Source of the DNA: Pseudomonadota bacterium
GTDB lineage: Bacteria > Pseudomonadota > Alphaproteobacteria > Caulobacterales > Caulobacteraceae
Direction of reading: 5' to 3'
Assembly: GCA_041182245.1 (NCBI GenBank)
Contig: JBEGNZ010000010.1
Location: 3,252-67,251 of the forward strand
DNA: 64,000 nt
Shown in pieces: positions 1 to 64,000 of the stretch. A program made the position numbers and the translations under genes. Numbering within the stretch: position 1 is the stretch's first letter; each line of letters opens with the position of its first letter. The notes under the pieces were generated by a model. That model worked only from the letters and a program-made list of their open reading frames with translations, ran no database searches and was not told the origin of the DNA.

Positions 1-1772
1 GGTCAACCCGTGAAGCGACCAACCAAAACTCCTTGCAGGCTGACCTTTCCGCGCTGAACTCTGATTTTACGCGCGTGACCTCTGACAACCGAATCGTCCT
101 CAATGGCCTCGTCGGCCTGGGTCTAGAGTTCGGTGACAATAAGCTGCGTTGGACCAATCTTTATATTCGCGACACTCTGAAACATACACGCCTTGGGCTT
201 GGAAACCGGAACCAAACCACTGTCGATTTTATGCAGCAGGACACGTCCTGGTATGAGCGTGAATTGATCGATAGCCAAATCGTGGGCGAGTTCAATCTCA
301 ATGACAATCTGAGCGTTGATGTTCGTGTTGCCTACGCCAACTCAAAACGTAACTCTCCGTACGAACTGACCTTCGAATATGTCCGCACCAATGTGAAGGC
401 GGATCCTTACGGGGCCTATTTCGTCAACCGTTTGAACAATGGTAACGGCGGTGATGCTGTGATCAGCTTCTCCGAGCTGGATGAGAAGCTTTGGTCCGGC
501 GGGGCCGATGCCACCTACAGGCTGAGGGATGGGCTGAGCGGTACAGTCGGTTACGCCTTTGCTGACACTGAGCGCACAAGTTCACGCCGGGACTTCCAGT
601 TCCAAGCCCCCAGCAACTTCCCGCGCGGTGTCGATATGTTCCGCCCTGACCTGCTTCTGGCCCCCGCAGTGATTGAAGCTTTCGGCATAGCGTTGGTTGA
701 AACCAACGAAGGTAACCCAGCCTTCCTTGCGACCCTTCGGAATCAGGCGGGCTACGTCAAGTTTGACTATCAGATGACTGACTCGTTGCAGCTCAATGCC
801 GGCATTCGTTATGAAACCGCCGAGCTAGAAGTTTCACCGATCAAGATCTTCAACACCGCAGGCGCCTCTCTGGCGGGTACAGCGCTCGAAGAAAGCTATT
901 GGCTGCCAGCAGCCACATTGACCTGGCAATTGGCCTCGGACATGCAGCTTCGCGGCAACCTGTCTAAAACCATTGCCCGTCCGCAGTTTCGTGAATTGGT
1001 TTACCAGTTCTACTTCGACCCCGACAGCAACCGCATGTATCGCGGTAACCCGTACTTGGTCGATAGTGAGCTGACCAACGCCGAAGCCCGTTTTGAATGG
1101 TACTTTGACACCGATCAGCGTGTCACGGTCGCCGCTTTCTATAAGCAGATCACCAATCCGATTGAATCCTTCGTCGCCGGCGATGACTTCACGACCAGCT
1201 ACGCCAATGCGCCGCAGGCCAACCTCATTGGTGCCGAGTTTGACGCTCAGAAATATTTCGACCTCTCCGCCCTTGACGGTGATTTCTGGGCCTCACGCCG
1301 GATCGTAGTGAACGGTAACTACACCTACACAATGTCGGAATTGAAGGTCGATAAGAACGACTCCATTTCAGTCTTTGCCTCCTCATCGAAGAACGCCACT
1401 GACTTCTTTAAGGATGGTGCTCAGATGGCCGGCCAGTCGGATCACATTTTCAACGTCCAACTTGGACTTGAAGATCGTGATGCCCTTTCACAACAGACCT
1501 TGATGTTCAACTATGCCAGCAAGCGCGTTTCGAGCCGTGGTCTGGTCAATTCAGGGCAGCCTGACATCTACGCCTATCCCGGCTTCTCGCTGGACTTTGT
1601 CGCACGTCAAGGCGTGGCTGTTGCAGGCCGCGATGTTGAGCTAAAGTTCGAGGCGCGCAATCTGACAGGCCGTAATAACGAAGAATATCAGATTGTTGGT
1701 AGTAACCGCGTTGACATCAATACCTACAAGATGGGTAGCCTGATCTCAGTGTCGGCCCAGATGAAGTTCTAA
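1..1772 (+). CDS. TonB-dependent outer-membrane receptor, C-terminal ~580 aa (5' end lies upstream of the window)
   Basis: The frame is open from the window edge; the track ORF 33..1772 starts at an internal TTG. Long barrel-type sequence ending ...LISVSAQMKF, with the terminal aromatic residue typical of TonB-dependent receptors. Confidence 0.8.
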   Translation, partial: STREATNQNSLQADLSALNSDFTRVTSDNRIVLNGLVGLGLEFGDNKLRWTNLYIRDTLKHTRLGLGNRNQTTVDFMQQDTSWYERELIDSQIVGEFNLNDNLSVDVRVAYANSKRNSPYELTFEYVRTNVKADPYGAYFVNRLNNGNGGDAVISFSELDEKLWSGGADATYRLRDGLSGTVGYAFADTERTSSRRDFQFQAPSNFPRGVDMFRPDLLLAPAVIEAFGIALVETNEGNPAFLATLRNQAGYVKFDYQMTDSLQLNAGIRYETAELEVSPIKIFNTAGASLAGTALEESYWLPAATLTWQLASDMQLRGNLSKTIARPQFRELVYQFYFDPDSNRMYRGNPYLVDSELTNAEARFEWYFDTDQRVTVAAFYKQITNPIESFVAGDDFTTSYANAPQANLIGAEFDAQKYFDLSALDGDFWASRRIVVNGNYTYTMSELKVDKNDSISVFASSSKNATDFFKDGAQMAGQSDHIFNVQLGLEDRDALSQQTLMFNYASKRVSSRGLVNSGQPDIYAYPGFSLDFVARQGVAVAGRDVELKFEARNLTGRNNEEYQIVGSNRVDINTYKMGSLISVSAQMKF

Positions 1773-1859
1773 GCCCTAAAGGGTCACAGACCCTCGTTCG
1801 GCATCGACCGAGCGGGGGTGTTTGACCGGGGTGAAGGGCGGTATAGCGCCCGTTAAGGA

Positions 1860-1900
1860 CTATGACAGCGGCTTGGAATTTAATCCGCACACTGTCATAG
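1860..1900. promoter_or_regulatory. 9-bp perfect inverted repeat CTATGACAG-N23-CTGTCATAG upstream of virB1
   Basis: Read directly: 1860..1868 is the reverse complement of 1892..1900. Confidence 0.6.
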
Positions 1901-1925
1901 AACTGACGTGAAGCTGAGCTAATAG
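1892..1925 (+). promoter_or_regulatory. Candidate PhoB-dependent promoter (Pho-box-like direct repeat plus -10 hexamer)
   Basis: CTGTCATAGAACTGACGT (1892..1909) matches 15/18 positions of the consensus CTGTCATAWAWCTGTCAY. TAATAG at 1920..1925 follows after a 10-nt gap. The virB1 ATG is at 1968. Confidence 0.4.
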
Positions 1926-1967
1926 CGCCATGTCGGTGCTGCCAGCACCCCACCGAAAGCTGCAGTT

Positions 1968-2597
1968 ATGCGCAATCTTGAACCCAATTCTAAGAGCTGC
2001 GTGACAGTTTGCATACAGGGCGCTCTGGTTGGTGCCTTGGCGGGTCTTGCTCTGCTATCCTCTGCGGTCAGTGCTCAAGCGGATGTGATGGAACTGGTCA
2101 CCAATGGCTTTGTCTGGGTGGCGGGAGCCCCCAAGTCCGTCGCGCCAGACCTGGTAGAGGTCGGCCCGCGCGCCGAGCGCAGTTTCACCCATGTCTCAGA
2201 TACGGCGGGTCCCGCAGCCTGGCGCGCTCACATCGCGATGCTCGCGAGAAAATACGATATTAGCCCGGCGCTTTTAGAGGCGGTCGTTTGGCAAGAAAGC
2301 CGTTGGCAAACCAACGCTAGGTCCAGCGCGGGAGCCCATGGGCTGGCGCAGCTGATGCCTGGAACGGCGCGCGAGATGGGCGTAGATATTACCAACCCGC
2401 TGTCGAACCTCGAAGGGGGCGCGCGCTATTTAAAGATCCAGTTGGACCGGTTCGATGGCGACATCGAAAAGGCCTTGGCCGCCTATAATTCGGGGCCGAG
2501 CCGTGTGCTCAGCGCGGGGGGCATTCCTCAAATCCCAGAGACGAAAGCTTATGTTTCTGCGATAATGTCTAGGCTTGCTGAATCTGTGCGGAGGTAG
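1968..2597 (+). CDS. virB1: VirB1-like lytic transglycosylase (SLT domain) with signal peptide
   Basis: N-terminal hydrophobic signal ending SAQA. SLT motifs LLEAVVWQESRW and AHGLAQLMPGTAREMG...AYNSG. First gene of the virB-ordered operon. Confidence 0.85.
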   Translation: MRNLEPNSKSCVTVCIQGALVGALAGLALLSSAVSAQADVMELVTNGFVWVAGAPKSVAPDLVEVGPRAERSFTHVSDTAGPAAWRAHIAMLARKYDISPALLEAVVWQESRWQTNARSSAGAHGLAQLMPGTAREMGVDITNPLSNLEGGARYLKIQLDRFDGDIEKALAAYNSGPSRVLSAGGIPQIPETKAYVSAIMSRLAESVRR

Positions 2598-2602
2598 TCA
2601 AA

Positions 2603-2911
2603 ATGAAAAAATCTCAGCTTTTAGGGCTTGTTGCGTCCATCGCTTCCTTTCCCCTTTCGGCCTATGCACAGGTCACCACCAACCCTCAGGGGTCTGGTCC
2701 GATCGTTGCCGCCCTCAATTGGATTCAAGGCACCCTGTTGGGCAGTGTCGCTACCGCAATCGCCGTCATGGCTGTGGCGACGGTCGGCTTGATGATGCTG
2801 ACGGGTCGGATGAACTGGCGATTTGGCGCGACCGTCATATTGGGCTGCTTCATCCTGTTCGGCGCGGGGGCCATCGTGTCCGGGATCAGATCCGCCGCGG
2901 CCCTCGGTTAA
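2603..2911 (+). CDS. virB2: VirB2/TrbC-type T4SS pilin
   Basis: 102 aa with a signal peptide ending AYAQ, followed by two hydrophobic helices. Position between virB1 and virB3. Confidence 0.8.
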   Translation: MKKSQLLGLVASIASFPLSAYAQVTTNPQGSGPIVAALNWIQGTLLGSVATAIAVMAVATVGLMMLTGRMNWRFGATVILGCFILFGAGAIVSGIRSAAALG

Positions 2912-2917
2912 GCGACG

Positions 2918-3199
2918 ATGGACCTCATCCGTTTTCCAGTACACCGCGCCCTTGCCCGTCCGCAGATGTTTGCGGGCGTGACCTATAGCTATTTCATTAT
3001 CAATGCGGCGGTGACGACCGAGGTCTTTCTCATCACAAAAAGCTTCCTAGCCCTCCCGGTCGCGGTGTTGCTGCATGTTATTGGTTATCTTGCCTGCCTG
3101 CGGGAACCTCGAATTTTCGACCTTTGGTTGACCAAGGTGAGCCGTTGCCCACGGATTTCAAACTGGCGGCGCTGGCGCTGCAACAGCTACGGAACTTGA
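2918..3199 (+). CDS. virB3: VirB3-like T4SS inner-membrane protein
   Basis: 93 aa with the motif ...RPQMFAGV... and one hydrophobic hairpin. Sits immediately before virB4. Confidence 0.75.
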   Translation: MDLIRFPVHRALARPQMFAGVTYSYFIINAAVTTEVFLITKSFLALPVAVLLHVIGYLACLREPRIFDLWLTKVSRCPRISNWRRWRCNSYGT

Positions 3200-3208
3200 G
3201 GAGCGACC

Positions 3209-5626
3209 TTGGTGGGCATGTTTGGCACTATGGGGCGTAGGAGCCGTGAGGCTCTAGCCGGGGACCGCTTGCCCTATGCGAAGCTGCTCGATGACCATGT
3301 CGTCCTGTTGCGCGATGGCTCGGTCATGATGAGCCTCTTGGTGCCCGGCATCAGCTTTGAGACGGCCGATAGTGCCGAGTTAAACGCCTTGGCCGCAACG
3401 CGTGAGCTCATGCTCCGCAGCACTCTGGACGCCCGCTTCGTTCTATATCACCACGTCATCCGCCGCCGCGTTCAGACCGACTTGCGGGGGACATTTGCTG
3501 ATCCCCTGACAGCCCATATTGATCAGTGCTGGGATAACAAACTTTCCAGCGGTGCCCTGTTTGTCAATGATCAGTTCGTAACCCTGCTGCGGCGCCCGGC
3601 TCGCGGGAAGACCGGTTGGGTGGAACGTGTTGCCCGTCAATTGACGCGGTCTCAAGATCGCTCTGAAGGCATCCAAGCCAAACCGCAAGATGTTCGTGAC
3701 CTGCGGGCCGCGGCCAATGCCATGGTGACAACCCTGGGGACCTATGGGGCGCGGCCCTTAAGCAACTATCAGGGCAAGTCCGGGGCCTGTTCGGAAATAT
3801 TGGAGTTTCTCTCCGCCCTCTATAATGGGGAAATGAAACCGGTTCGGCGGCCGTTCGAAGGCACCATGATTGCCAATATGCTGCCCTATAAACGCATCAG
3901 TTTTGGCGCGGACGCCCTTGAACTGAAGGGCGCGGGCAGCAGCAGTTTTGCGGCCTTGGTGTCTCTAAAGGACTATCCCGACACGACCTCGCCGGGCCTG
4001 ACCGACTCCTTGCTCCGAATTCCCTGTGAGATGGTGCTCACAGAAAGCTACGCGCCATCAGATCGCCAAGTGTCTCGTGAACGGATTGACTTGGCCGTGC
4101 GCCGTCTAAGGTCAGCCGATGAAGAGGCCATGGCTGAGCGGGCAGAGCTTCATGCGGCCCGTGATGCCCTGGGATTGGGCGCGGTTGGATTTGGCGACCA
4201 CCATCTGTCCGTCCTCGTGCGCTCTGACTCCCTTGAGACCTTAGATGCGCTGACGGCAGCCTGCGCGGCGGCGCTCGGTGATGCCGGCGCTGTTGCGGTC
4301 CGCGAAGATATGAACCTCGAGCCCGGCTTTTGGGGGCAGATGCCGGGCAATGAATCGCTGATCGTGCGGCGATCCTTGATCTCATCGGGCAATATGGCCT
4401 GCTTTGGCTCGCTTCACGGCTTTGCCTTGGGCCAGGCCGAGGGGAACCATTGGGGTGATCCTGTGGCAGTCCTTGAGACCACCAGCGCAACGCCCTTTTT
4501 CTTCAATTTCCACAATGGCGATCTGGGTAACTTCACGGTCATTGGCCCGTCGGGTTCCGGCAAGACCGTCGTCATGAATTTTCTAGCAGCTCAGGCCCAG
4601 CGGTTTGAGCCACGCACCGTCCTGTTCGACAAGGACCGGGGCGCAGAAGTCTTTATTCGTGGCATTGGCGGTCGCTATAGCCGGATCTCTGCGGGCGAGC
4701 CGACGGGGTTTAATCCACTGGCCCTTCCAGACAGCCCGACCAATCGCGCCTTTCAACGCGACTGGCTCGCTGTTCTGCTCGATGCCAAGGGGTCAGAAGA
4801 GTTGGCCACCATCGCGGCGGCGGTTGATGCGGCCTATGCCAATGATCCCAAACTGCGCCGCCTGTCCCATTTTCAAGAATTGCTGGCCGGTTCGCGCAGG
4901 CCGCAACCGGGCGATCTCGCCTCTCGACTCGCCGCTTGGGTCGGCGAGGGAGAGTTTGGCTGGCTATTTGATCATGCCGAAGACCTTCTAGACCTGTCTG
5001 CCAAGACCCTTGGCTTTGATATGACGAGCCTTCTGGAGACGCCGCGTCTGCGCACGCCGGTGATGATGTACCTGTTCCATCGGATCGAGGAGCGGTTGGA
5101 TGGTCACCCGACCCTGATCCTGATTGATGAGGGCTGGAAGGCCTTGGACGATGAGGTCTTTGCCGCCCGCATTCGCGATTGGCTCAAGACCCTTCGTAAG
5201 CGCAATGGCCTTGTGGGTTTCGCGACCCAATCGGCCCGTGACGCGCTCGATAGCCGCATATCCACGGCGTTGGTTGAGCAGACGGCGACCATGATCTTCA
5301 TGCCCAATGCCAGAGCGCGTGAAGAGGACTATTGTGAGGGATTTGGTCTCACGCTGCATGAACTCGACATCATCCGCAATCTGCCCGCCCACAGCCGCTG
5401 CTTCTTGGTGCGCCAGCCCGATGCCTCGGTTGTGGTTCGGCTGGATCTGTCCTCAATGCCCGAACTGCTCACGGTCCTTTCCGGTCGGGAAACAACCGTC
5501 AGGCAATTGGATCAGCTTCGAAAGCAGGTCGGCGACGCGCCAGAGGCTTGGTATGAGGCCCTCACCGGACATCCGTGGCCCGGCGACGCTTCCCATTGCG
5601 CCGTCCGACCGGAGGCGCGTCAATGA
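3209..5626 (+). CDS. virB4: VirB4 T4SS ATPase
   Basis: 805 aa. Walker A GPSGSGKT and Walker B-like TLILIDEGW. GAGGAG Shine-Dalgarno 6 nt before the TTG at 3209 (GTG 3212 and ATG 3218 are alternatives). Confidence 0.9.
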   Translation: MVGMFGTMGRRSREALAGDRLPYAKLLDDHVVLLRDGSVMMSLLVPGISFETADSAELNALAATRELMLRSTLDARFVLYHHVIRRRVQTDLRGTFADPLTAHIDQCWDNKLSSGALFVNDQFVTLLRRPARGKTGWVERVARQLTRSQDRSEGIQAKPQDVRDLRAAANAMVTTLGTYGARPLSNYQGKSGACSEILEFLSALYNGEMKPVRRPFEGTMIANMLPYKRISFGADALELKGAGSSSFAALVSLKDYPDTTSPGLTDSLLRIPCEMVLTESYAPSDRQVSRERIDLAVRRLRSADEEAMAERAELHAARDALGLGAVGFGDHHLSVLVRSDSLETLDALTAACAAALGDAGAVAVREDMNLEPGFWGQMPGNESLIVRRSLISSGNMACFGSLHGFALGQAEGNHWGDPVAVLETTSATPFFFNFHNGDLGNFTVIGPSGSGKTVVMNFLAAQAQRFEPRTVLFDKDRGAEVFIRGIGGRYSRISAGEPTGFNPLALPDSPTNRAFQRDWLAVLLDAKGSEELATIAAAVDAAYANDPKLRRLSHFQELLAGSRRPQPGDLASRLAAWVGEGEFGWLFDHAEDLLDLSAKTLGFDMTSLLETPRLRTPVMMYLFHRIEERLDGHPTLILIDEGWKALDDEVFAARIRDWLKTLRKRNGLVGFATQSARDALDSRISTALVEQTATMIFMPNARAREEDYCEGFGLTLHELDIIRNLPAHSRCFLVRQPDASVVVRLDLSSMPELLTVLSGRETTVRQLDQLRKQVGDAPEAWYEALTGHPWPGDASHCAVRPEARQ

Positions 5627-6795
5627 GCCAGTGTACCGCCGTTCTGGACGCTGCATCGACGGGGGTCGCACCGGCTCTACGGGCTGTAGACTGTATGAGC
5701 GCGGAGGTGACTTCGGCGGCCTTCACCAATCTATTCGGCTCTAATGGTGCTCTGGTTCCCGCGCTGACCCTAGTCCTCACCCTCTATATCGCGCTCTTTG
5801 CTATTGCCCTGCTCACCGGTCGTTCGAAGATCGGGATCAGCACCCTTACCCCTCGCATGATCACCTTGGGCGTCGTCTTGACCTTTGCGACCAGTTGGGC
5901 GGCCTATCAAAGCGTGGTCTGGAATCTCGCTGTTGGCGCGCCGGACCAGATTGCCAGTGCTCTATTGGGGGTTCGCGGATCGGCGACTCAGCTCTTTGCT
6001 GACAAGATTGATATACTTTTCAACGTCATTACCGAGACGGCCCAAACGGTTGGTGGTCCTGGCGCGCGGCCCACGCTGCAGGGGGCCTTCACGCCGGTCA
6101 ATCTGATGTGGCTGGCGGGCATGTTCTTGATGCTGGGCACGGTCGGTATATTGGTGACAGCGCGGATTGCCTTGGCGGTGTTGTTGGCCGTGGGGCCTGT
6201 CTTTGTGACCTTCATTCTGTTTAACGGAACACGGGGCCTATTTGCCGGATGGCTGAGGGGCGTGATCCTGACCGCCATCACCCCGCTGTTTGCGGTGCTC
6301 GGTGGCGGATTGATGATCGAGTTGGCGACCCCGATCGTGGTTGCCCTTCGCGCAAGTGAGGTTCTTGATCCGAGGGCGGCCATGGCCCTGTTTATTTTCT
6401 CCATCGTCCATTGTGCGCTCATGGCCCTCGGCATCAGCGTAGCGTCAGCGATGGTTTCCGGATGGCAGGTCTTTGGAACGGCCAACGCGTCCAACGGCGA
6501 ACAGGCGAGCGGTCTAAGGACCGACCAATCTGTCGGTGGCGCCAATAACGCCTATGGGGCTTCGACGGCGGCGGCACTGTCTCGCAGTCAGAGTTTGACG
6601 GCCAGTGTGATTGCCGCCAATGCCGTTGGCGGATCGAGTGCGGCGGCGAGTGCAACCACAGCAACGAACCGAACTATCGTCAATACGATCACAGGGACAG
6701 GTTCCGCGATCGGCTCGGGAGCACCAGCCAGATCGCGTGGAATCGGTAGCCGGTTTGCCAGCCGCCCCCCTGTCTCTCGGGAGTTCATAAGATGA
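5623..6795 (+). CDS. virB6: VirB6/TrbL-family polytopic T4SS membrane protein with an Ala/Ser/Gly-rich C-terminal tail
   Basis: Multiple hydrophobic segments. The ATG at 5623 overlaps the virB4 stop (ATGA), so I prefer it to the track start at 5575. The tail from about 6480 is low complexity. Confidence 0.8.
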   Translation: MSQCTAVLDAASTGVAPALRAVDCMSAEVTSAAFTNLFGSNGALVPALTLVLTLYIALFAIALLTGRSKIGISTLTPRMITLGVVLTFATSWAAYQSVVWNLAVGAPDQIASALLGVRGSATQLFADKIDILFNVITETAQTVGGPGARPTLQGAFTPVNLMWLAGMFLMLGTVGILVTARIALAVLLAVGPVFVTFILFNGTRGLFAGWLRGVILTAITPLFAVLGGGLMIELATPIVVALRASEVLDPRAAMALFIFSIVHCALMALGISVASAMVSGWQVFGTANASNGEQASGLRTDQSVGGANNAYGASTAAALSRSQSLTASVIAANAVGGSSAAASATTATNRTIVNTITGTGSAIGSGAPARSRGIGSRFASRPPVSREFIR

Positions 6796-7610
6796 AAATC
6801 TATCTCGCGCTGCTGGCCGCAACCCTGTCCCTGACCCTTGGCACCCCAGCCATGGCGAAGGATGCTCGGCTGGCAACCCGCCCCTATAATGCCGATGAGA
6901 TTGTGGTCTTGCCGGGACGTGTCGGTGTGCAAGCGACCATTATATTTGGCGATGACGAGCATATTGAAAATGTGGCCATCGGCGACTCAAACAGCTGGCA
7001 GGTGACGCCGAACAAGCGCGCGAATCTGCTGTTCGTAAAACCCTTGGCCGCCCAAGCCCAGACCAACCTAACGGTTGTGACCGATCGCCATACCTATCTC
7101 TTTGACCTGGTTGCCGGTTCAGGTGTGCCCCATTACGTCTTGCGCTTCACCTACCCAGATGCCGTCAAGGCCAAGGCTCTCGCCGTCGGGGCCATGAGCG
7201 CAGAAGAGGCCGAGGCCGCGAAAAATCCGAACGCCGTCAAGGGCGGACAGCCGCCCTCTGCCCTAAACTTTGCCTGGACCAGTAAGGGGAGCGCAAGAAT
7301 CTTGCCGACCCGTATCTATGACGACGGGGTCTCAACCTATCTCAGCTGGGCTAAGGGTCGTCCTGTTCCGGCCATCTTGCTTCGGGATGACAAGGGCGCA
7401 GAGGGCGCAACCAACTATGCGGTGCGTGGGGACCTGATCGTACTGGATAATGTACCCAAGGTGATTGTCTTGCGGGCGGGCATTGATGTGGCAACCTTGA
7501 AAAATCAAGGCCCCGTCCCGTCTGAAACGGCGTCGGCTGATCCAAATCCGCAATCGGCGACCGCGTCGGACGTCAAGCCGCCGCTACCGGCGGCTGATCG
7601 GGGGCAATGA
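6792..7610 (+). CDS. virB9: VirB9/TrbG-family T4SS outer-membrane core protein
   Basis: Signal peptide ending PAMA. Characteristic VirB9 N-domain pattern ...EIVVLPGRVGVQATIIFGDDEHIENVAIGDSNSWQVTP...LLFVKP...TNLTVVTDRHTYLFDL. ATGA overlap with virB6. Confidence 0.85.
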   Translation: MKIYLALLAATLSLTLGTPAMAKDARLATRPYNADEIVVLPGRVGVQATIIFGDDEHIENVAIGDSNSWQVTPNKRANLLFVKPLAAQAQTNLTVVTDRHTYLFDLVAGSGVPHYVLRFTYPDAVKAKALAVGAMSAEEAEAAKNPNAVKGGQPPSALNFAWTSKGSARILPTRIYDDGVSTYLSWAKGRPVPAILLRDDKGAEGATNYAVRGDLIVLDNVPKVIVLRAGIDVATLKNQGPVPSETASADPNPQSATASDVKPPLPAADRGQ

Positions 7611-8704
7611 CCATGTCTGGACCCTCTTCCCCGAACCCTCGCTTGACCTCTTCAGAGGATACAGATCCGCGCTCGGCCATGGGATCGAATGCGGCCGATC
7701 TGGCCACCCGATCTGTCCTGCCCCTTGTTGCCCATAAGGCGTCGGCTTCAGACGGACTTGGGTTGATATTGGGTATAGCCGTGATTGGGATCCTCGGGGT
7801 TGTGACCTTCTTGGGGGTCAATGGTGGCCGTCAAAAGCCAGCGCCCGAGCAGCCCGCGCCCGCGCAAGCCGTTGTTCCGGCACCCGTCGTGCAACCGGTA
7901 GAGCAGGCCCCGCCGGTCCCGGTTGAGGCCATCACCCCGCCGCCCGCGCCATTGCCGGTTCCTGCGCCAGCGCCGATTGGTATTGCCGGGCCTGCGGCAA
8001 ACCCCTTTTCGACGCCAACGGTTCTGTTCGATGCCAGCGCCCTGCCGCCGTCTATTGTACCGGGCGCTGGTCCAGCCGCAGCCTCCCCTGGCGGGCCAAA
8101 TGATGAGTTCGCCGCGCGGGTTGGCGGTGTTGGCGGCGGCAGCGCCATTGCTGCTGCAGGTATAAATCCCAAGGCCACCGTGACCCAGGGCACCTTGATC
8201 CCCGCGGTTCTCGAGACGGCGATCGATACGGATGTGCCCGGCTATCTTCGCGCCATCGTCTCCAGCGATGTGCGTAGTTTCGATGGAACAGTCGTCCTCA
8301 TTCCCCATTCTTCGCGCCTGATCGGCCAGTATAAGAGTGGCATGCAGGCGGGCCAAAAGCGCGCCTATGTCATTTGGACTCGGCTGATCCGCCCCGATGG
8401 CGTCTCGGTCAATATTGCTTCGCCTGCCGTTGGATTTGGCGGGGAGACCGGGCTTCCGGGTAAGGTCAATAACCATTTCTTCGAACGGTTCGGCTCGGCG
8501 ATGCTCCTATCGGTCATCGGCGGCATCTCCAGTTCGGGCAGCAACAATGCCACCGTGCTCATCGGCAGCCAGGCCCAATCGGCCGCCGCCGCCGCCGTTG
8601 GTCAGTCCGGTCAGATTGGTCCGACCATTCGCGTGCGCCAAGGCGAGCCCATTCGCGTCTTTACCGCCCGCGACCTCGATTTTTCGAAGGTCACAACCGA
8701 ATGA
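7607..8704 (+). CDS. virB10: VirB10/TrbI-family T4SS protein
   Basis: Cytoplasmic N-terminus, one TM segment (LGLILGIAVIGILGVVTFLGV), a Pro-rich linker, and a C-terminal TrbI-type domain (GTLIPAVLETAIDTDVPG...). ATGA overlap with virB9. Confidence 0.85.
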   Translation: MTMSGPSSPNPRLTSSEDTDPRSAMGSNAADLATRSVLPLVAHKASASDGLGLILGIAVIGILGVVTFLGVNGGRQKPAPEQPAPAQAVVPAPVVQPVEQAPPVPVEAITPPPAPLPVPAPAPIGIAGPAANPFSTPTVLFDASALPPSIVPGAGPAAASPGGPNDEFAARVGGVGGGSAIAAAGINPKATVTQGTLIPAVLETAIDTDVPGYLRAIVSSDVRSFDGTVVLIPHSSRLIGQYKSGMQAGQKRAYVIWTRLIRPDGVSVNIASPAVGFGGETGLPGKVNNHFFERFGSAMLLSVIGGISSSGSNNATVLIGSQAQSAAAAAVGQSGQIGPTIRVRQGEPIRVFTARDLDFSKVTTE

Positions 8705-9681
8705 GGGACGCCGTTCCGTTGATCCCGCGAAGCCCCTATCTGGATGCCTATCTGGCGCCTTTTCAGCCGTGGTTGGAAAAGCAAACTGTGACGGAAATTC
8801 TCGTCAACCGTCCAGGAGAGCTCTGGATCGAGGACGCAACATGCAAGGGCATGCAGCGTATCGAGGCGCCCAAGGTCGACGATATCTTGTTACAGCGGTT
8901 GTCTGAACAGGTCGCCCGCATCAGCCATCAGGGGATCAACCGCGAAAACCCCCTCCTGTCGGCCACCCTGCCCACCGGTGAACGGATCCAGCTTTGCGGT
9001 CCGCCCGCCACCCGCAGCCATTGGGCCTTGGCCATTCGGCGCCATCGGCTCTTGGATATTTCACTGGAATCCTATGATCCAGGTCCCCTTCAGCCGGTCG
9101 TGGACCATCCGCCAATCGATCCGTCCCTTGAGCCTATTCTGTTCTTGAGAGACGCCATTCTTCGGCGGCAAACCATTTTGATCTCGGGCGGGACATCCAC
9201 CGGTAAGACGACTTTTCTCAATTCAATGTTGCGCGAAATTCCGAGTGAAGAACGCGTGGTCCTTGTCGAAGATACGGCTGAGCTAAAGTTAGCGGGAGCC
9301 AACGGCGTTGGCCTGATCGCGGTCAAGGGCGAGACGGGCGAGGCGCGGATATCCACGGACGACCTGTTGCAAGCGGCCTTGCGCCTGCGACCTGACCGGA
9401 TTGTCTTGGGTGAGTTGCGCGGTCGCGAGACGGTGAGTTTCTTGCGCGCGATCAATACGGGCCATCCGGGCTCCTTTTCGACGATCCATGCCAATTCGCC
9501 GCGCGGAGCCTTAGAGCAGATCGCGCTTATGGCCATGCAGACCGGCATCGGCCTGACCCGGCGCGAGACCATTGAATATGCCGCCTCTGTCATTGATGTG
9601 GTTGTGCAGCTTGAGCGGCGCGACGGTCGACGCCAGATCTCGGCGCTAGCCTCTGCTCGAGATCTTGTTTCGCCGTCATAG
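8701..9681 (+). CDS. virB11: VirB11 T4SS traffic ATPase
   Basis: 326 aa. Walker A GGTSTGKTT, then ...VLVEDTAEL and GHPGSFSTIHA motifs. ATGA overlap with virB10. Confidence 0.9.
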   Translation: MRDAVPLIPRSPYLDAYLAPFQPWLEKQTVTEILVNRPGELWIEDATCKGMQRIEAPKVDDILLQRLSEQVARISHQGINRENPLLSATLPTGERIQLCGPPATRSHWALAIRRHRLLDISLESYDPGPLQPVVDHPPIDPSLEPILFLRDAILRRQTILISGGTSTGKTTFLNSMLREIPSEERVVLVEDTAELKLAGANGVGLIAVKGETGEARISTDDLLQAALRLRPDRIVLGELRGRETVSFLRAINTGHPGSFSTIHANSPRGALEQIALMAMQTGIGLTRRETIEYAASVIDVVVQLERRDGRRQISALASARDLVSPS

Positions 9682-9764
9682 CGACCACCGCGACTGCCCC
9701 TGCCTCATGGGGGCCGAACTTGAACTGTCTATCGGTTATTTCACGCCTCAAGAGGGAAGACTAA

Positions 9765-10808
9765 GTGATGAAAAACTATCTTGCCATGGCCGCGGCCGTC
9801 GCCCTGTTGCCCTCTGCCAGCAGTGCCCAGGCTGCACGGGATTATGTGTGGGCCGCGGGTTCCTCAACCCTTTTCCCCTTCTCCACGCGGGTTGCGGAAA
9901 ACTTTGCCAAAAAGACGGGCCGCAAGGCGCCGAAGGTCGAATCGCTGGGCACTGGCGGCGGCATCAAGCTGTTTTGCTCGGGTTCGGGTGAAGGCTTCCC
10001 AGACATTGCCAATGCCTCACGTCCGATGAAGCGCTCGGAATTTGACCAGTGCCAGAAGAAGGGCGTGAAGGATATCATCCAGCTTAAGATCGGCTTTGAC
10101 GGCATTGCTGTCGCCGTCGACAAGGATGGCAGCAACTATAATCTGACGACCCAAAATCTTTATCAGGGCCTTGCTGCCAATGTTGTGCGCAATGGCCAGT
10201 TCGTTAAAAACCCCCACAAAAAGTGGAGCGATGTTGCTGCTGGGCTGCCGACCAATCGTATCTTGGTCTATGGGCCGCCGCCCACCTCTGGCACCCGCGA
10301 TGCCTTTATCGAGCTAGGGATCGAAGCCGGAGCGCTGAAGTTCCCCGTTGCTGCGGCGCTGAAGGCTTCGAGCGAGCCTCAGTTTAAGGCCAAGGTTGAT
10401 CCCTTGCGTGAAGATGGTGGCTGGATCGATTCTGGCGAGAACGACAATGCCATCATCGGGACCCTGACCAAGACACCGGGGGCTATGGGCGTGTTCGGCT
10501 ATTCGTTCCTCGAAGAGAATGTCGACAAGGTCAAGGGTGCCTCGGTTAACGGTGTTCGTCCGACCGCCAAGAGCATCACGGATGGCACCTATCCCCTGTC
10601 TCGCTCGCTCTATATCTACGTCAAGAAGTCGATGATTGGTGTCACACCGGGCCTGAAGGAATTTGTCAGCGAATATGTGTCTGACGCAGCCACGGGTCGC
10701 GGCGGCTATCTGCAGGGTCGGGGCCTAATCATTCTGCCGCCCGCCCAGCACGAAGCCAATAAGGCCGCCGTGAAGACTCTCATGCCCATGAAGCGCCCTG
10801 CGGGCTAG
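9765..10808 (+). CDS. PstS-family periplasmic phosphate-binding protein (PBP type 2), orphan
   Basis: Sec signal peptide ending SSAQA. N-terminal motif WAAGSSTLFPFSTRVAENF, like phosphate-binding proteins. An ATG at 9768 is an alternative start. No pstCAB genes adjacent. Confidence 0.75.
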   Translation: MMKNYLAMAAAVALLPSASSAQAARDYVWAAGSSTLFPFSTRVAENFAKKTGRKAPKVESLGTGGGIKLFCSGSGEGFPDIANASRPMKRSEFDQCQKKGVKDIIQLKIGFDGIAVAVDKDGSNYNLTTQNLYQGLAANVVRNGQFVKNPHKKWSDVAAGLPTNRILVYGPPPTSGTRDAFIELGIEAGALKFPVAAALKASSEPQFKAKVDPLREDGGWIDSGENDNAIIGTLTKTPGAMGVFGYSFLEENVDKVKGASVNGVRPTAKSITDGTYPLSRSLYIYVKKSMIGVTPGLKEFVSEYVSDAATGRGGYLQGRGLIILPPAQHEANKAAVKTLMPMKRPAG

Positions 10809-10831
10809 GGTCAAGTTTGATTGAGACAAAC

Positions 10832-10863
10832 AGAAGCCCGGTTGCAAGAACAGCCGGGCTTCT
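10832..10863. terminator. Hairpin between convergent genes (possible bidirectional terminator)
   Basis: AGAAGCCCGG (10832..10841) pairs with CCGGGCTTCT (10854..10863) across a 12-nt loop. T-rich tract follows. Confidence 0.5.
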
Positions 10864-10897
10864 TGCTTCTATCGGTGGAGGGGCCGTGCGGGCTGGC

Positions 10898-12001
10898 CTA
10901 TTGCGGCGGCTGAGCCTTGCGCCTCAGGCGGGCCAGACGGCGAAGGCGGCGCCAGAAGCGGGCCTTTTCGGGCTCTGGATAGGGTTCCAGATTGCGGATG
11001 AATTCTTCGGTCGAGGCGCGCCAGCTATAGGTCAGGGCAAAGGCGCGAACATCCTTGCGGTCGAGCTTGAGGCAGTCAAGACAGGCCTGCTGCATGGCTT
11101 CAAGGCTTTCATCGGCCGCCAAGACCCCCGCGCCGGAGCCGGGAATGATGTCGATCGGACCGGGGGCTGGAAAGCCCGCGACAGGCGTTCCGCAGCCCAT
11201 GGCCTCAAGGATCACCAGGCCGAAAGTGTCGGTCAGGGACGGGAAGACAAAACAGTCTGCATCAGCAAAATGGGCGGCAAGCTCATCACCAAACTTAGCG
11301 CCGAGAAAGACTGCGCCGGGATATTTGGCCTCGAGCTCTTCGCGCTGAGGCCCGTCGCCGACAATGACCTTGGTGCCGGGAAGGTCCAGTTCCAAGAAGG
11401 TCTCGATGTTCTTTTCCACGGCAATTCGACCGACATTGAGCCAGATCGGACGGGGCAGGTCGCCATAAACCCCCTCGCGGCCATCCATGCCGATGGGACG
11501 GAAGAGGTCGGTGTCTACGCCTCGTGTCCAGGGCGAAATATTGTGAAAGCCCCGCGCCAGCAACTCGTCGCGAAAGGTCGGTGTGGCCACCATCAGGCGT
11601 CCTGACGGCTCGTGGAACCAGCGCATATAGGCATAGCCTGCGGCCAGCGGCAGGGGTACGCGGGCGGAGACATATTCAGGGAATTTCGTATGGTAGCTGG
11701 TGGTGAATGGCAGCTTCCATTCTAGGCAGATCCGACGCGCCGCCAGGCCGATCGGGCCTTCGGTGGCGATGTGGATCGCTTCGGGCTCAAAGGACTTGAA
11801 CCGGTCTTGAATGGGCTCATAGGTCCCGATGGCCAGCTTGATTTCCGGATAGGTCGGCAAGGGGAAGGTCTTGAACTGGTCCGGCGAGATCACATCGACC
11901 TGATGGCCCATGGCGCGGCACTCGGCGATGGTACGGCTGAGCGTCCGCACGACCCCATTGACCTGAGGCTCCCAAGCATCGGTGGCCAGCAAGATCCGCA
12001 T
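10898..12001 (-). CDS. Family 4 (group 1) glycosyltransferase, candidate Agt-type glycolipid synthase
   Basis: 367 aa. N-terminus MRILLATDAWEPQVNGVV and the ...FVFPSLTDTFGLVILEAMGCGTPV motif are typical of GT4. Start codon overlaps the stop of the upstream metallophosphoesterase (ATGA at 11999..12003). Confidence 0.8.
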   Translation of the reverse strand: MRILLATDAWEPQVNGVVRTLSRTIAECRAMGHQVDVISPDQFKTFPLPTYPEIKLAIGTYEPIQDRFKSFEPEAIHIATEGPIGLAARRICLEWKLPFTTSYHTKFPEYVSARVPLPLAAGYAYMRWFHEPSGRLMVATPTFRDELLARGFHNISPWTRGVDTDLFRPIGMDGREGVYGDLPRPIWLNVGRIAVEKNIETFLELDLPGTKVIVGDGPQREELEAKYPGAVFLGAKFGDELAAHFADADCFVFPSLTDTFGLVILEAMGCGTPVAGFPAPGPIDIIPGSGAGVLAADESLEAMQQACLDCLKLDRKDVRAFALTYSWRASTEEFIRNLEPYPEPEKARFWRRLRRLARLRRKAQPPQ

Positions 12002-12825
12002 CAGGCTATGGCTCGCCCGTTAAGGGCCGGACGCTCGGTTCGATCCGACCGGCGCTCTATCATCGACCACGACCGCATCTTGGCCCACTCCAACAGTTCT
12101 AGCCGTCCGTCCATATGTTCGACGAGGGCGGTACAGCTCTCCACCCAATCGCCGTCATTTATATAGGTGATGCCGTCAATATCACGCATCTCGGCCTTGT
12201 GAATATGGCCGCAGATCACCCCGTCAACACCGCGACGTCGAGCCTCATCAGCGACCGCACCTTCGAAGTTCTCGATGAATTGTAAGGCGTTCTTCACTTT
12301 GCCCTTCAGGAATGCCGACAGGCTCCAATAGCCAAAACCCATCTTTCGTCGCGCATGGTTGAACAGGGTGTTCAGCATAAGGATCGTTCTATAGGACCAA
12401 TCACCGAGGAAGGCGAGCCACTTGGCATGTTGGACGACGCCGTCGAACTCATCACCGTGGGTGACCAAGAAGGTACGCCCATCAACCGTCGTGTGGATGG
12501 CGTCGCGGGCGATCACCACCCCGCCAAAATGGACGCCGCAATAGTCTCGTGCGACCTCATCATGGTTGCCGGGCACATAGATCACCGCCGTACCCTTGCG
12601 GGCCATCCGAAGAACCTTTTGAACCACATCATTATGGGCCTGAGGCCAGTGCCAGCCGCCCTTGAGCTTCCAGCCGTCAATGATGTCGCCGATCAGATAA
12701 AGCCGTTCGCATTCCATACTGCGAATGAAGTCGAGCAGCAGTTCGGCCTGACATCCGCGCGTGCCCAAATGAACATCTGAAATGAAGACCGATTTAAAGC
12801 CAAGGATGGGGACGTCTGACGTCAT
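12001..12825 (-). CDS. LpxH/PlcP-family metallophosphoesterase (usually annotated UDP-2,3-diacylglucosamine diphosphatase; context suggests PlcP-type phospholipase C)
   Basis: Metallophosphoesterase motifs ISDVHLG, GDIIDGW, GNHDE, HGDEFD and GHIH. Translationally coupled to the GT4 gene. Confidence 0.8.
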   Translation of the reverse strand: MTSDVPILGFKSVFISDVHLGTRGCQAELLLDFIRSMECERLYLIGDIIDGWKLKGGWHWPQAHNDVVQKVLRMARKGTAVIYVPGNHDEVARDYCGVHFGGVVIARDAIHTTVDGRTFLVTHGDEFDGVVQHAKWLAFLGDWSYRTILMLNTLFNHARRKMGFGYWSLSAFLKGKVKNALQFIENFEGAVADEARRRGVDGVICGHIHKAEMRDIDGITYINDGDWVESCTALVEHMDGRLELLEWAKMRSWSMIERRSDRTERPALNGRAIA

Positions 12826-12850
12826 GAGGCGGTCCGTTGTGCAGGTCTGC

Positions 12851-12866
12851 TCAGCCCATGGGCAGA
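12851..12866. promoter_or_regulatory. Imperfect palindrome TCAGCCCATGGGCAGA (core GCCCATGGGC perfect), nested in a longer GGTCTGC...GCAGACC inverted repeat (12844..12868)
   Basis: Read directly. Lies in the divergent region between the metallophosphoesterase gene and the TetR gene. Confidence 0.4.
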
Positions 12867-13020
12867 CCCGTTCGACCTAAGCTGATTGCGTGTCTCTTTT
12901 GTGAAATTGCAGCCTTGGCCCCTTGCCGATTATGGCGGGGTTGGATCCGGCGTGTATGAACACTATCTAGCGCGGGGGCCTGCTTCGCGACGGTTGGTAG
13001 ATAGGCTATTGAAACGGCAG

Positions 13021-13662
13021 ATGAGCGACAGTGCAGAGATGAGCCGTTCAGCAAAGGACACCCCCAAGTCTGTTCGGACTCGGGTGCGCATACTCGACGC
13101 CGCCATGACCCTGTTCGCGGAAATCGGCTATCATGCCGCCAACAATGCTCGGATCGCTGAGGCGGCGGACCTGACGCGCGGGGCTATGCTCTATCATTTT
13201 GTCTCGCGCGAAGACCTGGTCGACGCCGCCATCGGTCACATCCAGACTCAGCGTAATGCCCTGTTTGAGGCAGCAGCAAAGGACATTGGTCCGGGCGAAG
13301 ATGTCAGCGAGCACGCCATCGAGTCCTACTGGCAACTGCTCCACACGGTGCCCTATATCGCCTTTGCGGAGTTGGAGGCTGTGGCCCGCACGGACGCAAC
13401 GGTTCGTGCCTGTCTGGCGACCGCGCAGGAGGCCTTTGATCGCGCGCAGATTGGCGGTCAGTCGACGGCGATGGTCAGTGCTGGAGCAGGTCCGAGGTTC
13501 CAAACAACCCGAGATTTGGCCCGTTTCATGCTGGAGGGTCTGGCACGCGGTGGCGTGACCTATGATCAGGAGGCGCGGACCGAACGGTTGCTGACCGTCA
13601 TTAAACGCGCCACCCACATGCTGAACCGTAAGGGGTCGGTGCAGGATCTTTGGCCAGACTAG
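13021..13662 (+). CDS. TetR-family transcriptional regulator
   Basis: HTH region RILDAAMTLFAEIGYHAANNARIAEAADLTRGAMLYHF. I prefer the ATG at 13021 to the track start at 12886. Confidence 0.8.
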   Translation: MSDSAEMSRSAKDTPKSVRTRVRILDAAMTLFAEIGYHAANNARIAEAADLTRGAMLYHFVSREDLVDAAIGHIQTQRNALFEAAAKDIGPGEDVSEHAIESYWQLLHTVPYIAFAELEAVARTDATVRACLATAQEAFDRAQIGGQSTAMVSAGAGPRFQTTRDLARFMLEGLARGGVTYDQEARTERLLTVIKRATHMLNRKGSVQDLWPD

Positions 13663-13740
13663 CGCTTAAGCACGAACAGGGCTCGAAAGCTGCGGCCTGA
13701 TCTCGTAACCTCTGGAAAATCATCCAAGGAGGTTCTTGCC

Positions 13741-14187
13741 ATGTCTGTTGATCCATCCGGTGCCATCGACCCGACCCGAGAGCAGTTCAACCAGTTCAAG
13801 GCCCTGCCAAGGGACCAGCCGGTTCACATGCTCAATCTGGTTCGCCTGCGTGATGTGGCCAACTATCCAGAAGGCCATCCGAGCCATGGTAAAGGCTTGT
13901 CAGGGCTCGAGGCCTACCGCGCCTATGGCCGCGAAAGTGCCGAGATCTTCAAGCGCGTGGGTGGCAAGCAGATCTGGGCCGGTAAGCCGCAGGGGGTGGT
14001 GACAGGTCCCTTGGACGAGCACTGGGACCTGGCTTTCATCGCCTACTATCCGACGGCGGGAGCCTTCCTCGAGATGGTCACCGACGCCCACTACCGCGTC
14101 GTTGTCGCCCATCGGACCGCTGGGGTGCTCGATTCGCGGCTGATCCGCATGGAGCCCCTCGAGCCGGGCGAGGGCTTCGGGGAATAG
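13741..14187 (+). CDS. DUF1330-like small protein
   Basis: 148 aa with an AAGGAGG Shine-Dalgarno upstream. Sequence resembles DUF1330 family members; family recalled by eye. Confidence 0.55.
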   Translation: MSVDPSGAIDPTREQFNQFKALPRDQPVHMLNLVRLRDVANYPEGHPSHGKGLSGLEAYRAYGRESAEIFKRVGGKQIWAGKPQGVVTGPLDEHWDLAFIAYYPTAGAFLEMVTDAHYRVVVAHRTAGVLDSRLIRMEPLEPGEGFGE

Positions 14188-14194
14188 ATAATCA

Positions 14195-14208
14195 TTACGT
14201 TTACGTAA
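14195..14208. promoter_or_regulatory. Dyad TTACGT-TT-ACGTAA, candidate MerR(LiuR-like) operator upstream of the thiolase
   Basis: Perfect 6+6 inverted repeat. Near-identical dyad at 23694..23707 in front of the MerR gene. Confidence 0.45.
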
Positions 14209-14300
14209 GCGGCATCTAGTGATCGCCAGGTCCATCCCCTAGGGTGCGCACCGCTGTCCATTCAAGCGTTTGCTCAACTTGACCTTTAAAGGAATTTCCC

Positions 14301-15488
14301 ATGGGTGATGTCGTCGTCGTTTCCTATGCTCGCACAGGCTTGGCCAAGGCCGGTCGCGGCGGGTTTAACAATACTCACGGAGCGGCGATGGCTGGTCATG
14401 TGATCCAGCATGCTGTGGCTCGGGCCAAGATTGATCCGGCTGAAGTGGAGGACGTGATCCTAGGCTGCGGCGGTCCTGAAGGCGCGACCGGCAGCAATGT
14501 GGCCCGCAACGCCGCCCTATGGGCAGGCCTGCCCGTGACCACGTCGGGCACGACCATTAACCGCTTCTGTTCGTCAGGCCTACAGGCCATCGCCTCTGCG
14601 GCTCATTATATCAAGAACGAGGGCGCGACGGTGGCCATCGGCGGCGGCGTGGAATCGATCTCGCTGGTCCAGATGAGCGGCGCGATGAACACCCATCGCT
14701 ATACTGAAGAAAAGCTGATGCAGGAACATCCTGCCCTGTGGATGGCCATGATCGACACCGCCGACATCGTGGCCAAGCGCTACAATGTCAGCAGAGACTA
14801 TCAGGACGAATATTCCTTGCGTTCGCAGCAGCGCATTGCGGCGGCTCAGGCCTCCGGTCTGTTCAAGGACGAGATCGTTCCGATGGCCACCAAGATGAAG
14901 AGCTTCAATAAGGCGACCGGAGAAGAATCCATCGTCGACTATGTCGTCGACAAGGACGAGTGTAACCGGGCCGACACGACCCTCGAGGGCCTGTCCTCCT
15001 TGAAGCCGGTCAAGGGCGAAGGCAATTTCGTCACCGCTGGTAACGCTTCGCAACTGTCCGACGGCGCTGCGGCGGTGGTGCTGATGGATGCCAAGGAAGC
15101 CGAAAAGCGCGGCCTTGAGCCCATGGGCCTTTTCCGTGGCTTTGCTGTCGCGGGCTGTGAGCCGGACGAGATGGGCATTGGTCCGGTCTTTGCCGTGCCA
15201 AAGCTGCTGTCGCGCCACGGCTTGAGCGTGCAGGACATCGACCTTTGGGAACTGAACGAAGCCTTCGCGTCGCAGTGCCTCTATAGCCGCGACAAGCTCG
15301 GCATTGATCCAGAGAAGTACAATGTCAATGGCGGCTCCATCGCCATCGGCCACCCCTTCGGTATGACCGGCACACGCTGCACCGGCCACGTGCTGATGGA
15401 AGGCAAGCGTCGCGGGGCCAAGCTGGCCGTTGTGACCATGTGCATTGGCGGCGGCATGGGCGCAGCAGGCCTGTTCGAGGTTCTGTAG
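14301..15488 (+). CDS. Acetyl-CoA C-acyltransferase (thiolase)
   Basis: Active-site Cys context [11 protein letters not shown], plus GHPFGMTG and CIGGGMG near the C-terminus. Confidence 0.9.
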
Positions 15489-15507
15489 TCTAGGATCGGT
15501 CTCATTA

Positions 15508-15587
15508 CCCCCTTCCCAAGCTTCGCGAGGAAGGGGGCTTCATCTGCTCTCTGTCCACCCTGTTCCCCGCCTTCGCAGGGAACAGGG
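15508..15587. repeat. Two tandem GC-rich hairpins (REP-like or terminator)
   Basis: CCCCCTTCC (15508..15516) pairs with GGAAGGGGG (15529..15537). CCCTGTTCCC (15558..15567) pairs with GGGAACAGGG (15578..15587). Both loops contain CTTCGC. Confidence 0.6.
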
Positions 15588-15641
15588 ATGTGTAGGGGCG
15601 TGCGACTTCCTCGTGCGCAGGCAAGGCCCTAGACTGGCCCC

Positions 15642-16805
15642 ATGAGTCGCGCCTCGCTCTTCAGCTTCTATGAGTTCTTTGCCGGGGGCGGGATGGCGCG
15701 TGCGGGGCTCGGTGCGGACTGGACCTGTCGCCTTGCCAATGACCTCGACCCAGCCAAAGCAGCCGCCTATCGCACCAACTGGGGTGAGGGGGACCTGATT
15801 GAGGCCAATGTCTGGGATCTTACCCCCGAGGACTTGCCCGGCACCGCCGATCTGGTCTGGGCCTCCTCTCCCTGTCAGGACCTCAGCCTTGCTGGCCCTC
15901 GCGCGGGCCTTTCGGGGCAAAGGTCTTCAGCCTTTTGGGGTTTTTGGCGGCTCATTGAGGCCCTAGATGAACAGGGCCGAGCGCCCGGCGTCATCGTTAT
16001 CGAAAATGTCGTCGGCCTTTTGACCTCGCGCGGTGGGCATGACTTTACCGCGATCTGTGAGGCCTTGGCGGCGCACAACTATCGGTTCGGGGCGCTCGAG
16101 ATCAATGCCGCCCATTTTGTACCCCAGTCTCGGCCCCGCCTGTTTCTCATCGCGACACGGTCTGAGGCGTTGGCCTGTGCAGAGCCCGGACCTTGGCATG
16201 GGACCAGCGCGCGCTTGGCCGCAGCACGATTGCCAGACGCCCTCAAACCCTTTTGGCGGTGGTGGCGTCTGCCTCAGCCTGACGCCCGAAATGCAGCCTT
16301 GGGCGACCTGCTCGAGCCTGATGATCAGGTGATTTGGCATTTGCCGGAACAGACCCAAGCCATACTCGCCCTCATGGCCCCGCTCCATCGCCACCGTCTG
16401 GAACAGGCTGCGGCGCAGGCGAGGCTTGATGGGCAGCGGCAGGTGGGGGCGCTCTTTCGCCGGACGCGGCAAGAGCAGGGCCGCACGCAGCAACGCGCCG
16501 AGGTGCGGTTTGACGGGCTAGCGGGCTGCCTTCGCACCGCGCGCGGCGGCTCCTCGCGTCAGACCGTGGTCGTGATTGATCCGACCTTCGAAGATGCTGC
16601 CGTGCGCACAAGGCTGATGTCGCCGCGCGAAGGGGCAAGGCTGATGGGACTGGGTGATGACTATATCCTGCCCAAAGGGGCGGCGGCGGCCTTAACCCTT
16701 GTCGGAGACGGGGTGGTGGTTCCGGTCGTGGCCTTTCTCGAACGACACCTGCTGCGTCAGATGGTGAAAGCCTGCCAATCTACAAGACAAGCGGCGCAAG
16801 ACTGA
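15642..16805 (+). CDS. dcm: DNA (cytosine-5) methyltransferase, apparently orphan
   Basis: Motif I FFAGGGM, motif IV SPCQDLS, motif VI ENV, motif VIII QSRPRLF, and C-terminal GDGVVVPV. Confidence 0.85.
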   Translation: MSRASLFSFYEFFAGGGMARAGLGADWTCRLANDLDPAKAAAYRTNWGEGDLIEANVWDLTPEDLPGTADLVWASSPCQDLSLAGPRAGLSGQRSSAFWGFWRLIEALDEQGRAPGVIVIENVVGLLTSRGGHDFTAICEALAAHNYRFGALEINAAHFVPQSRPRLFLIATRSEALACAEPGPWHGTSARLAAARLPDALKPFWRWWRLPQPDARNAALGDLLEPDDQVIWHLPEQTQAILALMAPLHRHRLEQAAAQARLDGQRQVGALFRRTRQEQGRTQQRAEVRFDGLAGCLRTARGGSSRQTVVVIDPTFEDAAVRTRLMSPREGARLMGLGDDYILPKGAAAALTLVGDGVVVPVVAFLERHLLRQMVKACQSTRQAAQD

Positions 16806-16850
16806 TAAAGTAGCGTCATTGGGCCCCGATCCTTTTGCGAGATCACCATC

Positions 16851-17843
16851 ATGTCTTCGTCTGCCAATGACAACGCTTTCGACGCCGCACAGTACCGCCG
16901 AGCCGGTCGCGGGCGCGTCTATGACTCCATCATCGATACCATCGGCGACACCCCCTTGGTGCGCCTGCCGCGCCTGACGGCTGAGCTGAAGCCCAAGGGT
17001 GAGGTGCTGGCCAAGCTGGAATTCTTCAACCCGATCGCCAGCGTCAAGGACCGTCTTGGCGCCTCGATGATCGCGTCGCTGGAACATCAGGGGCTGATCA
17101 AGCCGGGCACGACCATTGTTGAGCCGACGTCGGGCAATACCGGCATTGCGCTGGCCTTTGTCTGCGCCGCCAAGGGATATCCGCTGATCTTGGTCATGCC
17201 CGAAAGCATGTCCATCGAGCGACGCAAGATGCTGGCCCTTTTGGGCGCCAAGCTCGAGCTGACCCCGGCGGAAAAGGGCATGCGCGGCGCGGTCAATCGG
17301 GCGCAAGAGCTGCTCAGCGAAATTCCCGGCTCGGTGATGCCGCAGCAGTTCGAAAATTCCGCTAATCCCTTGATCCACCGGGTCTCGACGGCCGAGGAAA
17401 TCTGGAACGATACGGCAGGGTCCGTCGATGCAGTGGTCTCTGGCGTCGGCACTGGCGGCACCATCAGCGGTATCGGCCAAGTGCTTCGTGCCCGCAAGCC
17501 GGGCCTGAAGATGATCGCCGTTGAGCCCGAAGCCTCTCCGATCCTGTCGGGTGGCCAACCGGGGCCTCACAAGATTCAAGGTATTGGGGCAGGTTTCGTG
17601 CCCGGCATTCTCGATCGCGGCGTCATTGACGAGGTGATCCAGGTCTCGAACGACGACGCCTTTGACATGGCTCGCAAGGTTGCGCGTGTCGAAGGTATTC
17701 CCGTGGGTATTTCGTCAGGGGCGGCTCTGGCAGCCGCCTTCCGCGCCGCAAGCCGCGACGACTATGCCGGTAAGGTGATCGTTGCGATCATCCCAAGCTT
17801 TGCAGAGCGCTATCTGTCGACGGCGCTGTTCGACGGCCTATAG
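16851..17843 (+). CDS. cysK: Cysteine synthase A (O-acetylserine sulfhydrylase)
   Basis: PLP-enzyme motifs ...KLEFFNPIASVKDR... and EPTSGNTGIALA. Confidence 0.9.
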   Translation: MSSSANDNAFDAAQYRRAGRGRVYDSIIDTIGDTPLVRLPRLTAELKPKGEVLAKLEFFNPIASVKDRLGASMIASLEHQGLIKPGTTIVEPTSGNTGIALAFVCAAKGYPLILVMPESMSIERRKMLALLGAKLELTPAEKGMRGAVNRAQELLSEIPGSVMPQQFENSANPLIHRVSTAEEIWNDTAGSVDAVVSGVGTGGTISGIGQVLRARKPGLKMIAVEPEASPILSGGQPGPHKIQGIGAGFVPGILDRGVIDEVIQVSNDDAFDMARKVARVEGIPVGISSGAALAAAFRAASRDDYAGKVIVAIIPSFAERYLSTALFDGL

Positions 17844-17879
17844 GGTTCAAGCGGGCCTGATATCGGCTTCTGGTCGGTA

Positions 17880-19877
17880 TCAGGCTCGGCTATGGCGTCC
17901 GATGGCGGCATAGAGCGCTGAGGGCAAGATGGGTTTGGCGACGTGGTCGTTCATTCCTGCGGCCAAGCAATCATCAATATCTTGCGGCTCTTCTGCGGCG
18001 GACAGGGCAATGATCGGCACGGTCGCATGGGTGCCGCCCATGGCGCGGATGGCGCGGGTCGAGGCGTGGCCATCCATTCCCGGCATGCGAATATCCATTA
18101 GGATCAGGTCAAAATTCTTGCGCTGTGCGGCATAGATCGCGCTCTGGCCATTTTCGACCGCCTCGATCTCACAGTCCAAGGGCTTAAGGATGGTCTTGAT
18201 CAGCTCTTGGCTAAAGGCATTGTCTTCGGCCAACAGGATGCTCATCCGCCGCGTGGGAACCGCTTCTGGTAGGGTGGGGGTGAGCGGCTCGGCGGCATCA
18301 AGCGGAAGGTCCAGTTCGAACCAGAACTGAGCGCCGCCACCCGCGATATTTTCCGCCCCAATGGTACCGCCCATCAGCTCAACCAACTGACGGCTGATCG
18401 ATAGGCCAAGGCCCGCACCGCCGGTCTTGGCCTGGATTGGCGCATCTGCGACCGTGACCCGATCAAACAGGCGCGGCAAGAGGACGGGGTCGAGGCCCGT
18501 GCCCGTATCGGTGACACTGATCCGAATTTTCGCCCGGTACTGCTGGGTTTTCAGCAGCAGCTTCAGGCCGATTTCGCCGCCAGATGAGTGTTTGGTGGCA
18601 TTGCTGACCAGATTGAACAGGATCTGACTGATCCGGCCTGGATCGCCAACGGTCAGGGGGATGGTCTCAGGAAGATCCACCGACAGGGACAGTCCCTTGG
18701 CACGCGCCTCGGGCGTCATCACGTCAATGACATTGGCCAAGGTGTCCGATAGGCGGAAGCTTTCCTCGACCAGACGCACCGTGCCAAATTCGAGGCGGCT
18801 AATGTCCAGCACATTATTGACGATGGCCATCAACTGACGGCTGGCGTCCTGAACCAGGTCTAAATAGTGCCGGTCGCGGTCATTGAGTCCGCCATCGGTG
18901 CCAATCATTTCGCTCAGGCCGATAATGCCGGTTAGCGGCGTGCGCAGTTCGTGGCTCAGGGTCGACAGGAATTCAGACTTTGACCGCGCCGCCGCCTCCG
19001 CAATCGCTTTTGCGGCCTCTGCCTCCTGCTCAGCGATCTTGCGGTCATGAATGTCGCGAACAATGTCGATCCATTCGAGGACCTCGCGATTGGGGCCGAG
19101 TAGAAACCGGATATTGCTCTGCAGCCAGATCCATCCCCGGGTCTTGTGCAGATAGCGATATTCGACGGGGATGCGATTGCTATTTTCACCCTTGGCGATC
19201 ATCGAGCGGACAGCCGCGAGGGCCAGCTTCCAATCTTCTGGATGAACGCGCCGGGTTGGACGGTGGCCGACCATATCCTTGGCGTCATAACCAGTGACCG
19301 TGACCACAGCGGGCGAGATGTAGGTGCAGGTTCCATCGCCGCGAACCCGCATGATCATGTCGCGGCTATAGGTAGTCAGAAACCGTAGGTGCCGCTCGCT
19401 CTCGACCAGATCCTGATCCTTCTGGCGCAGTTCGGTAATATCGATTGTGATACCAAACAGGGCCGGATGGGCGGTTTTCGAGCTGGGCTCACGCTCCACG
19501 CGGGACCAAAGATGACGCACGCCAAGGGTCGGGTGATTGAGCCGGAACTCCGCGAAGGCAGGGCCCGGCTGGTTGAGACCGGCTATCACCATCTGACCCA
19601 TCAGGTGGCGGTCTTCGGGAACGAACCGTTCGAGCATCGACGCGGCCGTCACCGGCTGATCCGATGACAGGCCGTGGATCTCGTACATGGTCTCAGAAAA
19701 GATGATGTTGTTGCTGGGCGTCAGCAGCCGCCAATAGCCCACCCGCGCCACCGTCGTAGCCATGATCGCCGCGGTGAGATCATCAAAGCTGCCCGCCTCA
19801 TCGGCGTCCAAGCTCTGGCCATAGACTATGTCGCCAGTCGCCTTTGGACTTTGGTTCAAGGGCTTGTCATCAGTCAT
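17880..19877 (-). CDS. Hybrid sensor histidine kinase/response regulator with PAS domains
   Basis: HisKA FLSTLSHELRTPL, HATPase GGAGLGLSISRQLVELMGG, and a receiver domain ILLAEDN...LILMDIRMPGMDG. Confidence 0.9.
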   Translation of the reverse strand: MTDDKPLNQSPKATGDIVYGQSLDADEAGSFDDLTAAIMATTVARVGYWRLLTPSNNIIFSETMYEIHGLSSDQPVTAASMLERFVPEDRHLMGQMVIAGLNQPGPAFAEFRLNHPTLGVRHLWSRVEREPSSKTAHPALFGITIDITELRQKDQDLVESERHLRFLTTYSRDMIMRVRGDGTCTYISPAVVTVTGYDAKDMVGHRPTRRVHPEDWKLALAAVRSMIAKGENSNRIPVEYRYLHKTRGWIWLQSNIRFLLGPNREVLEWIDIVRDIHDRKIAEQEAEAAKAIAEAAARSKSEFLSTLSHELRTPLTGIIGLSEMIGTDGGLNDRDRHYLDLVQDASRQLMAIVNNVLDISRLEFGTVRLVEESFRLSDTLANVIDVMTPEARAKGLSLSVDLPETIPLTVGDPGRISQILFNLVSNATKHSSGGEIGLKLLLKTQQYRAKIRISVTDTGTGLDPVLLPRLFDRVTVADAPIQAKTGGAGLGLSISRQLVELMGGTIGAENIAGGGAQFWFELDLPLDAAEPLTPTLPEAVPTRRMSILLAEDNAFSQELIKTILKPLDCEIEAVENGQSAIYAAQRKNFDLILMDIRMPGMDGHASTRAIRAMGGTHATVPIIALSAAEEPQDIDDCLAAGMNDHVAKPILPSALYAAIGRHSRA

Positions 19878-20074
19878 TAGGGCTAAGCTATGCTCGGGGG
19901 ACCTCGAAACTCCCCATCAATCTAGCACTATCAATATATCTTAGTAGATAAAATTATATGCTCTATCGCAGATTATGAATGAGGATTTTCACCTCTACAC
20001 CGCTAAAAAATATCTGAAATTACCGATGTTAGAGCGGAAGTGAGCCAAATAATGCCCAGTTGTACTAAAGCGTA

Positions 20075-20101
20075 CCGGGCGAGGATCTCGTCCTCACCCG
20101 G
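20075..20101 (-). terminator. Possible terminator hairpin after the acyl-CoA dehydrogenase operon
   Basis: CCGGGCGAGGA pairs with TCCTCACCCGG (10 bp with one mismatch, 5-nt loop). Weak U-tract. Confidence 0.35.
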
Positions 20102-20133
20102 GTCGCCATGTCAGTGAATATCGATATTAAGGC

Positions 20134-21297
20134 CTAAAGGGTGCGGGCGATGAGCACCTTCATGATCTCATTGGCCCCGCCATAGATACGCTGGATGCGA
20201 GCATCCTTGTACATTTGGCCGATGGGATATTCGGTCATGTAGCCATAGCCGCCGAACAGTTGCAGGCACTCATCGACGATCTTGCACTGTAGGTCGCTGA
20301 CCCAATATTTGGCCATTGAGGCCGTTGCTGCGTCGAGCTTTCCGGCCATCAAGAGGTCGGTACAGTGGTTGACGAAGACCTTGGCGACCGTGGCTTCGGT
20401 TTTGGCTTCGGCCAGCTTGAACTGGGTATTTTGGAAGTCGATGATGCGTTGACCAAAGGCCTTACGGTCCTTGACATAGTCGATGGTCACCTGCAGCGCC
20501 CGCTCGATCATGGCGAGGCCTTGGATGGCGATGATCAGGCGTTCCTGCGGCAATTGCTGCATCAGTTGGACAAAGCCCTTGCCCTCTTCGGCACCGAGCA
20601 GGTTCGAGGTGGGGACCCGAACATCATTGAAGAACAGTTCCGAGGTGTCTTGGCTCTCCTGACCGACCTTGTGCAGGTTGCGCCCGCGTTCAAAGCCCTC
20701 GACCTCATCGGTCTCGACCATGATCAGCGACGTGCCCTTGGAGCCAAGGGTTGGATCGGTCTTGCAGACGACGCAGATCAGGTTGGCGGTTTGGCCATTG
20801 GTGATGAAGGTCTTTTGACCGCTGATCACATAGTGGTTGCCATCCTTCTTGGCGGTGGTCCTGACCCCTTGCAGGTCGGACCCGGCGCCGGGCTCGGTCA
20901 TGGCGATGGCCGTGACCAGCTCGCCGGAAATGATCCGGGGCAGCCAGCGCTGCTTTTGCTCTTCGGAGCCATAGTGGTTGATATAGGGGGCGACGATGGC
21001 GTTGTGCAGGGTGATGCCGAAGCCCTCGACCCCCTTCAGGCCCATCTGCTCCATGATCACGACCTCATGGCGGAAGTCACCGCCCGCGCCGCCATATTCC
21101 TCGGGCAGGGACACGCCCAGAAGCCCCGCCTCGCCCGCTGTGGTCCACATCTTGCGGTCCACGACGCCATTGTCACGCCAGCGCTGCACCTCGGAAGGCC
21201 CCGCATGATCGTCAAAGAAGCGGCCGACGGCGGCTTCAAAGATGTTGAGCTCTTCAATGTCCATGAAGGCTGGCTTTTCAACGTTCAGAACGCCCAT
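20134..21297 (-). CDS. Acyl-CoA dehydrogenase (~387 aa)
   Basis: Typical ACAD sequence (...AMTEPGAGSD..., ...YGGANEI...). The ATG at 21297 (MGVLNVEKP) avoids overlap with the upstream gene. Confidence 0.9.
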   Translation of the reverse strand: MGVLNVEKPAFMDIEELNIFEAAVGRFFDDHAGPSEVQRWRDNGVVDRKMWTTAGEAGLLGVSLPEEYGGAGGDFRHEVVIMEQMGLKGVEGFGITLHNAIVAPYINHYGSEEQKQRWLPRIISGELVTAIAMTEPGAGSDLQGVRTTAKKDGNHYVISGQKTFITNGQTANLICVVCKTDPTLGSKGTSLIMVETDEVEGFERGRNLHKVGQESQDTSELFFNDVRVPTSNLLGAEEGKGFVQLMQQLPQERLIIAIQGLAMIERALQVTIDYVKDRKAFGQRIIDFQNTQFKLAEAKTEATVAKVFVNHCTDLLMAGKLDAATASMAKYWVSDLQCKIVDECLQLFGGYGYMTEYPIGQMYKDARIQRIYGGANEIMKVLIARTL

Positions 21298-21337
21298 GAT
21301 TTTTCCCTGTCTTTTATATCGTTGATCGTGATGTGGT

Positions 21338-23125
21338 TCAGAAGCGGTCAGCGGCAAGCGCCATCATGGTCGCTGAGCCGGTCTTGAGTTTTACAAGGTG
21401 CGATGCCGCATCGGGCAGGACGCGCTCGACGAAGAACCGGCCTGTGACCAGCTTGTCGGCGTAGAAGGGATCGCTCGATCCCTCCGCGATCTTTGCCGCC
21501 GCCGCCTTCGCGATCAGGGCCCACATATAGGCGGTTCCGGTAAGGCCAAATAGGTGCAGATAATCACTGGACGCGGCCCCAGCATTGTCAGGGTTTTGCA
21601 GACCGTTGGACATGAGCCATAGGGTGGCTTCTTGCAACTGAGCCTTGGCGGTCTGGAGGCCCTCGACAAAGACCTTGAGCGTCTCGTCGTCGTCATGATC
21701 GGCGATAAAGGCGTCAATTTCGGCAAAGAAGCTCATCACCGCCCGGCCACCACTGGCTGCCAGCTTGCGACCGACCAGATCCAGCGCCTGAACGCCGTTG
21801 GTGCCCTCATAGATCAGGGTGATGCGCACATCGCGCATATATTGCGAGGCCGCATAGCTTTCGGTGAAGCCTGATCCGCCATGAACCTGCAGCGCGTCTG
21901 AGGCGATCTTGAAGCCCTTGTCGGTGAAGAAGCCCTTCAGGACCGGGGTCATTAGGCCCATATAGTCATGAGACTTTTGGCGCACATCGGCGTCGGGGCT
22001 CTTGGTGGCCAAGTCACCGTGCATACCAGTCCAGAGCAGGAATGCGCGGCCGCCTTCGAGAATGCACTTGGACTCCATCAACATCCGCCGCACATCAGGG
22101 TGGACAATGATCGGATCGGCCGGGCCCTCAGCATTCTTGGGGCCGGTTAGGCTGCGGCCCTGCAGGCGGTCCTTGGCGAAGGCCACGGCACCCTGATAGG
22201 CGGCTTCGCCTTGGGCTAGGCCTTGCAGGCCGACCCCGAGGCGGGCCTCGTTCATCATCACGAACATGATCTTGAGGCCGTTATTTTCCTCGCCGATCAG
22301 CCAGCCGGTCGCGTCCTCATAGGACATGACGCAGGTGGCGCTGCCGTGGATGCCCATCTTCTCTTCTAGGCCAACACAGTTGGCGCTGTTGCGGGCACCG
22401 GGATTGCCTTGAGCGTCGGGAATATGCTTGGGCACGATGAACAGGGAGATGCCCTTCACGCCCGCCGGAGCCCCTTCGATGCGGGCCAGCACCAGATGGA
22501 CGATATTCTCGGCCATGTCGTGTTCGCCGCCGGAGATCCAGATCTTCTGGCCTGTGATGCGATAGGACCCATCGGCCTGAGGCACGGCCTTGGTGCGCAA
22601 GAGCCCCAGATCGGTGCCGCAGTGCGGCTCGGTCAGGTTCATGGTCCCGCCCCACTGACCGGTGGCCAGTTTGGGAAGGTAGAGCGCCTTTTGCTCGTCC
22701 GATCCTCCGGCAAGGATAGCCGAATAGCAGCCATGGGTCAGGCCCGGATACATGGCAAAGGCCATATTGGCGGCCGATGACATCTCGCTATAGGCAAGGG
22801 TGACCACTGCCGGTAGGCCCTGACCGCCGAACTCGGGTTCCGCGCCGATGGCAGGCCAGCCCCCATCGACCATGGCCCTATAGGCGGCCTTGAACCCGTC
22901 AGGGGTCTTGACCGTGTGATCGGGTGACCAGACGCAGCCCTGCTTGTCGCCTATGCCGTTGAGGGGCGCGAGGACCTCTTCACAGAACTTCGCACCTTCG
23001 GTGAGGACCTGTTCGACCAACTCTACCGAGGCATCAGCAAAGCCGGGCAGGTCGGCATATTGCGCAATGTTCAACACGTCCCGCAGAACGAACATTTGAT
23101 CACGGACAGGAGCACGATAGGTCAT
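21338..23125 (-). CDS. Large acyl-CoA dehydrogenase (595 aa) with extra C-terminal domain
   Basis: ACAD core (...LTEPHCGTDL..., ...IYEGTNGVQ...) plus a ~150-aa C-terminal extension. Confidence 0.85.
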   Translation of the reverse strand: MTYRAPVRDQMFVLRDVLNIAQYADLPGFADASVELVEQVLTEGAKFCEEVLAPLNGIGDKQGCVWSPDHTVKTPDGFKAAYRAMVDGGWPAIGAEPEFGGQGLPAVVTLAYSEMSSAANMAFAMYPGLTHGCYSAILAGGSDEQKALYLPKLATGQWGGTMNLTEPHCGTDLGLLRTKAVPQADGSYRITGQKIWISGGEHDMAENIVHLVLARIEGAPAGVKGISLFIVPKHIPDAQGNPGARNSANCVGLEEKMGIHGSATCVMSYEDATGWLIGEENNGLKIMFVMMNEARLGVGLQGLAQGEAAYQGAVAFAKDRLQGRSLTGPKNAEGPADPIIVHPDVRRMLMESKCILEGGRAFLLWTGMHGDLATKSPDADVRQKSHDYMGLMTPVLKGFFTDKGFKIASDALQVHGGSGFTESYAASQYMRDVRITLIYEGTNGVQALDLVGRKLAASGGRAVMSFFAEIDAFIADHDDDETLKVFVEGLQTAKAQLQEATLWLMSNGLQNPDNAGAASSDYLHLFGLTGTAYMWALIAKAAAAKIAEGSSDPFYADKLVTGRFFVERVLPDAASHLVKLKTGSATMMALAADRF

Positions 23126-23167
23126 GAAGGTTCCGATAATCTGGAGTTAAGCGCTCAGCGAGACAGT

Positions 23168-23650
23168 CTATTCGGCATGGGCATTGTCGGCTACACCATC
23201 TAAACGAGCGCGCAGGACCTGATCATAGTCTGCGGCGCGAGGCAAAAGATCTGGGCGCAATTGGGTCAATTGCCGTTCCATGCGATCGCAACCGCCGCGC
23301 AGTTGCTCAATGGCACCGTCAATATCGTCACGTTGGGCTTCGAGGGCCAAGATCCGCTCGCGAAACTTCTTGAGCGATTTCGCCATCTGGGCGGCCCCGC
23401 CGTCATTTTCATCATAGAGGTCAAGAATTTCGCGGATCTCAGCAAGGCTGAGCCCCACCCTTTTGCCGCGCAAGATCAGCTGAAGGCGGGCCCGGTCGCG
23501 ATGATTATAGACCCGGTTGAGGCCCTCGCGTGCCGGATAGAGCAGGCCCTTATCTTCGTAGAACCGAAGGGCGCGCGGGGTGACGCGAAACTCGACGCAC
23601 AGATTGCGAATGGTGAAGGTGCGCTCTGGACGCCTCAAGTCAGAGGTCAT
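23168..23650 (-). CDS. MerR-family transcriptional regulator (LiuR-like context)
   Basis: N-terminal HTH TIRNLCVEFRVTPRALRFYEDKGLL. First gene of the operon with the two ACAD genes. Confidence 0.8.
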   Translation of the reverse strand: MTSDLRRPERTFTIRNLCVEFRVTPRALRFYEDKGLLYPAREGLNRVYNHRDRARLQLILRGKRVGLSLAEIREILDLYDENDGGAAQMAKSLKKFRERILALEAQRDDIDGAIEQLRGGCDRMERQLTQLRPDLLPRAADYDQVLRARLDGVADNAHAE

Positions 23651-23693
23651 GTCATGTCTCCCATCAGCTTGTTTTTCGAACGCTAGATGCCCC

Positions 23694-23707
23694 TTACGTT
23701 AACGTCA
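23694..23707. promoter_or_regulatory. Dyad TTACGT-TA-ACGTCA, candidate autoregulatory MerR operator
   Basis: Lies 44 to 57 nt upstream of the MerR start codon. Core ACGTTAACGT is a perfect palindrome. Matches the dyad at 14195..14208. Confidence 0.45.
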
Positions 23708-23859
23708 AGTGGTCCGATTTACCCATAGCCAATATTCTCTGATCAGGGGTCTGTTGCTCGCCAATTGCGCGTGCTACGTGTTTTCGGGCACTTTAGCCCG
23801 GTTAAGCTGTTTGGGTCTGAAGTGATCCAAACTTGGCCCCAACTGCGCCGGAGCCGGTC

Positions 23860-24501
23860 ATGAGTGCCCTGTCACATGCCCAGATCTGGGGGGCGATTGA
23901 CGCCTTGGCTGCGCGCCTGTCCCTGTCCCCATCGTCCTTGGCCAAAATGGCAGGTCTTGATGCAACCAGCTTCAATCGGTCCAAGCGCCTGTCTAAAGAG
24001 CGGCCGCCCCGCCCACGCTGGCCTTCAACAGAGAGCTTGGCCAAGGTCATTGCGGCAGCAGGGATCAGTTTTGCCGACTTTGCGGCCTTGGCCGATGATA
24101 CGCCCGGGAGCCCGACCGTCTATGCCCCCTTGATGGGTTTCAATGAGGCCGCGCAAACGGGTCATTTCGATCCCTCTGGATACCCAATCGGTACGGGCTG
24201 GGATGTCGCTTTGGTCCCAGGTGTGTCCGAAGAGGGGGCCTTTGTCTTGGAGATTAACGGCCATCAGTGGGCCCCGATCTATCGCGATGGCGATCGCCTC
24301 GTGGTCAGCCCCGGCCTTGAAGCGCGGAGAGGGGACCGTGTGGTTCTTAAACTCCACTCTGGTCAGATGGTCATAATGCAGTTGGCGCGAAGGTCCGCTC
24401 AAAAGCTTGTCCTTGAGGCTCTCGATCCCGGCCAGCACGGCCTGACGGTTGAGCTGTCCGAAATGGCCTGGATGTCTCGGATTGTCTGGGCCAGCCAGTA
24501 G
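23860..24501 (+). CDS. HTH (Cro/CI-type) protein with a C-terminal LexA/S24-like domain
   Basis: N-terminus SHAQIWGAIDALAARLSLSPSSLAKMAGLDATSFNRSKR. C-terminal beta-rich region with GDRLVVSP and RRGDRVVLKL. ATG at 23860 preferred. Confidence 0.65.
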   Translation: MSALSHAQIWGAIDALAARLSLSPSSLAKMAGLDATSFNRSKRLSKERPPRPRWPSTESLAKVIAAAGISFADFAALADDTPGSPTVYAPLMGFNEAAQTGHFDPSGYPIGTGWDVALVPGVSEEGAFVLEINGHQWAPIYRDGDRLVVSPGLEARRGDRVVLKLHSGQMVIMQLARRSAQKLVLEALDPGQHGLTVELSEMAWMSRIVWASQ

Positions 24502-24706
24502 CTTTTGAGACGAAAACTCTGTCAGCCTGTGGCCCATAGGGCGCTATGGCCTGCAAGAATTGCGGTTTGACGCCCTATCTCCAAGGAGAATCAATGCTTT
24601 GGTTGAGAAAATAGCCCTATTGCCCTAAAGGAGCGCCAGCGCGCCTCCCCGCGCGCTGTTCCCGGGCGATCATTTGTGTGCGCCCGGCACATCAGTCAGG
24701 ACCTTT

Positions 24707-26851
24707 ATGCCCTTTTCCACCACCCATCCCGCGCTGCAAAGCGCACTCGTTGAGCAGGGTTACAAGGACCCCACTCCGGTGCAGGCAGCTGTCCTTGAAG
24801 CGCGGGCCATCGATCAAGACCTCCTCGTTTCGGCTCAAACCGGTTCGGGTAAGACCGTTGCTTTCGGCCTCGCCGCCGCCTCGACCCTGCTGGGTGACGC
24901 TGACCGGATGGGCCAGTCTGGCGCGCCGCTTTGCCTGGCCATTGCTCCGACCCGTGAACTGGCCATTCAGGTCAGCCGCGAACTGACCTGGCTCTATGGC
25001 AAGGCCGGTGCCGTAGTCGTGTCCTGCGTCGGCGGTATGGATGCGCGGCGCGAGCAGCGTTTGCTCAGCTACGGGGCCCACATTGTTGTCGGCACCCCCG
25101 GTCGTCTGCGCGACCATATTGAGCGCGGCCATCTGGACCTGTCGGCCTTGAAGGTCGCCGTGCTGGACGAGGCCGACGAGATGCTCGATCTCGGCTTTCG
25201 CGATGATCTGGAATTCATTTTGGATGCCGCGCCGGTCGAGCGCCGGACCCTGCTGTTCTCGGCCACCATTGCAAAAGATATCGCCACCCTCGCGCGCCGC
25301 TATCAGCGCGATGCGGTGCGGATCGACACGACCAGCCTGAACGAACCCCATGGCGACATCGAATATCGCGTCATCAGTTGCGCCCCCAACGAGATCGAAC
25401 GGGCGGTGGTCAATGTGCTGCGTCACGTCGATGCGCCGGGGGCTCTGGTCTTCTGTTCGACCCGCGAAAATGTCCGTCGGCTCTATTCCAGCCTGCGTGA
25501 GCGCGGCTTTGAGGTCGTGACCCTGTCGGGCGAACTGTCCCAGCGCGAGCGGGCCGATGCCCTACAAGCCTTGCGTGATGGCCGCGCGCGGGTCTGTGTC
25601 GCCACCGACGTTGCCGCGCGCGGTCTGGACCTGCCTGATCTGGGCCTCGTGATCCATGCCGACCTTCCCGTAAACCGCGCCGGCCTTCTGCACCGCAGTG
25701 GCCGGACGGGCCGTGCGGGCCGCAAGGGCGTGTCGGTCCTGATGGCACCCTATAGCCGCCGTCGCCGGGTCGAGCAGATTCTGTCGTCGGCCAATATCGA
25801 AGCGACCTGGAGCGGGCCGCCCAGCGCCGAAGAGATTCGCGCCGGGGACCTGCAACGCATGTTGCAAGATCCGCTTCTGACTGAGGCCCCGAGCGAGGAA
25901 GAACTGACCCTCGCCAATGCCATCATGGAAACCCGCACGCCGATGGAGATCGCGACCGCGCTGATCCGTCTGCGCCAATCGGCCTTGCCTGCGCCAGAAG
26001 ACCTGTTCGACGACCCCCGCGCCAGCATGGCCCCGCCCTCGCGCTCGCCGCAGGACAAGGACCGCGACCGGGCCTTTGATCGTGACCGCGATGGTGGCCG
26101 TCCTGAACGTATGGCCGCTGAAGATGTGGTCTGGTTCCGCCTATCGACGGGCCGCAACAATAATGCCGACCCCAAATGGCTGATCCCCCTGATCTGCCGC
26201 GCGGGTCACATCACCAAGAAGGACATTGGCGCGATCAAGATCTTTGATCGGGAAACCAAGTTCGAGATCACCAAAGAAGCCGAAGCCCGCTTCACGGCCG
26301 CCATCAAGGCAGCGGCAGAAAGTGCGCCCGACAATGATCTGCGCATCGAACCGGCTGTGGCCCCTTCGGCCAACCGCGACGGTCCGCGTGAGCAGCGGCC
26401 TCGTCCGCCCCGCGATCAGCGCGGTCCAGCCCCTCAGGCTCGTGAAAAACGTGCCTATGAGCCACGCTCTCAGGATCGTCCGTTTGAGCCTCGTCCACAG
26501 GGCGCCAAACCCTATACGCCGCGCCCGCAAGAGCCTCGGTCACAAGAGCCGCGCGCCTATGAGCCCCGCCCACAGGCCGCCCGTTCAGAGGAAGGCGGCC
26601 CCCGCGAGCGGGCACCGCGCAAGTTCACCCCGCGCGAACAGGCTCCTGCCGCTAAGCCCTTTGCGCCGCGTCCACCTAAGGATGCTGCGGCCAAGCCTTG
26701 GTCACCGGTCGATCGTCCGGGCGAAGCCGAAGCGCCCCGCGCACCTAAGCCTTACAAGAAGCCCTATTTTGATAAGAAGGCAGCTTTCGAGGGTAAGGCC
26801 CCCTTCACCAAAAAGCCTAAACCTTCCAAAAAGGGCAAGCCGAACGGCTAG
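24707..26851 (+). CDS. DEAD-box ATP-dependent RNA helicase with DbpA-type RNA-binding domain and basic repetitive tail
   Basis: Q motif/Walker A AQTGSGKT, then DEAD, SAT and HRSGRTGRAG. DbpA-like segment VWFRLSTGRNNNADPKWLIPLICRAG. Tail carries repeated (A/S)YEPR(P/S)Q units. Confidence 0.9.
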   Translation: MPFSTTHPALQSALVEQGYKDPTPVQAAVLEARAIDQDLLVSAQTGSGKTVAFGLAAASTLLGDADRMGQSGAPLCLAIAPTRELAIQVSRELTWLYGKAGAVVVSCVGGMDARREQRLLSYGAHIVVGTPGRLRDHIERGHLDLSALKVAVLDEADEMLDLGFRDDLEFILDAAPVERRTLLFSATIAKDIATLARRYQRDAVRIDTTSLNEPHGDIEYRVISCAPNEIERAVVNVLRHVDAPGALVFCSTRENVRRLYSSLRERGFEVVTLSGELSQRERADALQALRDGRARVCVATDVAARGLDLPDLGLVIHADLPVNRAGLLHRSGRTGRAGRKGVSVLMAPYSRRRRVEQILSSANIEATWSGPPSAEEIRAGDLQRMLQDPLLTEAPSEEELTLANAIMETRTPMEIATALIRLRQSALPAPEDLFDDPRASMAPPSRSPQDKDRDRAFDRDRDGGRPERMAAEDVVWFRLSTGRNNNADPKWLIPLICRAGHITKKDIGAIKIFDRETKFEITKEAEARFTAAIKAAAESAPDNDLRIEPAVAPSANRDGPREQRPRPPRDQRGPAPQAREKRAYEPRSQDRPFEPRPQGAKPYTPRPQEPRSQEPRAYEPRPQAARSEEGGPRERAPRKFTPREQAPAAKPFAPRPPKDAAAKPWSPVDRPGEAEAPRAPKPYKKPYFDKKAAFEGKAPFTKKPKPSKKGKPNG

Positions 26852-26866
26852 TTAAGACGGATCAAG

Positions 26867-26899
26867 GGGGCGTGCTGCGAACGGCAGCGCGCCCCTTTT
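26867..26899. terminator. Strong rho-independent terminator
   Basis: GGGGCGTGCTGC pairs with GCAGCGCGCCCC (12 bp with one G-U, 5-nt loop), followed by TTTT. Confidence 0.75.
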
Positions 26900-26902
26900 C
26901 CT

Positions 26903-27694
26903 TTAGAGGCCCTGAACGGCCGGACCGTGGACCACCAGCGCCGAGCCATCCGCATCGCAGGTCCAGCGCGCATCAATACCATAGGCCTTTGCCAGCAACT
27001 CCGGCGTCAAGACCTCGGCGGGTGGGCCAGAGGCCAGGCACTCGCCATCCTTGATCACCACCACGCGGGTGCAGAACTGAACCGCTAAGGTCACATCGTG
27101 AACCACGGTCAAGATACCGCTACCTTGCGCTGCTTGCTGGGCCAGAACCTGCATGATCGTCCATTGGTGCAGCGGGTCGAGCGCAGCGGTCGGCTCATCG
27201 GCAATCAGGGCCGGGGCCTTGGCGGCCAAGGCTCTGGCGACATGGACCCGCGCCGCCTCTCCGCCCGACAGGGTGGTAATGTCACGATTGAGCAACCCTT
27301 TCAGATCGCAGGCCTCAACCGCCTCATCGACGGCGGTCTGATCGAGGGCGCTGAGCCGTCCGGTCTGACCCCCATAGGCGAACCGGCCAAGGGCGATGGC
27401 CTCATGGACCGCGATGGGCCAAGCGACGGGGCGGCTTTGCGGCAGATAGGCCACGCGCCGCGCCCGGGCGGTGGCGCTCAAACTCGCCACAGGATCGCCG
27501 CCGATCAGGGCGCTGCCACTCGATAGAGGCACGAGACCCAACAGGCTCCGCGCCGCCGTGGTCTTGCCCGAGCCATTGGGCCCCAACAGCCCGACCAATT
27601 CACCTGAATAGAGATCGAGGCTCAGACCCTTGAGGATCTCCTTTTGGCCTCGCCGAATTACGGCCTTCTGCAGCGAAAGGAGCGGTGCGGTCAT
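26903..27694 (-). CDS. ABC transporter ATP-binding protein (FecE/BtuD type)
   Basis: Walker A GPNGSGKTT, signature LSGGE, Walker B LIADEPT. The ATG at 27694 overlaps the permease stop (ATGA). Confidence 0.85.
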   Translation of the reverse strand: MTAPLLSLQKAVIRRGQKEILKGLSLDLYSGELVGLLGPNGSGKTTAARSLLGLVPLSSGSALIGGDPVASLSATARARRVAYLPQSRPVAWPIAVHEAIALGRFAYGGQTGRLSALDQTAVDEAVEACDLKGLLNRDITTLSGGEAARVHVARALAAKAPALIADEPTAALDPLHQWTIMQVLAQQAAQGSGILTVVHDVTLAVQFCTRVVVIKDGECLASGPPAEVLTPELLAKAYGIDARWTCDADGSALVVHGPAVQGL

Positions 27695-28704
27695 TGGGCC
27701 TTGCCCTGCGCACTGCGCCGCGCTGCAATCCATAGGAAGATGGGCGCGCCAACCAAGGCGGCGACGACGCCGAGCTTAAGTTCATTATCGCTGGGCACCA
27801 ATCGCGCGCCCACATCAGCGAGCACCAGCAGGACCCCGCCTGCGAGCACCGAGGGAACCAGAGCTCGGCCCGGATCCGATCCGACCAGCGGCCTCACCAG
27901 ATGGGGTGTGACAATGCCGACAAAGCCGATGGCTCCAGCCAGTGCCACAGACCCTCCCGTCGCCAGACCACAGCCCACCGCCACCAAAACCCTTGTGCGG
28001 GTCAGATCAAGCCCAAGTCCGTGCGCCGCCTCTTCGCCCAAGGTCAGGGCTGAAAGACCGCGCCGGGTCATCAGCAGAATGAGGGCTCCAAGCCCGATGA
28101 TCGGGCCGGAGAGGGCAATGTCGGACAGGCTGCGATTGGCCACCGACCCCATCAGCCAACTGACCATATCGTTCAGCGTAAAGGGGTTTGGCGCGAGGTT
28201 CATCAACAGCGATAGGAGCGCGCCAGCCAGACTGGATAGGCCGACACCGATCAGGATCAGGCCGACCATGTCGCGCACCCTTTGGGCCGCAAAGGCGATC
28301 AGGGCTGTGGCCGACAGGGCCCCAACCACAGCGCCGATCTGCAAGGCCGGGGCAAAGCTTGCGCTGAAGCCATAATAGATGGCGATGACCGCACCCAATG
28401 AGGCCGTCACCGACACACCCAGAACGCCCGGCTCGGCCAAGGGATTGCGCAGCAACCCCTGCATCGCCGCCCCTGATAGGCCAAGACTGGCCCCGACGAT
28501 CCAGGCCGCCAGCGCGCGGGGCAGGCGAATGGACCAGACGATCGTCTGGCTGGTGGCATCCCCGCCGCCGAACAGGCTGGCGAGGACCTTAGACAAGGCC
28601 ATGGGGGTCTCGCCCAAGCTACAGGCCAAGAGCACAGCCAGAAGGCTGGCGATGGCGAGGGCTGGGATCAGACTGCGGCTATGATCGGTCGGTCCAGCGC
28701 TCAT
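27691..28704 (-). CDS. FecCD-family iron-chelate/cobalamin ABC permease
   Basis: 337 aa, polytopic, Gly/Ala/Leu-rich, typical FecCD organisation. Confidence 0.85.
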   Translation of the reverse strand: MSAGPTDHSRSLIPALAIASLLAVLLACSLGETPMALSKVLASLFGGGDATSQTIVWSIRLPRALAAWIVGASLGLSGAAMQGLLRNPLAEPGVLGVSVTASLGAVIAIYYGFSASFAPALQIGAVVGALSATALIAFAAQRVRDMVGLILIGVGLSSLAGALLSLLMNLAPNPFTLNDMVSWLMGSVANRSLSDIALSGPIIGLGALILLMTRRGLSALTLGEEAAHGLGLDLTRTRVLVAVGCGLATGGSVALAGAIGFVGIVTPHLVRPLVGSDPGRALVPSVLAGGVLLVLADVGARLVPSDNELKLGVVAALVGAPIFLWIAARRSAQGKAQ

Positions 28705-29594
28705 GGCCGCTTACCGCGCAAAACATCCCCACCCTTGGCCATATCCAAGGTGGCATCGGCGAGGAACCAGCCCGAACAGGCCGTCACCGCGCCGGGCAGG
28801 GCGACTGTGGGGCGTGATTGCAGGCTCTGGCGCACGAGGGGATGACGGGCCGAGGACCAAGGAAAGAGGTCCACCTCGCCTAGGCTCATAAATCCAGTCA
28901 CCACCATGCTCGGGGCTTTGGCGGCCAGCCTTTCCAGCGGCAGTTCGCTCCAGCCGCGATGGCGACCATCATAGGGGACAAGGCCCGCCGTCGCCATCAT
29001 CTGGCCAAGGCTGGTATCGGCCCCCGCCTGAACGCCGCCCGAAGTCACATAGAGCGCCTCGACGGGCGGTCCTTTGCGCTTGGCCTTGGCAAGGGTGGCA
29101 TCAAACTGGCGCACGGCGGCCTCGCCGCGCTCCGGATGGCCGAGGCCCTTGGCTGCCAGCCGAAGATTGCCCCGGATGCCCTCATATTGATCGGCCTCGC
29201 CCAGCTGTAGGACCGGCGTACCGGAGGCTTCGAAAAACCGCACGGCGTCCGGTCCGCCGCCATAGGTCCGCACCACCAGATCAGGCTCTAGGGCCAGAAC
29301 CGACTCGGCGCGGGAGCGCACCTGCGGCAGGCCCCTGGCGGCTTCGCGCAGATAGGAATGACTGGCCTGTGACTGGCTCGATAGGGCGAGGATTTGGCTT
29401 CGGTCTGCGAATTTCAGGACGAACTGGTCGGCGCAATAGTCGAGCGACACGACCCGTTTGGGCGCGGATGAGGTCACTGAGCGCGGTGCCTCCGACATCG
29501 CGAAGGCGGCGATAGCGGACAGGCTGACCACGACCGCTGAAGCGGCCCATAGGTGACGACCCTTCGCCAATCTGCGCAGCGGCCAATCGGCCAT
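28701..29594 (-). CDS. Periplasmic substrate-binding protein of the FecB/BtuF class
   Basis: Signal-anchor AASAVVVSLSAIAAFA. Operon position; ATGA overlap with the permease. The ATG at 29594 is preferred to the track start at 29690. Confidence 0.7.
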   Translation of the reverse strand: MADWPLRRLAKGRHLWAASAVVVSLSAIAAFAMSEAPRSVTSSAPKRVVSLDYCADQFVLKFADRSQILALSSQSQASHSYLREAARGLPQVRSRAESVLALEPDLVVRTYGGGPDAVRFFEASGTPVLQLGEADQYEGIRGNLRLAAKGLGHPERGEAAVRQFDATLAKAKRKGPPVEALYVTSGGVQAGADTSLGQMMATAGLVPYDGRHRGWSELPLERLAAKAPSMVVTGFMSLGEVDLFPWSSARHPLVRQSLQSRPTVALPGAVTACSGWFLADATLDMAKGGDVLRGKRP

Positions 29595-29744
29595 GCACCC
29601 CGTCTCCTGTTCGCCCAAATTGCGGTCTGCTCTTGGGTCCTGTGCTATAGAAGGGCGCGAGCACGGGGTAAAGTGCGGGCTCAGATCCATCAGTTCTTGG
29701 CGGGTAAGGTTTATTTCCTAACCGCTGTGCATTAGGATTGCCCT

Positions 29745-30827
29745 GTGCCGACCGGTCATCGTCCGTCGGTTCCAACCGTTCGAAGGGTTAAGGCCACGTC
29801 CGTCGCTGCCATCACCATTAATGACGTCGCCGATCGCGCCGGTGTTTCGATCAAGACCGTGTCGCGCGTCCTGAACAACGAGGCCAATGTCCGGCCTGAG
29901 ACCCGTGAGCGGGTGCAGGAGGCGGTGACGGCCCTTGGCTATCGTCCGAACCTGTCGGCGCGCAGCCTTGCCGGCTCGCGCTCGTTCCTGATTGGCCTCT
30001 GTTTCGACAATCCTAACCCCGCCTATGTCAGCGAGGCCCAGATCGGGGCCATTACCCGCTGCCGGGTGTCTGGCTATCATCTCGTCGTCGAGCCCGTCGA
30101 CAATCGCTCAGAAACCGCCGATTCTCAGCTCGAAGCCATGGTGTTCAATGTGCGGGTTGATGGGGTGATCATAACGCCGCCAGTCTCTGATCACCCGGCC
30201 ATCTTGGCCATGCTTGAGGCCAGCCGCACGCCCTATGTCCGCATCTCGCCTGAGCGCGACCGTGACCGGGGGCCGAGCGTCTATATGGACGACTATAAGG
30301 CCGCCTATGACATGACCAACTATCTGCTGGGTCTGGGTCATCGGCGGATCGGCTTTGTGCGCGGTCACCCCGACCATGGGTCCTCCTATCGCCGGTTTGA
30401 TGGGTTTCAGGCGGCGATGGCCGATCACGGCTTGCCGCTGCAGCCGGACCTGCTGGCGCAAGGCTATTTCACCTTTCAGTCCGGGGTACAGGCGGGTGAG
30501 CAACTGCTGCGTCACCCCCATCGTCCGAGCGCGATCTTTGCGGCCAGTGATGGCATGGCCTTGGGTGTAATGTCGGCGGCAGCGCGGATGGGCCTGTCCA
30601 TTCCCACCGACCTGTCCGTGGCAGGCTTTGATGATACGCCGACGGCCCGGGTCGTTTGGCCCCCTCTGACGACTGTGCGTCAGCCGATCAACGAGATGGC
30701 CGCCGCCGCCGCCGACATCCTGATCAGCGGTGAGGCCAGACGGGCGATGGATGATAAGCTGCCGATAAGGCGCATGCTGGATTTTGAGCTGATCGTGCGT
30801 CAATCCTGCGCCCCGCCTAAGGCTTAG
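29745..30827 (+). CDS. LacI-family transcriptional regulator
   Basis: HTH ITINDVADRAGVSIKTVSRVLNN, followed by a periplasmic-binding-protein-like effector domain. The GTG start is uncertain. Confidence 0.85.
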   Translation: MPTGHRPSVPTVRRVKATSVAAITINDVADRAGVSIKTVSRVLNNEANVRPETRERVQEAVTALGYRPNLSARSLAGSRSFLIGLCFDNPNPAYVSEAQIGAITRCRVSGYHLVVEPVDNRSETADSQLEAMVFNVRVDGVIITPPVSDHPAILAMLEASRTPYVRISPERDRDRGPSVYMDDYKAAYDMTNYLLGLGHRRIGFVRGHPDHGSSYRRFDGFQAAMADHGLPLQPDLLAQGYFTFQSGVQAGEQLLRHPHRPSAIFAASDGMALGVMSAAARMGLSIPTDLSVAGFDDTPTARVVWPPLTTVRQPINEMAAAAADILISGEARRAMDDKLPIRRMLDFELIVRQSCAPPKA

Positions 30828-31119
30828 GTTCTTTTTTACTCAGAGAGGCCCGTTGGGTCCTGAGTCCTGAAAAATGCAGTTTTGTTCCAATCATCGCTGA
30901 CTCTTTGATAATTCGTGCCGCCTTCTTCCGGTTTTGAGGCAGTGGGCCCGCGATTGCCCTTGGGTCTGTCGCCCATTCATGCCTCCCCACACCATCAGGT
31001 TACCTAGGGGCAGACGCGCGATCGTGACTTTACAGACCAATTATAAAACGCGCATTTTGAGGCTTCGAAAAGGGCGAGGCGGCAAATGAGCGGTCTGGTC
31101 TGTTCACTGACATGAGGAA

Positions 31120-32298
31120 ATGACCATGGCGCAAGCCTATATCGTAGCGGCCGCGCGGACGGCCGGGGGCCGCAAGGGCGGACGTCTGTCGGGCTGGCAT
31201 CCAGCCGATCTGGCCGGAAGTGTTCTGGATGCGTTGATCGCGCGCACGGGTGCTGATCCGGCACTGGTCGAGGATGTGATCATGGGCTGCGTCGGTCAGG
31301 CCGGTGAACAGGCCACCAACATCGCGCGCAACGCCGTGCTGGCCTCGAGCCTTCCCGAGAGCGTTCCGGCCACCTCGGTCGACCGTCAGTGCGGTTCGTC
31401 TCAGCAGGCCCTGCACTTCGCCGCTCAGGCCGTGATGTCCGGCTCGATGGACATTGTCATCGCCGCTGGCGTCGAAAGCATGAGCCGCGTGCCCATGGGC
31501 ATGCCCACCATCCTGCCCTTCAAGAACGGCCTTGGCATCTATAAGAGCCCGCGCATGGAAGAGCGCTATCCGGGCATCCAGTTCAGCCAGTTTGTCGGCG
31601 CGGAAATGGTCGCGGCTAAGTATGGTCTCGACAAGGACCAGATGGACAGCTTCGGCTATACCAGCCACCAGAAGGCCATTGCCGCGACCAAGAGCGGGGC
31701 TTTCAATGACGAGATCGTGCCGATCCAGATCACCATGCCCGATGGTTCGACCGAGATGCACACGGTCGATGAAGGGATCCGCTTCGAGGCCAGCCTCGAA
31801 GGCATGCGCGGCGTGAAGCTATTGCAAGAGGGCGGCACCTTGACGGCGGCGACCTCCAGCCAGATCTGCGACGGCGCTTCGGGCGTCATGGTCGTCAATG
31901 AGGCCGGTCTGAAGGCTCTGGGCGTTGAGCCTCTGGCCCGCATCCATCACATGACCGTCATTGGCGGTGATCCGGTGATCATGCTGGAAGCCCCGATCCC
32001 CGCCACCCACCGCGCCCTGAAAAAGGCCGGCATGAAGATCGACGACATCGACCTGTACGAAGTCAATGAAGCCTTTGCCTCGGTGCCAACCGCTTGGCTT
32101 AAGGATGTTGGCGCTGATCCAGACCGTCTGAACGTCAATGGCGGCGCGATTGCTCTGGGTCACCCCCTCGGCGGCTCGGGCACCAAGCTGATGACCACCC
32201 TGGTCCATGCTTTGGGCGCTCAGAAGAAGCGCTATGGTTTGCAGACCATGTGTGAAGGTGGCGGCCTCGCCAATGTGACGATCATCGAGCGCCTCTAA
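31120..32298 (+). CDS. Thiolase (acetyl-CoA acetyltransferase family)
   Basis: Active-site VDRQCGSSQQAL, GHPLGGSG, and CEGGGLANV. Confidence 0.9.
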   Translation: MTMAQAYIVAAARTAGGRKGGRLSGWHPADLAGSVLDALIARTGADPALVEDVIMGCVGQAGEQATNIARNAVLASSLPESVPATSVDRQCGSSQQALHFAAQAVMSGSMDIVIAAGVESMSRVPMGMPTILPFKNGLGIYKSPRMEERYPGIQFSQFVGAEMVAAKYGLDKDQMDSFGYTSHQKAIAATKSGAFNDEIVPIQITMPDGSTEMHTVDEGIRFEASLEGMRGVKLLQEGGTLTAATSSQICDGASGVMVVNEAGLKALGVEPLARIHHMTVIGGDPVIMLEAPIPATHRALKKAGMKIDDIDLYEVNEAFASVPTAWLKDVGADPDRLNVNGGAIALGHPLGGSGTKLMTTLVHALGAQKKRYGLQTMCEGGGLANVTIIERL

Positions 32299-32320
32299 GG
32301 GGTTCGATCATTTTAGGAAG

Positions 32321-32348
32321 GGGCCGGTCGGCAACGGCCGGCCCTTTT
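32321..32348 (+). terminator. Rho-independent terminator after the thiolase gene
   Basis: GGGCCGGTCG pairs with CGGCCGGCCC (10 bp with one G-U), GCAA tetraloop, followed by TTTT. Confidence 0.75.
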
Positions 32349-32387
32349 CAGTTCAACATCCAAGACTCAAAAAACCGGGAGGACGCC

Positions 32388-34196
32388 ATGTCAGACAAGA
32401 TCGTGCGGATCGGAGGCGCGGGCGGCTTTCTCGGTGACAGTTCGGTGGCGGCACCGCAGCTCATCCAAGGCGGACGGCTCGACTATCTGATCCTCGACTA
32501 TCTGGCCGAGGCGACCATGCCGATGCTGGCCATGATGCAGAAGGGACGCCCCGAAGGCGGCTATGCCCGCGACTTCACCGAATGGGTCTGGAAAGACAAT
32601 ATTCGCGAGCTGAAGCGCCAAGGCATTAAGGTCGTGACCAATGCAGGGGGCTTGAACCCCAGGGCCTGCCGCGCGCGCATGGAGGCCTTGGCCGCTGAGG
32701 CGGGCCTCTCCTTCAACATCGCCATTGTCGAGGGTGATGATCTGCGCGGCGATCTGGGCCGTCTGGCCGATGTCCGCGAGATGGTGTCCGGTGATGGCTT
32801 TCCCGCCCCCGACGCAGTGCTCAATGCCAGCGTCTATTTCGGGGCTGACCCCATCGTCGCGGCCCTGAGGGCCGGTGCCGATGTGGTGATCACGGGCCGG
32901 GTGGTCGATTCCGCCCTCGTTCTGGGGCCCCTGATGTACGAATTTGGCTGGAAGGCCAGCGACTATGATCAGCTAGCGGGCGGGTCGCTGGCCGGTCACG
33001 TCATCGAGTGCGGGGCCCAGGCGACGGGCGGGCTGTTCACCGATTGGGAGAGCGTGCCGGACTGGGCCCATATCGGCTATCCGATCGTCGAATGTGCCGC
33101 CGATGGCTCCTTCATCGTCACCAAGCCGGAGGGCACCGGCGGTCTGGTTACCTGCGCTACGGTTGGCGAGCAGATCCTCTATGAGGTCGGTGATCCTCAA
33201 GCCTATATGCTGCCCGATGTGGTCTGCGACTTTGCCGGTCTCAAGATCGAACAGGTCGGCGAACAGAGGGTGCGGGTCAGTCAGACCAAGGGCCGCGCGC
33301 CGAGCGGCTTTTACAAGGTCTCGGTCACCCATGCCGATGGTTGGCGCTGTCTGGCGGCCATGCCGGTTGTAGGGCGTGATGCTGCGCGCAAGGCGGAGCG
33401 TCAGGCCGAAGCGGTGATTGAGCGGGTCGAGGAGATGTTACGCAATCGCAACCTGCCGCCCTTCCGCGCCAAGCGGATCGAGGCGCTGGGGGCCGAAGCG
33501 ACCTATGGGGCCAACAGCCGGGCGCGGGATGTGCGCGAGGTGGTCTGCAAGATCGGGGTCGAGCATGACGATCCCGCAGCGATGGAGGTCTTTATGCGCG
33601 AGATCGACTCGCCCACCACCTCCATGTCCCCCGGCTCAACCGGCTGGTTCGCGGGCCGTCCGACCGTCTCGCCCGTGATCCGGGTCTATAGCTGCCTCAT
33701 CGACCGCACCACCCTGTCGCCCAAGGTCGATCTGGCCGGTCAGACCTTTGAGGTCGCGGTCATAGAACCCCCGCGCCGCTTTACCCCCGATCAGATCGAC
33801 CGTCCCGATGTCTCCGGCCTCGAGATGGGCCCGTCAGCGGCCAATGATGAAGAGATGGTCGAGGTCGACCTGATCGACATTGCCTGGGCCCGGTCCGGCG
33901 ATAAGGGCGACTCGTTCAATGTCGGCGTCATTGCCCGCAAGCCAGAGCTCTTGCCCTATATCCGCGCGGCCCTCAGCGAAGAGGCGGTCCTCGATTTTCT
34001 GGCTCACGAGTTCGAGGGCGGGCGTAGACCCAGCGTCGCGCGCTTTGACCTGCCCGGCATGACGGCGATCAACCTGCTTTGCCAGAACGCCCTCGGCGGC
34101 GGACAGTTGGCGACGCTTCGACTCGATGCCCTGGCCAAGGGCAAGGCTCAGCAATTGCTGGAGTTCCCGGTGAAGGTGCCGGCGAGGTTGGTTTAA
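32388..34196 (+). CDS. AtuA-like (DUF1446) acyclic terpene utilisation family protein
   Basis: N-terminus VRIGGAGGFLGDSSVAAPQLIQGGRLDYLILDYLAE is typical of the family. Confidence 0.7.
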   Translation: MSDKIVRIGGAGGFLGDSSVAAPQLIQGGRLDYLILDYLAEATMPMLAMMQKGRPEGGYARDFTEWVWKDNIRELKRQGIKVVTNAGGLNPRACRARMEALAAEAGLSFNIAIVEGDDLRGDLGRLADVREMVSGDGFPAPDAVLNASVYFGADPIVAALRAGADVVITGRVVDSALVLGPLMYEFGWKASDYDQLAGGSLAGHVIECGAQATGGLFTDWESVPDWAHIGYPIVECAADGSFIVTKPEGTGGLVTCATVGEQILYEVGDPQAYMLPDVVCDFAGLKIEQVGEQRVRVSQTKGRAPSGFYKVSVTHADGWRCLAAMPVVGRDAARKAERQAEAVIERVEEMLRNRNLPPFRAKRIEALGAEATYGANSRARDVREVVCKIGVEHDDPAAMEVFMREIDSPTTSMSPGSTGWFAGRPTVSPVIRVYSCLIDRTTLSPKVDLAGQTFEVAVIEPPRRFTPDQIDRPDVSGLEMGPSAANDEEMVEVDLIDIAWARSGDKGDSFNVGVIARKPELLPYIRAALSEEAVLDFLAHEFEGGRRPSVARFDLPGMTAINLLCQNALGGGQLATLRLDALAKGKAQQLLEFPVKVPARLV

Positions 34197-34292
34197 GACT
34201 TAAACAAGGCCCCCTTCGGCGCTGCGCGCCACTTCCCCCTCTGGGGGAAGTACCCGCGAAGCGGGGGTAGGGGGTTCTTTCTTTAAAGTAAC

Positions 34293-34383
34293 AAGGCCCT
34301 CACCTAACCCCTCTCCCACAGGGAGAGGGCTAAGCTATGAAAAGCCCTCGCCCCCTTTAGGGGGAGAGGGTTGGGTGAGGGGG
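34293..34383. repeat. REP/MITE-like palindromic element, copy A
   Basis: 91 bp, by-eye about 95% identical to 40851..40938. Arms CCCTCACCTAACCCCTCTCCC and GGGAGAGGGTTGGGTGAGGG. Nested in further inverted repeats (GGGGGTAGGGG at 34264..34274 against CCCCTACCCCC at 34394..34404). Confidence 0.85.
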
Positions 34384-34433
34384 TCATCCACTCCCCTACC
34401 CCCTCTCCGTCACGTTCCCTAAGAAGGGGGGGC

Positions 34434-35405
34434 TTAAGCTGGCAACCCCGCCAACCATTCCAAAATCAAGCCATTGACCGCCTCTGGCGCCTCTTGCTGG
34501 GTCCAATGGCCGCAGCCGGGCAGGAGTTCCGCGCGGCTGAGATTGGGGATCTGGCTGCGCATGGCGGCGAGAAGGTCGATGTCGCCGAGCATGCTTAGTA
34601 CCAGATCGCGCTGGCCGCCGATGAACAGGGCCGGTTGCTCGATCACGCGGCCTTGAAACTGTTGCAGATAGGCAAAGTCGCGGTCGTGATTGCGATAGCG
34701 GTTCAGGGGGCCGCGCAGGCCGGAGACCTCAAACTCGTTGACATAATAGTCTAGATCTTCAGCCGTCAGCCAAGCCGGGAAGGGCTGGGGATCAACCAGA
34801 CCCTCGAGCAGGGTCGCGTCGACCGTCTTATCATTGGGCCATGTCCCGTCTGGCGCGTCACCGCTGATCGCATAGTAGAACTTGCGCAGAAAATCGCGGA
34901 TATCGGCTTCGAGATCGTCCTCGGCCTGCGGCGATTTTTGGAAATAGTGCTGGTAGAAGAACTTGCCGCGTGAGGTAAAGACCTGATCGATCATGACGCT
35001 GAACGAGGCTTGCGGCACGCCCAGATAGGGCACGGACAGGCCGCAAACGGCGCGCACCCGGTCAGGCCGGATCAAGGCGCTGTTCCAGACCTGCGGTGCG
35101 CCCCAATCATGGCCGATCAGCACGGCCTTTTCGCCGGGGCTGAGCACCTCGATCAGGCCAGCAATGTCGCCCACCAGCGATTCCATATCATAGGCGGCGA
35201 TGGCGTGGGGCTTGGACGAGCCGCCATAGCCGCGCACATCCATGGCCACGGCGCGGAACCCTGCCTTGGCGATCGGCTCCATCTGATGGCGCCAAGAATA
35301 CCAGCTTTCGGGAAAGCCGTGGACCATCAGGACCAGTGGGCCCTCGCCCTCGGTGGCGATACGGATACGGCGGGTGCCGACGGAGTGTGTTTCAAAGGTA
35401 GGCAT
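34434..35405 (-). CDS. Alpha/beta hydrolase, epoxide hydrolase/haloalkane dehalogenase-like
   Basis: HGFPESWYSWRHQ and the nucleophile elbow GHDWGA. Confidence 0.85.
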   Translation of the reverse strand: MPTFETHSVGTRRIRIATEGEGPLVLMVHGFPESWYSWRHQMEPIAKAGFRAVAMDVRGYGGSSKPHAIAAYDMESLVGDIAGLIEVLSPGEKAVLIGHDWGAPQVWNSALIRPDRVRAVCGLSVPYLGVPQASFSVMIDQVFTSRGKFFYQHYFQKSPQAEDDLEADIRDFLRKFYYAISGDAPDGTWPNDKTVDATLLEGLVDPQPFPAWLTAEDLDYYVNEFEVSGLRGPLNRYRNHDRDFAYLQQFQGRVIEQPALFIGGQRDLVLSMLGDIDLLAAMRSQIPNLSRAELLPGCGHWTQQEAPEAVNGLILEWLAGLPA

Positions 35406-35410
35406 GGGTC

Positions 35411-36064
35411 TTAGCTCCAGGACGGGTTGACCTGTTGGTCTTTGGCAGCGGTGGATTGGGCGAGCTTGGCGCGTTTAAAGCCGTCACGTTCCTGCATCCG
35501 GGCCCAATAGGCGGCCACGGCAGGCGGGAACTGCTCGTCAAGCTTGAGCGTTCCAGCCAGAAGCAGGGCATAGGATACGGAAATATCAGCAGCCGTGAAC
35601 CGTCCTGCCGCAACGAACTCTTGCGTCGAGACGATGGCGTCTAGGCCGCGCAATCTGGCCAGAAACCATTTGCCATAGTCGTCCGCCACCTGCGGACTGC
35701 GCCGCTCCTTGGGCTCTAGGCGCGTGTAGCGCAGCACCAGGGTCTGGGGGAAGGTCAAGGTCGCTTCGCCATAGTGTAGGGCGTTGAGATAGGCACCGTA
35801 GCCGGGCTCACCCACGCTCACGCCGAGCGTCCCCGCACCAAACTTGGCAGCCAGATATTCGCAAATGGCCGCAGACTCCGTCATGCGCATCTCACCATCG
35901 AAAAAGGCCGGGATGGTGCCCAGTGGGTTGATCTGCAAATAGCCGCGATCATGCATGCGCGGCGGGAAGGGCAGCATCTTCAGCTCATAGTCCAACCCCA
36001 GCTCCTCCAACGCCCAAAGGGGGCGGAACGAGCGGGCGTCGGCGCAGTGATAGAGGGTGATCAT
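35411..36064 (-). CDS. Glutathione S-transferase
   Basis: 217 aa. N-terminal thioredoxin-like region MITLYHCADARSFRPLWALEELG...GTIPAF. Confidence 0.8.
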   Translation of the reverse strand: MITLYHCADARSFRPLWALEELGLDYELKMLPFPPRMHDRGYLQINPLGTIPAFFDGEMRMTESAAICEYLAAKFGAGTLGVSVGEPGYGAYLNALHYGEATLTFPQTLVLRYTRLEPKERRSPQVADDYGKWFLARLRGLDAIVSTQEFVAAGRFTAADISVSYALLLAGTLKLDEQFPPAVAAYWARMQERDGFKRAKLAQSTAAKDQQVNPSWS

Positions 36065-36246
36065 CCAGCGTTTCCCCAGTCCAATCTAGGCCTGTTTATC
36101 AGGCCTTTGGTGCGGTTATGGCCGCCCGATTACCCAAACCATACTGCTTTTCTCACAAAGACCAGACTCAAATGGCATGGCGCACCGATCAGATCGTGAC
36201 CTTGAGGGGGCTTGCAGGCTAGGGTCGCGCAATTGGTCACCCTTGG

Positions 36247-37974
36247 ATGTTGATGATGCGTGTCTTTACCCCCTTGAAACAGCTTTCAGCCCTCCTCCTG
36301 AGCGTCTCACTCGCCTTTGCGCCCTTGCCGGTTCTGGCGCGGGAGACCCCCAAGGCGCCTCCGGTTGCGCAGGCGCAGTTCAAGGCAGGAGCGGTCGCGA
36401 CTTCGGACGCCTATAGTGCGGCGGTGGCCAAGGCCATCTTGCAAAGGGGCGGCAATGCCGTGGATGCCGCGGTCGCGATAGCCTTTGCGCTGGCTGTGAC
36501 CTTGCCCGAGGCCGGCAATCTTGGCGGCGGCGGCTTCATGACCGTCTGGATGGACGGCAAGCCCTACTTCCTCGACTATCGCGAACGCGCCCCGGCCAAG
36601 GCCTCTGCGGACATGTATCTGGATGCCAAGGGCAATGTGGTTCCTGACCTTAGCCTGATCGGCAATCTGTCGGCTGGTATTCCGGGCACGGTGCGGGGCA
36701 TGGCGGCGGTCCATAGCCGCTTTGGCCACCTGCCTTGGAAGGATGTGGTCGCACCCGCCATCGCGCTGGCCCGTGATGGATTTGTGGTGCCAGAGCGCCT
36801 GCAACAGAACCGCGATGCCGAAATGGAAAACTATGCCGGAAAGACCAATTTCGCCGCCTATTATGCGGGTATGAATGCGGGGGCCACTTTCAAGCAGCCG
36901 CAGCTAGCCGCCACGCTGCAACGCATCGCCGCCCAAGGTGACAAGGGCTTCTACGAGGGCCGCACCGCCGATCTGATCGTCGCCCAGATGGGGCGCGGAC
37001 CGGTCAAGGGGATTATCACCAAGGCCGATCTGGCAGGCTACAAGGCCGTCTGGCGCGAGCCGGTGCGGGCCTCTTGGAATGGCTTTGACGTGATCACCGC
37101 ACCGCCACCCAGCTCTGGCGGCATTGCCCTGATCCAGCTTTTGAAGATGAAGTCTATTTTGGCCCCAGCCTTTGAGAGCGTCGCCCACAATAGCCCGCAA
37201 TATATCCATCTGCTGGCTGAGATCGAAAAGCGGGTCTATGCCGACCGGGCGGAATATCTCGGCGATCCTGACTTCGTGAAGGTCCCGGTTCAGGCCCTGA
37301 TTGATCCGGCCTACCTTGCGGCCCGCGCAGGCGAGGTCAAGGCCCTGACCCCCTCGGAGACGCGCAAGATCAATCCGGGTCTGGAAAAGCTGGAAACCAC
37401 CCACTTCTCGGTGGTCGACCGTTGGGGCAATGCGGTGTCCAACACCTACACACTCAATGGCAGCTTCGGGTCCGGTGTGGTCGTCGAGGGCGCGGGCTTC
37501 CTGATGAATGACGAGATGGACGATTTCTCGGTTAAGGCTGGAGTGCCGAACCTCTATGGCGTTGTCGGCGGTACAGCCAATGCGATAGCTCCGCGCAAGA
37601 CCCCACTCTCCTCCATGACCCCGACCATCCTGCTCAAGGACGGCAAGGTAGCCATGGTCATCGGCACGCCCGGCGGCTCGCGAATCTTTACTTGGGTGTT
37701 TCAGGTCATGACCAATGTCTATGACTTCAAGATGCCGCTTCAGGCTGCAGTTGATGCCCAGCGCGTTCACCACCAGCTACTGCCGGAGAACCTCATCATT
37801 GCCGAGCGATTCTATCCTATTGCCGCGCCCGTGGTGAAGGCCTTGGAGGCGCGGGGCTACCATGTCGACAATACTGGATGGGGCGGAGATATTGAGGCGA
37901 TCCAGATCACCGATGGCCAGCCTGTGGCCGCCTCAGACCCTCGCGGTCGCGGCCTGTCGGTGGTTGTTCCCTAA
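36247..37974 (+). CDS. ggt: Gamma-glutamyltransferase
   Basis: Signal peptide. Autoprocessing site ...ETTHFSVVD, then GGSRI and SSGG motifs. Confidence 0.9.
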   Translation: MLMMRVFTPLKQLSALLLSVSLAFAPLPVLARETPKAPPVAQAQFKAGAVATSDAYSAAVAKAILQRGGNAVDAAVAIAFALAVTLPEAGNLGGGGFMTVWMDGKPYFLDYRERAPAKASADMYLDAKGNVVPDLSLIGNLSAGIPGTVRGMAAVHSRFGHLPWKDVVAPAIALARDGFVVPERLQQNRDAEMENYAGKTNFAAYYAGMNAGATFKQPQLAATLQRIAAQGDKGFYEGRTADLIVAQMGRGPVKGIITKADLAGYKAVWREPVRASWNGFDVITAPPPSSGGIALIQLLKMKSILAPAFESVAHNSPQYIHLLAEIEKRVYADRAEYLGDPDFVKVPVQALIDPAYLAARAGEVKALTPSETRKINPGLEKLETTHFSVVDRWGNAVSNTYTLNGSFGSGVVVEGAGFLMNDEMDDFSVKAGVPNLYGVVGGTANAIAPRKTPLSSMTPTILLKDGKVAMVIGTPGGSRIFTWVFQVMTNVYDFKMPLQAAVDAQRVHHQLLPENLIIAERFYPIAAPVVKALEARGYHVDNTGWGGDIEAIQITDGQPVAASDPRGRGLSVVVP

Positions 37975-38025
37975 AGGGCGCAGGTTCCTGTTCCGTTTCG
38001 GTCGCGACGTCGTTAAGCAAGGCGG

Positions 38026-40848
38026 GTGACCGAAGCCCTGCCCGTTCCGACCTTGCCCCCCGCCCTCGTCGTCCATCCCGGACGGCGCGCGGCCCTGTGT
38101 GAGGGGGATCAGGTCAAGCGGCTGGGTCCGGCCCCGGCCAAGACCCTGTTCGAGCGCGGCCCGGTTCTGATCGCGCACGCCACCCTGACCGCGAGGCGGC
38201 TGGGTCTCAATCCACCCCAGCGCAGCCGGGACCATTTCGATGTGCTCGAACTCTATGCCTTTGTGCGCCCCGCGCGATTCTGTGCACCGTCGGCAGCGGG
38301 TCTGGCCCTAGCCCTTGGGCGCAGCGAGCCACGGACCTTGGAGGCGCAGGCTCTGGCCCTGCATCAAGGCGCGATGGACCTGCTGGCCGAACTGGCGGGC
38401 GGGCCTTGGCCAACCCGTGAGGATGCCTTGGCTCTGGCCGAGACCTTGGGCCGGGCCGGATGGGCCTGGGCGGCGCTGGTCATTGGTGCCCTGCGTTCTG
38501 GACCGGTGCGGGAGGGCTCGCGATCTGCGGGGCTGGATGTCTGGTCGCGGATTCCGGAATGGGAAGATCAGGCCCCGCCGGGAGAATCGGGCACCCGTCC
38601 GATCTCGCCCGATGAGGCCCGTGTGCGCTTGGCCGAGCTTCTGGCCCGCTCGGGTCTGGACGAGGCGCGTCCGGCTCAGGCGGAGTTCGCCGCCGAAACC
38701 GCCTTTGCCTTTCAGCCGCGTGAGCGCGAGGGCGAGCCGCGCATGATACTGGCCGAGGCGGGCACGGGCGTTGGCAAGACCCTCGGCTATCTGGCCCCCG
38801 CGTCCCTTTGGGCGGAGGCCAATGGCCCCGCGGTCTGGATCTCGACCTATACCCGCGCCCTTCAGCGCCAGATCGCCCGCGAAAGCGCCGCCATCTTTCC
38901 CGATCCGGCTGTGCGGGCCCGTAAGGCGGTGGTGCGCAAGGGACGCGAGAACTATCTGTGCCTTTTGAATTACCAAGATGCAGTACAGGCCGCGCAGCTT
39001 GGCAATGGCGACCTGATCGGTCTGGCCCTAACCTCGCGCTGGATCAGAGCGACGCGTGATGGCGACATGACCGGCGGAGATTTCCCCGCCTGGTTGCCAG
39101 GGCTCTTTGCCGTTGCGCCCGTGCAGCAGGCCAGCGCGGCCAATCTGGTCGACCGGCGCGGCGAGTGCGTCCATGCGGGCTGCTCGCACTATCGGGCCTG
39201 TTTCATCGAAAAGGCGGTGCGGGCCTCCAAGCGCGCCGACCTCGTCATCGCCAACCATGCGCTGGTCCTGACCCAAGCGGCCTTTGACGGGGTCCGCGCC
39301 GCGCGGGGTCAGAAGGCCGACAACGAATCGACCTCGCTCAAACGCATTGTCTTTGACGAGGGCCACCATCTGTTTGACGCCGCCGACAGCGCCTTTGCGG
39401 CGGCCATTTCCGGGGCTGAAGCTGCCGAGATGCGCCGCTGGATCCGGGGGCCAGAGGGACGCGGTCGGCGCGGGCGCGGGCTGGAACAGCGGCTGGGCGA
39501 TCTGGTCGGCGAGCGCGAAGGTCCCGCCAAGGCTCTGGCTGACGCGGTGCAGGCGGCAACGGCCCTGCCCAGCGAAGGCTGGTCTGGACGGGTGGCTCCC
39601 GCGCCTGACTATGATGGCCGCGATCAGCCGGCCCAGCCCAACGGCCCCATCGAGACCTTTATTGCCCGGGTGTTAGAACAGCTTCGCGCCAGAGCGACCC
39701 CGTCAGAAGTCGGGCAGGAATGTGCCGCCCGGCCCACGGTCGAGCCGGTGCGGATCGCCGCCCGTGACGCCGCCCGCGCGCTGGCCGCCATCGAGGCCCC
39801 GCTGGTGGCCTTTGCCCGGCACTTGGAGGACCTGCTGGATTCCGAGGCGGATGAGTTGCCCACAGGCGACCGGGCCCGCATCGAGGGGGCCTTGCGCGGC
39901 ATTGACCGGCGCGCGCGCATGGCCCTTCCGGCTTGGAGGACCATGCTCAAGGCGCTGGAAGAACAGGCCGAGGATGATCCTGATTTCGTCGACTGGTTCG
40001 AAGCGACCTATCTCTATGGCCGGGTGGTCGATGGGGCCTATCGCCGTCATTGGGTCGACCCGACCGAGCCTCTGCGCGCGGCGGTTCTTGCTCCGGCCCA
40101 TGGGGTCTTGGTCACCAGCGCGACCTTGGCTGATCCGGCCCTGAGCGATCCCTTTGCGCTGGCGGAGATGCGCACCGGCGCGGCCCGCCTGCCCGAGCGG
40201 CCCAAGACCCTGAAGCTGGCCTCGCCCTTCGACTATGAAAATAATGCCCGCATCTTTGTGATCACCGATGTGGCGCGCGACGATCCGCGCCAGATCTCAG
40301 CGGCCATGCGCGAACTGTTCTTGGCGGCTGGCGGCGGCGGGGTGGGTCTGTTCACCGCTATCCGGCGTTTGCGCACGGTGCATGACCAGATCGCCGCCCC
40401 CTTGGCCGATAAGGGTCTGGCCCTCTATGCCCAGCATGTGGACGGGCTGGAGGTTGGGGCCTTGGTGGATATTTTCCGAGCCGAGGAAAATTCGTGTCTG
40501 CTGGGCACTGACGCTGTGCGCGATGGCATGGATGTGCCGGGCCGGTCCTTGCGGCTTCTGGCATTTGACCGTGTGCCTTGGCCGCGTCCGGACATGCTGC
40601 ATAAGGCGCGGCGCGAACGGTTTGGGGGGCGAGGCTATGATGACAGCGTCGCTCGCGCCCGCATCGCCCAGGCCTTTGGCCGCCTGATCCGGCGAGCCGA
40701 TGATAAGGGTGTCTTTGTCATGCTCGACCCCGCCGCCCCGACGAGGCTCTTTTCCAGCCTGCCAGAAGGGGTGACCATCCAGCGGGTGGGTCTGGTCGAG
40801 GCCTTGGAGGCGATAACGGCGTTTTTGGGTGACGTGAAAACAAACTAA
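38026..40848 (+). CDS. DinG/XPD-like superfamily 2 DNA helicase with Fe-S cluster cysteines and a ~230-aa N-terminal extension
   Basis: Walker A AEAGTGVGKT and box II DEGHHL. Four Cys in NYLCLLN ... GECVHAGCSHYRAC. GTG start with AAGGCGG upstream. Confidence 0.8.
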   Translation: MTEALPVPTLPPALVVHPGRRAALCEGDQVKRLGPAPAKTLFERGPVLIAHATLTARRLGLNPPQRSRDHFDVLELYAFVRPARFCAPSAAGLALALGRSEPRTLEAQALALHQGAMDLLAELAGGPWPTREDALALAETLGRAGWAWAALVIGALRSGPVREGSRSAGLDVWSRIPEWEDQAPPGESGTRPISPDEARVRLAELLARSGLDEARPAQAEFAAETAFAFQPREREGEPRMILAEAGTGVGKTLGYLAPASLWAEANGPAVWISTYTRALQRQIARESAAIFPDPAVRARKAVVRKGRENYLCLLNYQDAVQAAQLGNGDLIGLALTSRWIRATRDGDMTGGDFPAWLPGLFAVAPVQQASAANLVDRRGECVHAGCSHYRACFIEKAVRASKRADLVIANHALVLTQAAFDGVRAARGQKADNESTSLKRIVFDEGHHLFDAADSAFAAAISGAEAAEMRRWIRGPEGRGRRGRGLEQRLGDLVGEREGPAKALADAVQAATALPSEGWSGRVAPAPDYDGRDQPAQPNGPIETFIARVLEQLRARATPSEVGQECAARPTVEPVRIAARDAARALAAIEAPLVAFARHLEDLLDSEADELPTGDRARIEGALRGIDRRARMALPAWRTMLKALEEQAEDDPDFVDWFEATYLYGRVVDGAYRRHWVDPTEPLRAAVLAPAHGVLVTSATLADPALSDPFALAEMRTGAARLPERPKTLKLASPFDYENNARIFVITDVARDDPRQISAAMRELFLAAGGGGVGLFTAIRRLRTVHDQIAAPLADKGLALYAQHVDGLEVGALVDIFRAEENSCLLGTDAVRDGMDVPGRSLRLLAFDRVPWPRPDMLHKARRERFGGRGYDDSVARARIAQAFGRLIRRADDKGVFVMLDPAAPTRLFSSLPEGVTIQRVGLVEALEAITAFLGDVKTN

Positions 40849-40850
40849 GT

Positions 40851-40938
40851 AAGGCCCTCACCCAACCCTCTCCCACAGGGAGAGGGCTAAGCGATGAAAA
40901 GCCCTCGCCCCCTTGGGGGAGAGGGTTGGGTGAGGGGG
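40851..40938. repeat. REP/MITE-like palindromic element, copy B
   Basis: Perfect 20-bp inverted repeat CCCTCACCCAACCCTCTCCC / GGGAGAGGGTTGGGTGAGGG. Same internal sequence as copy A. Confidence 0.85.
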
Positions 40939-40956
40939 ACAACGGACCGAGGATTT

Positions 40957-42429
40957 ATGGCCCACCTGATCGACGACCCCATCTGTGCTGAAGTCTGCGC
41001 TTGGCTGGCGGCGGATGCTGATCGGCTGATCGAGACCCACTGCGCGTGGGTGGTGCTCAAGGGCGATCTCGCCTGGAAGCTCAAGCGGCCCGTCGATCTG
41101 GGCTATCTGGATTTCTCGAGCCGAGACAAGCGCCGATGGGCCTTGGAGCGCGAACTGGCCTTCAACCGCGCCACCGCCCCGACCATCTACTTGGCCCTTC
41201 GCACCATCACCCGAAAGGCTGACGGTGGGCTAGAGATGGATGGGCCGGGCGAGGTGCTGGAATGGGCGCTGGAGATGCGCCGCTTTGACGACGGGTCGGT
41301 CCTGTCCCTAAAGCCGGATCAGGTACAGGGCGATCTGGCCGAGCGGCTTGGCCGGGTCGTGGCGGGGCTGCACAAGGCCGCAGAGGTCAAACCGCAGGGC
41401 GGCGGGACGACAGCACTGGGCTACACCATCACCTCCAATGCCGAGCATCTGCGTGATCTAGCCCCGATCTTGGGCGCGGAGGCGGTGGAGGTTCTGGTGG
41501 CGGCCACGGACCGGGCCTTTGCCGAGCAGTCGCCTCTCCTGAATGCCCGCCAAGCGCTGGGGCTGGGGCGACGCTGCCACGGCGATCTGCATCTGGGCAA
41601 TATCTTCATCGAGAACGACGAGCCGGTGGCCTTTGACTGTATCGAGTTCAATGATCAGCTCAGCGATATCGACATCCAATATGACATCGCCTTCCTGCTG
41701 ATGGATCTGATGTTCAGAGGCAATCAGGCCGGGGCCGTGCGGGTGCTGAGCGGCTATCTGGACGAGGCGACCCGTACCTTTGGCCCAGCCGTGTTCGAGG
41801 GGCTGGCGGCCATGCCGCTGATGCTGTCCGTGCGGGCGGCCGTGCGGGCCCATGTCAGCGCCCAGATGGGTCAGGCCGATCTGGCGCGGGCCTATGTTCA
41901 GGCCGGGATCGAGCATCTTGCGCCCAGGGCCGCCAAGCTGGTCGCGGTCGGCGGCCTGTCGGGATCGGGTAAGTCCTATGCCTCACGGCGTATAGCACCG
42001 GATCTGCAGGCCGTGATCTTGCGCTCCGACGAGGTGCGAAAGCGTCTGTGGGGGATTGGACCGCTGCAAACCTTGCCCAAGGAGGCCTATGGCCCCGGTC
42101 AGAGCGAACGGGTCTATGGCACCATGTTGGCCGAAGCCTCGCTAATCCTGCGGGCGGGTCAGTCGGTGGTCCTCGATGCCGTGTTCCTGCGTCTCGAAGA
42201 GCGGCAGGCGGCCGAGGCCCTCGCGGCCGAGTTGGGAATTGGCTTTCAGGGCTATTGGATGGAGGCACCTGAGGCGGAACTGCGCGGGCGGATCCAAGCG
42301 CGCGTTGGCGATGCCTCCGATGCCGATGAGGCAGTTTTGACCAGCCAACTCAGCCGCGATCCGGGACCACTGTCTTGGACCCGCGCGCGGTCTGACCAGA
42401 CTTTTATGCCGACTGTGTCCGGCGGGTGA
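40957..42429 (+). CDS. Bifunctional aminoglycoside-phosphotransferase-like kinase / P-loop ATP-binding protein
   Basis: APH-type catalytic loop HGDLHLGNIF and C-terminal Walker A GGLSGSGKS. The ATG at 40957 is preferred because the track start at 40894 lies inside the repeat element. Confidence 0.75.
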   Translation: MAHLIDDPICAEVCAWLAADADRLIETHCAWVVLKGDLAWKLKRPVDLGYLDFSSRDKRRWALERELAFNRATAPTIYLALRTITRKADGGLEMDGPGEVLEWALEMRRFDDGSVLSLKPDQVQGDLAERLGRVVAGLHKAAEVKPQGGGTTALGYTITSNAEHLRDLAPILGAEAVEVLVAATDRAFAEQSPLLNARQALGLGRRCHGDLHLGNIFIENDEPVAFDCIEFNDQLSDIDIQYDIAFLLMDLMFRGNQAGAVRVLSGYLDEATRTFGPAVFEGLAAMPLMLSVRAAVRAHVSAQMGQADLARAYVQAGIEHLAPRAAKLVAVGGLSGSGKSYASRRIAPDLQAVILRSDEVRKRLWGIGPLQTLPKEAYGPGQSERVYGTMLAEASLILRAGQSVVLDAVFLRLEERQAAEALAAELGIGFQGYWMEAPEAELRGRIQARVGDASDADEAVLTSQLSRDPGPLSWTRARSDQTFMPTVSGG

Positions 42430-42488
42430 TTGCAACCTTTTTGCCCTCGCCATAGGGTGCGGCCAAAGATGTTTAAGGGAAATGCGCC

Positions 42489-44129
42489 ATGCTTGGATTG
42501 ATGCAGAACTGGCCTTTGACGGTCGATAAGATTCTGGACCATGCGAACCGTTGGTATTCTGGCCGCGAAGTGGTCAGCCGCTCGGTTGAGGGCCCCATTG
42601 TTCGCACCAACTATGCCGATATCCACAACCGCGCCAAGCGCCTGTCTAATGCCCTCTTGGGCATGGGGATCAAGACTGGTGATCGGGTCGCGACCTTGGC
42701 TTGGAATACCGGCCGTCACATTGAGGCCTGGTACGGCATTATGGGCATCGGGGCTGTGTGCCACACGCTCAATCCGCGTCTGTTCCCCGAGCAATTGGTC
42801 TATATTATCAACCATGCCGAAGACCGGATCATCTTCACCGACCTGACCTTTCTGCCGATCCTACAGGGCATTATCGATCAGTGCCCGACCGTCGAGCATA
42901 TTGTCGTCCTGACCGATGATAGCGAGCTGAAAAACGTCACGCTGCGTTGCAAGGGCAAGCCCTGCCTAGCCATGGAAAGCCTGATTGATCAGCACCATGC
43001 CGAGGTTGTCTGGGGCGGCTTTGATGAGAATACGGCCGCAGGCCTTTGCTATACGTCGGGCACGACTGGCAATCCGAAGGGCGTGCTCTATTCGCACCGG
43101 TCCAACTATCTGCACACCTTGATTGGCCTTCAGACCGATGTGCTGGGCCTTTCGGCGAAAGACGTGATCTTGCCGGTGGTGCCCATGTTCCATGCCAATG
43201 CTTGGGGCATCGCCTTTGCCGCCCCGGCGGTCGGGTCAAAGCTGGTAATGCCTGGCGCGAAGATGGATGGTCAGTCGATCTTTGAGCTGTTGGAGACCGA
43301 AGGCGTGACCTTCTCGGCAGCCGTGCCAACGGTCTGGCAGATGCTGCTGCAGCACCTGCAGTCGACCAACAGCAAGCTGACCACGCTCAAGCGTGTGGTC
43401 ATTGGCGGTTCGGCCTGTCCTGAGGCCATCATCCGCGCCTTTGGCGACGATTATGGGGTGGATGTGACCCATGCTTGGGGCATGACCGAGACCTCGCCGC
43501 TGGGCACGATCTCGCGGCCGACCGCCGAGGTTGACGCCTTGGGTCCCGATGAGGTTATCCCCTTCAAGCTCAAGCAGGGCCGCGCACCTGTCGGGATCGA
43601 GCTGAAGCTGACCAATGATGAGGGCCGCGAACTGCCCCACGATGGCACGACCTTTGGCCGTCTCAAGATCCGCGGCGCGACCATCTCTTCGGCCTATTTC
43701 AAGCAGGAAGGCGGCAATATCCTCGATGAGGACGGCTTCTTTGACACGGGCGACGTCTCGACCATCGACCAGTATGGCTTCATGCAGATCACCGATCGGG
43801 CCAAGGATGTGATCAAGTCCGGCGGCGAATGGATCTCGTCTATTGAGATCGAAAATATCGCTGCGGGCCATCCCAAGTCGGCTCTGGCCGCCGTCATTGG
43901 CATTGCCCATCCCAAGTGGGACGAGCGGCCCCTGCTGTTGGTTAAGCTGCGCGAGGGCCAGACCAGCACCAAGGAAGAATATCTGGCTTTCCTCGAGGGC
44001 AAGATCGCCAAGTGGTGGACGCCTGACGATGTGGTCTTTGTCGACGACATTCCGCTGGGCGCGACCGGCAAGATCGACAAGAAGATCCTGCGTCAGCAGT
44101 TCGAAACCTACAAACTGCCGACAGCTTAG
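42489..44129 (+). CDS. Long-chain fatty-acid--CoA ligase (AMP-dependent synthetase)
   Basis: AMP-binding motif YTSGTTGNPKGV, plus ...GWMTETSP-like and GEWISS motifs. Confidence 0.9.
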   Translation: MLGLMQNWPLTVDKILDHANRWYSGREVVSRSVEGPIVRTNYADIHNRAKRLSNALLGMGIKTGDRVATLAWNTGRHIEAWYGIMGIGAVCHTLNPRLFPEQLVYIINHAEDRIIFTDLTFLPILQGIIDQCPTVEHIVVLTDDSELKNVTLRCKGKPCLAMESLIDQHHAEVVWGGFDENTAAGLCYTSGTTGNPKGVLYSHRSNYLHTLIGLQTDVLGLSAKDVILPVVPMFHANAWGIAFAAPAVGSKLVMPGAKMDGQSIFELLETEGVTFSAAVPTVWQMLLQHLQSTNSKLTTLKRVVIGGSACPEAIIRAFGDDYGVDVTHAWGMTETSPLGTISRPTAEVDALGPDEVIPFKLKQGRAPVGIELKLTNDEGRELPHDGTTFGRLKIRGATISSAYFKQEGGNILDEDGFFDTGDVSTIDQYGFMQITDRAKDVIKSGGEWISSIEIENIAAGHPKSALAAVIGIAHPKWDERPLLLVKLREGQTSTKEEYLAFLEGKIAKWWTPDDVVFVDDIPLGATGKIDKKILRQQFETYKLPTA

Positions 44130-44223
44130 GCCGAAGGTTCGGGGTATAGGGGCAGGGTCTTAGACCCTTGCCGATCCCGCCAGACGGTTTAGGGTCGGTC
44201 CAAACAACCCACGGGGCACTTCG

Positions 44224-44991
44224 ATGAAACTCAGCATTACGGCGGCCAAGACCTATTTGCGGATCGCACTCCTGATCGCGGTGCTTCCGATCATCTCGAT
44301 TGTCGTGGGGGCGGTGGCCACCAAGACCGGTCTGTTGGACTGGAAGCTCGGCTTTGGGCTTCTGACCTTTCGGGGTCCGCCAATGATCGCTATGCTCAGC
44401 GTGGCGACCGGCGTTATTGGTCTGGTCGTGGCCCTGTTGGCCGGGATCAAGGAACTTTGGCTGCGTGCAGCGGCCCCCTTGGTTGTAACCCTCGTGGTTA
44501 TGGGCGGATTTATGGGGCTAAGGTCGGTCGCAACCTCGGTTCCGCCGATCCATGATGTGGCCACCGACTGGTCCGAACCCCTGACCTTCTCTGAAGCGGT
44601 CATGGCCTCGCGCGGGGCGGGGACCAATCCCGTCCTTCCCGACCCTCTGGCTCCCGACCGTAAGAGCCGGGTTGCGGATCTAAATGCCAAGGCCTGCCCT
44701 GAAGCCAAGCCTGCCGTGCTGGCAGAAGCCCCGGCGGCAGCCCATGACAAGGTCAAGGCGGCTCTTGTGGCGGTGGGTCTAACCATCGTGACCGACGATG
44801 CGGCGACCGGTCGGATCGAGGCCGTGGCCACCAGCCGTCTCTATGGCTTTAAGGACGATGTGGTGGCACGGGTTCGGGCCAAGGATGCCGGCACACAGGT
44901 CGATTTCCGCTCGGTCAGCCGCGTGGGCATGTCCGACCTCGGCGCCAACTGCAAGCGCATCACCGCCATTCGCGCGGCTCTGCTGAAATAG
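44224..44991 (+). CDS. Membrane protein with DUF1499-like C-terminal domain
   Basis: Three to four N-terminal hydrophobic segments. The C-terminus ...FKDDVVARV...DFRSVSRVGMSDLGANCKRI resembles DUF1499. Confidence 0.5.
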   Translation: MKLSITAAKTYLRIALLIAVLPIISIVVGAVATKTGLLDWKLGFGLLTFRGPPMIAMLSVATGVIGLVVALLAGIKELWLRAAAPLVVTLVVMGGFMGLRSVATSVPPIHDVATDWSEPLTFSEAVMASRGAGTNPVLPDPLAPDRKSRVADLNAKACPEAKPAVLAEAPAAAHDKVKAALVAVGLTIVTDDAATGRIEAVATSRLYGFKDDVVARVRAKDAGTQVDFRSVSRVGMSDLGANCKRITAIRAALLK

Positions 44992-44996
44992 ACGCT

Positions 44997-45890
44997 CTAA
45001 TCTGGCAGGCGCAGCAGGGTATCTAACCCGGGTGCTGCGTCGGCCAGCAGGCGGCCATCCTTGACCATCTGAATGACGTGGGCCTGGATGGAGCGCGCGG
45101 CGGCGGGGTGTAGCCTTGAATCGACCGCCGCATAGATCACCGGCACGATGGTCAGGATCGAGGCCGGACCCTTGGCCAACTGTTCGATGATCTGGGCCTC
45201 GCGGGCGCGGCGATGGTCGGCATAGGCTTGGATAAAGGGCGCAGGCTCGGTGATCGGCGGGCCATGGGTCGGCCAGAGTGTGGCAAAGCCCTTGGCTTGG
45301 ATTCGGTCCAGACTGGCAAAATAGGCCCCCATATCGCCGTCGGGCGGAGTGATGACGGTGGTCGACCAGCCCATAATGTGGTCGCCAGAAAACAGGGCAT
45401 TTTCCTCTACCAAGCCATAACAGACATGGTTCGAGGTATGGCCGGGTGTGGGGATGGCCTCAAAGGTCCAGCCGGGACCAGATATGATCTCTCCGCCCGA
45501 CAGGATCACATCGGCCTTGAAGGCCAGATCGTCCCCGGCCTCCATCGTCACCTCACCATCGCTGGTCGCCGCCCCAATGGGCATGGCGTAGATCTTGGCC
45601 CCTGTCCGCGCCGCGAGGGGATGAGCGAGGGGCGAATGATCCAGATGGTTGTGGGTGATCAGGATGTGGGTCACGGTCTCGCCCGCCACCCCCGCCAAGA
45701 TCGCCTCCAGATGGTCGGCCATGTCCGGGCCCGGATCAATCACCGCAACCTCGCCCTTGCCGATGATATAGGTGCCTGTCCCGGTAAAGGTGAAGGGGCC
45801 CGGATTGTTGGCAATGACACGCCGGATCAGGGGCGAGACCTGATCGCATTGGCCATAGTCAAACTTGATCTCGCGGACAAAGGGGATCAT
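44997..45890 (-). CDS. MBL-fold metallo-hydrolase
   Basis: HxHxDH motif ITHNHLDH. Confidence 0.85.
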   Translation of the reverse strand: MIPFVREIKFDYGQCDQVSPLIRRVIANNPGPFTFTGTGTYIIGKGEVAVIDPGPDMADHLEAILAGVAGETVTHILITHNHLDHSPLAHPLAARTGAKIYAMPIGAATSDGEVTMEAGDDLAFKADVILSGGEIISGPGWTFEAIPTPGHTSNHVCYGLVEENALFSGDHIMGWSTTVITPPDGDMGAYFASLDRIQAKGFATLWPTHGPPITEPAPFIQAYADHRRAREAQIIEQLAKGPASILTIVPVIYAAVDSRLHPAAARSIQAHVIQMVKDGRLLADAAPGLDTLLRLPD

Positions 45891-45914
45891 TGGCTGGGCT
45901 CCTTAGGGGCGGGT

Positions 45915-46325
45915 TTAGCGGCGAAGGACGCTGGACAGATCATAACCGGCGGCGGTGCCGAGCGCGATCAGTTCTGGGACCTCACGCTCGCCGCTGACCA
46001 TCTGACCGATAGCCCAGGTGACAATCGAGCGGGTGCCAGAGCGGCAATAGGCCAAAACCGAGCCGCCAGCGTCAGAAATGGCGGTGCGCATCTCCTCGAC
46101 CTGATCGGGGGTGGGTCCGCCACGCACGGGGATATGGACATAGCTCATGCCTAAGGCTTCGGTCGCTGCCCGCGCTTCGGTGCTGTTGATCTGGCCTGCA
46201 TCTTCGTCGTCCGGACGGTTGCAGATGACGCGCTTGACGCCTTGGCTGGCGGCGACCTTCAGATCGGACAGGGCAATTTGCGGTGAAACGGAAAAGTCTT
46301 CTGTGACGAGGCGGATGGACGACAT
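45915..46325 (-). CDS. DUF442/TIGR01244-like phosphatase-fold (sulfur-transferase-like) protein, 136 aa
   Basis: Sequence MSSIRLVTEDFSVSPQI...VICNRPD...AYCRSGTRS with a CX5R-type loop. Only the 3' third of the 394-aa track ORF is credible. Confidence 0.7.
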   Translation of the reverse strand: MSSIRLVTEDFSVSPQIALSDLKVAASQGVKRVICNRPDDEDAGQINSTEARAATEALGMSYVHIPVRGGPTPDQVEEMRTAISDAGGSVLAYCRSGTRSIVTWAIGQMVSGEREVPELIALGTAAGYDLSSVLRR

Positions 46326-46436
46326 TTTCTTTTCTCTCCGGTGCGTTTCGGCGGGCAGCTTCGTTGACATTCTAGGGTGCGGATGAAACCTTCGCCGCAG
46401 GTTTCCGGTCACTATACCGGTAAAATGGATTGTTGA

Positions 46437-47354
46437 ATGTTCCGCTTTTTGCTTCGTCGTCTGATGGTGGCTGTTCCGACCCTTTTTCTCGTGGTCACGG
46501 CGGCCTTTTTCATGATGCGCGCTGCGCCCGGCAATCCGTTTGACTCCGATCGCAAGCTGCCGCCCGAGGTCGAGCGCAGCATCATGGCCAAGTACGGCAT
46601 GGACCGGCCCTTGGGCGAGCAATATGTCGCCTATGTTGGCAATGTCCTGCAGGGCGATCTGGGGCCATCTTTGAAATATAAGGACAAGTCGGTCGCTGAA
46701 CTGATCAGCGAGGGCTTGCCCACCAGCGCCGTCATCGGTCTGTCGGCCCTGACCTTGGCCTGTCTGGTGGGGATTGGTCTGGGGATCATTGCAGCCTTGC
46801 GGCAAAATCAGATGATCGACAATGTGACCATGGCTATCGCGGTCTTGGGGGTCTGTATCCCGACCTTTGTTACCGCGCCGCTCTTGGTGCTCGTCTTTGC
46901 GGCCAAGCTGGGCTGGCTGCCGACGGCGGGCTTGAACGGTATTCGGAGTCTGATCTTGCCGGTCGCGGTGCTGGCCCTGCCGCAGATCGCCATCATCTCG
47001 CGCTTGACCCGCGCCGGGATGATCGAGGTCTTGCGTTCCAACTATATCCGCACCGCTCGCGCTAAGGGCCTGTCGGAGGTTCGTATCGTCCTTCGCCATG
47101 GGCTGAGGGCCGCGATCTTGCCGCTGGTCAGCTATCTGGGCCCGGCCTGCGCCGGTCTGCTGACCGGATCGCTCGTGATCGAAAAGATTTTCAGCCTGCC
47201 GGGTCTGGGCAAGAGCTTCGTCATCGGGGCGCTGCAGCGGGACTATACGGTGGTGATGGGGGTGGTGATTGTCTATGCCGGACTGATCCTGCTGCTCAAC
47301 CTTTTGGCCGATATTGCCTATGCCATGCTTGATCCGCGCGTGAGGTTGTCATGA
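46437..47354 (+). CDS. Peptide/nickel ABC transporter permease (OppB/DppB-like)
   Basis: N-terminus MFRFLLRRLMVAVPTLFLVVTAAFFMMRAAPGNPF and EAA-loop region ...YIRTARAKGLSE. Confidence 0.9.
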   Translation: MFRFLLRRLMVAVPTLFLVVTAAFFMMRAAPGNPFDSDRKLPPEVERSIMAKYGMDRPLGEQYVAYVGNVLQGDLGPSLKYKDKSVAELISEGLPTSAVIGLSALTLACLVGIGLGIIAALRQNQMIDNVTMAIAVLGVCIPTFVTAPLLVLVFAAKLGWLPTAGLNGIRSLILPVAVLALPQIAIISRLTRAGMIEVLRSNYIRTARAKGLSEVRIVLRHGLRAAILPLVSYLGPACAGLLTGSLVIEKIFSLPGLGKSFVIGALQRDYTVVMGVVIVYAGLILLLNLLADIAYAMLDPRVRLS

Positions 47355-48265
47355 GCAAGGGCTTCAGCTTGACCCCCGGTGCCCACCAAGGCCCCCAGAC
47401 CATGGAGCGCGCCGCCGTCAAGGGCCGTAGCCTCTGGGACGATGCGCGCCGCCGCCTTCTGGCCAATCGGGCCGCGACGGTCAGTATGGGCCTGTTGCTG
47501 GCTCTGGTCCTGTTGGCCATTCTCGGACCGTTCCTGACCCCCTTTACCTATGACCAGATCAATAAGAACGATGTCTGGGCTCCGCCCCTGACCGCTGGCC
47601 ATCTGATGGGCGCTGACTCTCTGGGCCGAGACCTTCTGGCGCGGTTGTTGGTGGGCCTTCGGGTATCCTTGGCCATCGGTGTCGTGGCCACAGCGGTCTC
47701 GCTGGTGATCGGCGTCATCTGGGGCGCGACGGCGGGCTATCTGGGCGGGCGGATTGACGAGCTGATGATGCGCTTTGTCGATATTCTCTACAGCCTACCC
47801 TTTATCTTTTTCGTCATCCTTTTGATGGTCACCTTTGGCCGCAACATCATCCTGATCTTCCTCGCCATCGGCGCGGTCGAGTGGTTGACCATGTCGCGGA
47901 TCGTGCGGGGCCAGACCCTGTCGCTCAAGCAAAAGGAATTTGTCGAGGCTGCGAGGGCAGCGGGCCTATCCGATCAGGCTATCATCACCCGCCATATTGT
48001 GCCCAACCTTCTAGGACCCGTGGTGGTCTATGTGACCTTGACCATCCCCGCCGTGATCCTTGCCGAAAGTTTCTTGAGCTTCCTCGGCATGGGGGTTCAA
48101 GAGCCCCTGACCTCGCTGGGCACCCTGATCTCGCAAGGGGCGCAGGACATGGAGGCGGCGCCGTGGCTCTTGATCTTCCCGTCCGTGACCATGGTCGTGA
48201 CCTTGATGTGCTTCAACTTTATCGGCGACGGGCTGCGTGATGCTATTGACCCAAAGGACCGCTGA
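47351..48265 (+). CDS. Peptide/nickel ABC transporter permease (OppC/DppC-like)
   Basis: ATGA overlap with the previous permease. Motif ...HLMGADSLGRDLLARLL... and EAA region EFVEAARAAGLS. Confidence 0.9.
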   Translation: MSKGFSLTPGAHQGPQTMERAAVKGRSLWDDARRRLLANRAATVSMGLLLALVLLAILGPFLTPFTYDQINKNDVWAPPLTAGHLMGADSLGRDLLARLLVGLRVSLAIGVVATAVSLVIGVIWGATAGYLGGRIDELMMRFVDILYSLPFIFFVILLMVTFGRNIILIFLAIGAVEWLTMSRIVRGQTLSLKQKEFVEAARAAGLSDQAIITRHIVPNLLGPVVVYVTLTIPAVILAESFLSFLGMGVQEPLTSLGTLISQGAQDMEAAPWLLIFPSVTMVVTLMCFNFIGDGLRDAIDPKDR

Positions 48266-48281
48266 GCCTGCGCCCTTGGCC

Positions 48282-48848
48282 CTAGCGGCTGCGTTGGGCG
48301 CGAATGGCGGTCTGGCCGTCTATATTGAGGAAGAAGCTGCCCAAGGCGGCGCGGCGGATCTTGACGGTCGATCCCGCACGGGGGGCGTTGAAGGGGTTCT
48401 CAGAATCGATCTGACGCCAGACCGCACCGTCTTCGAGGACCATCACCCACTTGCCATCCTTGCCCCTATAGGCGTCTTTCAGGGTCACGGTGACCTTGTC
48501 CAGATCTTCCTTGGGCATGACCTTGTCGAAAATGTCCAAGGACGGCAGTTCAAAGCCGAAGGCCTGCTTGCGGGCCGTGGTCGCCTGCTCGCGATCGATG
48601 ACCACAATGTCACCCTTGGTTTCGGCCTGATCCAGGCTGGAGGCCGCCGCATCAAAGCAGGCCAGCCGGGCCGCCGCATCCGTTGTCGCACGGCAATCCA
48701 GCACCGCTTGGAACGCCGCCGCCCGCTTGGCCTTCACATCGGCCGCCAAGGTCGGCGAGGCCAGGGCCAGAGCCATGGTCAAACTGCCAACGCCCAGAGC
48801 CAAGACGCGAAGGGACGCTGTGTTTGTGCTGCTGTGATAGAATGTCAT
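48282..48848 (-). CDS. Secreted hypothetical protein (~188 aa)
   Basis: Signal peptide LRVLALGVGSLTMALALASPTLAA and a Cys pair in LDCRATTDAAARLACFD. The ATG at 48848 is preferred to the track start at 49079. Confidence 0.55.
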   Translation of the reverse strand: MTFYHSSTNTASLRVLALGVGSLTMALALASPTLAADVKAKRAAAFQAVLDCRATTDAAARLACFDAAASSLDQAETKGDIVVIDREQATTARKQAFGFELPSLDIFDKVMPKEDLDKVTVTLKDAYRGKDGKWVMVLEDGAVWRQIDSENPFNAPRAGSTVKIRRAALGSFFLNIDGQTAIRAQRSR

Positions 48849-48900
48849 TTGTTTACCCCTGTCCGAGACTCGGTCCGGCACCATTGAAGAGGCCTTAAGC

Positions 48901-50526
48901 GTGTTGCGCAATCTGTTCCTTGTCTTTGTGGCGGCTTTAATGCTGAGCGGCTGTGGTGAGCCTGAAGCCGTGCGCGCGCCATGTCCGGCAGGCAAGCTGT
49001 GCCTCGAGGCGGGTAACACCAACGATCCGGTGTCTCTCGATCCGCATAAGACCCAAGGTACCTGGGAAAACCGCATCATTGGCGACCTGATCGTTGGTCT
49101 GACCCAAGAGGATCAGGCCGGCAATGCCATTCCCGGCATGGCCACCCATTGGGAGACCTCGGCCGACGGCAAGGTCTGGACCTTCCATCTGCGCCGCGCC
49201 CTGTGGTCCGATGGGGTGCCGGTGACGGCCGATGATTTCGTCTATGCCCTGCGCCGGATTATGGATCCCAAGACCGGCTCGTCCTATTCGTCGCTCCTCT
49301 ACATCATCCAGAACGGCCAAGCGGTGAATGAAAACAAGATGCCGCTGAGCGCCTTGGGCGTGAGGGCCATCGACCCCTTGACCATCGAAATTCGCCTGAA
49401 CCATGCCGCCCCTTTCCTGCCTGAAATAGCCAAGCACAATTCGATGTATCCGGTGCCCAAACATGTGGTCGAAAAGTGGGGCGATGATTGGAGCCGCCCG
49501 GAGCATTTTGTCGGCAATGGGCCGTTCAATCTGGTCTCTTGGAAGCTCGGCGACCGGGTGACGGTGGTCAAGAACCCCAAGTTCTATGAGGTCGATAAGG
49601 TCTGTCTGGACCAGATTAATTACTATCCCACCACCGATGCCAGCTCTGCGCAGAAGCGGGTCAAGAGCGGTGAGTTGGACGTCAATACCGATATCCAGTC
49701 CAACAAGATCGCCTTGCTGCGCCAGCCGGACCAGATGCCAGACTATGTGCGGGTCAATACCTATCTGGGCACCACCTACCTGGCCTTCAATGGCTCGGTT
49801 CCCGCCCTCAAGGACCGTCGCGTGCGTCAGGCCCTGTCGATGGCCATAGACCGTGAGTTCATCACCCAAAAGCTGCTGCGCGGGGGCCAGAGCCCGGCCA
49901 ATAGCTTTGTGCCGCCGGGCGTTGCCAACTATCCCAATCCGGCCAAGGCCTTTTGGGCAGACTGGCCGCTGGCCAAGCGTCAGGCTGAGGCGCGTAAGCT
50001 GCTGGCGGCGGCGGGTTTCGGGCCCAAGACCCCCCTGACCATCACCATCAAGCACCGCAATTCCCCCGACCCGATGCTGTTCATGCCCGCCATTCAGGCC
50101 GACTGGAAAGAGATCGGGGTCAATGCCAAGCTCGAACAGAATGAGGGTCAGATCGCCTATCAGTCCTATCGTCTGCGCGATTTCGAGGTCGCCGACGCGG
50201 CATGGATCGCCGACTATAACGACCCCATGACCTTCCTCTATCTGCAGCAATCTGCCACCGGCACGCAGAACTATAGCGACTATGCCAACCCCGCCTATGA
50301 CGGTCTGTTGGCTAAGGCGGACAATGAGCCCGACGCGGTCAAGCGCTCAGCCTATCTCAGCGCCGCCGAACAGATCATGCTCGACGACGCGCCGATCGTG
50401 CCTATCTATTTCTATGTCAATAAGAACCTGGTCAGCCCTCGCGTCACCGGCTGGACCGATAACATCACCGATTGGCACCGGTCTCGATATCTTTGCTTTA
50501 AGGATGCGCCAGCCAAGGGAAAATAA
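48901..50526 (+). CDS. Family 5 peptide ABC substrate-binding lipoprotein
   Basis: Lipobox LMLSGC and typical SBP5 length and sequence. GTG start. Confidence 0.85.
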   Translation: MLRNLFLVFVAALMLSGCGEPEAVRAPCPAGKLCLEAGNTNDPVSLDPHKTQGTWENRIIGDLIVGLTQEDQAGNAIPGMATHWETSADGKVWTFHLRRALWSDGVPVTADDFVYALRRIMDPKTGSSYSSLLYIIQNGQAVNENKMPLSALGVRAIDPLTIEIRLNHAAPFLPEIAKHNSMYPVPKHVVEKWGDDWSRPEHFVGNGPFNLVSWKLGDRVTVVKNPKFYEVDKVCLDQINYYPTTDASSAQKRVKSGELDVNTDIQSNKIALLRQPDQMPDYVRVNTYLGTTYLAFNGSVPALKDRRVRQALSMAIDREFITQKLLRGGQSPANSFVPPGVANYPNPAKAFWADWPLAKRQAEARKLLAAAGFGPKTPLTITIKHRNSPDPMLFMPAIQADWKEIGVNAKLEQNEGQIAYQSYRLRDFEVADAAWIADYNDPMTFLYLQQSATGTQNYSDYANPAYDGLLAKADNEPDAVKRSAYLSAAEQIMLDDAPIVPIYFYVNKNLVSPRVTGWTDNITDWHRSRYLCFKDAPAKGK

Positions 50527-50690
50527 CCCCTGATTGAGCGCCGAGCTGCGCCTCAGGTCTGAGCGCGAATTCGCTAATAAACACTACCTATAAGTGTGTT
50601 AAATTTGTAACGTTGAACGGTGAACCGTCGGCTTCGGAGGTCTCGGACATTGACCTCTGCCTACCCGCCTTTGCATGGTTAAACGATCTA

Positions 50691-50714
50691 GGGGTGGTTT
50701 TCTAAAATCACCCC
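50691..50714. promoter_or_regulatory. 24-bp near-palindrome GGGGTGGTTTTCTAAAATCACCCC in the leader of the receptor gene
   Basis: Read directly. 6-bp GC clamp plus A/T inner pairs. 46 nt upstream of the ATG at 50760. Confidence 0.4.
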
Positions 50715-50759
50715 TTCAAATCGTATTCGATTTCCCAATCGAACCTGAGGGGCTCATTC

Positions 50760-53687
50760 ATGACCAATAGATTCCGCCGCCAATCTCTTTTGGCGACCAC
50801 AATGATATGTGGTGTCGTCGCATCCTTGACTGCCATGCCCAGTCACGCGCTCGCTGCCGACACCAAGGCCGGCGAGGTTGAAGAGGTCGTGGTTACCGGG
50901 TCGCGCATTCCACAGCCCAATCTGATCACGACGAGCCCCGTCACTCAGGTCACGGCGCAGGACATTACCAGCGCTGGGGTGACCCGCGTTGAGGATATGG
51001 TCAATCAGCTGCCTCAGGCCTTTGCAGCGCAAAACTCAAACATTTCGAATGGCGCGTCAGGCACCGCAACGGTGAACCTTCGGGGCCTTGGCTCGGTTCG
51101 GACGCTGGTTCTGATCGATGGCCGCAGGATGCCCTACGGTTCGCCCAGCGAAACGGCTGCTGATATCAACCAGATCCCCGGGGGTCTGGTGGACCGGGTT
51201 GAGGTCCTGACCGGCGGTGCATCGGCTATCTATGGTTCTGACGCCTTGGCGGGCGTCGTCAACTTCATCATGAAGAAGGACTTCGAAGGTATTCGAGTCG
51301 ATGCCCAGTACGGCATGTTCCAGCATAACAATGATTATGATGGGCCCGGCGATCTGCGCAATGTGATTAAGGGGCGGGCAGCGACCAATCCGGCCCAATT
51401 TAAGTTGCCGGACGACAATGTCACAGACGGTATCAGCAAGGAAGTGACCCTGATGATGGGTGTTTCCTCGCCTGACAAGAAGGGCAATCTAACCGCCTAT
51501 GTGACCTATCGGAACAATGACAAGGTGCTTCAGGCGGATCGAGACTATTCTGCCTGCACCATCGGCAGCGCGACCGCAACGGTCTTTACTTGCGGCGGGT
51601 CGAGCACCTCGTTCCCGGGTCGATTCACCAATTTCTCCACCTTTAACTACACGCTCGATACAGCGACAAATAACTTCGTTCCCTTCGTCTCAGCGCGCGA
51701 TCAGTATAACTATGGCCCATTGAACTATTATCAGCGCCCGGACGAGCGCTACACGCTCGGTGCCTTCGGTCATTATGAGCTGAACGAGCATGCCGACATC
51801 TATACCCAGCTGATGTTTGCCGACTATTCGACTGTCGCTCAAATCGCGCCATCGGGTGATTTTGGGAACACCACGACGATCAACTGCGACAACCCGCTGT
51901 TGTCCGCCGGTCAAAAGACCGCAATCGGTTGCACCAGTGCCTTAATCACGTCTGGCGGTAAGGTCGACCTGACGATCCTTCGCCGCAATGTCGAGGGCGG
52001 TGGTCGCCAAGATGATCTGCGCTTCCAAAGTTATCGTCAGGTGATTGGTGCGCGCGGTGACATCGGTCAGGGTTGGAGTTACGACGTCTACGGTCAGTTT
52101 TCGCGCGTTCAACAGTCGCGAACCTATAATAATGATTTCTCTGTCTCGCGTCTGACCAAGGCGTTGGATGTGGTCAATGTTAATGGCGTGGCGACCTGCC
52201 GCTCGGTCGTCGATGGCAGCGATTCAGCCTGCGTTCCTTACAATATCTTCAAGGCGGGCGGTGTCACGCAAGCCGCGCTTGACTATGTTCAGATCCCGCT
52301 CGTTCAGACCGGCTTCACCACCCAGCAGGTGGTCAGTGGTACAGTCACAGGCGATCTGGGTGAATATGGTGTGAAGAGCCCCTATGCCGATAGCGGGGTT
52401 GCCGTGGTGCTCGGCCTTGAAATGCGCCGCGACGTCTTGAGCAAGACCGTCGATTCCGCCTTTGCGACTGGCGATGGTGCGGGTCAAGGTGGCCCCACCA
52501 AGGGTCTGAAGGGGACGACCCAAGTGCGTGAGTTCTTCACTGAAATCAGTGCGCCACTGGTCAGTGACAAACCCTTCGCTAAGCTGATTTCGCTCGATGC
52601 GGCCTACCGTAAATCAAGCTATTCGCGCGACATCGATACCGACACCTACAAGATCGGCGGTGACTGGGCCCCCGTGGAGGATATCCGCTTCCGGGCCAGC
52701 TATCAGCAGGCGGTTCGCGCGGCCAACGTGGTTGAACTGTTCTCTGCCCAAGCCGAAGGCCTGTTTGATCTGGCCGCTGACCCTTGCGGCGCGTCCAAGA
52801 CCGCAACCTTGGCCCAATGTACTGCGACCGGCGTTCCGGCGTCGTTCTATGGCAATGGCGCGGCCCTAGATAGCCCAGCCAACCAGTACAATCTGCTGAG
52901 TGGCGGCAACCCGAATCTCAAGCCTGAAGAATCGAAGACTAAGACCTTTGGTGTCGTGCTTGCGCCTCAATTCCTGCCGTCTTTCAACATGTCGATCGAC
53001 TATTTTGATATCGAGATTGAAAAGACCATTGCGAGCTTTGGCGCGGAAAACATTATTCTTGCCTGCTACAAGCTCAATCTGCCCTTTGCCTGTAACAGCA
53101 TCCATAGAAACGCCCTTGGACAACTCTGGACCAATCGCGGTTATGTTGATGACCTTACAACCAATATTGGTGCCTTGCAGACCACTGGTTATGATATCAA
53201 TGCTAACTACAAGCTGGACCTCGATCAGGTCGGCTTGAAGGGTATGGGTAATGTCGCCTTTAATCTGGTTGGGACCTATCTCGATAAGCTCGAGGTCACG
53301 CCCAACGCCGTCACACCCAAATATGATTGCGTTGGCTACTTTGGCAGCGTTTGCGGCACACCAAATCCGAAATGGCGTCACCGCGTCCGGGCCTCTTGGC
53401 AGAGCCCTTGGAATGCGGACCTGTCCCTGACCTGGCGTTATTACGATGAGGTTAAGCTTTACAACAATACGGCCCAGCGCGTGGATTCCAAGTTTGAGGC
53501 CCAGAACTATCTGGATATCTCAGGCGATGTGCGAGTCGGTGACACCACCAAGGTTCGCTTTGGTGTCAACAATGTCCTCGATCGGGATCCGCCCCTGTCG
53601 GCCAATGCGGGTAACGGCAACACCTATCCGCAGGTCTATGACGCCTTGGGTCGCTATCTCTTCATCGGCGTCACCAAGGATTTCTAA
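50760..53687 (+). CDS. TonB-dependent receptor (975 aa)
   Basis: Signal peptide ending HALAAD. Plug motifs VVVTGSRI, NLRGLG, IDGRR and VEVLTGGASAIYGSDALAGVVNFI. C-terminal ...GVTKDF. Confidence 0.9.
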   Translation: MTNRFRRQSLLATTMICGVVASLTAMPSHALAADTKAGEVEEVVVTGSRIPQPNLITTSPVTQVTAQDITSAGVTRVEDMVNQLPQAFAAQNSNISNGASGTATVNLRGLGSVRTLVLIDGRRMPYGSPSETAADINQIPGGLVDRVEVLTGGASAIYGSDALAGVVNFIMKKDFEGIRVDAQYGMFQHNNDYDGPGDLRNVIKGRAATNPAQFKLPDDNVTDGISKEVTLMMGVSSPDKKGNLTAYVTYRNNDKVLQADRDYSACTIGSATATVFTCGGSSTSFPGRFTNFSTFNYTLDTATNNFVPFVSARDQYNYGPLNYYQRPDERYTLGAFGHYELNEHADIYTQLMFADYSTVAQIAPSGDFGNTTTINCDNPLLSAGQKTAIGCTSALITSGGKVDLTILRRNVEGGGRQDDLRFQSYRQVIGARGDIGQGWSYDVYGQFSRVQQSRTYNNDFSVSRLTKALDVVNVNGVATCRSVVDGSDSACVPYNIFKAGGVTQAALDYVQIPLVQTGFTTQQVVSGTVTGDLGEYGVKSPYADSGVAVVLGLEMRRDVLSKTVDSAFATGDGAGQGGPTKGLKGTTQVREFFTEISAPLVSDKPFAKLISLDAAYRKSSYSRDIDTDTYKIGGDWAPVEDIRFRASYQQAVRAANVVELFSAQAEGLFDLAADPCGASKTATLAQCTATGVPASFYGNGAALDSPANQYNLLSGGNPNLKPEESKTKTFGVVLAPQFLPSFNMSIDYFDIEIEKTIASFGAENIILACYKLNLPFACNSIHRNALGQLWTNRGYVDDLTTNIGALQTTGYDINANYKLDLDQVGLKGMGNVAFNLVGTYLDKLEVTPNAVTPKYDCVGYFGSVCGTPNPKWRHRVRASWQSPWNADLSLTWRYYDEVKLYNNTAQRVDSKFEAQNYLDISGDVRVGDTTKVRFGVNNVLDRDPPLSANAGNGNTYPQVYDALGRYLFIGVTKDF

Positions 53688-53710
53688 GGCCTAAGCTATA
53701 GTTACCTCTG

Positions 53711-53745
53711 GGGGCGGCGAGTCACATCGGCTCGCCGCCCCTTTT
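53711..53745 (+). terminator. Rho-independent terminator after receptor 1
   Basis: GGGGCGGCGAG pairs with CTCGCCGCCCC (11 bp perfect, 9-nt loop), followed by TTTT. Confidence 0.8.
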
Positions 53746-53771
53746 GCTTCTCATCACATCGCCTTAACCAC

Positions 53772-54938
53772 ATGATCCAAAGTCCTAGCCACTCCGATAT
53801 CATGGCGAACGCCATGATGGCGCTTCAACAGGGAGACCCTGCAAAGGCCCTGAGGCTCTTGCAGGTTCTGCAGGACGTAGAGCCGAACAATCTCGACCTG
53901 ATGCTCAATGTGGCTTTGGCGCACCGGGTTGCTGGCAATCTGTCTACAGCGGTCGAGGTCCTGGACGCGGTGCTGGCCATCGACCCCTACCAATTTATGG
54001 CCCTTCTATCGAAGGCGGCAATCCTAGAGCGGTTGGGTCAGATGGCTCTGAGTGCCAAGACCTATGAGGCGGCCCTTGCCCTTGCACCGCCTGACGACCT
54101 GACGCCGCCAGCCTTGCAGGCCCCCATTGCCCATGGGCGACAGGTGTTGGCCCGTCGCGCAAAAGAGTTTTCTGACCATCTCGAAACACGATTAGCCAAG
54201 GCGCGAGCCGATCTGTGTGCGGCTCAAACTGCGCGGTTTGATCATTGTCTCGACATCTTTGTCGGTCGCAAGAAGGTCTATGTGCCTCAGCCGCTTCTGA
54301 TGCATTTTCCCGGCCTTCCGGTGATCCAGTTCTTTGACCGCCACCTGTTCCCTTGGTTGCCGCAGCTTGAAGCGGCGAGCGACATCATACGCGCAGAAAT
54401 GCTGGCCCTCCGTGCTGGGGAGTCTGACCCGTTTGCGCCCTATATTGCCTTTCCGCCCGGTGCGCCGGTAAACCAATGGGCGGACCTAAACCATTCGCGC
54501 GATTGGACCTCCTTTTGGCTGTGGAAGGACGGCGTGCGGCAAGAGGGGGCCTGCGCCCTCTGTCCTCAGACCGCGAAGATCCTTGAAGCCTTACCGCTGG
54601 CCCATCAGCCCGACTTTGCCCCCACGGTGGTGTTCTCGTCCCTGCAGGCCCATACCCACATTCCACCCCACACGGGATCGAGCAATGCGCGGCTCTTGGT
54701 TCATCTGCCCCTAGACCTGCCCGGGCCCGCTCGCTTTCGGGTCGGCAATGACGAGCGGTCTTGGCAGATGGGTCAGGCTTGGGTCTTTGATGATACGATT
54801 GAACATGAGGCATGGAATGATGCCGATGCGGTGCGCACCATCCTCATCTTTGACGTCTGGAACCCCTATCTGACCGTTGAGGAGCGTGAGCTTGTTTCAA
54901 TCATGATGGCCGCAAAGAATGAATTTATGGCCCGCTAG
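53772..54938 (+). CDS. TPR-repeat protein fused to an aspartyl/asparaginyl beta-hydroxylase-like (AspH/LpxO family) domain
   Basis: N-terminal TPR-like helices. C-terminal HIPPHTGSSNARLLVHLPL...RVGNDERSWQMGQAWVFDDTIEHEAWN...FDVWNP. No signal peptide. Confidence 0.8.
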   Translation: MIQSPSHSDIMANAMMALQQGDPAKALRLLQVLQDVEPNNLDLMLNVALAHRVAGNLSTAVEVLDAVLAIDPYQFMALLSKAAILERLGQMALSAKTYEAALALAPPDDLTPPALQAPIAHGRQVLARRAKEFSDHLETRLAKARADLCAAQTARFDHCLDIFVGRKKVYVPQPLLMHFPGLPVIQFFDRHLFPWLPQLEAASDIIRAEMLALRAGESDPFAPYIAFPPGAPVNQWADLNHSRDWTSFWLWKDGVRQEGACALCPQTAKILEALPLAHQPDFAPTVVFSSLQAHTHIPPHTGSSNARLLVHLPLDLPGPARFRVGNDERSWQMGQAWVFDDTIEHEAWNDADAVRTILIFDVWNPYLTVEERELVSIMMAAKNEFMAR

Positions 54939-54948
54939 TCGAATGGCC

Positions 54949-56586
54949 CTACCAGATCGCCTCACCCTCATGGTCGACAAAGCCGTCGGCTTCGAGGGCG
55001 GCGCGGAGGGGTTCTAGCTGTTGGCGATAGCGCTTCCATGCGCCCATGCCTTGGCGGTTGATTGGACTGCGGACCTGGGCCGAGCTGGCGGTGGAGACAC
55101 CTCGGTCAGACCGTTCCGGGCTTAGGCAGGCCGCCTCGAAGGTCAGGCGACAGCCGGTCAGCAGGACGCGAATCTGTGCTTCGGGATCATTGATCAAGGC
55201 CTCGAGCGTGATCTCAATAAGATTTGCGCCCACGATTTGGCGCCAATGGTCGGTCAGTTGGCGATAGAGCCGATAGTTGTCGGCCAGATCCTTCAGGCTA
55301 TAGGACCAAGGATAGGCTCCCCCGCCAAACAGCAGCCGGTAGGTGCCAAACAGGCTGTCCATCGGTGATCGGCGGACATGGACCATGGGCGCGGAGGGGA
55401 AGGCGTAGTTGAAATGGCCAACATAGAGATAGTTGTGCGGCAGTTTCTCGGTAAAGACCGGCGATCCATCCCTTAGATAGGCGGTAAAGTGCAGATAGGC
55501 CTGCGCCATCGCCTCGGGATCAGCCTTGGCGGCCGCTGCCATGACGGTGGGCGATAGGGGATCTGCGCGGGGGGTCTGTGAGGCTACGGCCACGGCCCTT
55601 TGCAGGCCGGTGGTTTCGCCGAGGGCTTGAACCTGACTGTGCGAGGATAGGATGGTCTCGACCAAGGTTGTGCCGGATCGCGGCAGGCCAAAGATCAAGA
55701 TCGGTTGCGCCGGGGTCTGGTTCGGCGTTGGGCGCGGTGCGGCAGCCTGAGGAAAGGCGGTGATCAGGGTTTGGGTAACGATTTGGCGCTCAGTAAGCGA
55801 AAAGGGCGATAGGGTTCCTGCTGTCTTTGACGCCTGTTCGAGCAGGGGCCAAGCCCGTTCTGGTTCGCCAAGGTCATCGTGAACCTTGAACAGGGCATAG
55901 CCCATCCGGGCCGCCGCTTCGCTGGTCGCGGATACCGCACCAAGCTGCCTTTCCAGCGCCATGGCCGGGTGATCGTGCTTGGTCCAGCGACGCAGGGATG
56001 CGAGGGCGGCGAAGAGATGGTCCTCTAGACCATCGCAGCGTCCGGCTAAGGCCGCCTCATAGCGCTGTCTGGCAAGGTCCAATCGGCCCATGAACCGATC
56101 AATATTGCCCAAAAGCAGAAGGGACTGGGCATCATCGGGCAGGGCGCTGACCGCCTCGTGGGCCAGACCCTCTGCCTCGCTAAACAGCCCTGCAATGGTC
56201 AAGGCGGTGGCGACCACGCGCTTGGCCTGGGGCGACAACAGATCGAGCGCGGCGGCCTGCCGGGCCTGAGCTACGGCCTCATCCATCTTGCCGAGATTGG
56301 CCAGGGCCAGCGCCCGATCCGCAGCCAGATCGGCGTGAAAGGGATCGGAGACGGGGAACTGTCTCATGGCCATGGCCATAGCCTTTTCCGCATCGCCGCT
56401 ACCAATGCCGGTTAGGGCTGAGCAGAGCAGAGACCAGGCCTCTTTGGACTTCGGGGCCTGCCGGGTGACCGCCTCGGCCGCGCGACCCGCCGCTTCCCAG
56501 TCCTTGCGCAGCAGGGCTTGGCCGCCCCTGTCGAGCAGGGCCGCAAGGTCTGGCCTGATCTGGCCTCGAACATCGGTCACGGTCAT
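54949..56586 (-). CDS. TPR-repeat protein fused to a sulfotransferase domain
   Basis: PAPS 5'-phosphosulfate-binding-type loop IFGLPRSGTTLVETILSSH. N-terminal TPR helices. The ATG at 56586 has AAGGA 8 nt upstream; the track start at 56640 abuts the terminator U-tract. Confidence 0.8.
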   Translation of the reverse strand: MTVTDVRGQIRPDLAALLDRGGQALLRKDWEAAGRAAEAVTRQAPKSKEAWSLLCSALTGIGSGDAEKAMAMAMRQFPVSDPFHADLAADRALALANLGKMDEAVAQARQAAALDLLSPQAKRVVATALTIAGLFSEAEGLAHEAVSALPDDAQSLLLLGNIDRFMGRLDLARQRYEAALAGRCDGLEDHLFAALASLRRWTKHDHPAMALERQLGAVSATSEAAARMGYALFKVHDDLGEPERAWPLLEQASKTAGTLSPFSLTERQIVTQTLITAFPQAAAPRPTPNQTPAQPILIFGLPRSGTTLVETILSSHSQVQALGETTGLQRAVAVASQTPRADPLSPTVMAAAAKADPEAMAQAYLHFTAYLRDGSPVFTEKLPHNYLYVGHFNYAFPSAPMVHVRRSPMDSLFGTYRLLFGGGAYPWSYSLKDLADNYRLYRQLTDHWRQIVGANLIEITLEALINDPEAQIRVLLTGCRLTFEAACLSPERSDRGVSTASSAQVRSPINRQGMGAWKRYRQQLEPLRAALEADGFVDHEGEAIW

Positions 56587-56640
56587 TTGTCGTCCTTGAT
56601 TGACCAGACTATGGCCCGACGGACCCTCTTCGTCGCCCAT

Positions 56641-56675
56641 AAAAAAGGGGCGGCAGAGGATGTCTCTGCCGCCCC
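56641..56675 (-). terminator. Rho-independent terminator after receptor 2
   Basis: On the minus strand, GGGGCGGCAGAG pairs with CTCTGCCGCCCC (12 bp perfect, 5-nt loop), followed by TTTTTT. Stem and loop resemble the terminator at 53711. Confidence 0.8.
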
Positions 56676-56700
56676 AATTCTTTAGTCGACTGGCTTCAGA

Positions 56701-59700
56701 TTAGAAGCGCAGACGTGCCGCGACGTTGAACGTACGGCCAAGGACGCGATAGACCTGTGGGTCCGTGTTGCCCTGGCTGAACACGCCAGCGATGAACTGC
56801 GGGGGATCCTTGTCCAACAGGTTACCGATGTTGGCGTTCAGTTGCAGGTTGTCATTGACGTTCCAACGACCGGAAAGATCGATGTAGCTGGCGGCTTCGG
56901 TCTTTGGCAGAACCAGACCATAGTCGGCATTTTCATCGGTCATTTCAGGTGTGTAGGTCCAGCGAGCCTGCACCATCCAGTCACCCAACTGATACGAACC
57001 GGTCATGACCGACTTGTACTCAGGTGTGGAACCGCTGATGCCTGCGTCGGTGTAACCCTTACGCTCAACGCCGTTGGTGGCGTAGCTGTCAAGGATCGAG
57101 ATCAGGGCGTTGAACGAGATACGTCCAGGGGCACCCTTGATTGCTTCACCGAGGTCAAAGCGATAGTCGCCTTGAATATCGAAACCCTTGGTGACGATTT
57201 CCGACAGGTTGGCGATCGAGGTGTTGATGCTGTCGATTTGACCGGTAACGGCATTACGCGTGATCTTGGCGCATTCGTTAGCCTGCAGGCTGACATAGCA
57301 ACGGCTGAGAACAGTACTGGCACCGATGGAGCCCACTGCGTCCTCAATCTTGATGTCAAAATAGTCTACGGACATCTTCAGATCGCCAACAGGCAGGAAG
57401 GTCGGTTGGAACACAACACCAGCGGTGAAGGTCTTGCCCGTTTCCGGCTTCAAGTTCGGGTTACCGAACGAAAGGGCCTGAACCTGGCTGTTGTTGGCCG
57501 CAAAGCCGGTAAAGCTGACACCTGGCGCTTGCGCGTTACAGATGGCCAGAATAGCGGCCGTACGGTTAGCCGAGTCGCGGCAAGGGTCCGTGTAGGACGG
57601 GAAGCCCTGGTCACCGTTCTGGAACAGTTCGAACACGCTTGGGGCGCGAACGGCCTTGTTGTAGACGGAACGGAACTTCAGCCAATCAACCACGGCCCAC
57701 TCGCCACCGACCTTGTAGGTTTCGGTCGAGCCAATGGTGTCATAGTCCGAATAGCGATAGCCGCCTTCGAGGCCGACATATTTGGCGAAGGGAAGGTCCT
57801 TCACCAAGGGAACGCCGACTTCGCCGTACAGTTCCTGTACAACCACCGAACCGCGCTGGTTTTGGATGGCGTTGAAGCCATAGATGTTGGCAGACGCTTG
57901 GGCAGCGTCCACATCCAAGGCCGCGCGGGATTCGCGATATTCATAACCGAGCACGGTCGAGACCGGGCCAGCAGGCAGTTGGAAGGCATCGCCACGCACG
58001 AAGGCCGCCAAACGACGCTCTTCATAGGTGTTGAGCTGATGCGTATCGGTGCGCAGGAACTTCACCGCTTCGGCAGACAGCTTGTTCTGGCCAAAGATGT
58101 CGGTGATCACGCAGCCAGGAAGGGCTGCAGCCGTATTTGCAGGTCCAGGAACGCCGAGCGACGTCGTGGAGCCGGAAACGGGCGCCTGACAGCCGGAAAG
58201 GCCTTGACCAATCGCAGTCTTGTTCAGGTTGTTGCGCAGCGTCTGAGCGAAGTGGGTGCGTCCATAGGTGCTGGTCGCGCTCCAGTTCCAGTTGTCGTTG
58301 ATCTCGCCGTCCAAGGTGGCCAGCAGGGTCAAGGATTGGTTCTCATATTCACCAACCCGCGGGCCGAGCTGCAAGGAGCGCCAGTCCATCGTGAAGTTCG
58401 CCGTTGGGTTCGGACGCGAAGCCAGAGCAGCGGCCAAATCGGGGTGAGCCGAATTGATGTAGGACTGCATGGCCGAGGTCAGAACAACGGTCAGGCCCGT
58501 CGCTGGCGTTGCGGCCAGCTGAACGCCTGAACGGCTGTCGATGTAAGAAATTTGCGTCTTCAGCTTCAGCTTTGGATTGATCTGATAGGAACCAAAGCTG
58601 CTGATCGCATAACGTTCGGCAGGGATAATGATGTTGTTGGTGGGCGCATAGTTATAACGCGACGAACCGGCAGCGCGGTCAGGAACCGAACAGGCTTTTG
58701 ATATGAAGCGTGGGGTCAGCTTGCCCGCATCGTTGAACGACAGGCTACCTGTGTTGACGGCAACGCCTGGCGTGGCGGCATTACAGTCGGTGTCCGCTGC
58801 TGCGAACTGAGCCGAAGTGGCTGGGTTGCTGGCCAGCAAACGGAAGGGGTTTGCGGCGTTGTTCGCGATCCAGCCCCAAGGTGGGGTGCCCGAACCGCCC
58901 GAAGCGAAGGTATAGAGGGGGGTCTTGGCGTTCTGAGCATTCCACTCTGCAGCGCTGTCGATGACATAGCCATTGTAGCTGGAGTCATAATAGGCCCCGG
59001 CCGAAACCCGCGACCAATCGAACTCGCTCTGCAGGACCGGGTCGCGCTTATAGTAAGACGCGTACATGGTCATGTTACCCTTGCCATTGGCAAAGTTACC
59101 GCCAAGCAGGCCTTCGAGGTTGAAGTCCTTGGCCAGTCGGCCATCCATGCTGCCGCCGGTTTGAGCGGAGATTTCAGCGCCTTCGTAATTGTCCTTCAGC
59201 ACGAAGTTGACAACGCCGGCCATAGCGTCCGAGCCGTAAACGGCCGAGGCACCACCAGTGAGGACTTCGATACGGTCGATCAGACCGGCTGGGATGGTGT
59301 TCAGGTCAACCACGCCGGTGGTCGAAGAACCGGGGACGCGTTCGCCATTGACCACGACGAGCGTACGGTTTGCACCGAGGCCGCGAAGGTCGATCGTCGC
59401 AAAGTCTTCGCCGCCCGAATTGTTGGAGGTGACGGTGTTACCCGGAACGATCTGTGGCAGTTCGTTCAGCAGCTGCTCAACCGCGATGGTACCGGTCAGC
59501 TTCAGTTGCTCGCTGCCGACGGTGGCAACGGGGCTGGTGGCCACGAAGTCTTTGCGCTGCAAGCGCGAACCGGTGACGACGATTTCGGTAACTTCGGTAT
59601 CAGAATTTGCAGCGTCTTGAGCGTAGGCAGGCGCAGCGAAGATCGCTAGCGCACCGCACAACATCGTTGACGCCATAACGCGTCCGCGGGTTGAGCCAAT

Positions 59701-59706
59701 TTTCAT
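56701..59706 (-). CDS. TonB-dependent receptor (1001 aa), paralogue of 50760..53687
   Basis: Signal peptide ending PAYAQD. Plug motifs IVVTGSRL, DLRGLG, VNGERV and IEVLTGGASAVYGSDAMAGVVNFV. C-terminal ...AARLRF. Confidence 0.9.
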   Translation of the reverse strand: MKIGSTRGRVMASTMLCGALAIFAAPAYAQDAANSDTEVTEIVVTGSRLQRKDFVATSPVATVGSEQLKLTGTIAVEQLLNELPQIVPGNTVTSNNSGGEDFATIDLRGLGANRTLVVVNGERVPGSSTTGVVDLNTIPAGLIDRIEVLTGGASAVYGSDAMAGVVNFVLKDNYEGAEISAQTGGSMDGRLAKDFNLEGLLGGNFANGKGNMTMYASYYKRDPVLQSEFDWSRVSAGAYYDSSYNGYVIDSAAEWNAQNAKTPLYTFASGGSGTPPWGWIANNAANPFRLLASNPATSAQFAAADTDCNAATPGVAVNTGSLSFNDAGKLTPRFISKACSVPDRAAGSSRYNYAPTNNIIIPAERYAISSFGSYQINPKLKLKTQISYIDSRSGVQLAATPATGLTVVLTSAMQSYINSAHPDLAAALASRPNPTANFTMDWRSLQLGPRVGEYENQSLTLLATLDGEINDNWNWSATSTYGRTHFAQTLRNNLNKTAIGQGLSGCQAPVSGSTTSLGVPGPANTAAALPGCVITDIFGQNKLSAEAVKFLRTDTHQLNTYEERRLAAFVRGDAFQLPAGPVSTVLGYEYRESRAALDVDAAQASANIYGFNAIQNQRGSVVVQELYGEVGVPLVKDLPFAKYVGLEGGYRYSDYDTIGSTETYKVGGEWAVVDWLKFRSVYNKAVRAPSVFELFQNGDQGFPSYTDPCRDSANRTAAILAICNAQAPGVSFTGFAANNSQVQALSFGNPNLKPETGKTFTAGVVFQPTFLPVGDLKMSVDYFDIKIEDAVGSIGASTVLSRCYVSLQANECAKITRNAVTGQIDSINTSIANLSEIVTKGFDIQGDYRFDLGEAIKGAPGRISFNALISILDSYATNGVERKGYTDAGISGSTPEYKSVMTGSYQLGDWMVQARWTYTPEMTDENADYGLVLPKTEAASYIDLSGRWNVNDNLQLNANIGNLLDKDPPQFIAGVFSQGNTDPQVYRVLGRTFNVAARLRF

Positions 59707-59793
59707 TATCTAAATCCCCCTCCAAGGTGATTGATACGGTCTTGAGACGGCGTCACCCAAAGGGTATGCGCCACCATGACGAAGGGCCTTCGC

Positions 59794-59807
59794 CTATCGT
59801 ACGATAG
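59794..59807. promoter_or_regulatory. Perfect 14-bp palindrome CTATCGTACGATAG upstream of receptor 2
   Basis: Read directly. 88 to 101 nt upstream of the start codon at 59706. Confidence 0.45.
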
Positions 59808-59979
59808 TTTCCACTATTGATACCTGAGGTGCGGGGTCAACCGTAAGGTCACAAAATGGTCACTGTTACGTCATGCCTGTCGCATAATCGCAACGGTTCC
59901 GGGCGTACATTCCAGGCTAAGGGGCATGTCTCACCTTGAGCCTGCCCTTTTGAGGATATTTCGTCTGACTGTGCGGGAT

Positions 59980-61638
59980 CTATGCCCGACGCTGCGGTTT
60001 CGTCTCGTCCTGTTGGGGCTCAGTTTCGGGTAGGACATCAAAGGCGAGGCTCATTCGGCCAGCCTCTCCGCCAAAGGGGACGGTTCCGTGCCACATATAG
60101 GATGGAAAGAGGGCCAGAAGCCCAGATTTGGGTTGAATGAAATGGCCCGCCTCTAGGGTCGGGGCGGTCGGCGTTGGCGGGGCACCAAGCCGAAGCCAGC
60201 CTTCCTGCCGGTCGGTCGCCTGCACCTGCGGCGGTACCTCGGCATAGAAGGCCGACGAGATCCAACCGTTGGGATGGATATGATCCACGTGAAAACCTTG
60301 TGGTCTCAGCCGGACGGACCAAGCCTCGTCGATCCGATGCTCCCCAACATTGCGACGCCTTAGCAGGTCTGGGCCTTGGCCAAGGTGATTGCGATAGGTC
60401 AGGATCGGGCCCTTGATGGCTTGGAAGAAGGCGGCAATCACAGGGTCGTCGCTGGTGACCAGATTATGCGAGGTTTGCGAACCGCCCCGGATTGACTGTT
60501 CAATCGGGTGAGCCTTGAGCAGATGGACGCTGTTGAGGGATGAGCGCAAGTCATCCAGAAAATCAGTGAGGTGCGTCCAGCCCGCCGGGCAGTCGATCAT
60601 CAGGGCCTGAACCACTGCGGGATAGTTATAGAGATCGCCCAATCGGGGATCGCCGCTCAGCCGCCAGGCGCTGGTCAGGTCGGCAATAGCTTGCTGGTCG
60701 CACGGTTGCTCTGCGACCAGTTCCGCAGCGAGGTCTGCGGCCGCCTTAGCTTCGCCCAGCGCCAATAGGGCTTGAATGACGGCCTTTTTGGGCAGTCGCT
60801 CGCCTGGAAAGCGGGCCACCAACTGCTGGGCTATGGCCAGAGCGTCCGCGGGATTGTCCTTTAAGAGAAGCCAGCTCATTTCAAGAGCTAAGCGCGGGTC
60901 CTGCCCGATGGCAGCAATCTCGGTTCTGGCCAAGGCCAGCGCAGCGGCCTCACCATGGATGTGGCTGAGTAAGCGCAGCTTGACCAACAATAGATCGCTC
61001 TGTCCCTTTGACCGTGTGAGGGCCTGATCGACGGGGGCGAGGGCAGCAGCGGCATCACCGGTCGACATCCAGATCAGGTGACTAAGGTCACGCAGTGCCT
61101 CGGCATAGTTCGGGCGAAGCGAAAGAGCCGCTTCAAAGGCCTGTTTGGCACGATCAAATTGCCGAAGGCCTTGCAGGCCCCGGCCAAGGATGAGGAGCGT
61201 TTCCGGGGCCCGGCCGCCAAGCCGCAAGGCCCGCTCGGCTTCGGCGACGGCATCCTGATCTCGGCCAAGATCAGCAAAGCCTGCGGCAACATTGTGGGCG
61301 GCAATCGGATCATGGGCGGCGAGCTTGGCAGCGGCTTGGTACTGGACCAGAGACCCTCTCTTATTGCCTAGGGCCTTTAGTGCAGCCGCCCGCAGAGATT
61401 GGAGTTCAAAGCTTGCCCCCTCCTTGCGACAAAAGGGCCGCAGAAGGGTTTCGGCCTCGTCGGCCGCGCCCTTCGCCAAGAGTATCTCGGCGAGAAATTC
61501 GGCGGCGGGAGCACAGCCCCGTTCACGCTTGAGCAATTGGCGGCAAGCCTGCTCCGCCTGGCCCAGATGACCGGCTTGAATAAGGGCTTGGATCGCATTC
61601 AGATTTTGCGCGGTGGCCGCTGACAAAGGCCGGGTCAT
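59980..61638 (-). CDS. TPR-repeat protein fused to a putative 2OG-Fe(II) oxygenase domain (TIGR02466-like)
   Basis: C-terminal HVDHIHPNGWISSAFYAEVP ... LFPSYMWHGTVPF. Long N-terminal TPR region. No signal peptide. Confidence 0.75.
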   Translation of the reverse strand: MTRPLSAATAQNLNAIQALIQAGHLGQAEQACRQLLKRERGCAPAAEFLAEILLAKGAADEAETLLRPFCRKEGASFELQSLRAAALKALGNKRGSLVQYQAAAKLAAHDPIAAHNVAAGFADLGRDQDAVAEAERALRLGGRAPETLLILGRGLQGLRQFDRAKQAFEAALSLRPNYAEALRDLSHLIWMSTGDAAAALAPVDQALTRSKGQSDLLLVKLRLLSHIHGEAAALALARTEIAAIGQDPRLALEMSWLLLKDNPADALAIAQQLVARFPGERLPKKAVIQALLALGEAKAAADLAAELVAEQPCDQQAIADLTSAWRLSGDPRLGDLYNYPAVVQALMIDCPAGWTHLTDFLDDLRSSLNSVHLLKAHPIEQSIRGGSQTSHNLVTSDDPVIAAFFQAIKGPILTYRNHLGQGPDLLRRRNVGEHRIDEAWSVRLRPQGFHVDHIHPNGWISSAFYAEVPPQVQATDRQEGWLRLGAPPTPTAPTLEAGHFIQPKSGLLALFPSYMWHGTVPFGGEAGRMSLAFDVLPETEPQQDETKPQRRA

Positions 61639-61841
61639 TGGCGTGGATGTTCGCTAATCATCTCGTGATCATCCGCGAATGGTTTCAAACAAGTCAATAT
61701 GTTGAGCCGAAAATTCAGTCCGAAATTTATATTAGGATCAGCTAAACTATAATCGGTTTGGTTGTTAAACTAATTTAACTGGAGAACGTCCCCGCAATAG
61801 TTCATTTTAAATAGGAACCCGAAATACAACCTAGGTGAGCC

Positions 61842-63923
61842 ATGATGAACCGGTTAAATGCCCCTTCTTTCCGACTTGCGCACTGGTTCGTCGCCCTGAC
61901 CCTAGCTTGGGTGCCCACCATCGCCTCTGCTCGGGTGCCAATTGATGAGTTGGTGGGCTATGGCGAAGTCCGCAGTCCCGTGATCTCAAAGGACGGGGTT
62001 CACCTCGCAGCCATTCGGCGTGAGGCCGTGGGCGATGTCCTGATCCTTGCCGACCTAAAGACCGGCGACATCAAGCCTGTTCATGTCGCGCGTGCCGATC
62101 AGAACATGCAGCTGGGCTTTGTCCGTTTTAAGGGCAATGGCCGTCTGGTCTTTAGCTTTAGCCAGCGGATTCACGTCGTGCCGGGCTCTGGCGGTGTGAA
62201 AAAGACGGAAATTGTCGAAGACGGCTTCATCAATGTTGGGCGGGTCTATTCGAGTAATCTCGACGGATCGGACCTGATCTCACTCTACGATCCCTCATCG
62301 CAGCAGGGTTATCCGCGTACGGTGAGCACGCGGGTGGTCAGCCTGCTTGAACAGTCTGAAACCGACGTTCTGATCGTCGCCCCGAAGGCGGGAGGCTCAG
62401 AGCTTTGGAAGGTCAATGTTCGCGACGGCAAGCGCGAGATTGTTGATCGCGGTCAGGACAATACCTTCAACTGGGTGGTCGACAGCGACGGTGTGCCCGT
62501 CCTGCGTCAGGACGTCATTGCTGGCGGTAAGGGCTTTATGTGGTCGCGGCGCGCGCGCGGTGAGCAGGACTGGAAGGAAGTGGTTCGCTTCCGGGGTGCA
62601 GAGGGGGCCAATTCAGGTCCAACCTTTGTGGGTGAGGGGCCGACCGACAAGCCCGGTCAGGCCTTTGTTCTGGCCCGCAAGGATGGCGACGACACCTCCG
62701 GTCTCTATCGCTATGACACCAATACCGGCACCTATCTCGAAACCCTACAGACAGTGGCCGGTCATGACGTGACCGACTCCCTGATCAATCCTTATAATAA
62801 TAAGCTTCTGGCCGCCTGCTGGCTGGCCTATCGGGTCGCGTGCGAGCCTAAGGACCCTGCCTTTGGCCGCCAATGGACCGCGCTCAATCGGGCCCTTGGT
62901 GACAAGGTCAATGTGCAACTGACCAGCATTGGCGGGGCGGATATGGACCAATGGATCGTCCAAACCAACGGTCCAAAGGATCTTGGCACCTACTATCTGT
63001 TTGACCTGAAGGCCAAGCGGTTAGAGGTCCTGTTCCAACAGCGTCCCAATGTGGCCGAGGCTGATCTGCCTGACGAACAGGTACTGGAATATACCACCAG
63101 CGATGGCCAGAAGCAGTGGGGCTATCTGTGGACCCCGCCCGGCATCACGGACATCAAGAACCTTCCGACCGTGATTGTGCCTCACGGGGGTCCTGAGGGC
63201 CGCGACATTTGGGGTTTTGACCCGATGGCCACGACCTTGGCCAGTCAGGGCTATGCGGTGTTCCAGCCCAACTTCCGAGGCGGCGGCGGCTTTGGTCGCA
63301 AGTTTGTAGAGGCAGGCCATGGTCAGTGGGGCGAGCGGATGCAGGAGGATGTGGCCGACGCCACGCGCAACCTGATCGCCCAAGGCATAACCGATCCCAA
63401 GCGGATCTGCGTCTTTGGCTGGTCCTATGGCGGCTATGTGGCCATGACCGCGAGCTACAAAAATAAGGACCTGTTCAAGTGCGCGGTGGCGGGCGCGGGT
63501 GTCTCTGACCTTGTCGAGATGCAGCGCTGGGTTCGAGACGGCACCACCAACAAGAAAGAGGTCATATCGGGCGGCGGCAGCGGCGCGCAGAGCATGACCT
63601 ACAAATATTGGCTGCAGGCCATCGGCGATCCGGAAAAGGTGCGGGATCGCTTGATCAGCAATTCGGCGGCCCGCAACGCTGCTTCTGTGGGCATGCCGCT
63701 ACTATTGATCCATGGCGACAAGGACCAGACCGTGCCGATTGAGCAGAGCCAACTGATGCAAAGGGCCATGGAAAAGGCTGGCAAGCCCGTCAGGCTGCTG
63801 GCCGTCAAGGATACGGATCATTATTTCACCCCTATGCAGGGTCCGGCTTGGAAGACGATCCTGACCGAGGCCACCGCCTTTATCGGTCAGAATATTGGCC
63901 CGGGGGTCGAGCCCGCGAAATAG
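61842..63923 (+). CDS. Secreted S9-family serine peptidase (prolyl oligopeptidase/dipeptidyl peptidase type)
   Basis: Signal peptide ending IASA, N-terminal beta-propeller-like region, nucleophile elbow GWSYGGY, and late D...H (VKDTDHYF). Confidence 0.85.
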   Translation: MMNRLNAPSFRLAHWFVALTLAWVPTIASARVPIDELVGYGEVRSPVISKDGVHLAAIRREAVGDVLILADLKTGDIKPVHVARADQNMQLGFVRFKGNGRLVFSFSQRIHVVPGSGGVKKTEIVEDGFINVGRVYSSNLDGSDLISLYDPSSQQGYPRTVSTRVVSLLEQSETDVLIVAPKAGGSELWKVNVRDGKREIVDRGQDNTFNWVVDSDGVPVLRQDVIAGGKGFMWSRRARGEQDWKEVVRFRGAEGANSGPTFVGEGPTDKPGQAFVLARKDGDDTSGLYRYDTNTGTYLETLQTVAGHDVTDSLINPYNNKLLAACWLAYRVACEPKDPAFGRQWTALNRALGDKVNVQLTSIGGADMDQWIVQTNGPKDLGTYYLFDLKAKRLEVLFQQRPNVAEADLPDEQVLEYTTSDGQKQWGYLWTPPGITDIKNLPTVIVPHGGPEGRDIWGFDPMATTLASQGYAVFQPNFRGGGGFGRKFVEAGHGQWGERMQEDVADATRNLIAQGITDPKRICVFGWSYGGYVAMTASYKNKDLFKCAVAGAGVSDLVEMQRWVRDGTTNKKEVISGGGSGAQSMTYKYWLQAIGDPEKVRDRLISNSAARNAASVGMPLLLIHGDKDQTVPIEQSQLMQRAMEKAGKPVRLLAVKDTDHYFTPMQGPAWKTILTEATAFIGQNIGPGVEPAK

Positions 63924-64000
63924 GAACGAGACTGCCTGGTCGGGCTCAGGCCCGGCCGGGATCGGTCTGTCCCTATCGAACCGGTGTGGGCGCCAAGACG

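Follow-up and report, generated by a model that had tools for sequence, protein, structure and literature searches.

[quoted passage not shown] From the promoter and its counterparts in related loci, the reduced T4SS is inferred to be under PhoB-type phosphate control and grouped with phosphorus-acquisition genes. As the pairing of operon and Pho box recurs in ~60 other alphaproteobacterial genomes, the system looks like a phosphate-controlled envelope machine and not like the leftover of a conjugative plasmid. The preliminary description of this DNA, made from the window, had suggested a link to phosphate, and the comparison of loci makes that link much stronger than it could see.

Pfam and NCBIfam models identify eight intact genes between positions 1968 and 9681, in the order virB1-B2-B3-B4-B6-B9-B10-B11, which overlap or sit less than 10 nt apart (Table 1). 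VirB2, VirB3, VirB6, VirB9, VirB10 and VirB11 each exceed the Pfam gathering score; on TIGR02781, VirB9 reaches 181 bits, under the cut-off of 217.7. Both nucleotide-binding motifs of the VirB4 ATPase are intact (Walker A GPSGSGKT, Walker B LILIDE), as is Walker A of VirB11 (GGTSTGKTT), with VirB4 matching R388 TrwK at E 3e-123 and VirB11 matching Brucella VirB11 (2gza) at E 2e-41. VirB2 has a signal peptide and two hydrophobic segments, and VirB10 has the typical architecture of a transmembrane segment, a Pro-rich linker and a C-terminal barrel. The start of virB6 was taken from the gene calls of the related loci L004 and L006; the ~100-aa C-terminal tail of its product is low-complexity and not a VirB8 domain. 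Values of dN/dS lie at 0.03-0.15 across the eight virB genes (0.08 for virB2, 0.15 for virB1 against L006), by which all of them are evidently under purifying selection. The identical gene set and order is found in ~80 loci of Sphingomonadales and Caulobacterales, with VirB4 70-97% identical, and the closest plasmid VirB4 has 52.7% identity and comes from a system that carries VirB8. These comparisons place the window operon in a separate family of chromosomal T4SSs, found in Sphingomonadales and in part of the Caulobacterales.

Table 1. Features of the virB region and its neighbours in the window, with the evidence for each.
Feature	Position	Strand	Evidence
TonB-dependent receptor gene, 3' part, cut by window start	1..1772	+	Pfam TonB_dep_Rec_b-barrel
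Terminator-like hairpin after receptor gene	1790..1826	+	12-bp GC-rich stem, then UGUUUGA
Predicted Pho-box promoter	1892..1925	+	direct repeat, third repeat and -10-like GCTAATAG
virB1, lytic transglycosylase	1968..2597	+	Pfam SLT, 86 bits; N-terminal signal sequence
virB2, pilin	2603..2911	+	Pfam TrbC/VirB2
virB3	2918..3199	+	Pfam VirB3, 90 bits; dN/dS 0.03
virB4, ATPase	3209..5626	+	TIGR00929, 735.6 bits (passes cut-off 643.1)
virB6	5623..6795	+	Pfam TrbL/VirB6
virB9	6792..7610	+	Pfam CagX, 162 bits
virB10	7607..8704	+	Pfam TrbI, 177 bits
virB11, ATPase	8701..9681	+	TIGR02788, 303 bits (passes cut-off 250)
pstS-family phosphate-binding protein gene	9768..10808	+	Pfam PBP_like_2, 151 bits
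Hairpin between convergent pstS and agt	10832..10870	.	13-bp stem, -34 kcal/mol, z = -4.2
agt-like GT4 glycosyltransferase gene	10898..12001	-	Pfam Glyco_transf_4, Glycos_transf_1, Glyco_trans_1_4
plcP-like metallophosphoesterase gene	12001..12825	-	Pfam Metallophos

The system is reduced in a consistent manner. Neither VirD4 nor VirB5 was matched by tblastn anywhere in the 64 kb of the window or in the other loci with their 10-kb flanks, and two VirB8 queries gave no match in the window or in ~90 loci with flanks of the same length; no ORF of the virB operon contains the VirB8 Pfam domain. VirB7 gave no tblastn match either, a search that is weak by itself because these proteins are short and divergent, and the missing coding space is the stronger argument: intergenic gaps are below 10 nt, and the overlap of virB6 with virB9 leaves no room for a further gene between them. 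Among the conserved neighbours of the T4SS loci there is no relaxase-like ORF and no integrase gene. Within the window and the 10-kb flanks the family thus always appears without VirB5, VirB7, VirB8 and VirD4; given that scope, genes for VirB8, VirB5 or VirD4 may lie in other regions of the genome.

A Pho box was defined as two 7-bp direct repeats resembling CTGTCAT, 4 bp apart, upstream of a gene and on its coding strand, and in a Pho promoter the box stands in place of the -35, about 10 bp 5' of the -10 element. At 1892-1909 the window reads CTGTCAT-agaa-CTGACGT, with 2 mismatches to CTGTCAT-N4-CTGTCAT, accompanied by a third repeat, CTGAGCT, in 11-bp phasing (1914-1920) and by the -10-like element at 1918-1925, 8 nt past the box; Sphingomonadales loci have a conserved TAnnCA-like element 6 nt past theirs. 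It is the sole site with at most 2 mismatches in the window, where 0.27 are expected and 25% of shuffles yield at least one, so that the site count by itself is not significant. Scored with a weight matrix made exclusively of Sphingomonadales sites, it comes 3rd among the 127,966 window positions, and it lies in the 196-bp gap 5' of virB1, on the correct strand and 3' of the receptor-gene hairpin. With its second half-site CTGACGT it is the weakest box of the set, at 10.5 bits versus 18-25 in Sphingomonadales, and it is identical or nearly so in the close relatives L004, L006 and L007-L009.

It is the related loci that carry the case for phosphate control. Of 78 loci from two orders, 56 have a near-consensus yTGTCAY-N4-yTGTCAT with at most 2 mismatches just 5' of virB1, and 65-66 have one if 3 mismatches are allowed, counts that do not represent independent events since many of the loci are from related Erythrobacteraceae; in 50 more distant loci the motif occupies the position homologous to the window box. 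Across 1.75 Mb, both strands considered, 57 of the 81 sites with at most 2 mismatches, and 16 of the 20 with at most 1, fall within 360 nt before virB1, an enrichment of ~300-fold at this one position. In 63 distinct upstream sequences the half-sites hold 1.4-2.0 bits and conservation elsewhere is near zero, a pattern that is, at the level of sequence, a footprint on the half-sites, and plain inheritance of the box is hard to reconcile with the variability of spacers and flanks. In the remaining 12 loci even a limit of 3 mismatches yields no site; Phenylobacterium deserti, where the matrix reaches 1.9 bits at best, and L014, with 7.8 bits, belong to this group. In the Asticcacaulis locus the site that the same matrix scores highest, at 21.8 bits, lies directly 5' of pstSCAB, and further matches precede phnC (20.0 bits in L009, 18.3 bits in L001) and the porin gene of L001 (12.7 bits). 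In the window it finds no Pho box before pstS or plcP.

The genes around the operon are likewise concerned with phosphorus or nutrient uptake. The TonB-dependent receptor at the window start, about 897 aa at full length in relatives, is the second gene of a lipoprotein-receptor pair that accompanies the T4SS, as in the close relative L009, where the full receptor gene is preceded by a gene for a 521-aa lipoprotein. A homologous pair, itself preceded by a Pho box, adjoins the T4SS in about 50 loci, and in Asticcacaulis, which has no T4SS at this locus, it lies directly 5' of pstSCAB. The predicted model of the lipoprotein gave no informative structural match. Downstream of the receptor gene, RNA folding of 1773-1845 gives -40.2 kcal/mol (z = -4.7 against shuffles). 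In 43 loci ppk-ppx follows virB11 immediately, in Novosphingobium ppx lies upstream of the operon, and 37 loci encode a PhoB-like regulator nearby.

On the other side of the operon, the PstS-family protein, a predicted high-affinity phosphate binder of the periplasm, carries a signal peptide (...SSAQA/A) and matches the phosphate-binding protein structure 9jwy (PDB) at E 1e-73; its score on TIGR02136, 155.7 bits, is under the cut-off of 206.6. No pstCAB genes adjoin it, which is no argument against a PstS function, as pstS of Caulobacter crescentus likewise has no adjacent pstCAB (PMC11208175). Since RNA folding reveals neither a terminator nor significant structure in the virB11-pstS spacer, pstS probably now forms the ninth and last gene of the virB operon, co-transcribed with virB1-11 in the window lineage. 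The hairpin beyond pstS is likely a bidirectional terminator.

Comparison with relatives separates older from newer parts of the locus. In L001 and Caulobacter mirabilis the Caulobacteraceae Pho neighbourhood, phnCDE-porin-pstS / agt-plcP, is free of a T4SS; in close relatives of this kind an OprP-type porin gene stands between phnCDE and pstS, and homology of the window to them restarts only 12-15 nt 5' of the pstS start codon. A 12.5-kb module comprising the beta-helix surface lipoprotein, the TonB-dependent receptor and virB1-11 is thereby shown to have taken the place of this phosphate-selective porin in the window lineage, and PstS and PlcP-Agt are on the same comparison older residents of the neighbourhood than the T4SS. 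The preliminary description had joined a Pho-box promoter, a T4SS without coupling protein, a Sec-exported phosphate-binding homologue and a convergent PlcP/Agt-like operon into a possible 11-kb phosphate-starvation island at 1860-12825. Its single elements are all present, and Pho-box control of the T4SS is supported; the block as a conserved unit is not, because adjacency of T4SS, PstS and PlcP is confined to the window lineage (the window and 3 related loci). Its extent was also drawn too short, for the receptor gene at the window start and the lipoprotein gene upstream of it are part of the module.

In the mechanism proposed here, phosphate limitation would cause phosphorylated PhoB to bind the box at the -35 position and switch on virB1-11; in some Sphingomonadales the PhoB-like paralogue encoded beside the operon may act as well. 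Without a coupling protein, cytoplasmic DNA or effectors would not be recruitable in the canonical way. Retained are the pilin, the transglycosylase, both ATPases, VirB6 and the VirB9/VirB10 outer-membrane core, and from this combination we propose that the machine forms a channel across the envelope and/or a pilus, operating from the periplasm outward. It would carry a periplasmic factor to the outside or present it on the surface, or else assemble a pilus, and with the co-regulated lipoprotein-receptor pair and PstS it might capture a macromolecular phosphorus source. Gene content and neighbourhood are the basis of this proposed role in phosphorus scavenging.

The window system shares homologous VirB1, B2, B3, B4, B6, B9, B10 and B11 in canonical order with the MPF-T systems (Agrobacterium VirB/D4, R388 Trw, pKM101). 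It differs from them in that VirB5, VirB7, VirB8 and VirD4 were not found in the window or 10-kb flanks, in its chromosomal location and its wide conservation among alphaproteobacteria that live free in water and soil, and in having a predicted Pho box to drive the operon in place of a vir box or plasmid transfer regulator. VirD4 is also missing from Bordetella Ptl, Brucella VirB, Bartonella Trw and Helicobacter ComB. Ptl exports a periplasmic substrate delivered by Sec, Trw serves adhesion and ComB imports DNA, and these three are the precedents for the functional models weighed here. All of these VirD4-less systems are known to keep a VirB8 homologue and most keep VirB7; we know of none that is Pho-regulated or linked to a TonB-dependent receptor. 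The full ComB gene set, ComB2-4 with ComB6-10, is not reproduced in the window, where equivalents of ComB7 and ComB8 were not found, and a ComB-type identity is not supported.

A related function, import of DNA across the outer membrane with degradation in the periplasm for its phosphorus, the products being collected by PstS and the receptor, is unlikely. It would fit the Pho-box control, the phosphate uptake genes adjoining the operon and the missing coupling protein and relaxase-like ORF, both of which ComB also lacks. However, ComB keeps ComB7 and ComB8 and lacks VirB1 and VirB11, the opposite of the window system, in which the latter two are present; VirB10 matches the ComB10 model below threshold (86 bits, cut-off 300) and the VirB10 model at 203 bits, and the conserved genes in the 10 kb around the ~80 loci include none for a nuclease, ComEA or ComEC. 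An adhesion pilus like Bartonella Trw, whose filament would anchor starved cells on particles, algae or other cells, with no substrate transported, is an unlikely explanation. In its favour, the system keeps the pilin, VirB1, both ATPases and the core complex, and pilus biogenesis in Agrobacterium is not known to depend on VirD4; but it requires VirB7 and VirB8, neither of which was found here, nor was VirB5, the pilus-tip adhesin amplified in Trw, and the model does not account for the close linkage with a nutrient receptor.

It is improbable that the direct repeat is the site of an atypical PhoB-like paralogue outside the Pho regulon, with the T4SS answering a non-phosphate signal. The candidate is the 228-aa OmpR/PhoB-family regulator conserved in the 37 loci, which reaches 129 bits against the PhoB model's cut-off of 296, has a receiver without the N-terminal acidic pair and is itself preceded by the motif in several loci. 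Against it, the motif also precedes bona fide Pho genes, namely pstSCAB (L091), phnC (L009, L001) and the porin gene (L001), the neighbours ppk-ppx, pstS and phnCDE are all phosphorus-related, and neither the 64 kb of the window nor the flanking sequence available for its close relatives encodes such a regulator. A decaying integrated conjugative element, beside phosphate genes by chance and with a coincidental Pho-box match, is very improbable and already disfavoured: VirB8, VirD4 and a relaxase-like ORF were indeed not found in the regions searched, a 2-mismatch site is not unexpected in the window alone and the block itself is lineage-specific, but the same eight genes are intact in ~80 genomes, their dN/dS is low, integrase and relaxase genes are missing among the conserved neighbours, and the motif is concentrated at one position with a footprint pattern.

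For the preferred reading, a PhoB-controlled machine for phosphorus capture, the nearest functional parallels are Pseudomonas Hxc and the type II system/ElpS of C. crescentus, in which a whole secretion apparatus is under PhoB control for phosphorus scavenging; both are type II and have no homology to the window T4SS. In C. crescentus the PhoB regulon takes in the type II system, TonB-dependent receptors and PstSCAB (PMC11208175; PMC2996285). No description of a Pho-box-driven T4SS was found in the searchable literature. The Agrobacterium virG promoter is reportedly induced by phosphate starvation (a finding ascribed to Winans in 1990), which also ties starvation to expression of a VirB T4SS; that link is indirect, as starvation raises VirG, which still needs plant phenolics, and the Agrobacterium system includes VirD4 and transfers DNA as a complete machine, whereas in the window the Pho box lies directly at the virB1 promoter. 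Tentatively, and at less than even odds, the family may constitute an unrecognised T4SS class: chromosomal, without VirB8, VirB5, VirD4 or relaxase, a conserved member of the PhoB regulon in Sphingomonadales and some Caulobacterales, and a phosphorus-scavenging organelle working with the surface lipoprotein/TonB-receptor pair. If so, this organelle might, for example, capture extracellular DNA or a different phosphorylated polymer or bring it into the cell; alternatively, a scavenging factor might leave the periplasm through it.

The plcP-agt pair, assigned through Pfam domains, motifs and gene order, lies beside the other phosphate genes and is independent of the T4SS, since the plcP-like gene adjoins pstS both in relatives that have a T4SS and in those that do not. 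Upstream of plcP there is no good Pho box: in 12826-13030 the matrix reaches at most 0.3 bits, and just a weak ATTTCAC-aaaa-GAGACAC is present. The plcP-like protein has the DxH, GD, GNHD and GH motifs, and its gene is followed by the agt-like gene on the minus strand, convergent with pstS. This resembles the PlcP-Agt lipid-remodelling operon in its 'type 2' arrangement, a metallophosphoesterase gene and then a GT4 gene, known from Erythrobacter sp. NAP1 and SAR11 (PMC4796936).

The window carries a minimal type IV secretion system (T4SS) encoded by eight virB genes, which are preceded by a TonB-dependent receptor gene and followed by a gene for a PstS-family binding protein and by a convergent pair of phosphoesterase and glycosyltransferase genes. 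Gene order was taken from an ORF listing with Pfam and NCBIfam scans, and these, together with motif and structure matches, bear out the preliminary description. As the virB genes abut or overlap, there is no space between them for an unannotated gene. A fusion of VirB8 to VirB6 was considered and rejected, the C-terminal 100 aa of VirB6 being a Ser/Ala/Gly-rich low-complexity stretch and not a folded VirB8-like domain.

Features of the window, with the lipoprotein gene as found in two related loci (L009, a close relative with the T4SS; L091, Asticcacaulis)
Feature	Position	Strand	Remarks
TonB-dependent receptor gene, 3' part	to 1772	+	
Candidate Pho box CTGTCAT-agaa-CTGACGT	1892-1909	+	a third phased repeat and GCTAATAG lie downstream
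virB1	1968-2597	+	
virB2	2603-2911	+	
virB3	2918-3199	+	
virB4	3209-5626	+	nucleotide-binding motifs intact
virB6	5623-6795	+	
virB9	6792-7610	+	
virB10	7607-8704	+	
virB11	8701-9681	+	nucleotide-binding motifs intact
PstS-family binding protein	9768-10808	+	signal peptide; matches solved phosphate-binding protein 9jwy, E 1e-73
GT4 glycosyltransferase (agt-like)	12001-10898	-	downstream of the metallophosphoesterase gene
Metallophosphoesterase (plcP-like)	12825-12001	-	usual metal-binding motifs; convergent with pstS
Lipoprotein gene	L009:4222-5787; L091:10001-11563		

Homologues of VirB4 at 70–81% identity occur in Phenylobacterium, Novosphingobium and many Erythrobacteraceae. With one genome scanned per species, 80 loci were found; in tblastn with the window proteins as queries, essentially all of those long enough to judge show the eight genes in unchanged order. 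Queries for VirB8, VirB5 and VirD4 from two plasmid systems gave no match in the window or in any locus with its 10-kb flanks, while the control queries in the same search matched 63 (VirB6) and 77 (VirB10) loci. An origin from a plasmid or conjugative element was rejected: the closest plasmid VirB4, at 52.7% identity, comes from a system that does have VirB8, the remaining plasmid matches reach at most 44%, and no integrase or relaxase gene is found among the conserved neighbours of the T4SS loci. Within the window lineage dN/dS is 0.03–0.15 for all eight virB genes, and similar for pstS (0.07). Judged from these comparisons, the T4SS is a distinct, chromosomal and selectively maintained minimal system and not a decaying conjugation system. 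Two loci look like variant or decayed forms. In Novosphingobium sp. G106 (L088) virB10 is the last gene of the operon; a glutamate dehydrogenase gene comes next, and an ABC transporter is encoded divergently on the upstream side. In Sphingomonas sp. RS6 (L093) a lipoprotein gene and its TonB-dependent receptor gene precede a VirB11-like ATPase gene, the only virB gene there, and the same dehydrogenase gene. Four contigs of a single Tsuneonella troitsensis assembly (L022, L023, L061, L063) carry VirB4 matches at their ends, which suggests at least two near-identical operon copies breaking the assembly.

The candidate Pho box before virB1 is, on its own statistics, unremarkable and weak, with one site at 2 mismatches observed in the 64 kb against 0.27 expected and at least one in 25% of shuffles. 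What counts is its position, and not the count alone: it lies on the coding strand in the 196-bp gap 5' of virB1, beyond a strong terminator-like hairpin at the end of the receptor gene (RNA folding, z = -4.7), and ranks third among 127,966 window positions under a weight matrix built from Sphingomonadales sites only. The two positions that outscore it, 29358-29375 (-) and 32434-32451 (-), at 12.0 and 10.8 bits, are both apparently within ORFs. Before pstS or plcP in the window the matrix scan finds no Pho box above background. Hits of a generic promoter and terminator scan were no more numerous than in shuffled sequence, and targeted RNA folding was informative where that scan was not. Upstream of the box, CTATGACAG (1860-1868) is the exact reverse complement of CTGTCATAG (1892-1900), which consists of the first Pho half-site plus 2 nt, the two forming a 9-bp inverted repeat 23 nt apart. 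This repeat is kept in L009, has one mismatch in L004 and is not kept in L006, all close relatives with the T4SS; CTATGACAG may be an extra inverted half-site or the site of another regulator.

Because these window-only statistics are weak, the case for the Pho box rests on comparative data. A search of all loci (1.75 Mb, both strands) for CTGTCAT-N4-CTGTCAT places 57 of 81 sites with at most 2 mismatches within 360 nt before virB1 on the coding strand, and 16 of 20 at no more than 1 mismatch. This region makes up about 0.8% of the positions searched, which corresponds to a roughly 300-fold enrichment. By locus, a site precedes virB1 in 56 of 78 at up to 2 mismatches and in 65–66 of 78 at up to 3. 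The 63 upstream sequences compared are all different; information content is about zero in the spacer of 4 nt and over the 30 nt preceding the box, and reaches 1.4–2.0 bits on both half-sites as well as on a short element some 10 nt downstream, with the ribosome-binding site and start codon about 40 nt 3' of the box. Since the half-sites are conserved while flanks and spacer are near zero bits, the pattern reads as a constrained binding site and not as recent common descent. In Asticcacaulis the top matrix site in 21 kb (21.8 bits) stands directly before pstSCAB and the next two before the lipoprotein gene. Sites before phnC score 20.0 bits in L009 and 18.3 bits in L001, a relative without the T4SS, in which the porin gene site scores 12.7 bits. 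The motif can be regarded as the Pho box of these organisms, because the same motif is found before pstSCAB, phnC and the porin gene. In several Sphingomonadales loci the regulator gene next to the module and the divergently oriented lipoprotein-receptor operon have further boxes facing them. Exceptions to the association of the T4SS with boxes and phosphorus genes are Phenylobacterium deserti and a few MAGs, with degenerate boxes only and no phosphorus genes nearby.

Phosphorus genes recur beside the T4SS. In 43 loci (Erythrobacteraceae) ppk and ppx lie directly downstream of virB11 on the same strand, at about 16.6–20.4 kb in locus coordinates (L021–L086, from the homologue survey), and in Novosphingobium ppx lies upstream of the T4SS. 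Thirty-seven Sphingomonadales loci encode a PhoB-like regulator of 228 aa whose receiver domain is atypical. The pair of lipoprotein and TonB-dependent receptor genes adjoins the T4SS in about 50 loci, in tandem in Caulobacterales and divergently in Sphingomonadales and one Phenylobacterium; in Asticcacaulis, where the T4SS is absent, it immediately precedes pstSCAB. The T4SS is thus tied to phosphorus genes in at least three different ways, and the window adds a fourth. The regulator, beside the module at L038:2652-3338 and in the 36 other Sphingomonadales loci, retains the phospho-acceptor Asp, has its N-terminal acidic pair replaced by TTST and reaches 129 bits on the PhoB model, whose cut-off is 296; in several loci a Pho box precedes the regulator gene itself. 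In Sphingomonadales a gene for a small TPR protein (L038:7980-8558 and 36 further loci) separates the lipoprotein gene from the Pho box; the window lineage does not have it. Its likely true start, MIATLTLAPLMLAQAA, gives a product of about 125 aa with a signal-like N-terminus.

The co-travelling lipoprotein, annotated only as hypothetical, is 62–98% identical across Caulobacterales and Sphingomonadales and consists of a lipobox (LSSC), a Thr/Pro-rich linker and a right-handed beta-helix, with the invariant acidic motifs NSSDDG.EFFGG, GADDDSLDVD and EIDSNGNE. It has no match in Pfam or NCBIfam and no sequence match to any solved structure. Its AlphaFold model is a confident right-handed beta-helix (pLDDT 81), for which Foldseek returns weak generic matches only (E above 1e-3, TM 0.2–0.3) to alginate lyases, pectate lyases and phage tailspikes, and from profile, sequence and structure matches no substrate can be inferred.

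Genomic contexts of PstS homologues fall into two states. The window arrangement is shared by L004 and L006 (PstS 88–91% identical) and by the 262-kb contig L009; it is lacking in the next relative, L001 (PstS 83%), and in Caulobacter mirabilis (L003), where phnCDE, an OprP-type porin gene and pstS lie on one side and agt-plcP-tetR on the other, without a T4SS. Beyond the window start, L009 carries phnCDE, a 521-aa lipoprotein gene and the full 897-aa receptor gene ahead of virB1. Compared directly, L001 and L009 lose homology at the end of phnE and regain it 12–15 nt before the pstS start codon, so that a 1.6-kb porin cassette is replaced by a 12.5-kb lipoprotein-receptor-virB module. From the two states and these breakpoints, PstS and PlcP-Agt are the older residents and the T4SS the newcomer. 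With the replacement the porin promoter, which in L001 has a Pho box, was lost; the virB11-pstS spacer has neither a terminator nor significant RNA structure (z = 0.1), and a strong hairpin lies 3' of pstS (z = -4.2). The simplest reading is that pstS would now be the final gene of the virB transcript, a position that makes sense only if this transcript is made under phosphate limitation. The preliminary description had proposed an 11-kb phosphate-starvation island composed of Pho box, reduced T4SS, PstS-like protein and PlcP/Agt. Of this, the link between phosphate and the T4SS is strongly supported by the enrichment of boxes before virB1 and by the phosphorus neighbours; the block itself is no conserved island but a lineage-specific mosaic shared only by the closest relatives, with PstS and PlcP-Agt present also in relatives without the T4SS.

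With a probability of roughly 85%, PhoB activates the virB1 promoter from the box at the presumed -35 position, and in Sphingomonadales the adjacent PhoB-like paralogue possibly acts on this promoter too. What the machine does can be suggested more tentatively. As VirD4 is missing, so is the canonical route for cytoplasmic substrates; the parts retained are those of an envelope channel and pilus (pilin, transglycosylase, VirB3/B4, VirB6, VirB9/B10 and VirB11). T4SSs without a coupling protein offer three models, namely export of periplasmic substrates (Ptl), adhesion (Trw) and DNA import (ComB). Compared with these, the presence of VirB1 and VirB11 brings the gene set nearest to export or a pilus, and the window VirB10 stays below the cut-off of the ComB10 model of NCBIfam. 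Tight linkage to a nutrient receptor and a surface lipoprotein points, at low confidence, to acquisition of some phosphorus-containing substrate.

Research on T4SSs has dealt with conjugation, the delivery of effectors and the killing of other bacteria; a role in nutrient starvation responses is, to our knowledge, essentially unexplored. Phosphate starvation reportedly induces virG of Agrobacterium, a finding ascribed to Winans in 1990, and we know of no other phosphate link for type IV, this one being indirect. The Hxc type II system of Pseudomonas is PhoB-controlled. Likewise, the PhoB regulon of C. crescentus includes a type II system, several TonB-dependent receptors and PstSCAB (PMC11208175; PMC2996285); a secretion system under PhoB control is known there, but it is of type II. 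Full-text searches of a literature collection without many subscription journals turned up no account of a T4SS driven by a Pho box, nor any of this minimal family. If under PhoB control, the family would be a fourth type of secretion system available to abundant alphaproteobacteria under phosphate starvation, the carriers spanning marine, freshwater and soil habitats (Erythrobacter, Citromicrobium, Novosphingobium, freshwater Caulobacteraceae). The family is widespread without parts thought essential, and a natural working T4SS lacking VirB8, VirB5 and the coupling protein would bear on which parts truly are. Several carriers are culturable type strains, making the hypothesis directly testable by standard genetics; Erythrobacter sp. 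EC-HK427, Citromicrobium bathyomarinum and Novosphingobium arvoryzae are among the carriers that can be grown, and the window lineage is uncultured.

On the far side of pstS, the plcP-then-agt order corresponds to the "type 2" arrangement of Sebastian et al. (PMC4796936). A C-5 cytosine DNA methyltransferase gene (15642-16805), with no restriction partner visible, is found at this place in relatives of both kinds, T4SS carriers and T4SS-free ones, although L009 lacks the thiolase gene that separates it from DUF1330. The TetR ORF as listed (12886-13662) begins at TTG, and relatives point to a start near 13022 (ATGAGCGAC), which gives a plcP-tetR intergenic region of about 195 bp.

Follow-up and report, generated by a model that had tools for sequence, protein, structure and literature searches.

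Within the 64-kb window (the whole stretch of DNA that was analysed, 64,000 nucleotides), positions 1968-9681 were found to encode VirB1-2-3-4-6-9-10-11, all named by Pfam search. This cassette is a chromosomal, reduced type IV secretion system (T4SS) architecture that is conserved in many alphaproteobacteria and is under purifying selection. With a probability of roughly 45%, it may be a T4SS that is controlled by phosphate starvation, has no coupling protein and carries a periplasmic or lipoprotein substrate, probably an ElpS-like protein, over the outer membrane. The sequence-only reading of this DNA had offered periplasmic-substrate export as one of several roles, and it is the one that the genomic context supports best.

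Gene content and missing components

The features of the region are as follows:
33-1772, + strand: TonB-dependent receptor (TBDR), C-terminal 579 aa of approximately 890 aa, cut by the window start (Pfam TonB_dep_Rec_b-barrel)
1860-1909, + strand: putative regulatory region, read from the sequence
1968-2597, + strand: VirB1-like lytic transglycosylase with a signal peptide (Pfam SLT/VirB1, E 1.6e-24)
2603-2911, + strand: VirB2/TrbC pilin (Pfam PF04956, E 1.8e-16)
2918-3199, + strand: VirB3 (Pfam PF05101, E 1.2e-25; NCBIfam NF010474)
3209-5626, + strand: VirB4 ATPase (Pfam, E 9e-47; TIGR00929, 735.6 bits, exceeding the cut-off of 643)
5623-6795, + strand: VirB6, long, 390 aa (Pfam TrbL/VirB6, E 4.8e-34)
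6792-7610, + strand: VirB9 with an ordinary (non-lipoprotein) signal peptide (Pfam CagX/VirB9, E 1.3e-47)
7607-8704, + strand: VirB10 with an N-terminal membrane anchor, a Pro/Ala-rich linker and a C-terminal barrel domain (Pfam TrbI, E 4e-52)
8701-9681, + strand: VirB11 ATPase (TIGR02788, 303 bits, exceeding the cut-off of 250)
9765-10808, + strand: orphan PstS-family phosphate-binding protein (Pfam PBP_like_2, E 7e-44; TIGR02136, 155.7 bits, below the cut-off)

Pfam and NCBIfam models confirmed the earlier description of eight co-directional virB genes in canonical order. Four ATGA overlaps (B4/B6 at 5623, B6/B9 at 6792, B9/B10 at 7607 and B10/B11 at 8701) were found as described, and the remaining intergenic gaps, given as 10 nt or less, measure 5, 6 and 9 nt, bearing out the claim that there is no room for VirB5, VirB7 or VirB8 genes inside the cassette. 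The start codon of VirB4 is either the TTG at 3209 or the GTG at 3212, and the Walker A motifs of VirB4 (GPSGSGKT) and VirB11 (GGTSTGKTT) read as intact.

VirB6 consists of a helical membrane core to approximately residue 285, followed by a low-complexity tail of approximately 100 aa. Alignment of relatives showed that conservation of this tail is limited to a short terminal motif, the invariant R-x-R-G-[IVL]-G-S-R-[FY] (approximately nt 6730-6756), and AF2 modelled the tail as disorder (pLDDT 26-45). It had been suggested that a cryptic VirB8 fold be sought in this tail or at the VirB10 N-terminus, which is implausible given a poorly conserved, disordered tail and a VirB10 region that is a Pro/Ala-rich linker.

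No VirB5, VirB7, VirB8, VirD4/TraG, relaxase or integrase was detected by Pfam among the 47 high-GC3 ORFs of the window, in agreement with the earlier statement that it holds no coupling protein, relaxase or integrase, with its other ORFs being chromosomal housekeeping genes. Nor were VirB5, VirB7, VirB8 or VirD4 found within ±10 kb of the cassette in any of more than 80 related loci, and in every species the genes from B4 to B11 are translationally coupled, with nothing in the positions usual for B5, B7 and B8.

The nearest solved homologues were those of R388, namely TrwF (VirB9, E 3.6e-17), TrwE (VirB10, E 1.5e-33) and TrwI (VirB6, E 1.4e-11), and the shared genes follow the same order as in the "minimised" type IVA systems R388 Trw and A. 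tumefaciens VirB-VirD4. The R388 structure of Macé and co-workers from 2022 is said to place VirB8 in periplasmic arches, VirB5 and VirB6 in the stalk and VirB7 in the outer-membrane core. The cassette differs from these systems in that VirB5, VirB7, VirB8, VirD4 and a relaxase are missing at it, while its VirB6 carries the extra tail.

An ordinary VirB/VirD4-type system, with VirB5, VirB7, VirB8 and perhaps VirD4 and effectors encoded elsewhere, is an unlikely explanation, for which there is a precedent in the Rickettsiales, where T4SS genes are scattered over several loci. Their rvh system carries duplicated VirB8 and VirB9, a VirB7 and VirD4, and resembles the cassette as a chromosomal, non-conjugative alphaproteobacterial VirB system with an enlarged VirB6 and without VirB5, whereas the cassette is one cluster lacking VirB7, VirB8 and VirD4. 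VirB3, VirB4 and VirB11 match best to the NCBIfam models PRK13899, PRK13898 and PRK13900, respectively, which are probably Rickettsia-derived and may be of rvh type. These matches also favour such scattering, and the sequence read, 64 kb from the source genome plus approximately 20 kb at each related locus, leaves room for it. Against this stand the absence of the missing genes across that range, the translational coupling with its empty slots, and a genome-wide Pfam screen in which the T4SS of two Erythrobacter genomes was footnoted as "lacks VirB8", without follow-up (Persson et al. 2009; PMC2702493), although these may or may not be of the same family. In view of this footnote, the earlier proposal of a novel reduced architecture with a non-conjugative role requires qualification as to "novel". 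The cassette is conserved, chromosomal and without conjugation genes in the window.

Conservation and selection

A one-genome-per-species collection yielded 197 stretches with a confirmed relative of this VirB6 (Sphingomonadales and Caulobacterales), and this VirB6 type was present on 0 of 72,556 plasmids (PLSDB). Among the 65 loci with enough flank, 62 possess VirB2-3-4-6-9-10-11 in the same order, the three incomplete cassettes being L030, L065 and L072; between B6 and B9 the median gap is 7.5 nt. VirB1 was found in 44 of the 62 complete loci and is missing from one Novosphingobium subclade.

It is very improbable that the cassette is an inactive remnant of an integrated conjugative element, a reading contradicted by the selection and conservation data. 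Past horizontal acquisition is suggested by GC3, which at 0.64-0.71 in the virB genes and the TBDR is below that of most neighbouring genes (0.65-0.80, mostly above 0.72), and the three incomplete loci would also fit with decay. However, dN/dS values of 0.00-0.16 across all eight genes indicate purifying selection, and the earlier view that this is not a decaying remnant is therefore upheld. The ATPase motifs are intact, 62 of the 65 species loci, from two orders, keep the gene order, the promoter motif described below is conserved, and no integrase, relaxase or repeat context was found in the window.

The lipoprotein and TonB-dependent receptor pair

The TBDR belongs to the unit of the cassette and is not a chance flank. 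The lipoprotein gene upstream of the window's receptor lies outside the window, and the full receptor preceded by a gene for a PF28492 lipoprotein is visible in related loci L001 and L010. This lipoprotein is a β-helix protein of approximately 520 aa with a lipobox (LSSC) at residues 17-20. The pair adjoins the cassette in 46 of 56 loci and is absent within 10 kb of it in the other 10, but these amount to far fewer than 46 independent observations because most linked loci are Novosphingobium relatives with shared vertical synteny. It is co-directional with the cassette in Caulobacteraceae MAGs, Phenylobacterium deserti, P. immobile and loci L008, L012 and L020, and divergent from it in Novosphingobium and one Phenylobacterium sp. 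The outer flanks of the unit vary, with the adjacency surviving inversion in two orders. The sequence-only reading had correctly identified a TonB-dependent receptor and a PstS-family gene as flanks, but had treated as uninformative what is the main clue to function.

The same pair was identified directly upstream of gspC-D-E-F-G-H in Luteimonas terricola (L093) and in locus L094, with the virB cassette here following the TBDR where gspC does in these type II secretion system (T2SS) linked modules. The L. terricola homologues share 37% identity with the lipoprotein (E 9e-81, 515 of 530 aa) and 39% with the TBDR (E 2e-173, 846 of 897 aa). In Caulobacter crescentus, ElpS (cc0170) is a phosphate-starvation-induced, T2SS-secreted lipoprotein of approximately 50 kDa (lipobox 17-20), with cc0170 and TBDR gene cc0171 immediately upstream of gspC-N, a layout also found in Xanthomonas, Sphingopyxis and Hyphomonas (PMC2996285; PMC7777525). 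Judged from gene order, the pair upstream of gsp genes is part of this ElpS/TBDR/T2SS module, already published for Caulobacter and Xanthomonas as responding to phosphate starvation. The lipoprotein is likewise considered ElpS-like by PF28492 membership, size, lipobox position and identical synteny, rather than by alignment to CC0170 itself. The ElpS/BT4056 family has been proposed to act as outward-facing TBDT lids, in work that does not settle how such proteins are exported in Proteobacteria (bioRxiv 10.1101/2023.03.17.533168).

The region thus resembles the Caulobacter ElpS-CC0171-T2SS and Xanthomonas Xcs modules in its order of lipoprotein, TBDR and envelope-spanning secretion machine and in phosphate-starvation/PhoB control, here predicted from motifs. 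It differs in possessing a reduced VirB-type T4SS in place of a T2SS, and lipoprotein secretion is here proposed from the genes. The cassette occupies the position that a T2SS holds in other bacteria.

Phosphate context and proposed export

A Pho-box-like direct repeat, CTGTCAT-AGAA-CTGACGT (1892-1909), lies 76 nt upstream of the virB1 ATG, with an inverted copy, CTATGACAG, at 1860-1868. This repeat is the sole match in the window to CTGTCATNNNNCTGWC, a pattern derived post hoc that gave 0 matches in 100 shuffles; the repeat is kept in loci L001 and L009-L011. An equivalent motif, cGTCACa.agcTGTCATgtaa, was found upstream of virB at 48 unique sites. GTCA[CT]N6GTCA[CT] was counted 100 times across 1.67 Mb of loci, where base composition predicts approximately 9; 49 of the sites immediately precede virB and 14 precede the lipoprotein gene. 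Approximately 17 of the remainder are at positions of PhoB-like regulator genes in Sphingomonadales loci, and one is directly upstream of true pstS in Asticcacaulis (L090), where the pstSCAB genes directly follow a lipoprotein-TBDR pair. Putative Pho boxes thus precede both virB and the lipoprotein gene, and the protein that binds them could be PhoB or, instead, the neighbouring PhoB-like paralogue.

On the favoured reading, the cassette is a functional machine and makes up one genetic module together with the ElpS-family β-helix lipoprotein and the TonB-dependent transporter. Phosphate starvation would probably activate this module via PhoB-type regulators at the repeats before both operons. 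Because a coupling protein is lacking, we infer a substrate that does not come from the cytoplasm. The machine would instead pick up the lipoprotein in the periplasm after its Sec/Lol export, or other phosphate-scavenging proteins of the periplasm, and drive its cargo through an outer-membrane channel of VirB9 and VirB10 with energy from VirB4 and VirB11, as Bordetella Ptl does with pertussis toxin. Such export would thus take the role that the Xcs-type T2SS has for ElpS in Caulobacter crescentus, and the lipoprotein, on the cell surface or beyond it, would act together with the TBDR in capturing a source of phosphorus. We know of no case of lipoprotein export by a T4SS, which counts against an ElpS-like substrate. 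Ptl of Bordetella pertussis (PtlA-I, corresponding to VirB2, 3, 4, 6, 7, 8, 9, 10 and 11) picks up a Sec-exported substrate in the periplasm, encoded immediately upstream of the transporter genes, and serves as the mechanistic model, being similarly without VirD4 and VirB5. Ptl nevertheless retains VirB7 (PtlI) and VirB8 (PtlE) and is without VirB1, and its substrate is a soluble AB5 toxin of a pathogen virulence locus, whereas a lipoprotein is proposed here.

The system may instead, with a rather low probability, carry other cargo under phosphate-starvation control (periplasmic phosphatases or nucleases) or form a VirB2 attachment pilus only, the lipoprotein and TBDR being merely co-regulated and co-located. 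Shared Pho-box-like motifs denote co-regulation and not a substrate relationship, VirB2 pilin and VirB1 are both encoded, and cassette and pair also occur apart, the cassette alone in 10 of 56 loci and the pair alone in Asticcacaulis and in Brevundimonas (L092), the latter having no neighbouring secretion system. VirB5, regarded as required for T-pilus formation, is however missing from the cassette, and the adjacency of pair and cassette outlives inversion and varied outer flanks in two orders, at exactly the position taken by gspC elsewhere. In C. crescentus, whose T2SS is a member of the PhoB regulon, this system is said to promote ElpS release "indirectly" (PMC11208175), which also favours other cargo.

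Export of a periplasmic substrate was further weighed against DNA uptake into the periplasm under phosphate starvation, as a phosphorus source or for transformation, which is improbable. Helicobacter pylori ComB (ComB2, 3, 4, 6, 7, 8, 9 and 10) imports DNA and, like the cassette, is chromosomal and has neither VirB5 nor a relaxase or coupling protein; a further likeness is the match of the VirB10 C-terminal domain to ComB10 (NF038092, E 2.3e-24). Pho-box-like control and neighbouring genes (PstS in the window, pstSCAB in Asticcacaulis, Ppx/GppA-like and RelA/SpoT in Novosphingobium) would suit such a role. ComB, however, possesses VirB7 and VirB8 and is without VirB11 and VirB1, the opposite of the cassette; ComEC, DprA and nuclease genes were not found linked to the cassette in the window or related loci, and the conserved lipoprotein-TBDR partner elsewhere accompanies a protein-secreting T2SS.

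Downstream of the cassette, the PstS-family gene is confined to the window's own clade (L002, L009 and L010) and provides a contextual link to phosphate acquisition. The Novosphingobium loci carry RelA/SpoT and, by sequence reading, Ppx/GppA-like genes downstream.

Gene content and conservation of the virB cassette

Profile searches with Pfam and NCBIfam showed that window 1968-9681 encodes VirB1 (SLT), VirB2 (TrbC pilin), VirB3, VirB4, VirB6 (TrbL), VirB9 (CagX), VirB10 (TrbI) and VirB11, with all eight genes on one strand and in the order that is canonical for VirB/VirD4-type systems (type IVA, MPF-T). A Pfam match was obtained for each of VirB2, VirB3, VirB6, VirB9, VirB10 and VirB11, and the VirB4 ATPase scored 735.6 bits against TIGR00929, above the cut-off. 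ATGA start/stop overlaps were found at four junctions (5623, 6792, 7607 and 8701), with the other three measuring 5, 6 and 9 nt, in agreement with the sequence-only reading, which had described eight co-directional genes with four such overlaps and remaining gaps of 10 nt or less. The Walker A motif was intact in VirB4 and VirB11, the N-terminal half of VirB10 was identified as the usual anchor with a Pro/Ala-rich linker, and the signal peptide of VirB9 was ordinary and possessed no lipobox. The closest solved homologues of VirB6, VirB9 and VirB10 were TrwI, TrwF and TrwE of R388, respectively. Existing genome annotations already call the cassette genes T4SS proteins.

The rest of the window was found to be chromosomal in character, encoding thiolases, acyl-CoA dehydrogenases, ABC transporters, helicases, regulators and more TonB-dependent receptors. 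A C-5 cytosine DNA methyltransferase gene (15642-16805, + strand) was also located there, between thiolase and PLP-dependent enzyme genes; no gene for a restriction enzyme is located close by, and the methylase appears to be an orphan.

The exact cassette was found again on metagenome contigs, with VirB6 sharing 99% identity with its counterpart on CANKPO010000044.1 and 95% with that on a 263-kb contig of CANESI01. Comparison with these relatives gave dN/dS values of 0.00-0.16 for every virB gene. Scanning one genome per GTDB species confirmed a relative of this VirB6 in 197 stretches, the best 80 of which belonged mostly to Novosphingobium and other Sphingomonadales, but also to Phenylobacterium and Caulobacteraceae MAGs. 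Among the matches listed, all members of the subfamily were 381-403 aa in length and aligned over 97-100% of the 390-aa query. The conservation check that the sequence-only reading had called for showed B2-B3-B4-B6-B9-B10-B11 in the same order and strand at 62 of the 65 loci with enough flank, with VirB1 also present at 44 of these 62 complete loci. That the cassette is a conserved anomaly is well supported. Four alternatives to the reading preferred here were weighed, and the one given least weight, that the cassette is a remnant, is contradicted by both the selection data and this conservation of gene order, so that the earlier argument against decay holds.

VirB1 was found to be lost in one Novosphingobium subclade, indicating that it is dispensable for the cassette system. 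The loci concerned are:

L029, L031-L033, L048, L052, L054, L055, L061, L064, L067, L073-L077, L083, L085: cassette loci of the VirB1-less Novosphingobium subclade

Search for components missing from the cassette

A Pfam scan of all 47 high-GC3 ORFs tiling the 64-kb window gave no match for VirB5, VirB7, VirB8 (PF04335), VirD4/TraG, a relaxase or an integrase, which bears out the previous statement that no coupling protein, relaxase or integrase is visible in the window. No Pfam signal for VirB8 was detected in the cassette proteins at E≤0.01, and the virB6 and virB9 genes overlap; in related loci the inferred gap between these two genes is 7.5 nt at the median and no longer than 300 nt at any locus, leaving no room for a VirB8 gene. 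Intergenic space for VirB7 or VirB5 was likewise not found at the cassette. Neither VirD4 nor a relaxase was present among the called genes of five of the other loci compared (L005, L007, L008, L089 and L091), and the ±10-kb flanks of 64 loci contained no conserved further gene family besides a lipoprotein, a TonB-dependent receptor (TBDR), a regulator and a TPR-like ORF.

In T4SS structures, VirB8 is held to be integral to the arches, VirB7 to the outer-membrane core and VirB5 to the stalk. The second alternative by weight is that the system is canonical with its parts scattered, in which case VirB5, VirB7, VirB8 and VirD4 could be encoded elsewhere in the genome; a VirB7 gene could be located there if very small or very divergent. 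Set against this are the lack of such genes in the flanks of the related loci and the tight junction of virB6 and virB9.

VirB6 (390 aa) was found to carry an extra tail of approximately 100 residues that is rich in Ala, Ser and Gly and is not conserved except for a terminal motif, R-x-R-G-[IVL]-G-S-R-[FY], which lies about 15 residues before the C-terminus and is invariant in 18 of 18 aligned homologues:

Window about 6730-6756, + strand: VirB6 C-terminal motif, residues 370-378 (alignment A1)

AlphaFold2 modelled the tail as disordered (pLDDT 26-45) and the remainder as a helical membrane core. A check of the VirB6 tail and the VirB9 and VirB10 N-termini for a cryptic VirB8 fold had been proposed; such a fold in any of the three proteins was rejected, given this disordered, unconserved tail and the lack of a Pfam VirB8 signal. 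The known topology of A. tumefaciens VirB6 would place the C-terminal motif in the cytoplasm, making it a candidate ATPase contact, perhaps a peptide on which VirB4 or VirB11 docks.

The lipoprotein-receptor pair and its relatives

The window starts inside a TBDR gene (33-1772). On longer contigs, this receptor of approximately 890 aa is preceded by a protein of approximately 520 aa of family PF28492 (Beta_helix_4), which is a lipoprotein with a signal peptide and the lipobox L-S-S-C at residues 17-20. An example is:

L010:1835-3400 (locus in the comparison set): ElpS-like lipoprotein, lipobox LSSC 17-20, PF28492

The upstream flank reached 6.5 kb or more in 56 species loci, and in 46 of these the pair was found to adjoin the cassette, a count that overstates independence due to vertical synteny among many Novosphingobium loci; the other 10 have no pair nearby. 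The genes are co-directional (lipoprotein, receptor, virB1 onwards) in Caulobacteraceae MAGs, Phenylobacterium deserti, P. immobile and three other lineages, and the pair is divergent from virB in Novosphingobium and another Phenylobacterium, with the genes beyond the lipoprotein-TBDR-virB block differing between the two groups. In two orders, the linkage of pair and cassette has persisted through an inversion and repeated shifts in the surrounding genes. The sequence-only reading was correct that a TBDR gene is present beside the cassette, but had treated it as a mere flank, whereas it belongs to the unit.

The AlphaFold2 model of the lipoprotein is a right-handed β-helix of moderate confidence (pLDDT 63.6). 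Foldseek against the PDB gave no hit at E≤0.001; the proteins it returned (adhesin PfbA, tailspikes, pectate lyases) share only the general right-handed β-helix fold. No match to the lipoprotein was obtained by sequence search of the PDB or by profile scan with the copies of Pfam and NCBIfam used here.

An additional ORF of approximately 120 aa was observed between the lipoprotein gene and virB1 in 42 Sphingomonadales loci (for example L015:5877-6251 and L025:5821-6180, both + strand); neither the window nor the co-directional loci contain it. By eye its hydrophobic N-terminus resembles a signal peptide; it has a weak TPR_9 Pfam match and no NCBIfam match.

At E≤0.001 the lipoprotein family comprises 5,335 clusters of 50% identity, with lipoproteins of approximately 40% identity found in Brevundimonas and Luteimonas (Xanthomonadales). 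In Luteimonas terricola (L093) and a MAG (L094), the lipoprotein and receptor are followed by the type II secretion (T2SS) genes gspC, gspD, gspE, gspF, gspG and gspH. The T4SS-linked and gsp-linked lipoproteins share 37% identity (E 9e-81, 515/530 aa), and the corresponding receptors 39% (E 2e-173, 846/897 aa). In Brevundimonas the pair is present without an adjacent secretion machine. Asticcacaulis sp. AC402 (L090:10001-18491) encodes a 70%-identical lipoprotein and a receptor followed directly by a true pstS-pstC-pstA-pstB; in the window, an orphan PstS-family gene comes after the cassette.

The tandem of lipoprotein and receptor has been described previously. In Caulobacter crescentus, elpS (cc0170) encodes a lipoprotein of approximately 50 kDa with its lipobox at residues 17-20 that is made only under phosphate starvation and whose release is T2SS-dependent; elpS and the receptor gene cc0171 lie immediately 5' of gspC-N, with the same tandem in Xanthomonas, Sphingopyxis alaskensis and Hyphomonas (PMC2996285). 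The Xanthomonas xcs cluster also holds an ElpS homologue (PMC7777525), and the PhoB regulon includes the C. crescentus T2SS (PMC11208175). A 2023 preprint assigned ElpS to the BT4056 family, whose lipoproteins are putative outward-facing 'lids' on TonB-dependent transporters, and called the export route of such lids in Proteobacteria unclear (10.1101/2023.03.17.533168). The cassette lipoprotein is identified as ElpS-like by its family, its size, the position of its lipobox and identical synteny, with CC0170 compared by its published description and T2SS-linked family members (found via representative search and cluster names) standing in for it. In both modules a lipoprotein of approximately 50 kDa, with a lipobox near residues 17-20, comes before a TonB-dependent receptor; they differ in that type II secretion genes are not adjacent here and virB genes occupy that position.

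Pho-box-like motifs, proposed function and origin

Two 7-bp direct repeats in 11-bp phase, CTGTCAT-AGAA-CTGACGT, were identified at window 1892-1909, 76 nt 5' of virB1, with an inverted copy at 1860-1868. No other such site is present in the window, for a pattern picked post hoc. The motif matches the E. coli Pho-box consensus, CTGTCAT-N4-CTGTCAT. In Sphingomonadales loci, the motif cGTCACa.agcTGTCATgtaa occurs about 45 nt 5' of the start of the first virB gene, this being virB1 or, in the virB1-less subclade, virB2, with the site there directly 5' of the gene; the 48 unique virB-proximal sites give the consensus cGTCACa.agcTGTCAT. Upstream of the lipoprotein gene, GTCA-N17-AAACTGTCAC was found with further GTCA[CT] repeats in 11-nt phase. 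Across 1.67 Mb of loci, GTCA[CT]N6GTCA[CT] was observed 100 times, where base composition would predict about 9, with 49 sites just 5' of virB, 14 5' of the lipoprotein gene and about 17 of the remainder at PhoB-like regulator gene positions in the 35 Sphingomonadales loci with this regulator. Another of the 100 is directly 5' of the true pstS of Asticcacaulis. In this locus, L090, a Pho box (GTCACGAAGCTGTCAT) is situated 36 nt 5' of the true pstS and another 5' of the lipoprotein gene. A scan of window 1600-2100 for sigma-70 promoters and terminators found none, and the literature search found no published report of PhoB binding to, or phosphate-limitation induction of, the cassette, or of its expression or secretion.

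The regulator, of the OmpR family, is encoded past the TBDR (L015:455-1135, + strand, and the same place in all 35 loci) and is missing from the window and from Caulobacterales loci. PhoB is its top NCBIfam model (152 bits, below the cut-off) and also supplies its best match among isolated DNA-binding domains in the PDB; no Response_reg Pfam match is on record for its receiver domain. The phased repeats 5' of its gene suggest autoregulation.

Two further observations were made. Three 11-nt-phased GTCA[CT] repeats (GTCACAAAATGGTCACTGTTACGTCAT; window 59848-59874, + strand) lie between the genes of a second TonB-dependent receptor (56701-59706, - strand) and a TPR/2OG-oxygenase (59980-61638, - strand), and may mark another Pho-regulated promoter. 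A conserved 5' leader was also seen for the lipoprotein gene in loci L005-L091 (for example L026, L049 and L058), with a predicted hairpin, about 95 nt before the start codon, whose sequence varies by lineage (for example GGACAG-AATTAG-CTGTCC or GTCGCGA-N8-TCGCGAC). Hairpins were predicted in most single leaders (median z-score -1.0); as an RNA element the leader had no Rfam match, and RNAalifold gave no consensus structure.

Without a coupling protein, a T4SS lacks the known means of recruiting cytoplasmic substrates. Known precedents are Ptl, an exporter of a periplasmic toxin whose genes lie directly 5' of its own, and the DNA-uptake system ComB. Like Ptl, the cassette has no VirD4 or VirB5 and lies downstream of a gene for a Sec-type-signal protein, here the Sec/Lol-exported lipoprotein as candidate substrate, placed relative to the cassette as ptx is to ptl; unlike Ptl, counterparts of PtlE (VirB8) and PtlI (VirB7) were not found. 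In the homologous ElpS module, the cassette stands where the T2SS stands. Given the missing coupling protein and these ptx-like and T2SS-like positions, a mechanism of lipoprotein export is proposed. Phosphate limitation would lead to PhoB-type activation, and lipoprotein, receptor and VirB machine would be made; VirB4 and VirB11 would power passage of the lipoprotein, or alternatively of other periplasmic phosphate-scavenging proteins, through a VirB9/VirB10 channel, and the lipoprotein would then work with the receptor at the surface or outside the cell. This functional hypothesis is specific and inferential. We put at roughly one in four the chance that a minimal T4SS, working without VirB8, VirB7, VirB5 and VirD4, displaced the T2SS as the translocon dedicated to carrying an ElpS-family lipoprotein, the 'lid' of a TonB-dependent transporter, across the outer membrane. 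The alternative given most weight shares the Pho control suggested by the phased repeats and supposes another substrate, or pilus building only. Third by weight is a ComB-like machine taking up DNA for phosphorus, a reading that shares the missing coupling protein.

If displacement of the T2SS is correct, two non-homologous secretion machines would have been exchanged within a single conserved phosphate-starvation module, and no earlier T4SS is known to bring a lipoprotein to the cell surface. The context also bears on how Proteobacteria bring ElpS/BT4056 'lids' there. A selected, widely conserved system without VirB8, VirB7 and VirB5 would define a real minimal T4SS machine and reveal which contacts are dispensable for outer-membrane transport, and the context points to a testable physiological role, phosphate scavenging, in free-living freshwater and soil bacteria. 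The hypothesis is directly testable, as cultivable type strains are among the carriers (Novosphingobium kunmingense, N. arvoryzae, Phenylobacterium deserti and P. immobile). The literature search found no account of the cassette as a conserved reduced architecture, of its Pho-box-like control or of its ElpS-TBDR linkage, the only prior notice found being a footnote in a 2009 survey, 'lacks VirB8', for two Erythrobacter genomes (PMC2702493).

Regarding origin, tblastn against 72,556 plasmids found no VirB6 of the cassette type, giving distant Rhizobium matches only (24% identity over 47% of the query). With these distant matches and no integrase or relaxase in the window, a plasmid or ICE origin was rejected. 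GC3 of the TBDR and virB genes (window 1-9681) is 0.64-0.71, and that of most neighbours (10898-50526) is higher at 0.65-0.80, mostly above 0.72. The low GC3 hints at an old horizontal acquisition, and would fit a gain of the lipoprotein-TBDR-virB block as one unit.

Follow-up and report, generated by a model that had tools for sequence, protein, structure and literature searches.

The window analysed here is a 64-kb stretch of DNA in which the genes virB1, 2, 3, 4, 6, 9, 10 and 11 of a VirB-type secretion system (T4SS) occupy positions 1968-9681 of the plus strand. They are preceded by the 3′ part of a gene for a TonB-dependent receptor (TBDR) and followed by an ORF for a PstS-like protein, designated pstS_b, and then by two genes of the opposite strand (Table 1). 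A sequence-only reading of this locus had proposed that the PstS-like protein might be a cargo or an accessory of the T4SS, or else that its gene belongs to the Pho regulon and merely shares the transcript. Related loci are referred to below as L and metatranscriptome runs as X, each with a number.

Table 1. Features at the 5′ end of the window (positions are those of the window).
Feature	Position	Strand	Remarks
TonB-dependent receptor gene, 3′ part	3..1772	+	cut by the window start; Pfam Plug/TonB_dep_Rec in the L001 and L004 orthologues
Pho-box-like direct repeat CTGTCATAGAACTGACGT	1892..1909	+	59 nt before the virB1 ATG
virB1 (SLT lytic transglycosylase)	1968..2597	+	PF01464
virB2 pilin	2603..2911	+	PF04956
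virB3	2918..3199	+	PF05101, NF010474
virB4 ATPase	3209..5626	+	TIGR00929, 735 bits, above cutoff
virB6 (TrbL)	5575..6795	+	PF04610; gene calls in L001 and L004
virB9	6792..7610	+	PF03524, TIGR02781
virB10	7607..8704	+	PF03743, NF038091
virB11 ATPase, end of the conserved T4SS module	8701..9681	+	TIGR02788, 303 bits, above cutoff
virB11-pstS spacer	9682..9767	+	5-bp hairpin, RBS; no terminator, recognisable sigma-70 promoter or Pho box
pstS_b	9768..10808	+	346 aa; signal peptide in codons 1-22 (9768-9833); PF12849, 9JWY, paralogue tree
Intrinsic terminator-like hairpin	10832..10863	+	13-bp stem, z = -3.3; RNA contigs end at 10825-10827 (four runs)
GT4 glycosyltransferase gene, agt-like	10898..12001	-	Pfam; synteny
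Metallophosphoesterase gene, PlcP-like	12001..12825	-	weak LpxH similarity below cutoff; Pfam Metallophos in orthologues

The T4SS is a minimal one. VirB5, VirB7 and VirB8 are missing from the module, whose tightly packed genes leave no room for them: no virB5 precedes virB6, whose true start probably lies near 5623, and no virB8 follows it. Orthologous modules have the same composition, and the full VirB1-B11 set with VirD4 is not found in this module. As for a coupling protein, neither VirD4 nor a relaxase domain was found in the large ORFs of the rest of the window. A Pfam analysis of 20 large ORFs at 21-64 kb revealed housekeeping genes only, with no VirD4, relaxase or pst genes among them. 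The T4SSs described in the Phenylobacterium zucineum genome paper are different and complete, and a published link of this T4SS type to phosphate was not found in the literature.

The pstS-like gene is indeed co-oriented with the virB operon. The TAG stop codon of virB11 (9679-9681) and the ATG of pstS_b are separated by 86 nt, the previously given value of 83 nt being valid for the alternative GTG start at 9765. The spacer bears an RBS, GAGGGAAG, at 9752-9759, and its hairpin is weak, as had been claimed: a 5-bp GC stem at 9696-9714 with no T-tract. The spacer fold shows no extra stability when compared to shuffled sequence (z = +0.08), and the spacer folds of the window and three relatives are not better than shuffles. 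A consensus pattern scan of 8500-13200 detected neither a terminator nor a sigma-70 promoter in the spacer, and no riboswitch or leader was recognised by Rfam in 1700-11000 (E up to 1). A 45-nt block at 9714-9760 is well conserved among the T4SS-bearing relatives. The first clear terminator indeed appears only after the pstS-like gene, where the hairpin stem is followed by UUGCUUCU; this hairpin could serve pstS and the convergent agt-like gene alike.

Metatranscriptome contigs spanning the junction suggest read-through from virB11 into pstS. Such contigs, which are unstranded assemblies from related strains with 93-95% identity and not reads of this organism, were found in four runs (X1, 8949-10826; X2, 9549-9803; X3, 9514-9803; X5, 9465-9759), and their depths are like that of virB11. 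The RNA contigs stop at about 10826, and coverage of the convergent agt/plcP genes is minimal, which would not be expected from DNA carry-over. At the same time, some independent expression of pstS is likely, since the pstS contig of run X12 begins at 9719 with zero virB11 depth, and in X2 and X3 pstS is covered 2-3 times as deeply as virB11.

These last data could mean that pstS_b is driven by a separate promoter, located in the spacer or in the 3′ end of virB11, such that the virB operon functionally ends at virB11. A pstS depth above that of virB11, seen in X2, X3, X4 and X9, the X12 contig and the conserved 45-nt block are all consistent with such a promoter, but neither a sigma-70-like promoter nor a Pho box is detectable in the spacer, which has no terminator and folds no better than shuffled sequences, and the depths of the junction contigs in four runs resemble those of virB11. 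We consider this explanation rather unlikely, and suppose that read-through from the virB operon is the most probable route of pstS_b expression, to which a weak promoter near 9700-9720 may add.

Judging from its sequence, the ORF encodes a PstS-type periplasmic phosphate-binding protein that is predicted to be Sec-exported, an ordinary second copy of pstS. It matches PF12849 (PBP_like_2) over residues 18-306 with 151 bits vs. a cutoff of 27, and remains below the NCBIfam cutoffs of TIGR02136 (155.5 vs. 206.6 bits) and TIGR00975 (24.5 vs. 205). Its relatives are named by NCBI merely as “substrate-binding domain-containing protein”; the alphaproteobacterial PstS proteins are known to form a distinct branch (PMC12421899). 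The cleavable signal peptide mentioned in the earlier reading was confirmed by inspection: MKNYLAMAAAVALLPSASSAQA, followed by ARDY, is typical of Sec/SPase I, with MK- at the start, a hydrophobic core and cleavage between AQA and A, and in 9JWY, a homologue that has been crystallised, the mature chain begins at the aligned R24. The GSSTLFPF motif was likewise found in the translation.

The 9JWY entry is the solved phosphate-bound PstS of SAR11, and PstS_b matches it over the full length (E = 1e-73, residues 24-338). The phosphate ligands listed for this complex are S32, S33, T34, T61, S83, G174 and T175 (PMC12421899); in the alignment, all seven are identical in PstS_b (S32, S33, T34, T62, S84, G175 and T176), and so is the equivalent of P169. 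PstS_b thus resembles CpPstS of “Candidatus Pelagibacter” (9JWY; PMC12421899) as a full-length homologue sharing the seven ligands and the Pro that replaces the classical Arg, and as a Sec-exported periplasmic binding protein with the PBP_like_2 fold. It differs in that the overall sequence similarity is moderate and in that the SAR11 gene belongs to pstSCAB, whereas no pstCAB lies within the 64 kb here. Assignment of PstS_b to the DING proteins was rejected: the DINGGG hallmark is absent, the mature N-terminus being ARDYVWAAGSST, and among solved structures its best relatives are genuine PstS proteins.

PstS_b is 69-75% identical to the pstS products of Caulobacter and Phenylobacterium, and in the tree the family splits into two clades of paralogues, a and b, with the window gene in b. 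The b clade evolves faster, its members being 71-75% identical to the outgroup orthologues vs. 75-81% for the a clade. This rate would be in line with a divergence of PstS_b from PstS_a to handle another phosphorus oxyanion or an organophosphate, to discriminate against arsenate or to serve another transporter, e.g., the PhnCDE-like neighbour; the CpPstS-type pocket with Pro for Arg has been proposed to accept larger phosphorus compounds (PMC12421899), and in Caulobacter sp. FWC2 two related pstS genes stand in tandem behind an ars operon. Against such a divergence stand the conservation of the seven phosphate ligands and the fact that multiple pstS copies are common in oligotrophs, so that we regard it as improbable. 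Since the partner PstCAB is outside the window, the transport function is deduced from family membership: as a phosphate-binding protein, PstS_b would hand phosphate to PstCAB encoded elsewhere.

In tblastn searches, PstC, PstA, PhoU and PhoB gave no match in the 64 kb, in agreement with the earlier statement that no pst transport genes are nearby, and the wider set of PstC, PstA, PstB, PhoU, PhoB, OprP and PhnD yielded nothing in the window except a generic ABC ATPase. The gene may be called an orphan as far as pstCAB is absent from the 64 kb, but there is nothing unusual in this, as pstS is normally found so in Caulobacter (PMC11208175): in C. crescentus, the gene lies apart from pstCAB-phoUB and depends on PhoB (PMC11208175). 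The usual setting of the conserved Caulobacteraceae pstS is an island of phnCDE-like genes, oprP and pstS with convergent agt and plcP and no link to pstCAB. In C. mirabilis, L089, L003 and L008-L010, the order is phnCDE-like, oprP, pstS, (CNNM), convergent GT4 and Metallophos genes, then TetR, and the downstream synteny is identical to that of the window. The agt-like and PlcP-like genes constitute a lipid-remodelling pair of the plcP-agt type, syntenic with pstS across Caulobacteraceae; the PlcP-Agt pair has been described (PMC4796936).

PstS_b is therefore similar to C. crescentus PstS in its family (about 70% identity to the orthologues of Caulobacter spp.), in its “orphan” status and in its relation to the phosphate-starvation response, with orthologues in the phn-oprP-pstS ... 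agt-plcP neighbourhood of C. mirabilis. Unlike C. crescentus PstS, it is a genus-specific second paralogue (b), and its own Pho-box promoter appears to be replaced by the 3′ end of the virB operon. In L092 the order is pstS_a, ElpS-like gene, TBDR gene, virB, with the TBDR 97% and VirB2 100% identical to those of the window. The window begins inside the TBDR gene, and from L092 we infer that its own genome probably carries pstS_a as well. In the metatranscriptomes available for comparing the expression of virB with that of oprP/pstS_a, the sampled populations are without oprP-pstS_a; one contig connects 3297 with 6021 of L092, as in the L090-type arrangement. The gene pstS_b is probably the second of two paralogues within a phosphate-scavenging island on the chromosome of an uncultured genus of freshwater Caulobacteraceae, where the putative order is phnCDE-like ABC, oprP, pstS_a, a variable slot, pstS_b, and convergent agt-like and plcP-like genes. 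In the present clade, the slot would be filled by the ElpS-like gene, the TBDR gene and virB1, 2, 3, 4, 6, 9, 10 and 11.

If the PstS-like protein were a partner of the T4SS, the adjacency of virB11 and pstS might be conserved in other genomes; it is not, being found in one narrow freshwater Caulobacteraceae clade only. Only L001, L004, L005, L090 and L091 show the adjacency, a clade of species level in which PstS is 88% identical or more. L006 and L007 possess a b-type pstS without the T4SS upstream and with a different upstream gene, and the L006 PstS is 96-97% identical to that of L001/L090. At about 75 further pstS loci of Caulobacterales, no virB gene lies nearby. Conversely, virB11 is the last gene of the T4SS module in the other lineages with a visible downstream flank, and at the seven such loci outside the clade unrelated genes come next (cox, arsC/IS, ppx-ppk, luciferase-like, response regulator); no pstS is found at L099 and L109. 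The similarity to T4SS-free relatives begins about 25 nt before the pstS ATG, so that the synteny breaks between virB11 and pstS.

The same break is reflected in the promoter region. Most relatives have a Pho box with 3-4 mismatches at -50 to -90 before pstS. Within 250 nt upstream of pstS_b, the best match to CTGTCAT-N4-CTGTCAT is located within virB11, at -226, with 5 mismatches, and is not surpassed by anything in the 86-nt spacer. A CTGTCTA half-site at 9725 does not qualify as a Pho box because it has no partner at the 11-bp spacing. The lack of an own Pho box is explained by the position where the similarity to T4SS-free relatives starts: with a junction about 25 nt before the ATG, pstS_b would keep only its RBS, its own Pho-box promoter having been lost.

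A Pho-box-like site is instead present before virB1. In the whole 64 kb, only the direct repeat there comes within 2 mismatches of CTGTCAT-N4-CTGTCAT. The members of the clade have kept this repeat, and analogous ones stand at the equivalent position in the independent lineages L128, L138, L139 and L140-L142. On this basis, the secretion operon looks phosphate-regulated via a candidate Pho box before virB1, with an atypical OmpR-family regulator as a rival candidate for binding the repeat.

Taken together, the data make it likely that PstS_b is a canonical phosphate-binding paralogue, a read-through passenger behind an inserted virB module, and neither a component nor a substrate of the T4SS. 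Of the two possibilities raised initially, the Pho-regulon passenger is thus better supported than the cargo, because of the missing spacer terminator, the junction contigs, the displaced Pho-box promoter and the Pho-box-like site before virB1, with the reservation that co-transcription is suggested by unstranded contigs. In this mechanism, PstS_b would be a co-oriented, probably co-regulated passenger of the virB operon.

The Pho-regulated Hxc T2SS of P. aeruginosa secretes a DING protein, a precedent for the view that PstS_b, once brought to the periplasm by Sec, would be exported or displayed in a Ptl-like manner as a substrate or accessory of a coupling-protein-less T4SS. This view draws on the common strand, the 86-nt terminator-free spacer and the Sec signal, on the lack of a VirD4 for the T4SS in the window, on the RNA contigs across the junction and on the apparent link of both T4SS and pstS to phosphate limitation, but we find it hardly tenable given that only one narrow clade has the adjacency, which the equally close L006 and L007 lack, that unrelated genes follow the T4SS in other lineages with a visible virB11 flank, that the synteny break falls between virB11 and pstS, that pstS RNA is present without virB11 RNA, and that the protein, whose phosphate pocket is intact, does not stand out among the paralogues of the core pstS of the family. 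The locus does resemble the Ptl T4SS and the Hxc T2SS (LapA, DING protein) in combining a secretion system without a coupling protein, a Sec-exported neighbour and a context of phosphate limitation. In Ptl and Hxc, however, the machine is consistently accompanied by the genes of its substrates, whereas here the adjacency is lineage-specific and the protein belongs with canonical PstS and not with the DING proteins. The idea of a T4SS cargo should be dropped, and pstS_b taken alone is a matter of routine annotation. What the locus appears to illustrate is how the insertion of a large module can deprive a Pho gene of its promoter, so that its expression comes to depend on a foreign operon.

A further lead is offered by the upstream side of the T4SS, where a gene for an ElpS-like lipoprotein, lying just off the window, forms a conserved pair with the TBDR gene. 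The lipoprotein-TBDR pair was found in 41 loci. In 15 loci other than the present one, a T2SS lies downstream, gspC-D-E-F-G..I coming directly after the pair; upstream, Pho-box-like sites are common. The lipoprotein is about 525 aa long, with the lipobox LAGC at residues 17-20 in L139, and shows the features of an approximately 50 kDa lipoprotein with an N-terminal lipobox, encoded directly before a TBDR and beside a secretion system. By description, the pair fits the published ElpS-CC0171. The best 120 homologues of the lipoprotein are all at least 62% identical to it and include no C. crescentus entry. In C. crescentus, elpS (CC0170), the TBDR gene (CC0171) and gspC-N form a PhoB-regulated cluster (PMC2996285, PMC11208175). 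The present locus shares with this cluster the order of a lipoprotein gene and then a TBDR gene beside a secretion system, but the adjoining machine is a VirB-type T4SS without VirB5, VirB7, VirB8 and VirD4 and not a T2SS. The T4SS may take the place held by the PhoB-regulated T2SS beside elpS-CC0171.

We tentatively propose that the minimal VirB T4SS could be a phosphate-starvation secretion system, driven from the PhoB-type repeat before virB1 and functionally tied to the ElpS-like/TBDR pair, with pstS_b captured in this clade as the last cistron of the Pho-controlled operon; a likelier T4SS-linked cargo or partner than PstS would be the ElpS-like lipoprotein or a phosphorus-scavenging enzyme. 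The T4SS of Caulobacterales and Sphingomonadales repeatedly neighbours phosphate genes, and next to the elpS-like/TBDR pair it alternates with the T2SS. This widespread chromosomal T4SS, coupling-protein-less, VirB8-less and accompanied by Pho-box-like sites, is in our opinion the lead worth following. If true, the proposal would mean a T4SS dedicated to the acquisition of a nutrient, phosphorus, and not to conjugation or the targeting of hosts or competitors.

As a side observation, the related tandem pstS pair of Caulobacter sp. FWC2 lies behind an ars operon; this locus had been considered as an example of a housekeeping context and was dropped, the pair being ars-linked.

The gene behind virB11, here called pstS_b, encodes a 346-aa product which, as the sequence-only reading had stated, carries a typical Sec signal (…SASSAQA/ARDY) and the GSSTLFPF motif. 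A profile search matched it to PF12849 (151 bits), and to NCBIfam TIGR02136 only under the cutoff. Its nearest solved relative is 9JWY (E = 1e-73, residues 24-338 aligned), the phosphate-bound PstS of SAR11, where the ligands are S32, S33, T34, T61, S83, G174 and T175, and Pro replaces the classical Arg (PMC12421899). All seven ligands and the Pro are identical at the aligned positions, so that, judged by these residues, the window protein is a genuine phosphate-binding protein of high affinity and belongs to the alphaproteobacterial branch. Caulobacter and Phenylobacterium pstS are homologues at 69-75% identity. The gene had been called an orphan, and indeed pstC, pstA, phoU and phoB were not found within the 64 kb; however, this is the norm in the family, since the C. 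crescentus pstS also lies apart from phoR and pstCAB-phoUB, under its own PhoB-dependent promoter (PMC11208175). In Caulobacter sp. FWC2, two tandem pstS genes directly follow an ars operon (ArsR, LMW phosphatase-type ArsC, Acr3, ArsC) and may encode arsenate-discriminating phosphate-binding proteins.

The region matches its earlier description. The previously given 83-nt spacing from virB11 is obtained if GTG 9765, rather than ATG 9768, is taken as the start. The weak 5-bp hairpin without a T-tract was recovered in the spacer, whose fold is as stable as shuffled controls (z = +0.08, RNA folding); a scan of the spacer for consensus promoters and terminators returned none. The terminator following the gene was confirmed as a 13-bp-stem hairpin with a U-rich tail (z = -3.3).

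Coordinates of the features in the window, in relatives' loci (L numbers) and in public metatranscriptome runs (X numbers, window positions)
Feature	Position	Strand	Remark
Pho-box-like repeat	window 1892-1909	+	
virB1-B2-B3-B4-B6-B9-B10-B11	window 1968-9681	+	tightly packed, all co-directional; virB11 stop at 9681
GC hairpin in spacer	window 9696-9714		
RBS of pstS_b	window 9752-9759		
pstS_b	window 9768-10808		begins with ATG
Terminator	window 10832-10863		
C5 DNA methyltransferase gene	window 15642-16805	+	
pstS_a	L092:4866-5906		
Both paralogues	L007:6125-7165 and 10001-11041		
ars operon and tandem pstS	L087:7535-12144		Caulobacter sp. FWC2
Repeat 5′ of virB	L128:6779; L138:2580; L139:5509		2 mismatches
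Repeat 5′ of virB	L140:3652; L141:3806; L142:3229		3 mismatches
ppx and ppk1	L140:11053-14825		N. panipatense; convergent
OmpR-family regulator	L139:12081-12848; L128:12091-12771	-	
OmpR-family regulator	L142:11130-11828; L112:2770-3447	+	
Lipoprotein-TBDR pair	L092:6078-10434; L090:5185-9499		also L100-L135, L139-L142
Junction contigs	X1 8949-10826; X2 9549-9803; X3 9514-9803; X5 9465-9759		

The proposal that the PstS-like protein serves the T4SS as cargo or accessory did not survive comparison with relatives. Neighbouring genes were listed by tblastn for 84 pstS loci, among them genome-collection loci from Caulobacterales. virB11 stood before pstS in L001, L004 and L005 alone, to which L090 and L091 were later added; in each of the five, PstS shares at least 88% identity with the window protein. 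As the adjacency is thus not conserved, the hypothesis loses its sole support. VirB11 has homologues at 72-79% identity in Phenylobacterium, Novosphingobium and Sphingomonas, and several loci share the eight-gene composition with unrelated genes after virB11: cytochrome oxidase genes in P. deserti, arsC and an IS element in P. immobile, ppx and ppk1 in N. panipatense, a luciferase-like gene in L141 and a response regulator in L142, with no pstS there in L099 and L109. P. deserti has the T4SS at one locus, and a MAG assigned to it has pstS in a phn context (L008). The window T4SS consists of its eight genes only; they overlap or abut, leaving no room for virB5, virB7 and virB8, and neither virD4 nor a relaxase gene was found within the 64-kb window. 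Orthologous Phenylobacterium modules have the same eight genes, a short unassigned ORF takes the place of virB1 in a few loci, and no recognisable virB1 was found in the N. panipatense module. A 30-nt insertion near the virB11 5′ end (window 8706) in L001, L004 and the metatranscriptome strains explains a product of 336 aa in L001, L004 and related strains vs. 326 aa in the window.

Elsewhere, the conserved context of pstS is a phosphate island, ordered as ornithine decarboxylase, DS, phnCDE-like ABC transporter, OprO/P porin, pstS, sometimes CNNM, convergent GT4 glycosyltransferase and metallophosphoesterase genes, and TetR, and common to C. mirabilis, L089, L003 and the Phenylobacterium loci L008-L010. 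The window is fully syntenic with it 3′ of pstS. The GT4-metallophosphoesterase pair is organised like the plcP-agt lipid-remodelling genes, which are Pho-regulated (PMC4796936). The C5 DNA methyltransferase gene has no obvious restriction partner, and its synteny is kept in L001 and L003.

The pstS tree of close relatives splits into two clades, an oprP-linked a-type (L003, L007_a, L092_a) and a b-type adjoining GT4 (window, L001/L090, L004, L005/L091, L006, L007_b). In the genus, pstS_a and pstS_b are 79-83% identical and flank a variable slot. In L092, whose TonB-dependent receptor (TBDR) and VirB2 are 97% and 100% identical to those of the window, the order is phnD, oprP, pstS_a, a 530-aa protein, TBDR, virB1 onwards; given this near-identity, the T4SS module of the window's genome most likely sits between the two paralogues. 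L007 has both, separated by an unrelated TBDR gene on the minus strand, and the b side of L006, whose PstS is 96-97% identical to T4SS-bearing L001/L090, is arranged alike. Since these upstream genes differ from those of T4SS-bearing loci, the slot upstream of pstS_b is, as judged by gene order, variable, the T4SS being one among several occupants. T4SS-bearing and T4SS-free loci resemble each other only from ~25 nt before the pstS ATG onwards. Strains of the L090/L091 type are devoid of pstS_a and oprP, and an RNA contig joining L092 positions 3297 and 6021 confirms this arrangement in nature.

Most relatives have a Pho-box-like repeat (CTGTCAT-N4-CTGTCAT, 3-4 mismatches) 50-90 nt 5′ of pstS. 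In the window clade, even the closest match in the 250 nt before the gene carries 5-6 mismatches; it falls within virB11, far upstream, and the spacer offers no better. Public freshwater metatranscriptomes contained sequences 93-95% identical to the window, and assembled contigs from four runs span the virB11-pstS junction. They stop at ~10826, beside the terminator, and the convergent agt/plcP genes have almost no coverage, which argues against DNA contamination. The contigs are, however, unstranded, and in X12 a pstS contig begins at 9719 with zero virB11 depth; in X2 and X3 pstS depth is 2-3x that of virB11, contig depth being a poor measure of expression. Read-through from virB into pstS_b is thus likely, and an extra proximal start is possible. 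The fallback reading of a Pho-regulon passenger in the same transcript is therefore the better supported one, read-through being likely with no intervening terminator, but the possible proximal start qualifies it. Taken together, the gene in question codes for an ordinary periplasmic phosphate-binding protein; it is a pstS paralogue specific to this lineage that stands last behind the T4SS operon because this operon fills the variable slot of the island. Most probably, pstS_b is a co-regulated passenger, wholly or partly expressed by read-through, and not a T4SS cargo or accessory. More worth pursuing than this modest finding is the apparent phosphate regulation of the minimal T4SS.

The sole Pho-box consensus match with ≤2 mismatches in the 64 kb, CTGTCATAGAACTGACGT, lies 59 nt 5′ of virB1, inside the 195-nt gap behind the TBDR gene; ~0.4 such matches per 64 kb are expected by chance on both strands. 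Independent T4SS lineages have equivalent sense-strand repeats at the corresponding position: TGTCAY repeats spaced 11 bp stand 40-60 nt 5′ of the leading virB gene, both in the window clade and in at least six such lineages. In L085, L086, L097 and L099, a TGTCAY half-site persists next to a weaker second copy. The same genomes have perfect Pho boxes 5′ of the phnC-like gene. Phosphate genes repeatedly adjoin the T4SS: a complete pstSCAB-phoU-phoB operon with plcP-agt in L139, ppx and ppk1 directly after virB11 in N. panipatense, an OprO/P porin in L142 and the phn-oprP-pstS/agt-plcP island in the window clade. The repeats, as putative binding sites, suggest that PhoB or a PhoB-like regulator controls the operon. 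Alternatively, the repeats may bind an atypical OmpR-family regulator, ~40% identical to PhoB with its receiver domain matched only in part, encoded beside many ElpS-like/TBDR(/T4SS) clusters (also L108, L109, L111, L115 and L132); the window clade showed no such gene.

Just 5′ of the TBDR gene, a ~525-aa lipoprotein is encoded (lipobox LAGC at residues 17-20 in L139; no hit in the Pfam version used, PF28492 in precomputed annotation). It fits the published picture of C. crescentus ElpS (CC0170), a ~50 kDa, phosphate-starvation-induced protein with LAGC at 17-20, whose gene adjoins TBDR CC0171 immediately 5′ of gspC-N and whose release is T2SS-dependent (PMC2996285); we infer that it is ElpS-like. 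The T2SS in question is part of the PhoB regulon (PMC11208175). Among 56 loci with at least one gene of the pair, gspC-D-E-F-G..I follows directly in 15 (Pfam-confirmed in L105), the minimal T4SS adjoins in 16, and both together in none; the two systems seem to be interchangeable partners of the pair. Of 29 loci, 13 have a Pho-box-like site (≤3 mismatches) 5′ of the lipoprotein gene. A widespread T4SS devoid of VirB5, VirB7, VirB8 and VirD4 thus looks phosphate-regulated and holds, beside an elpS-like/TBDR pair, the position that a PhoB-regulated T2SS has in C. crescentus. In X5 and X12, the TBDR gene (window 1-1772) had an RNA depth of 12-24 and virB1-virB4 (1968-5600) near zero, indicating that the TBDR is expressed apart from the virB operon.
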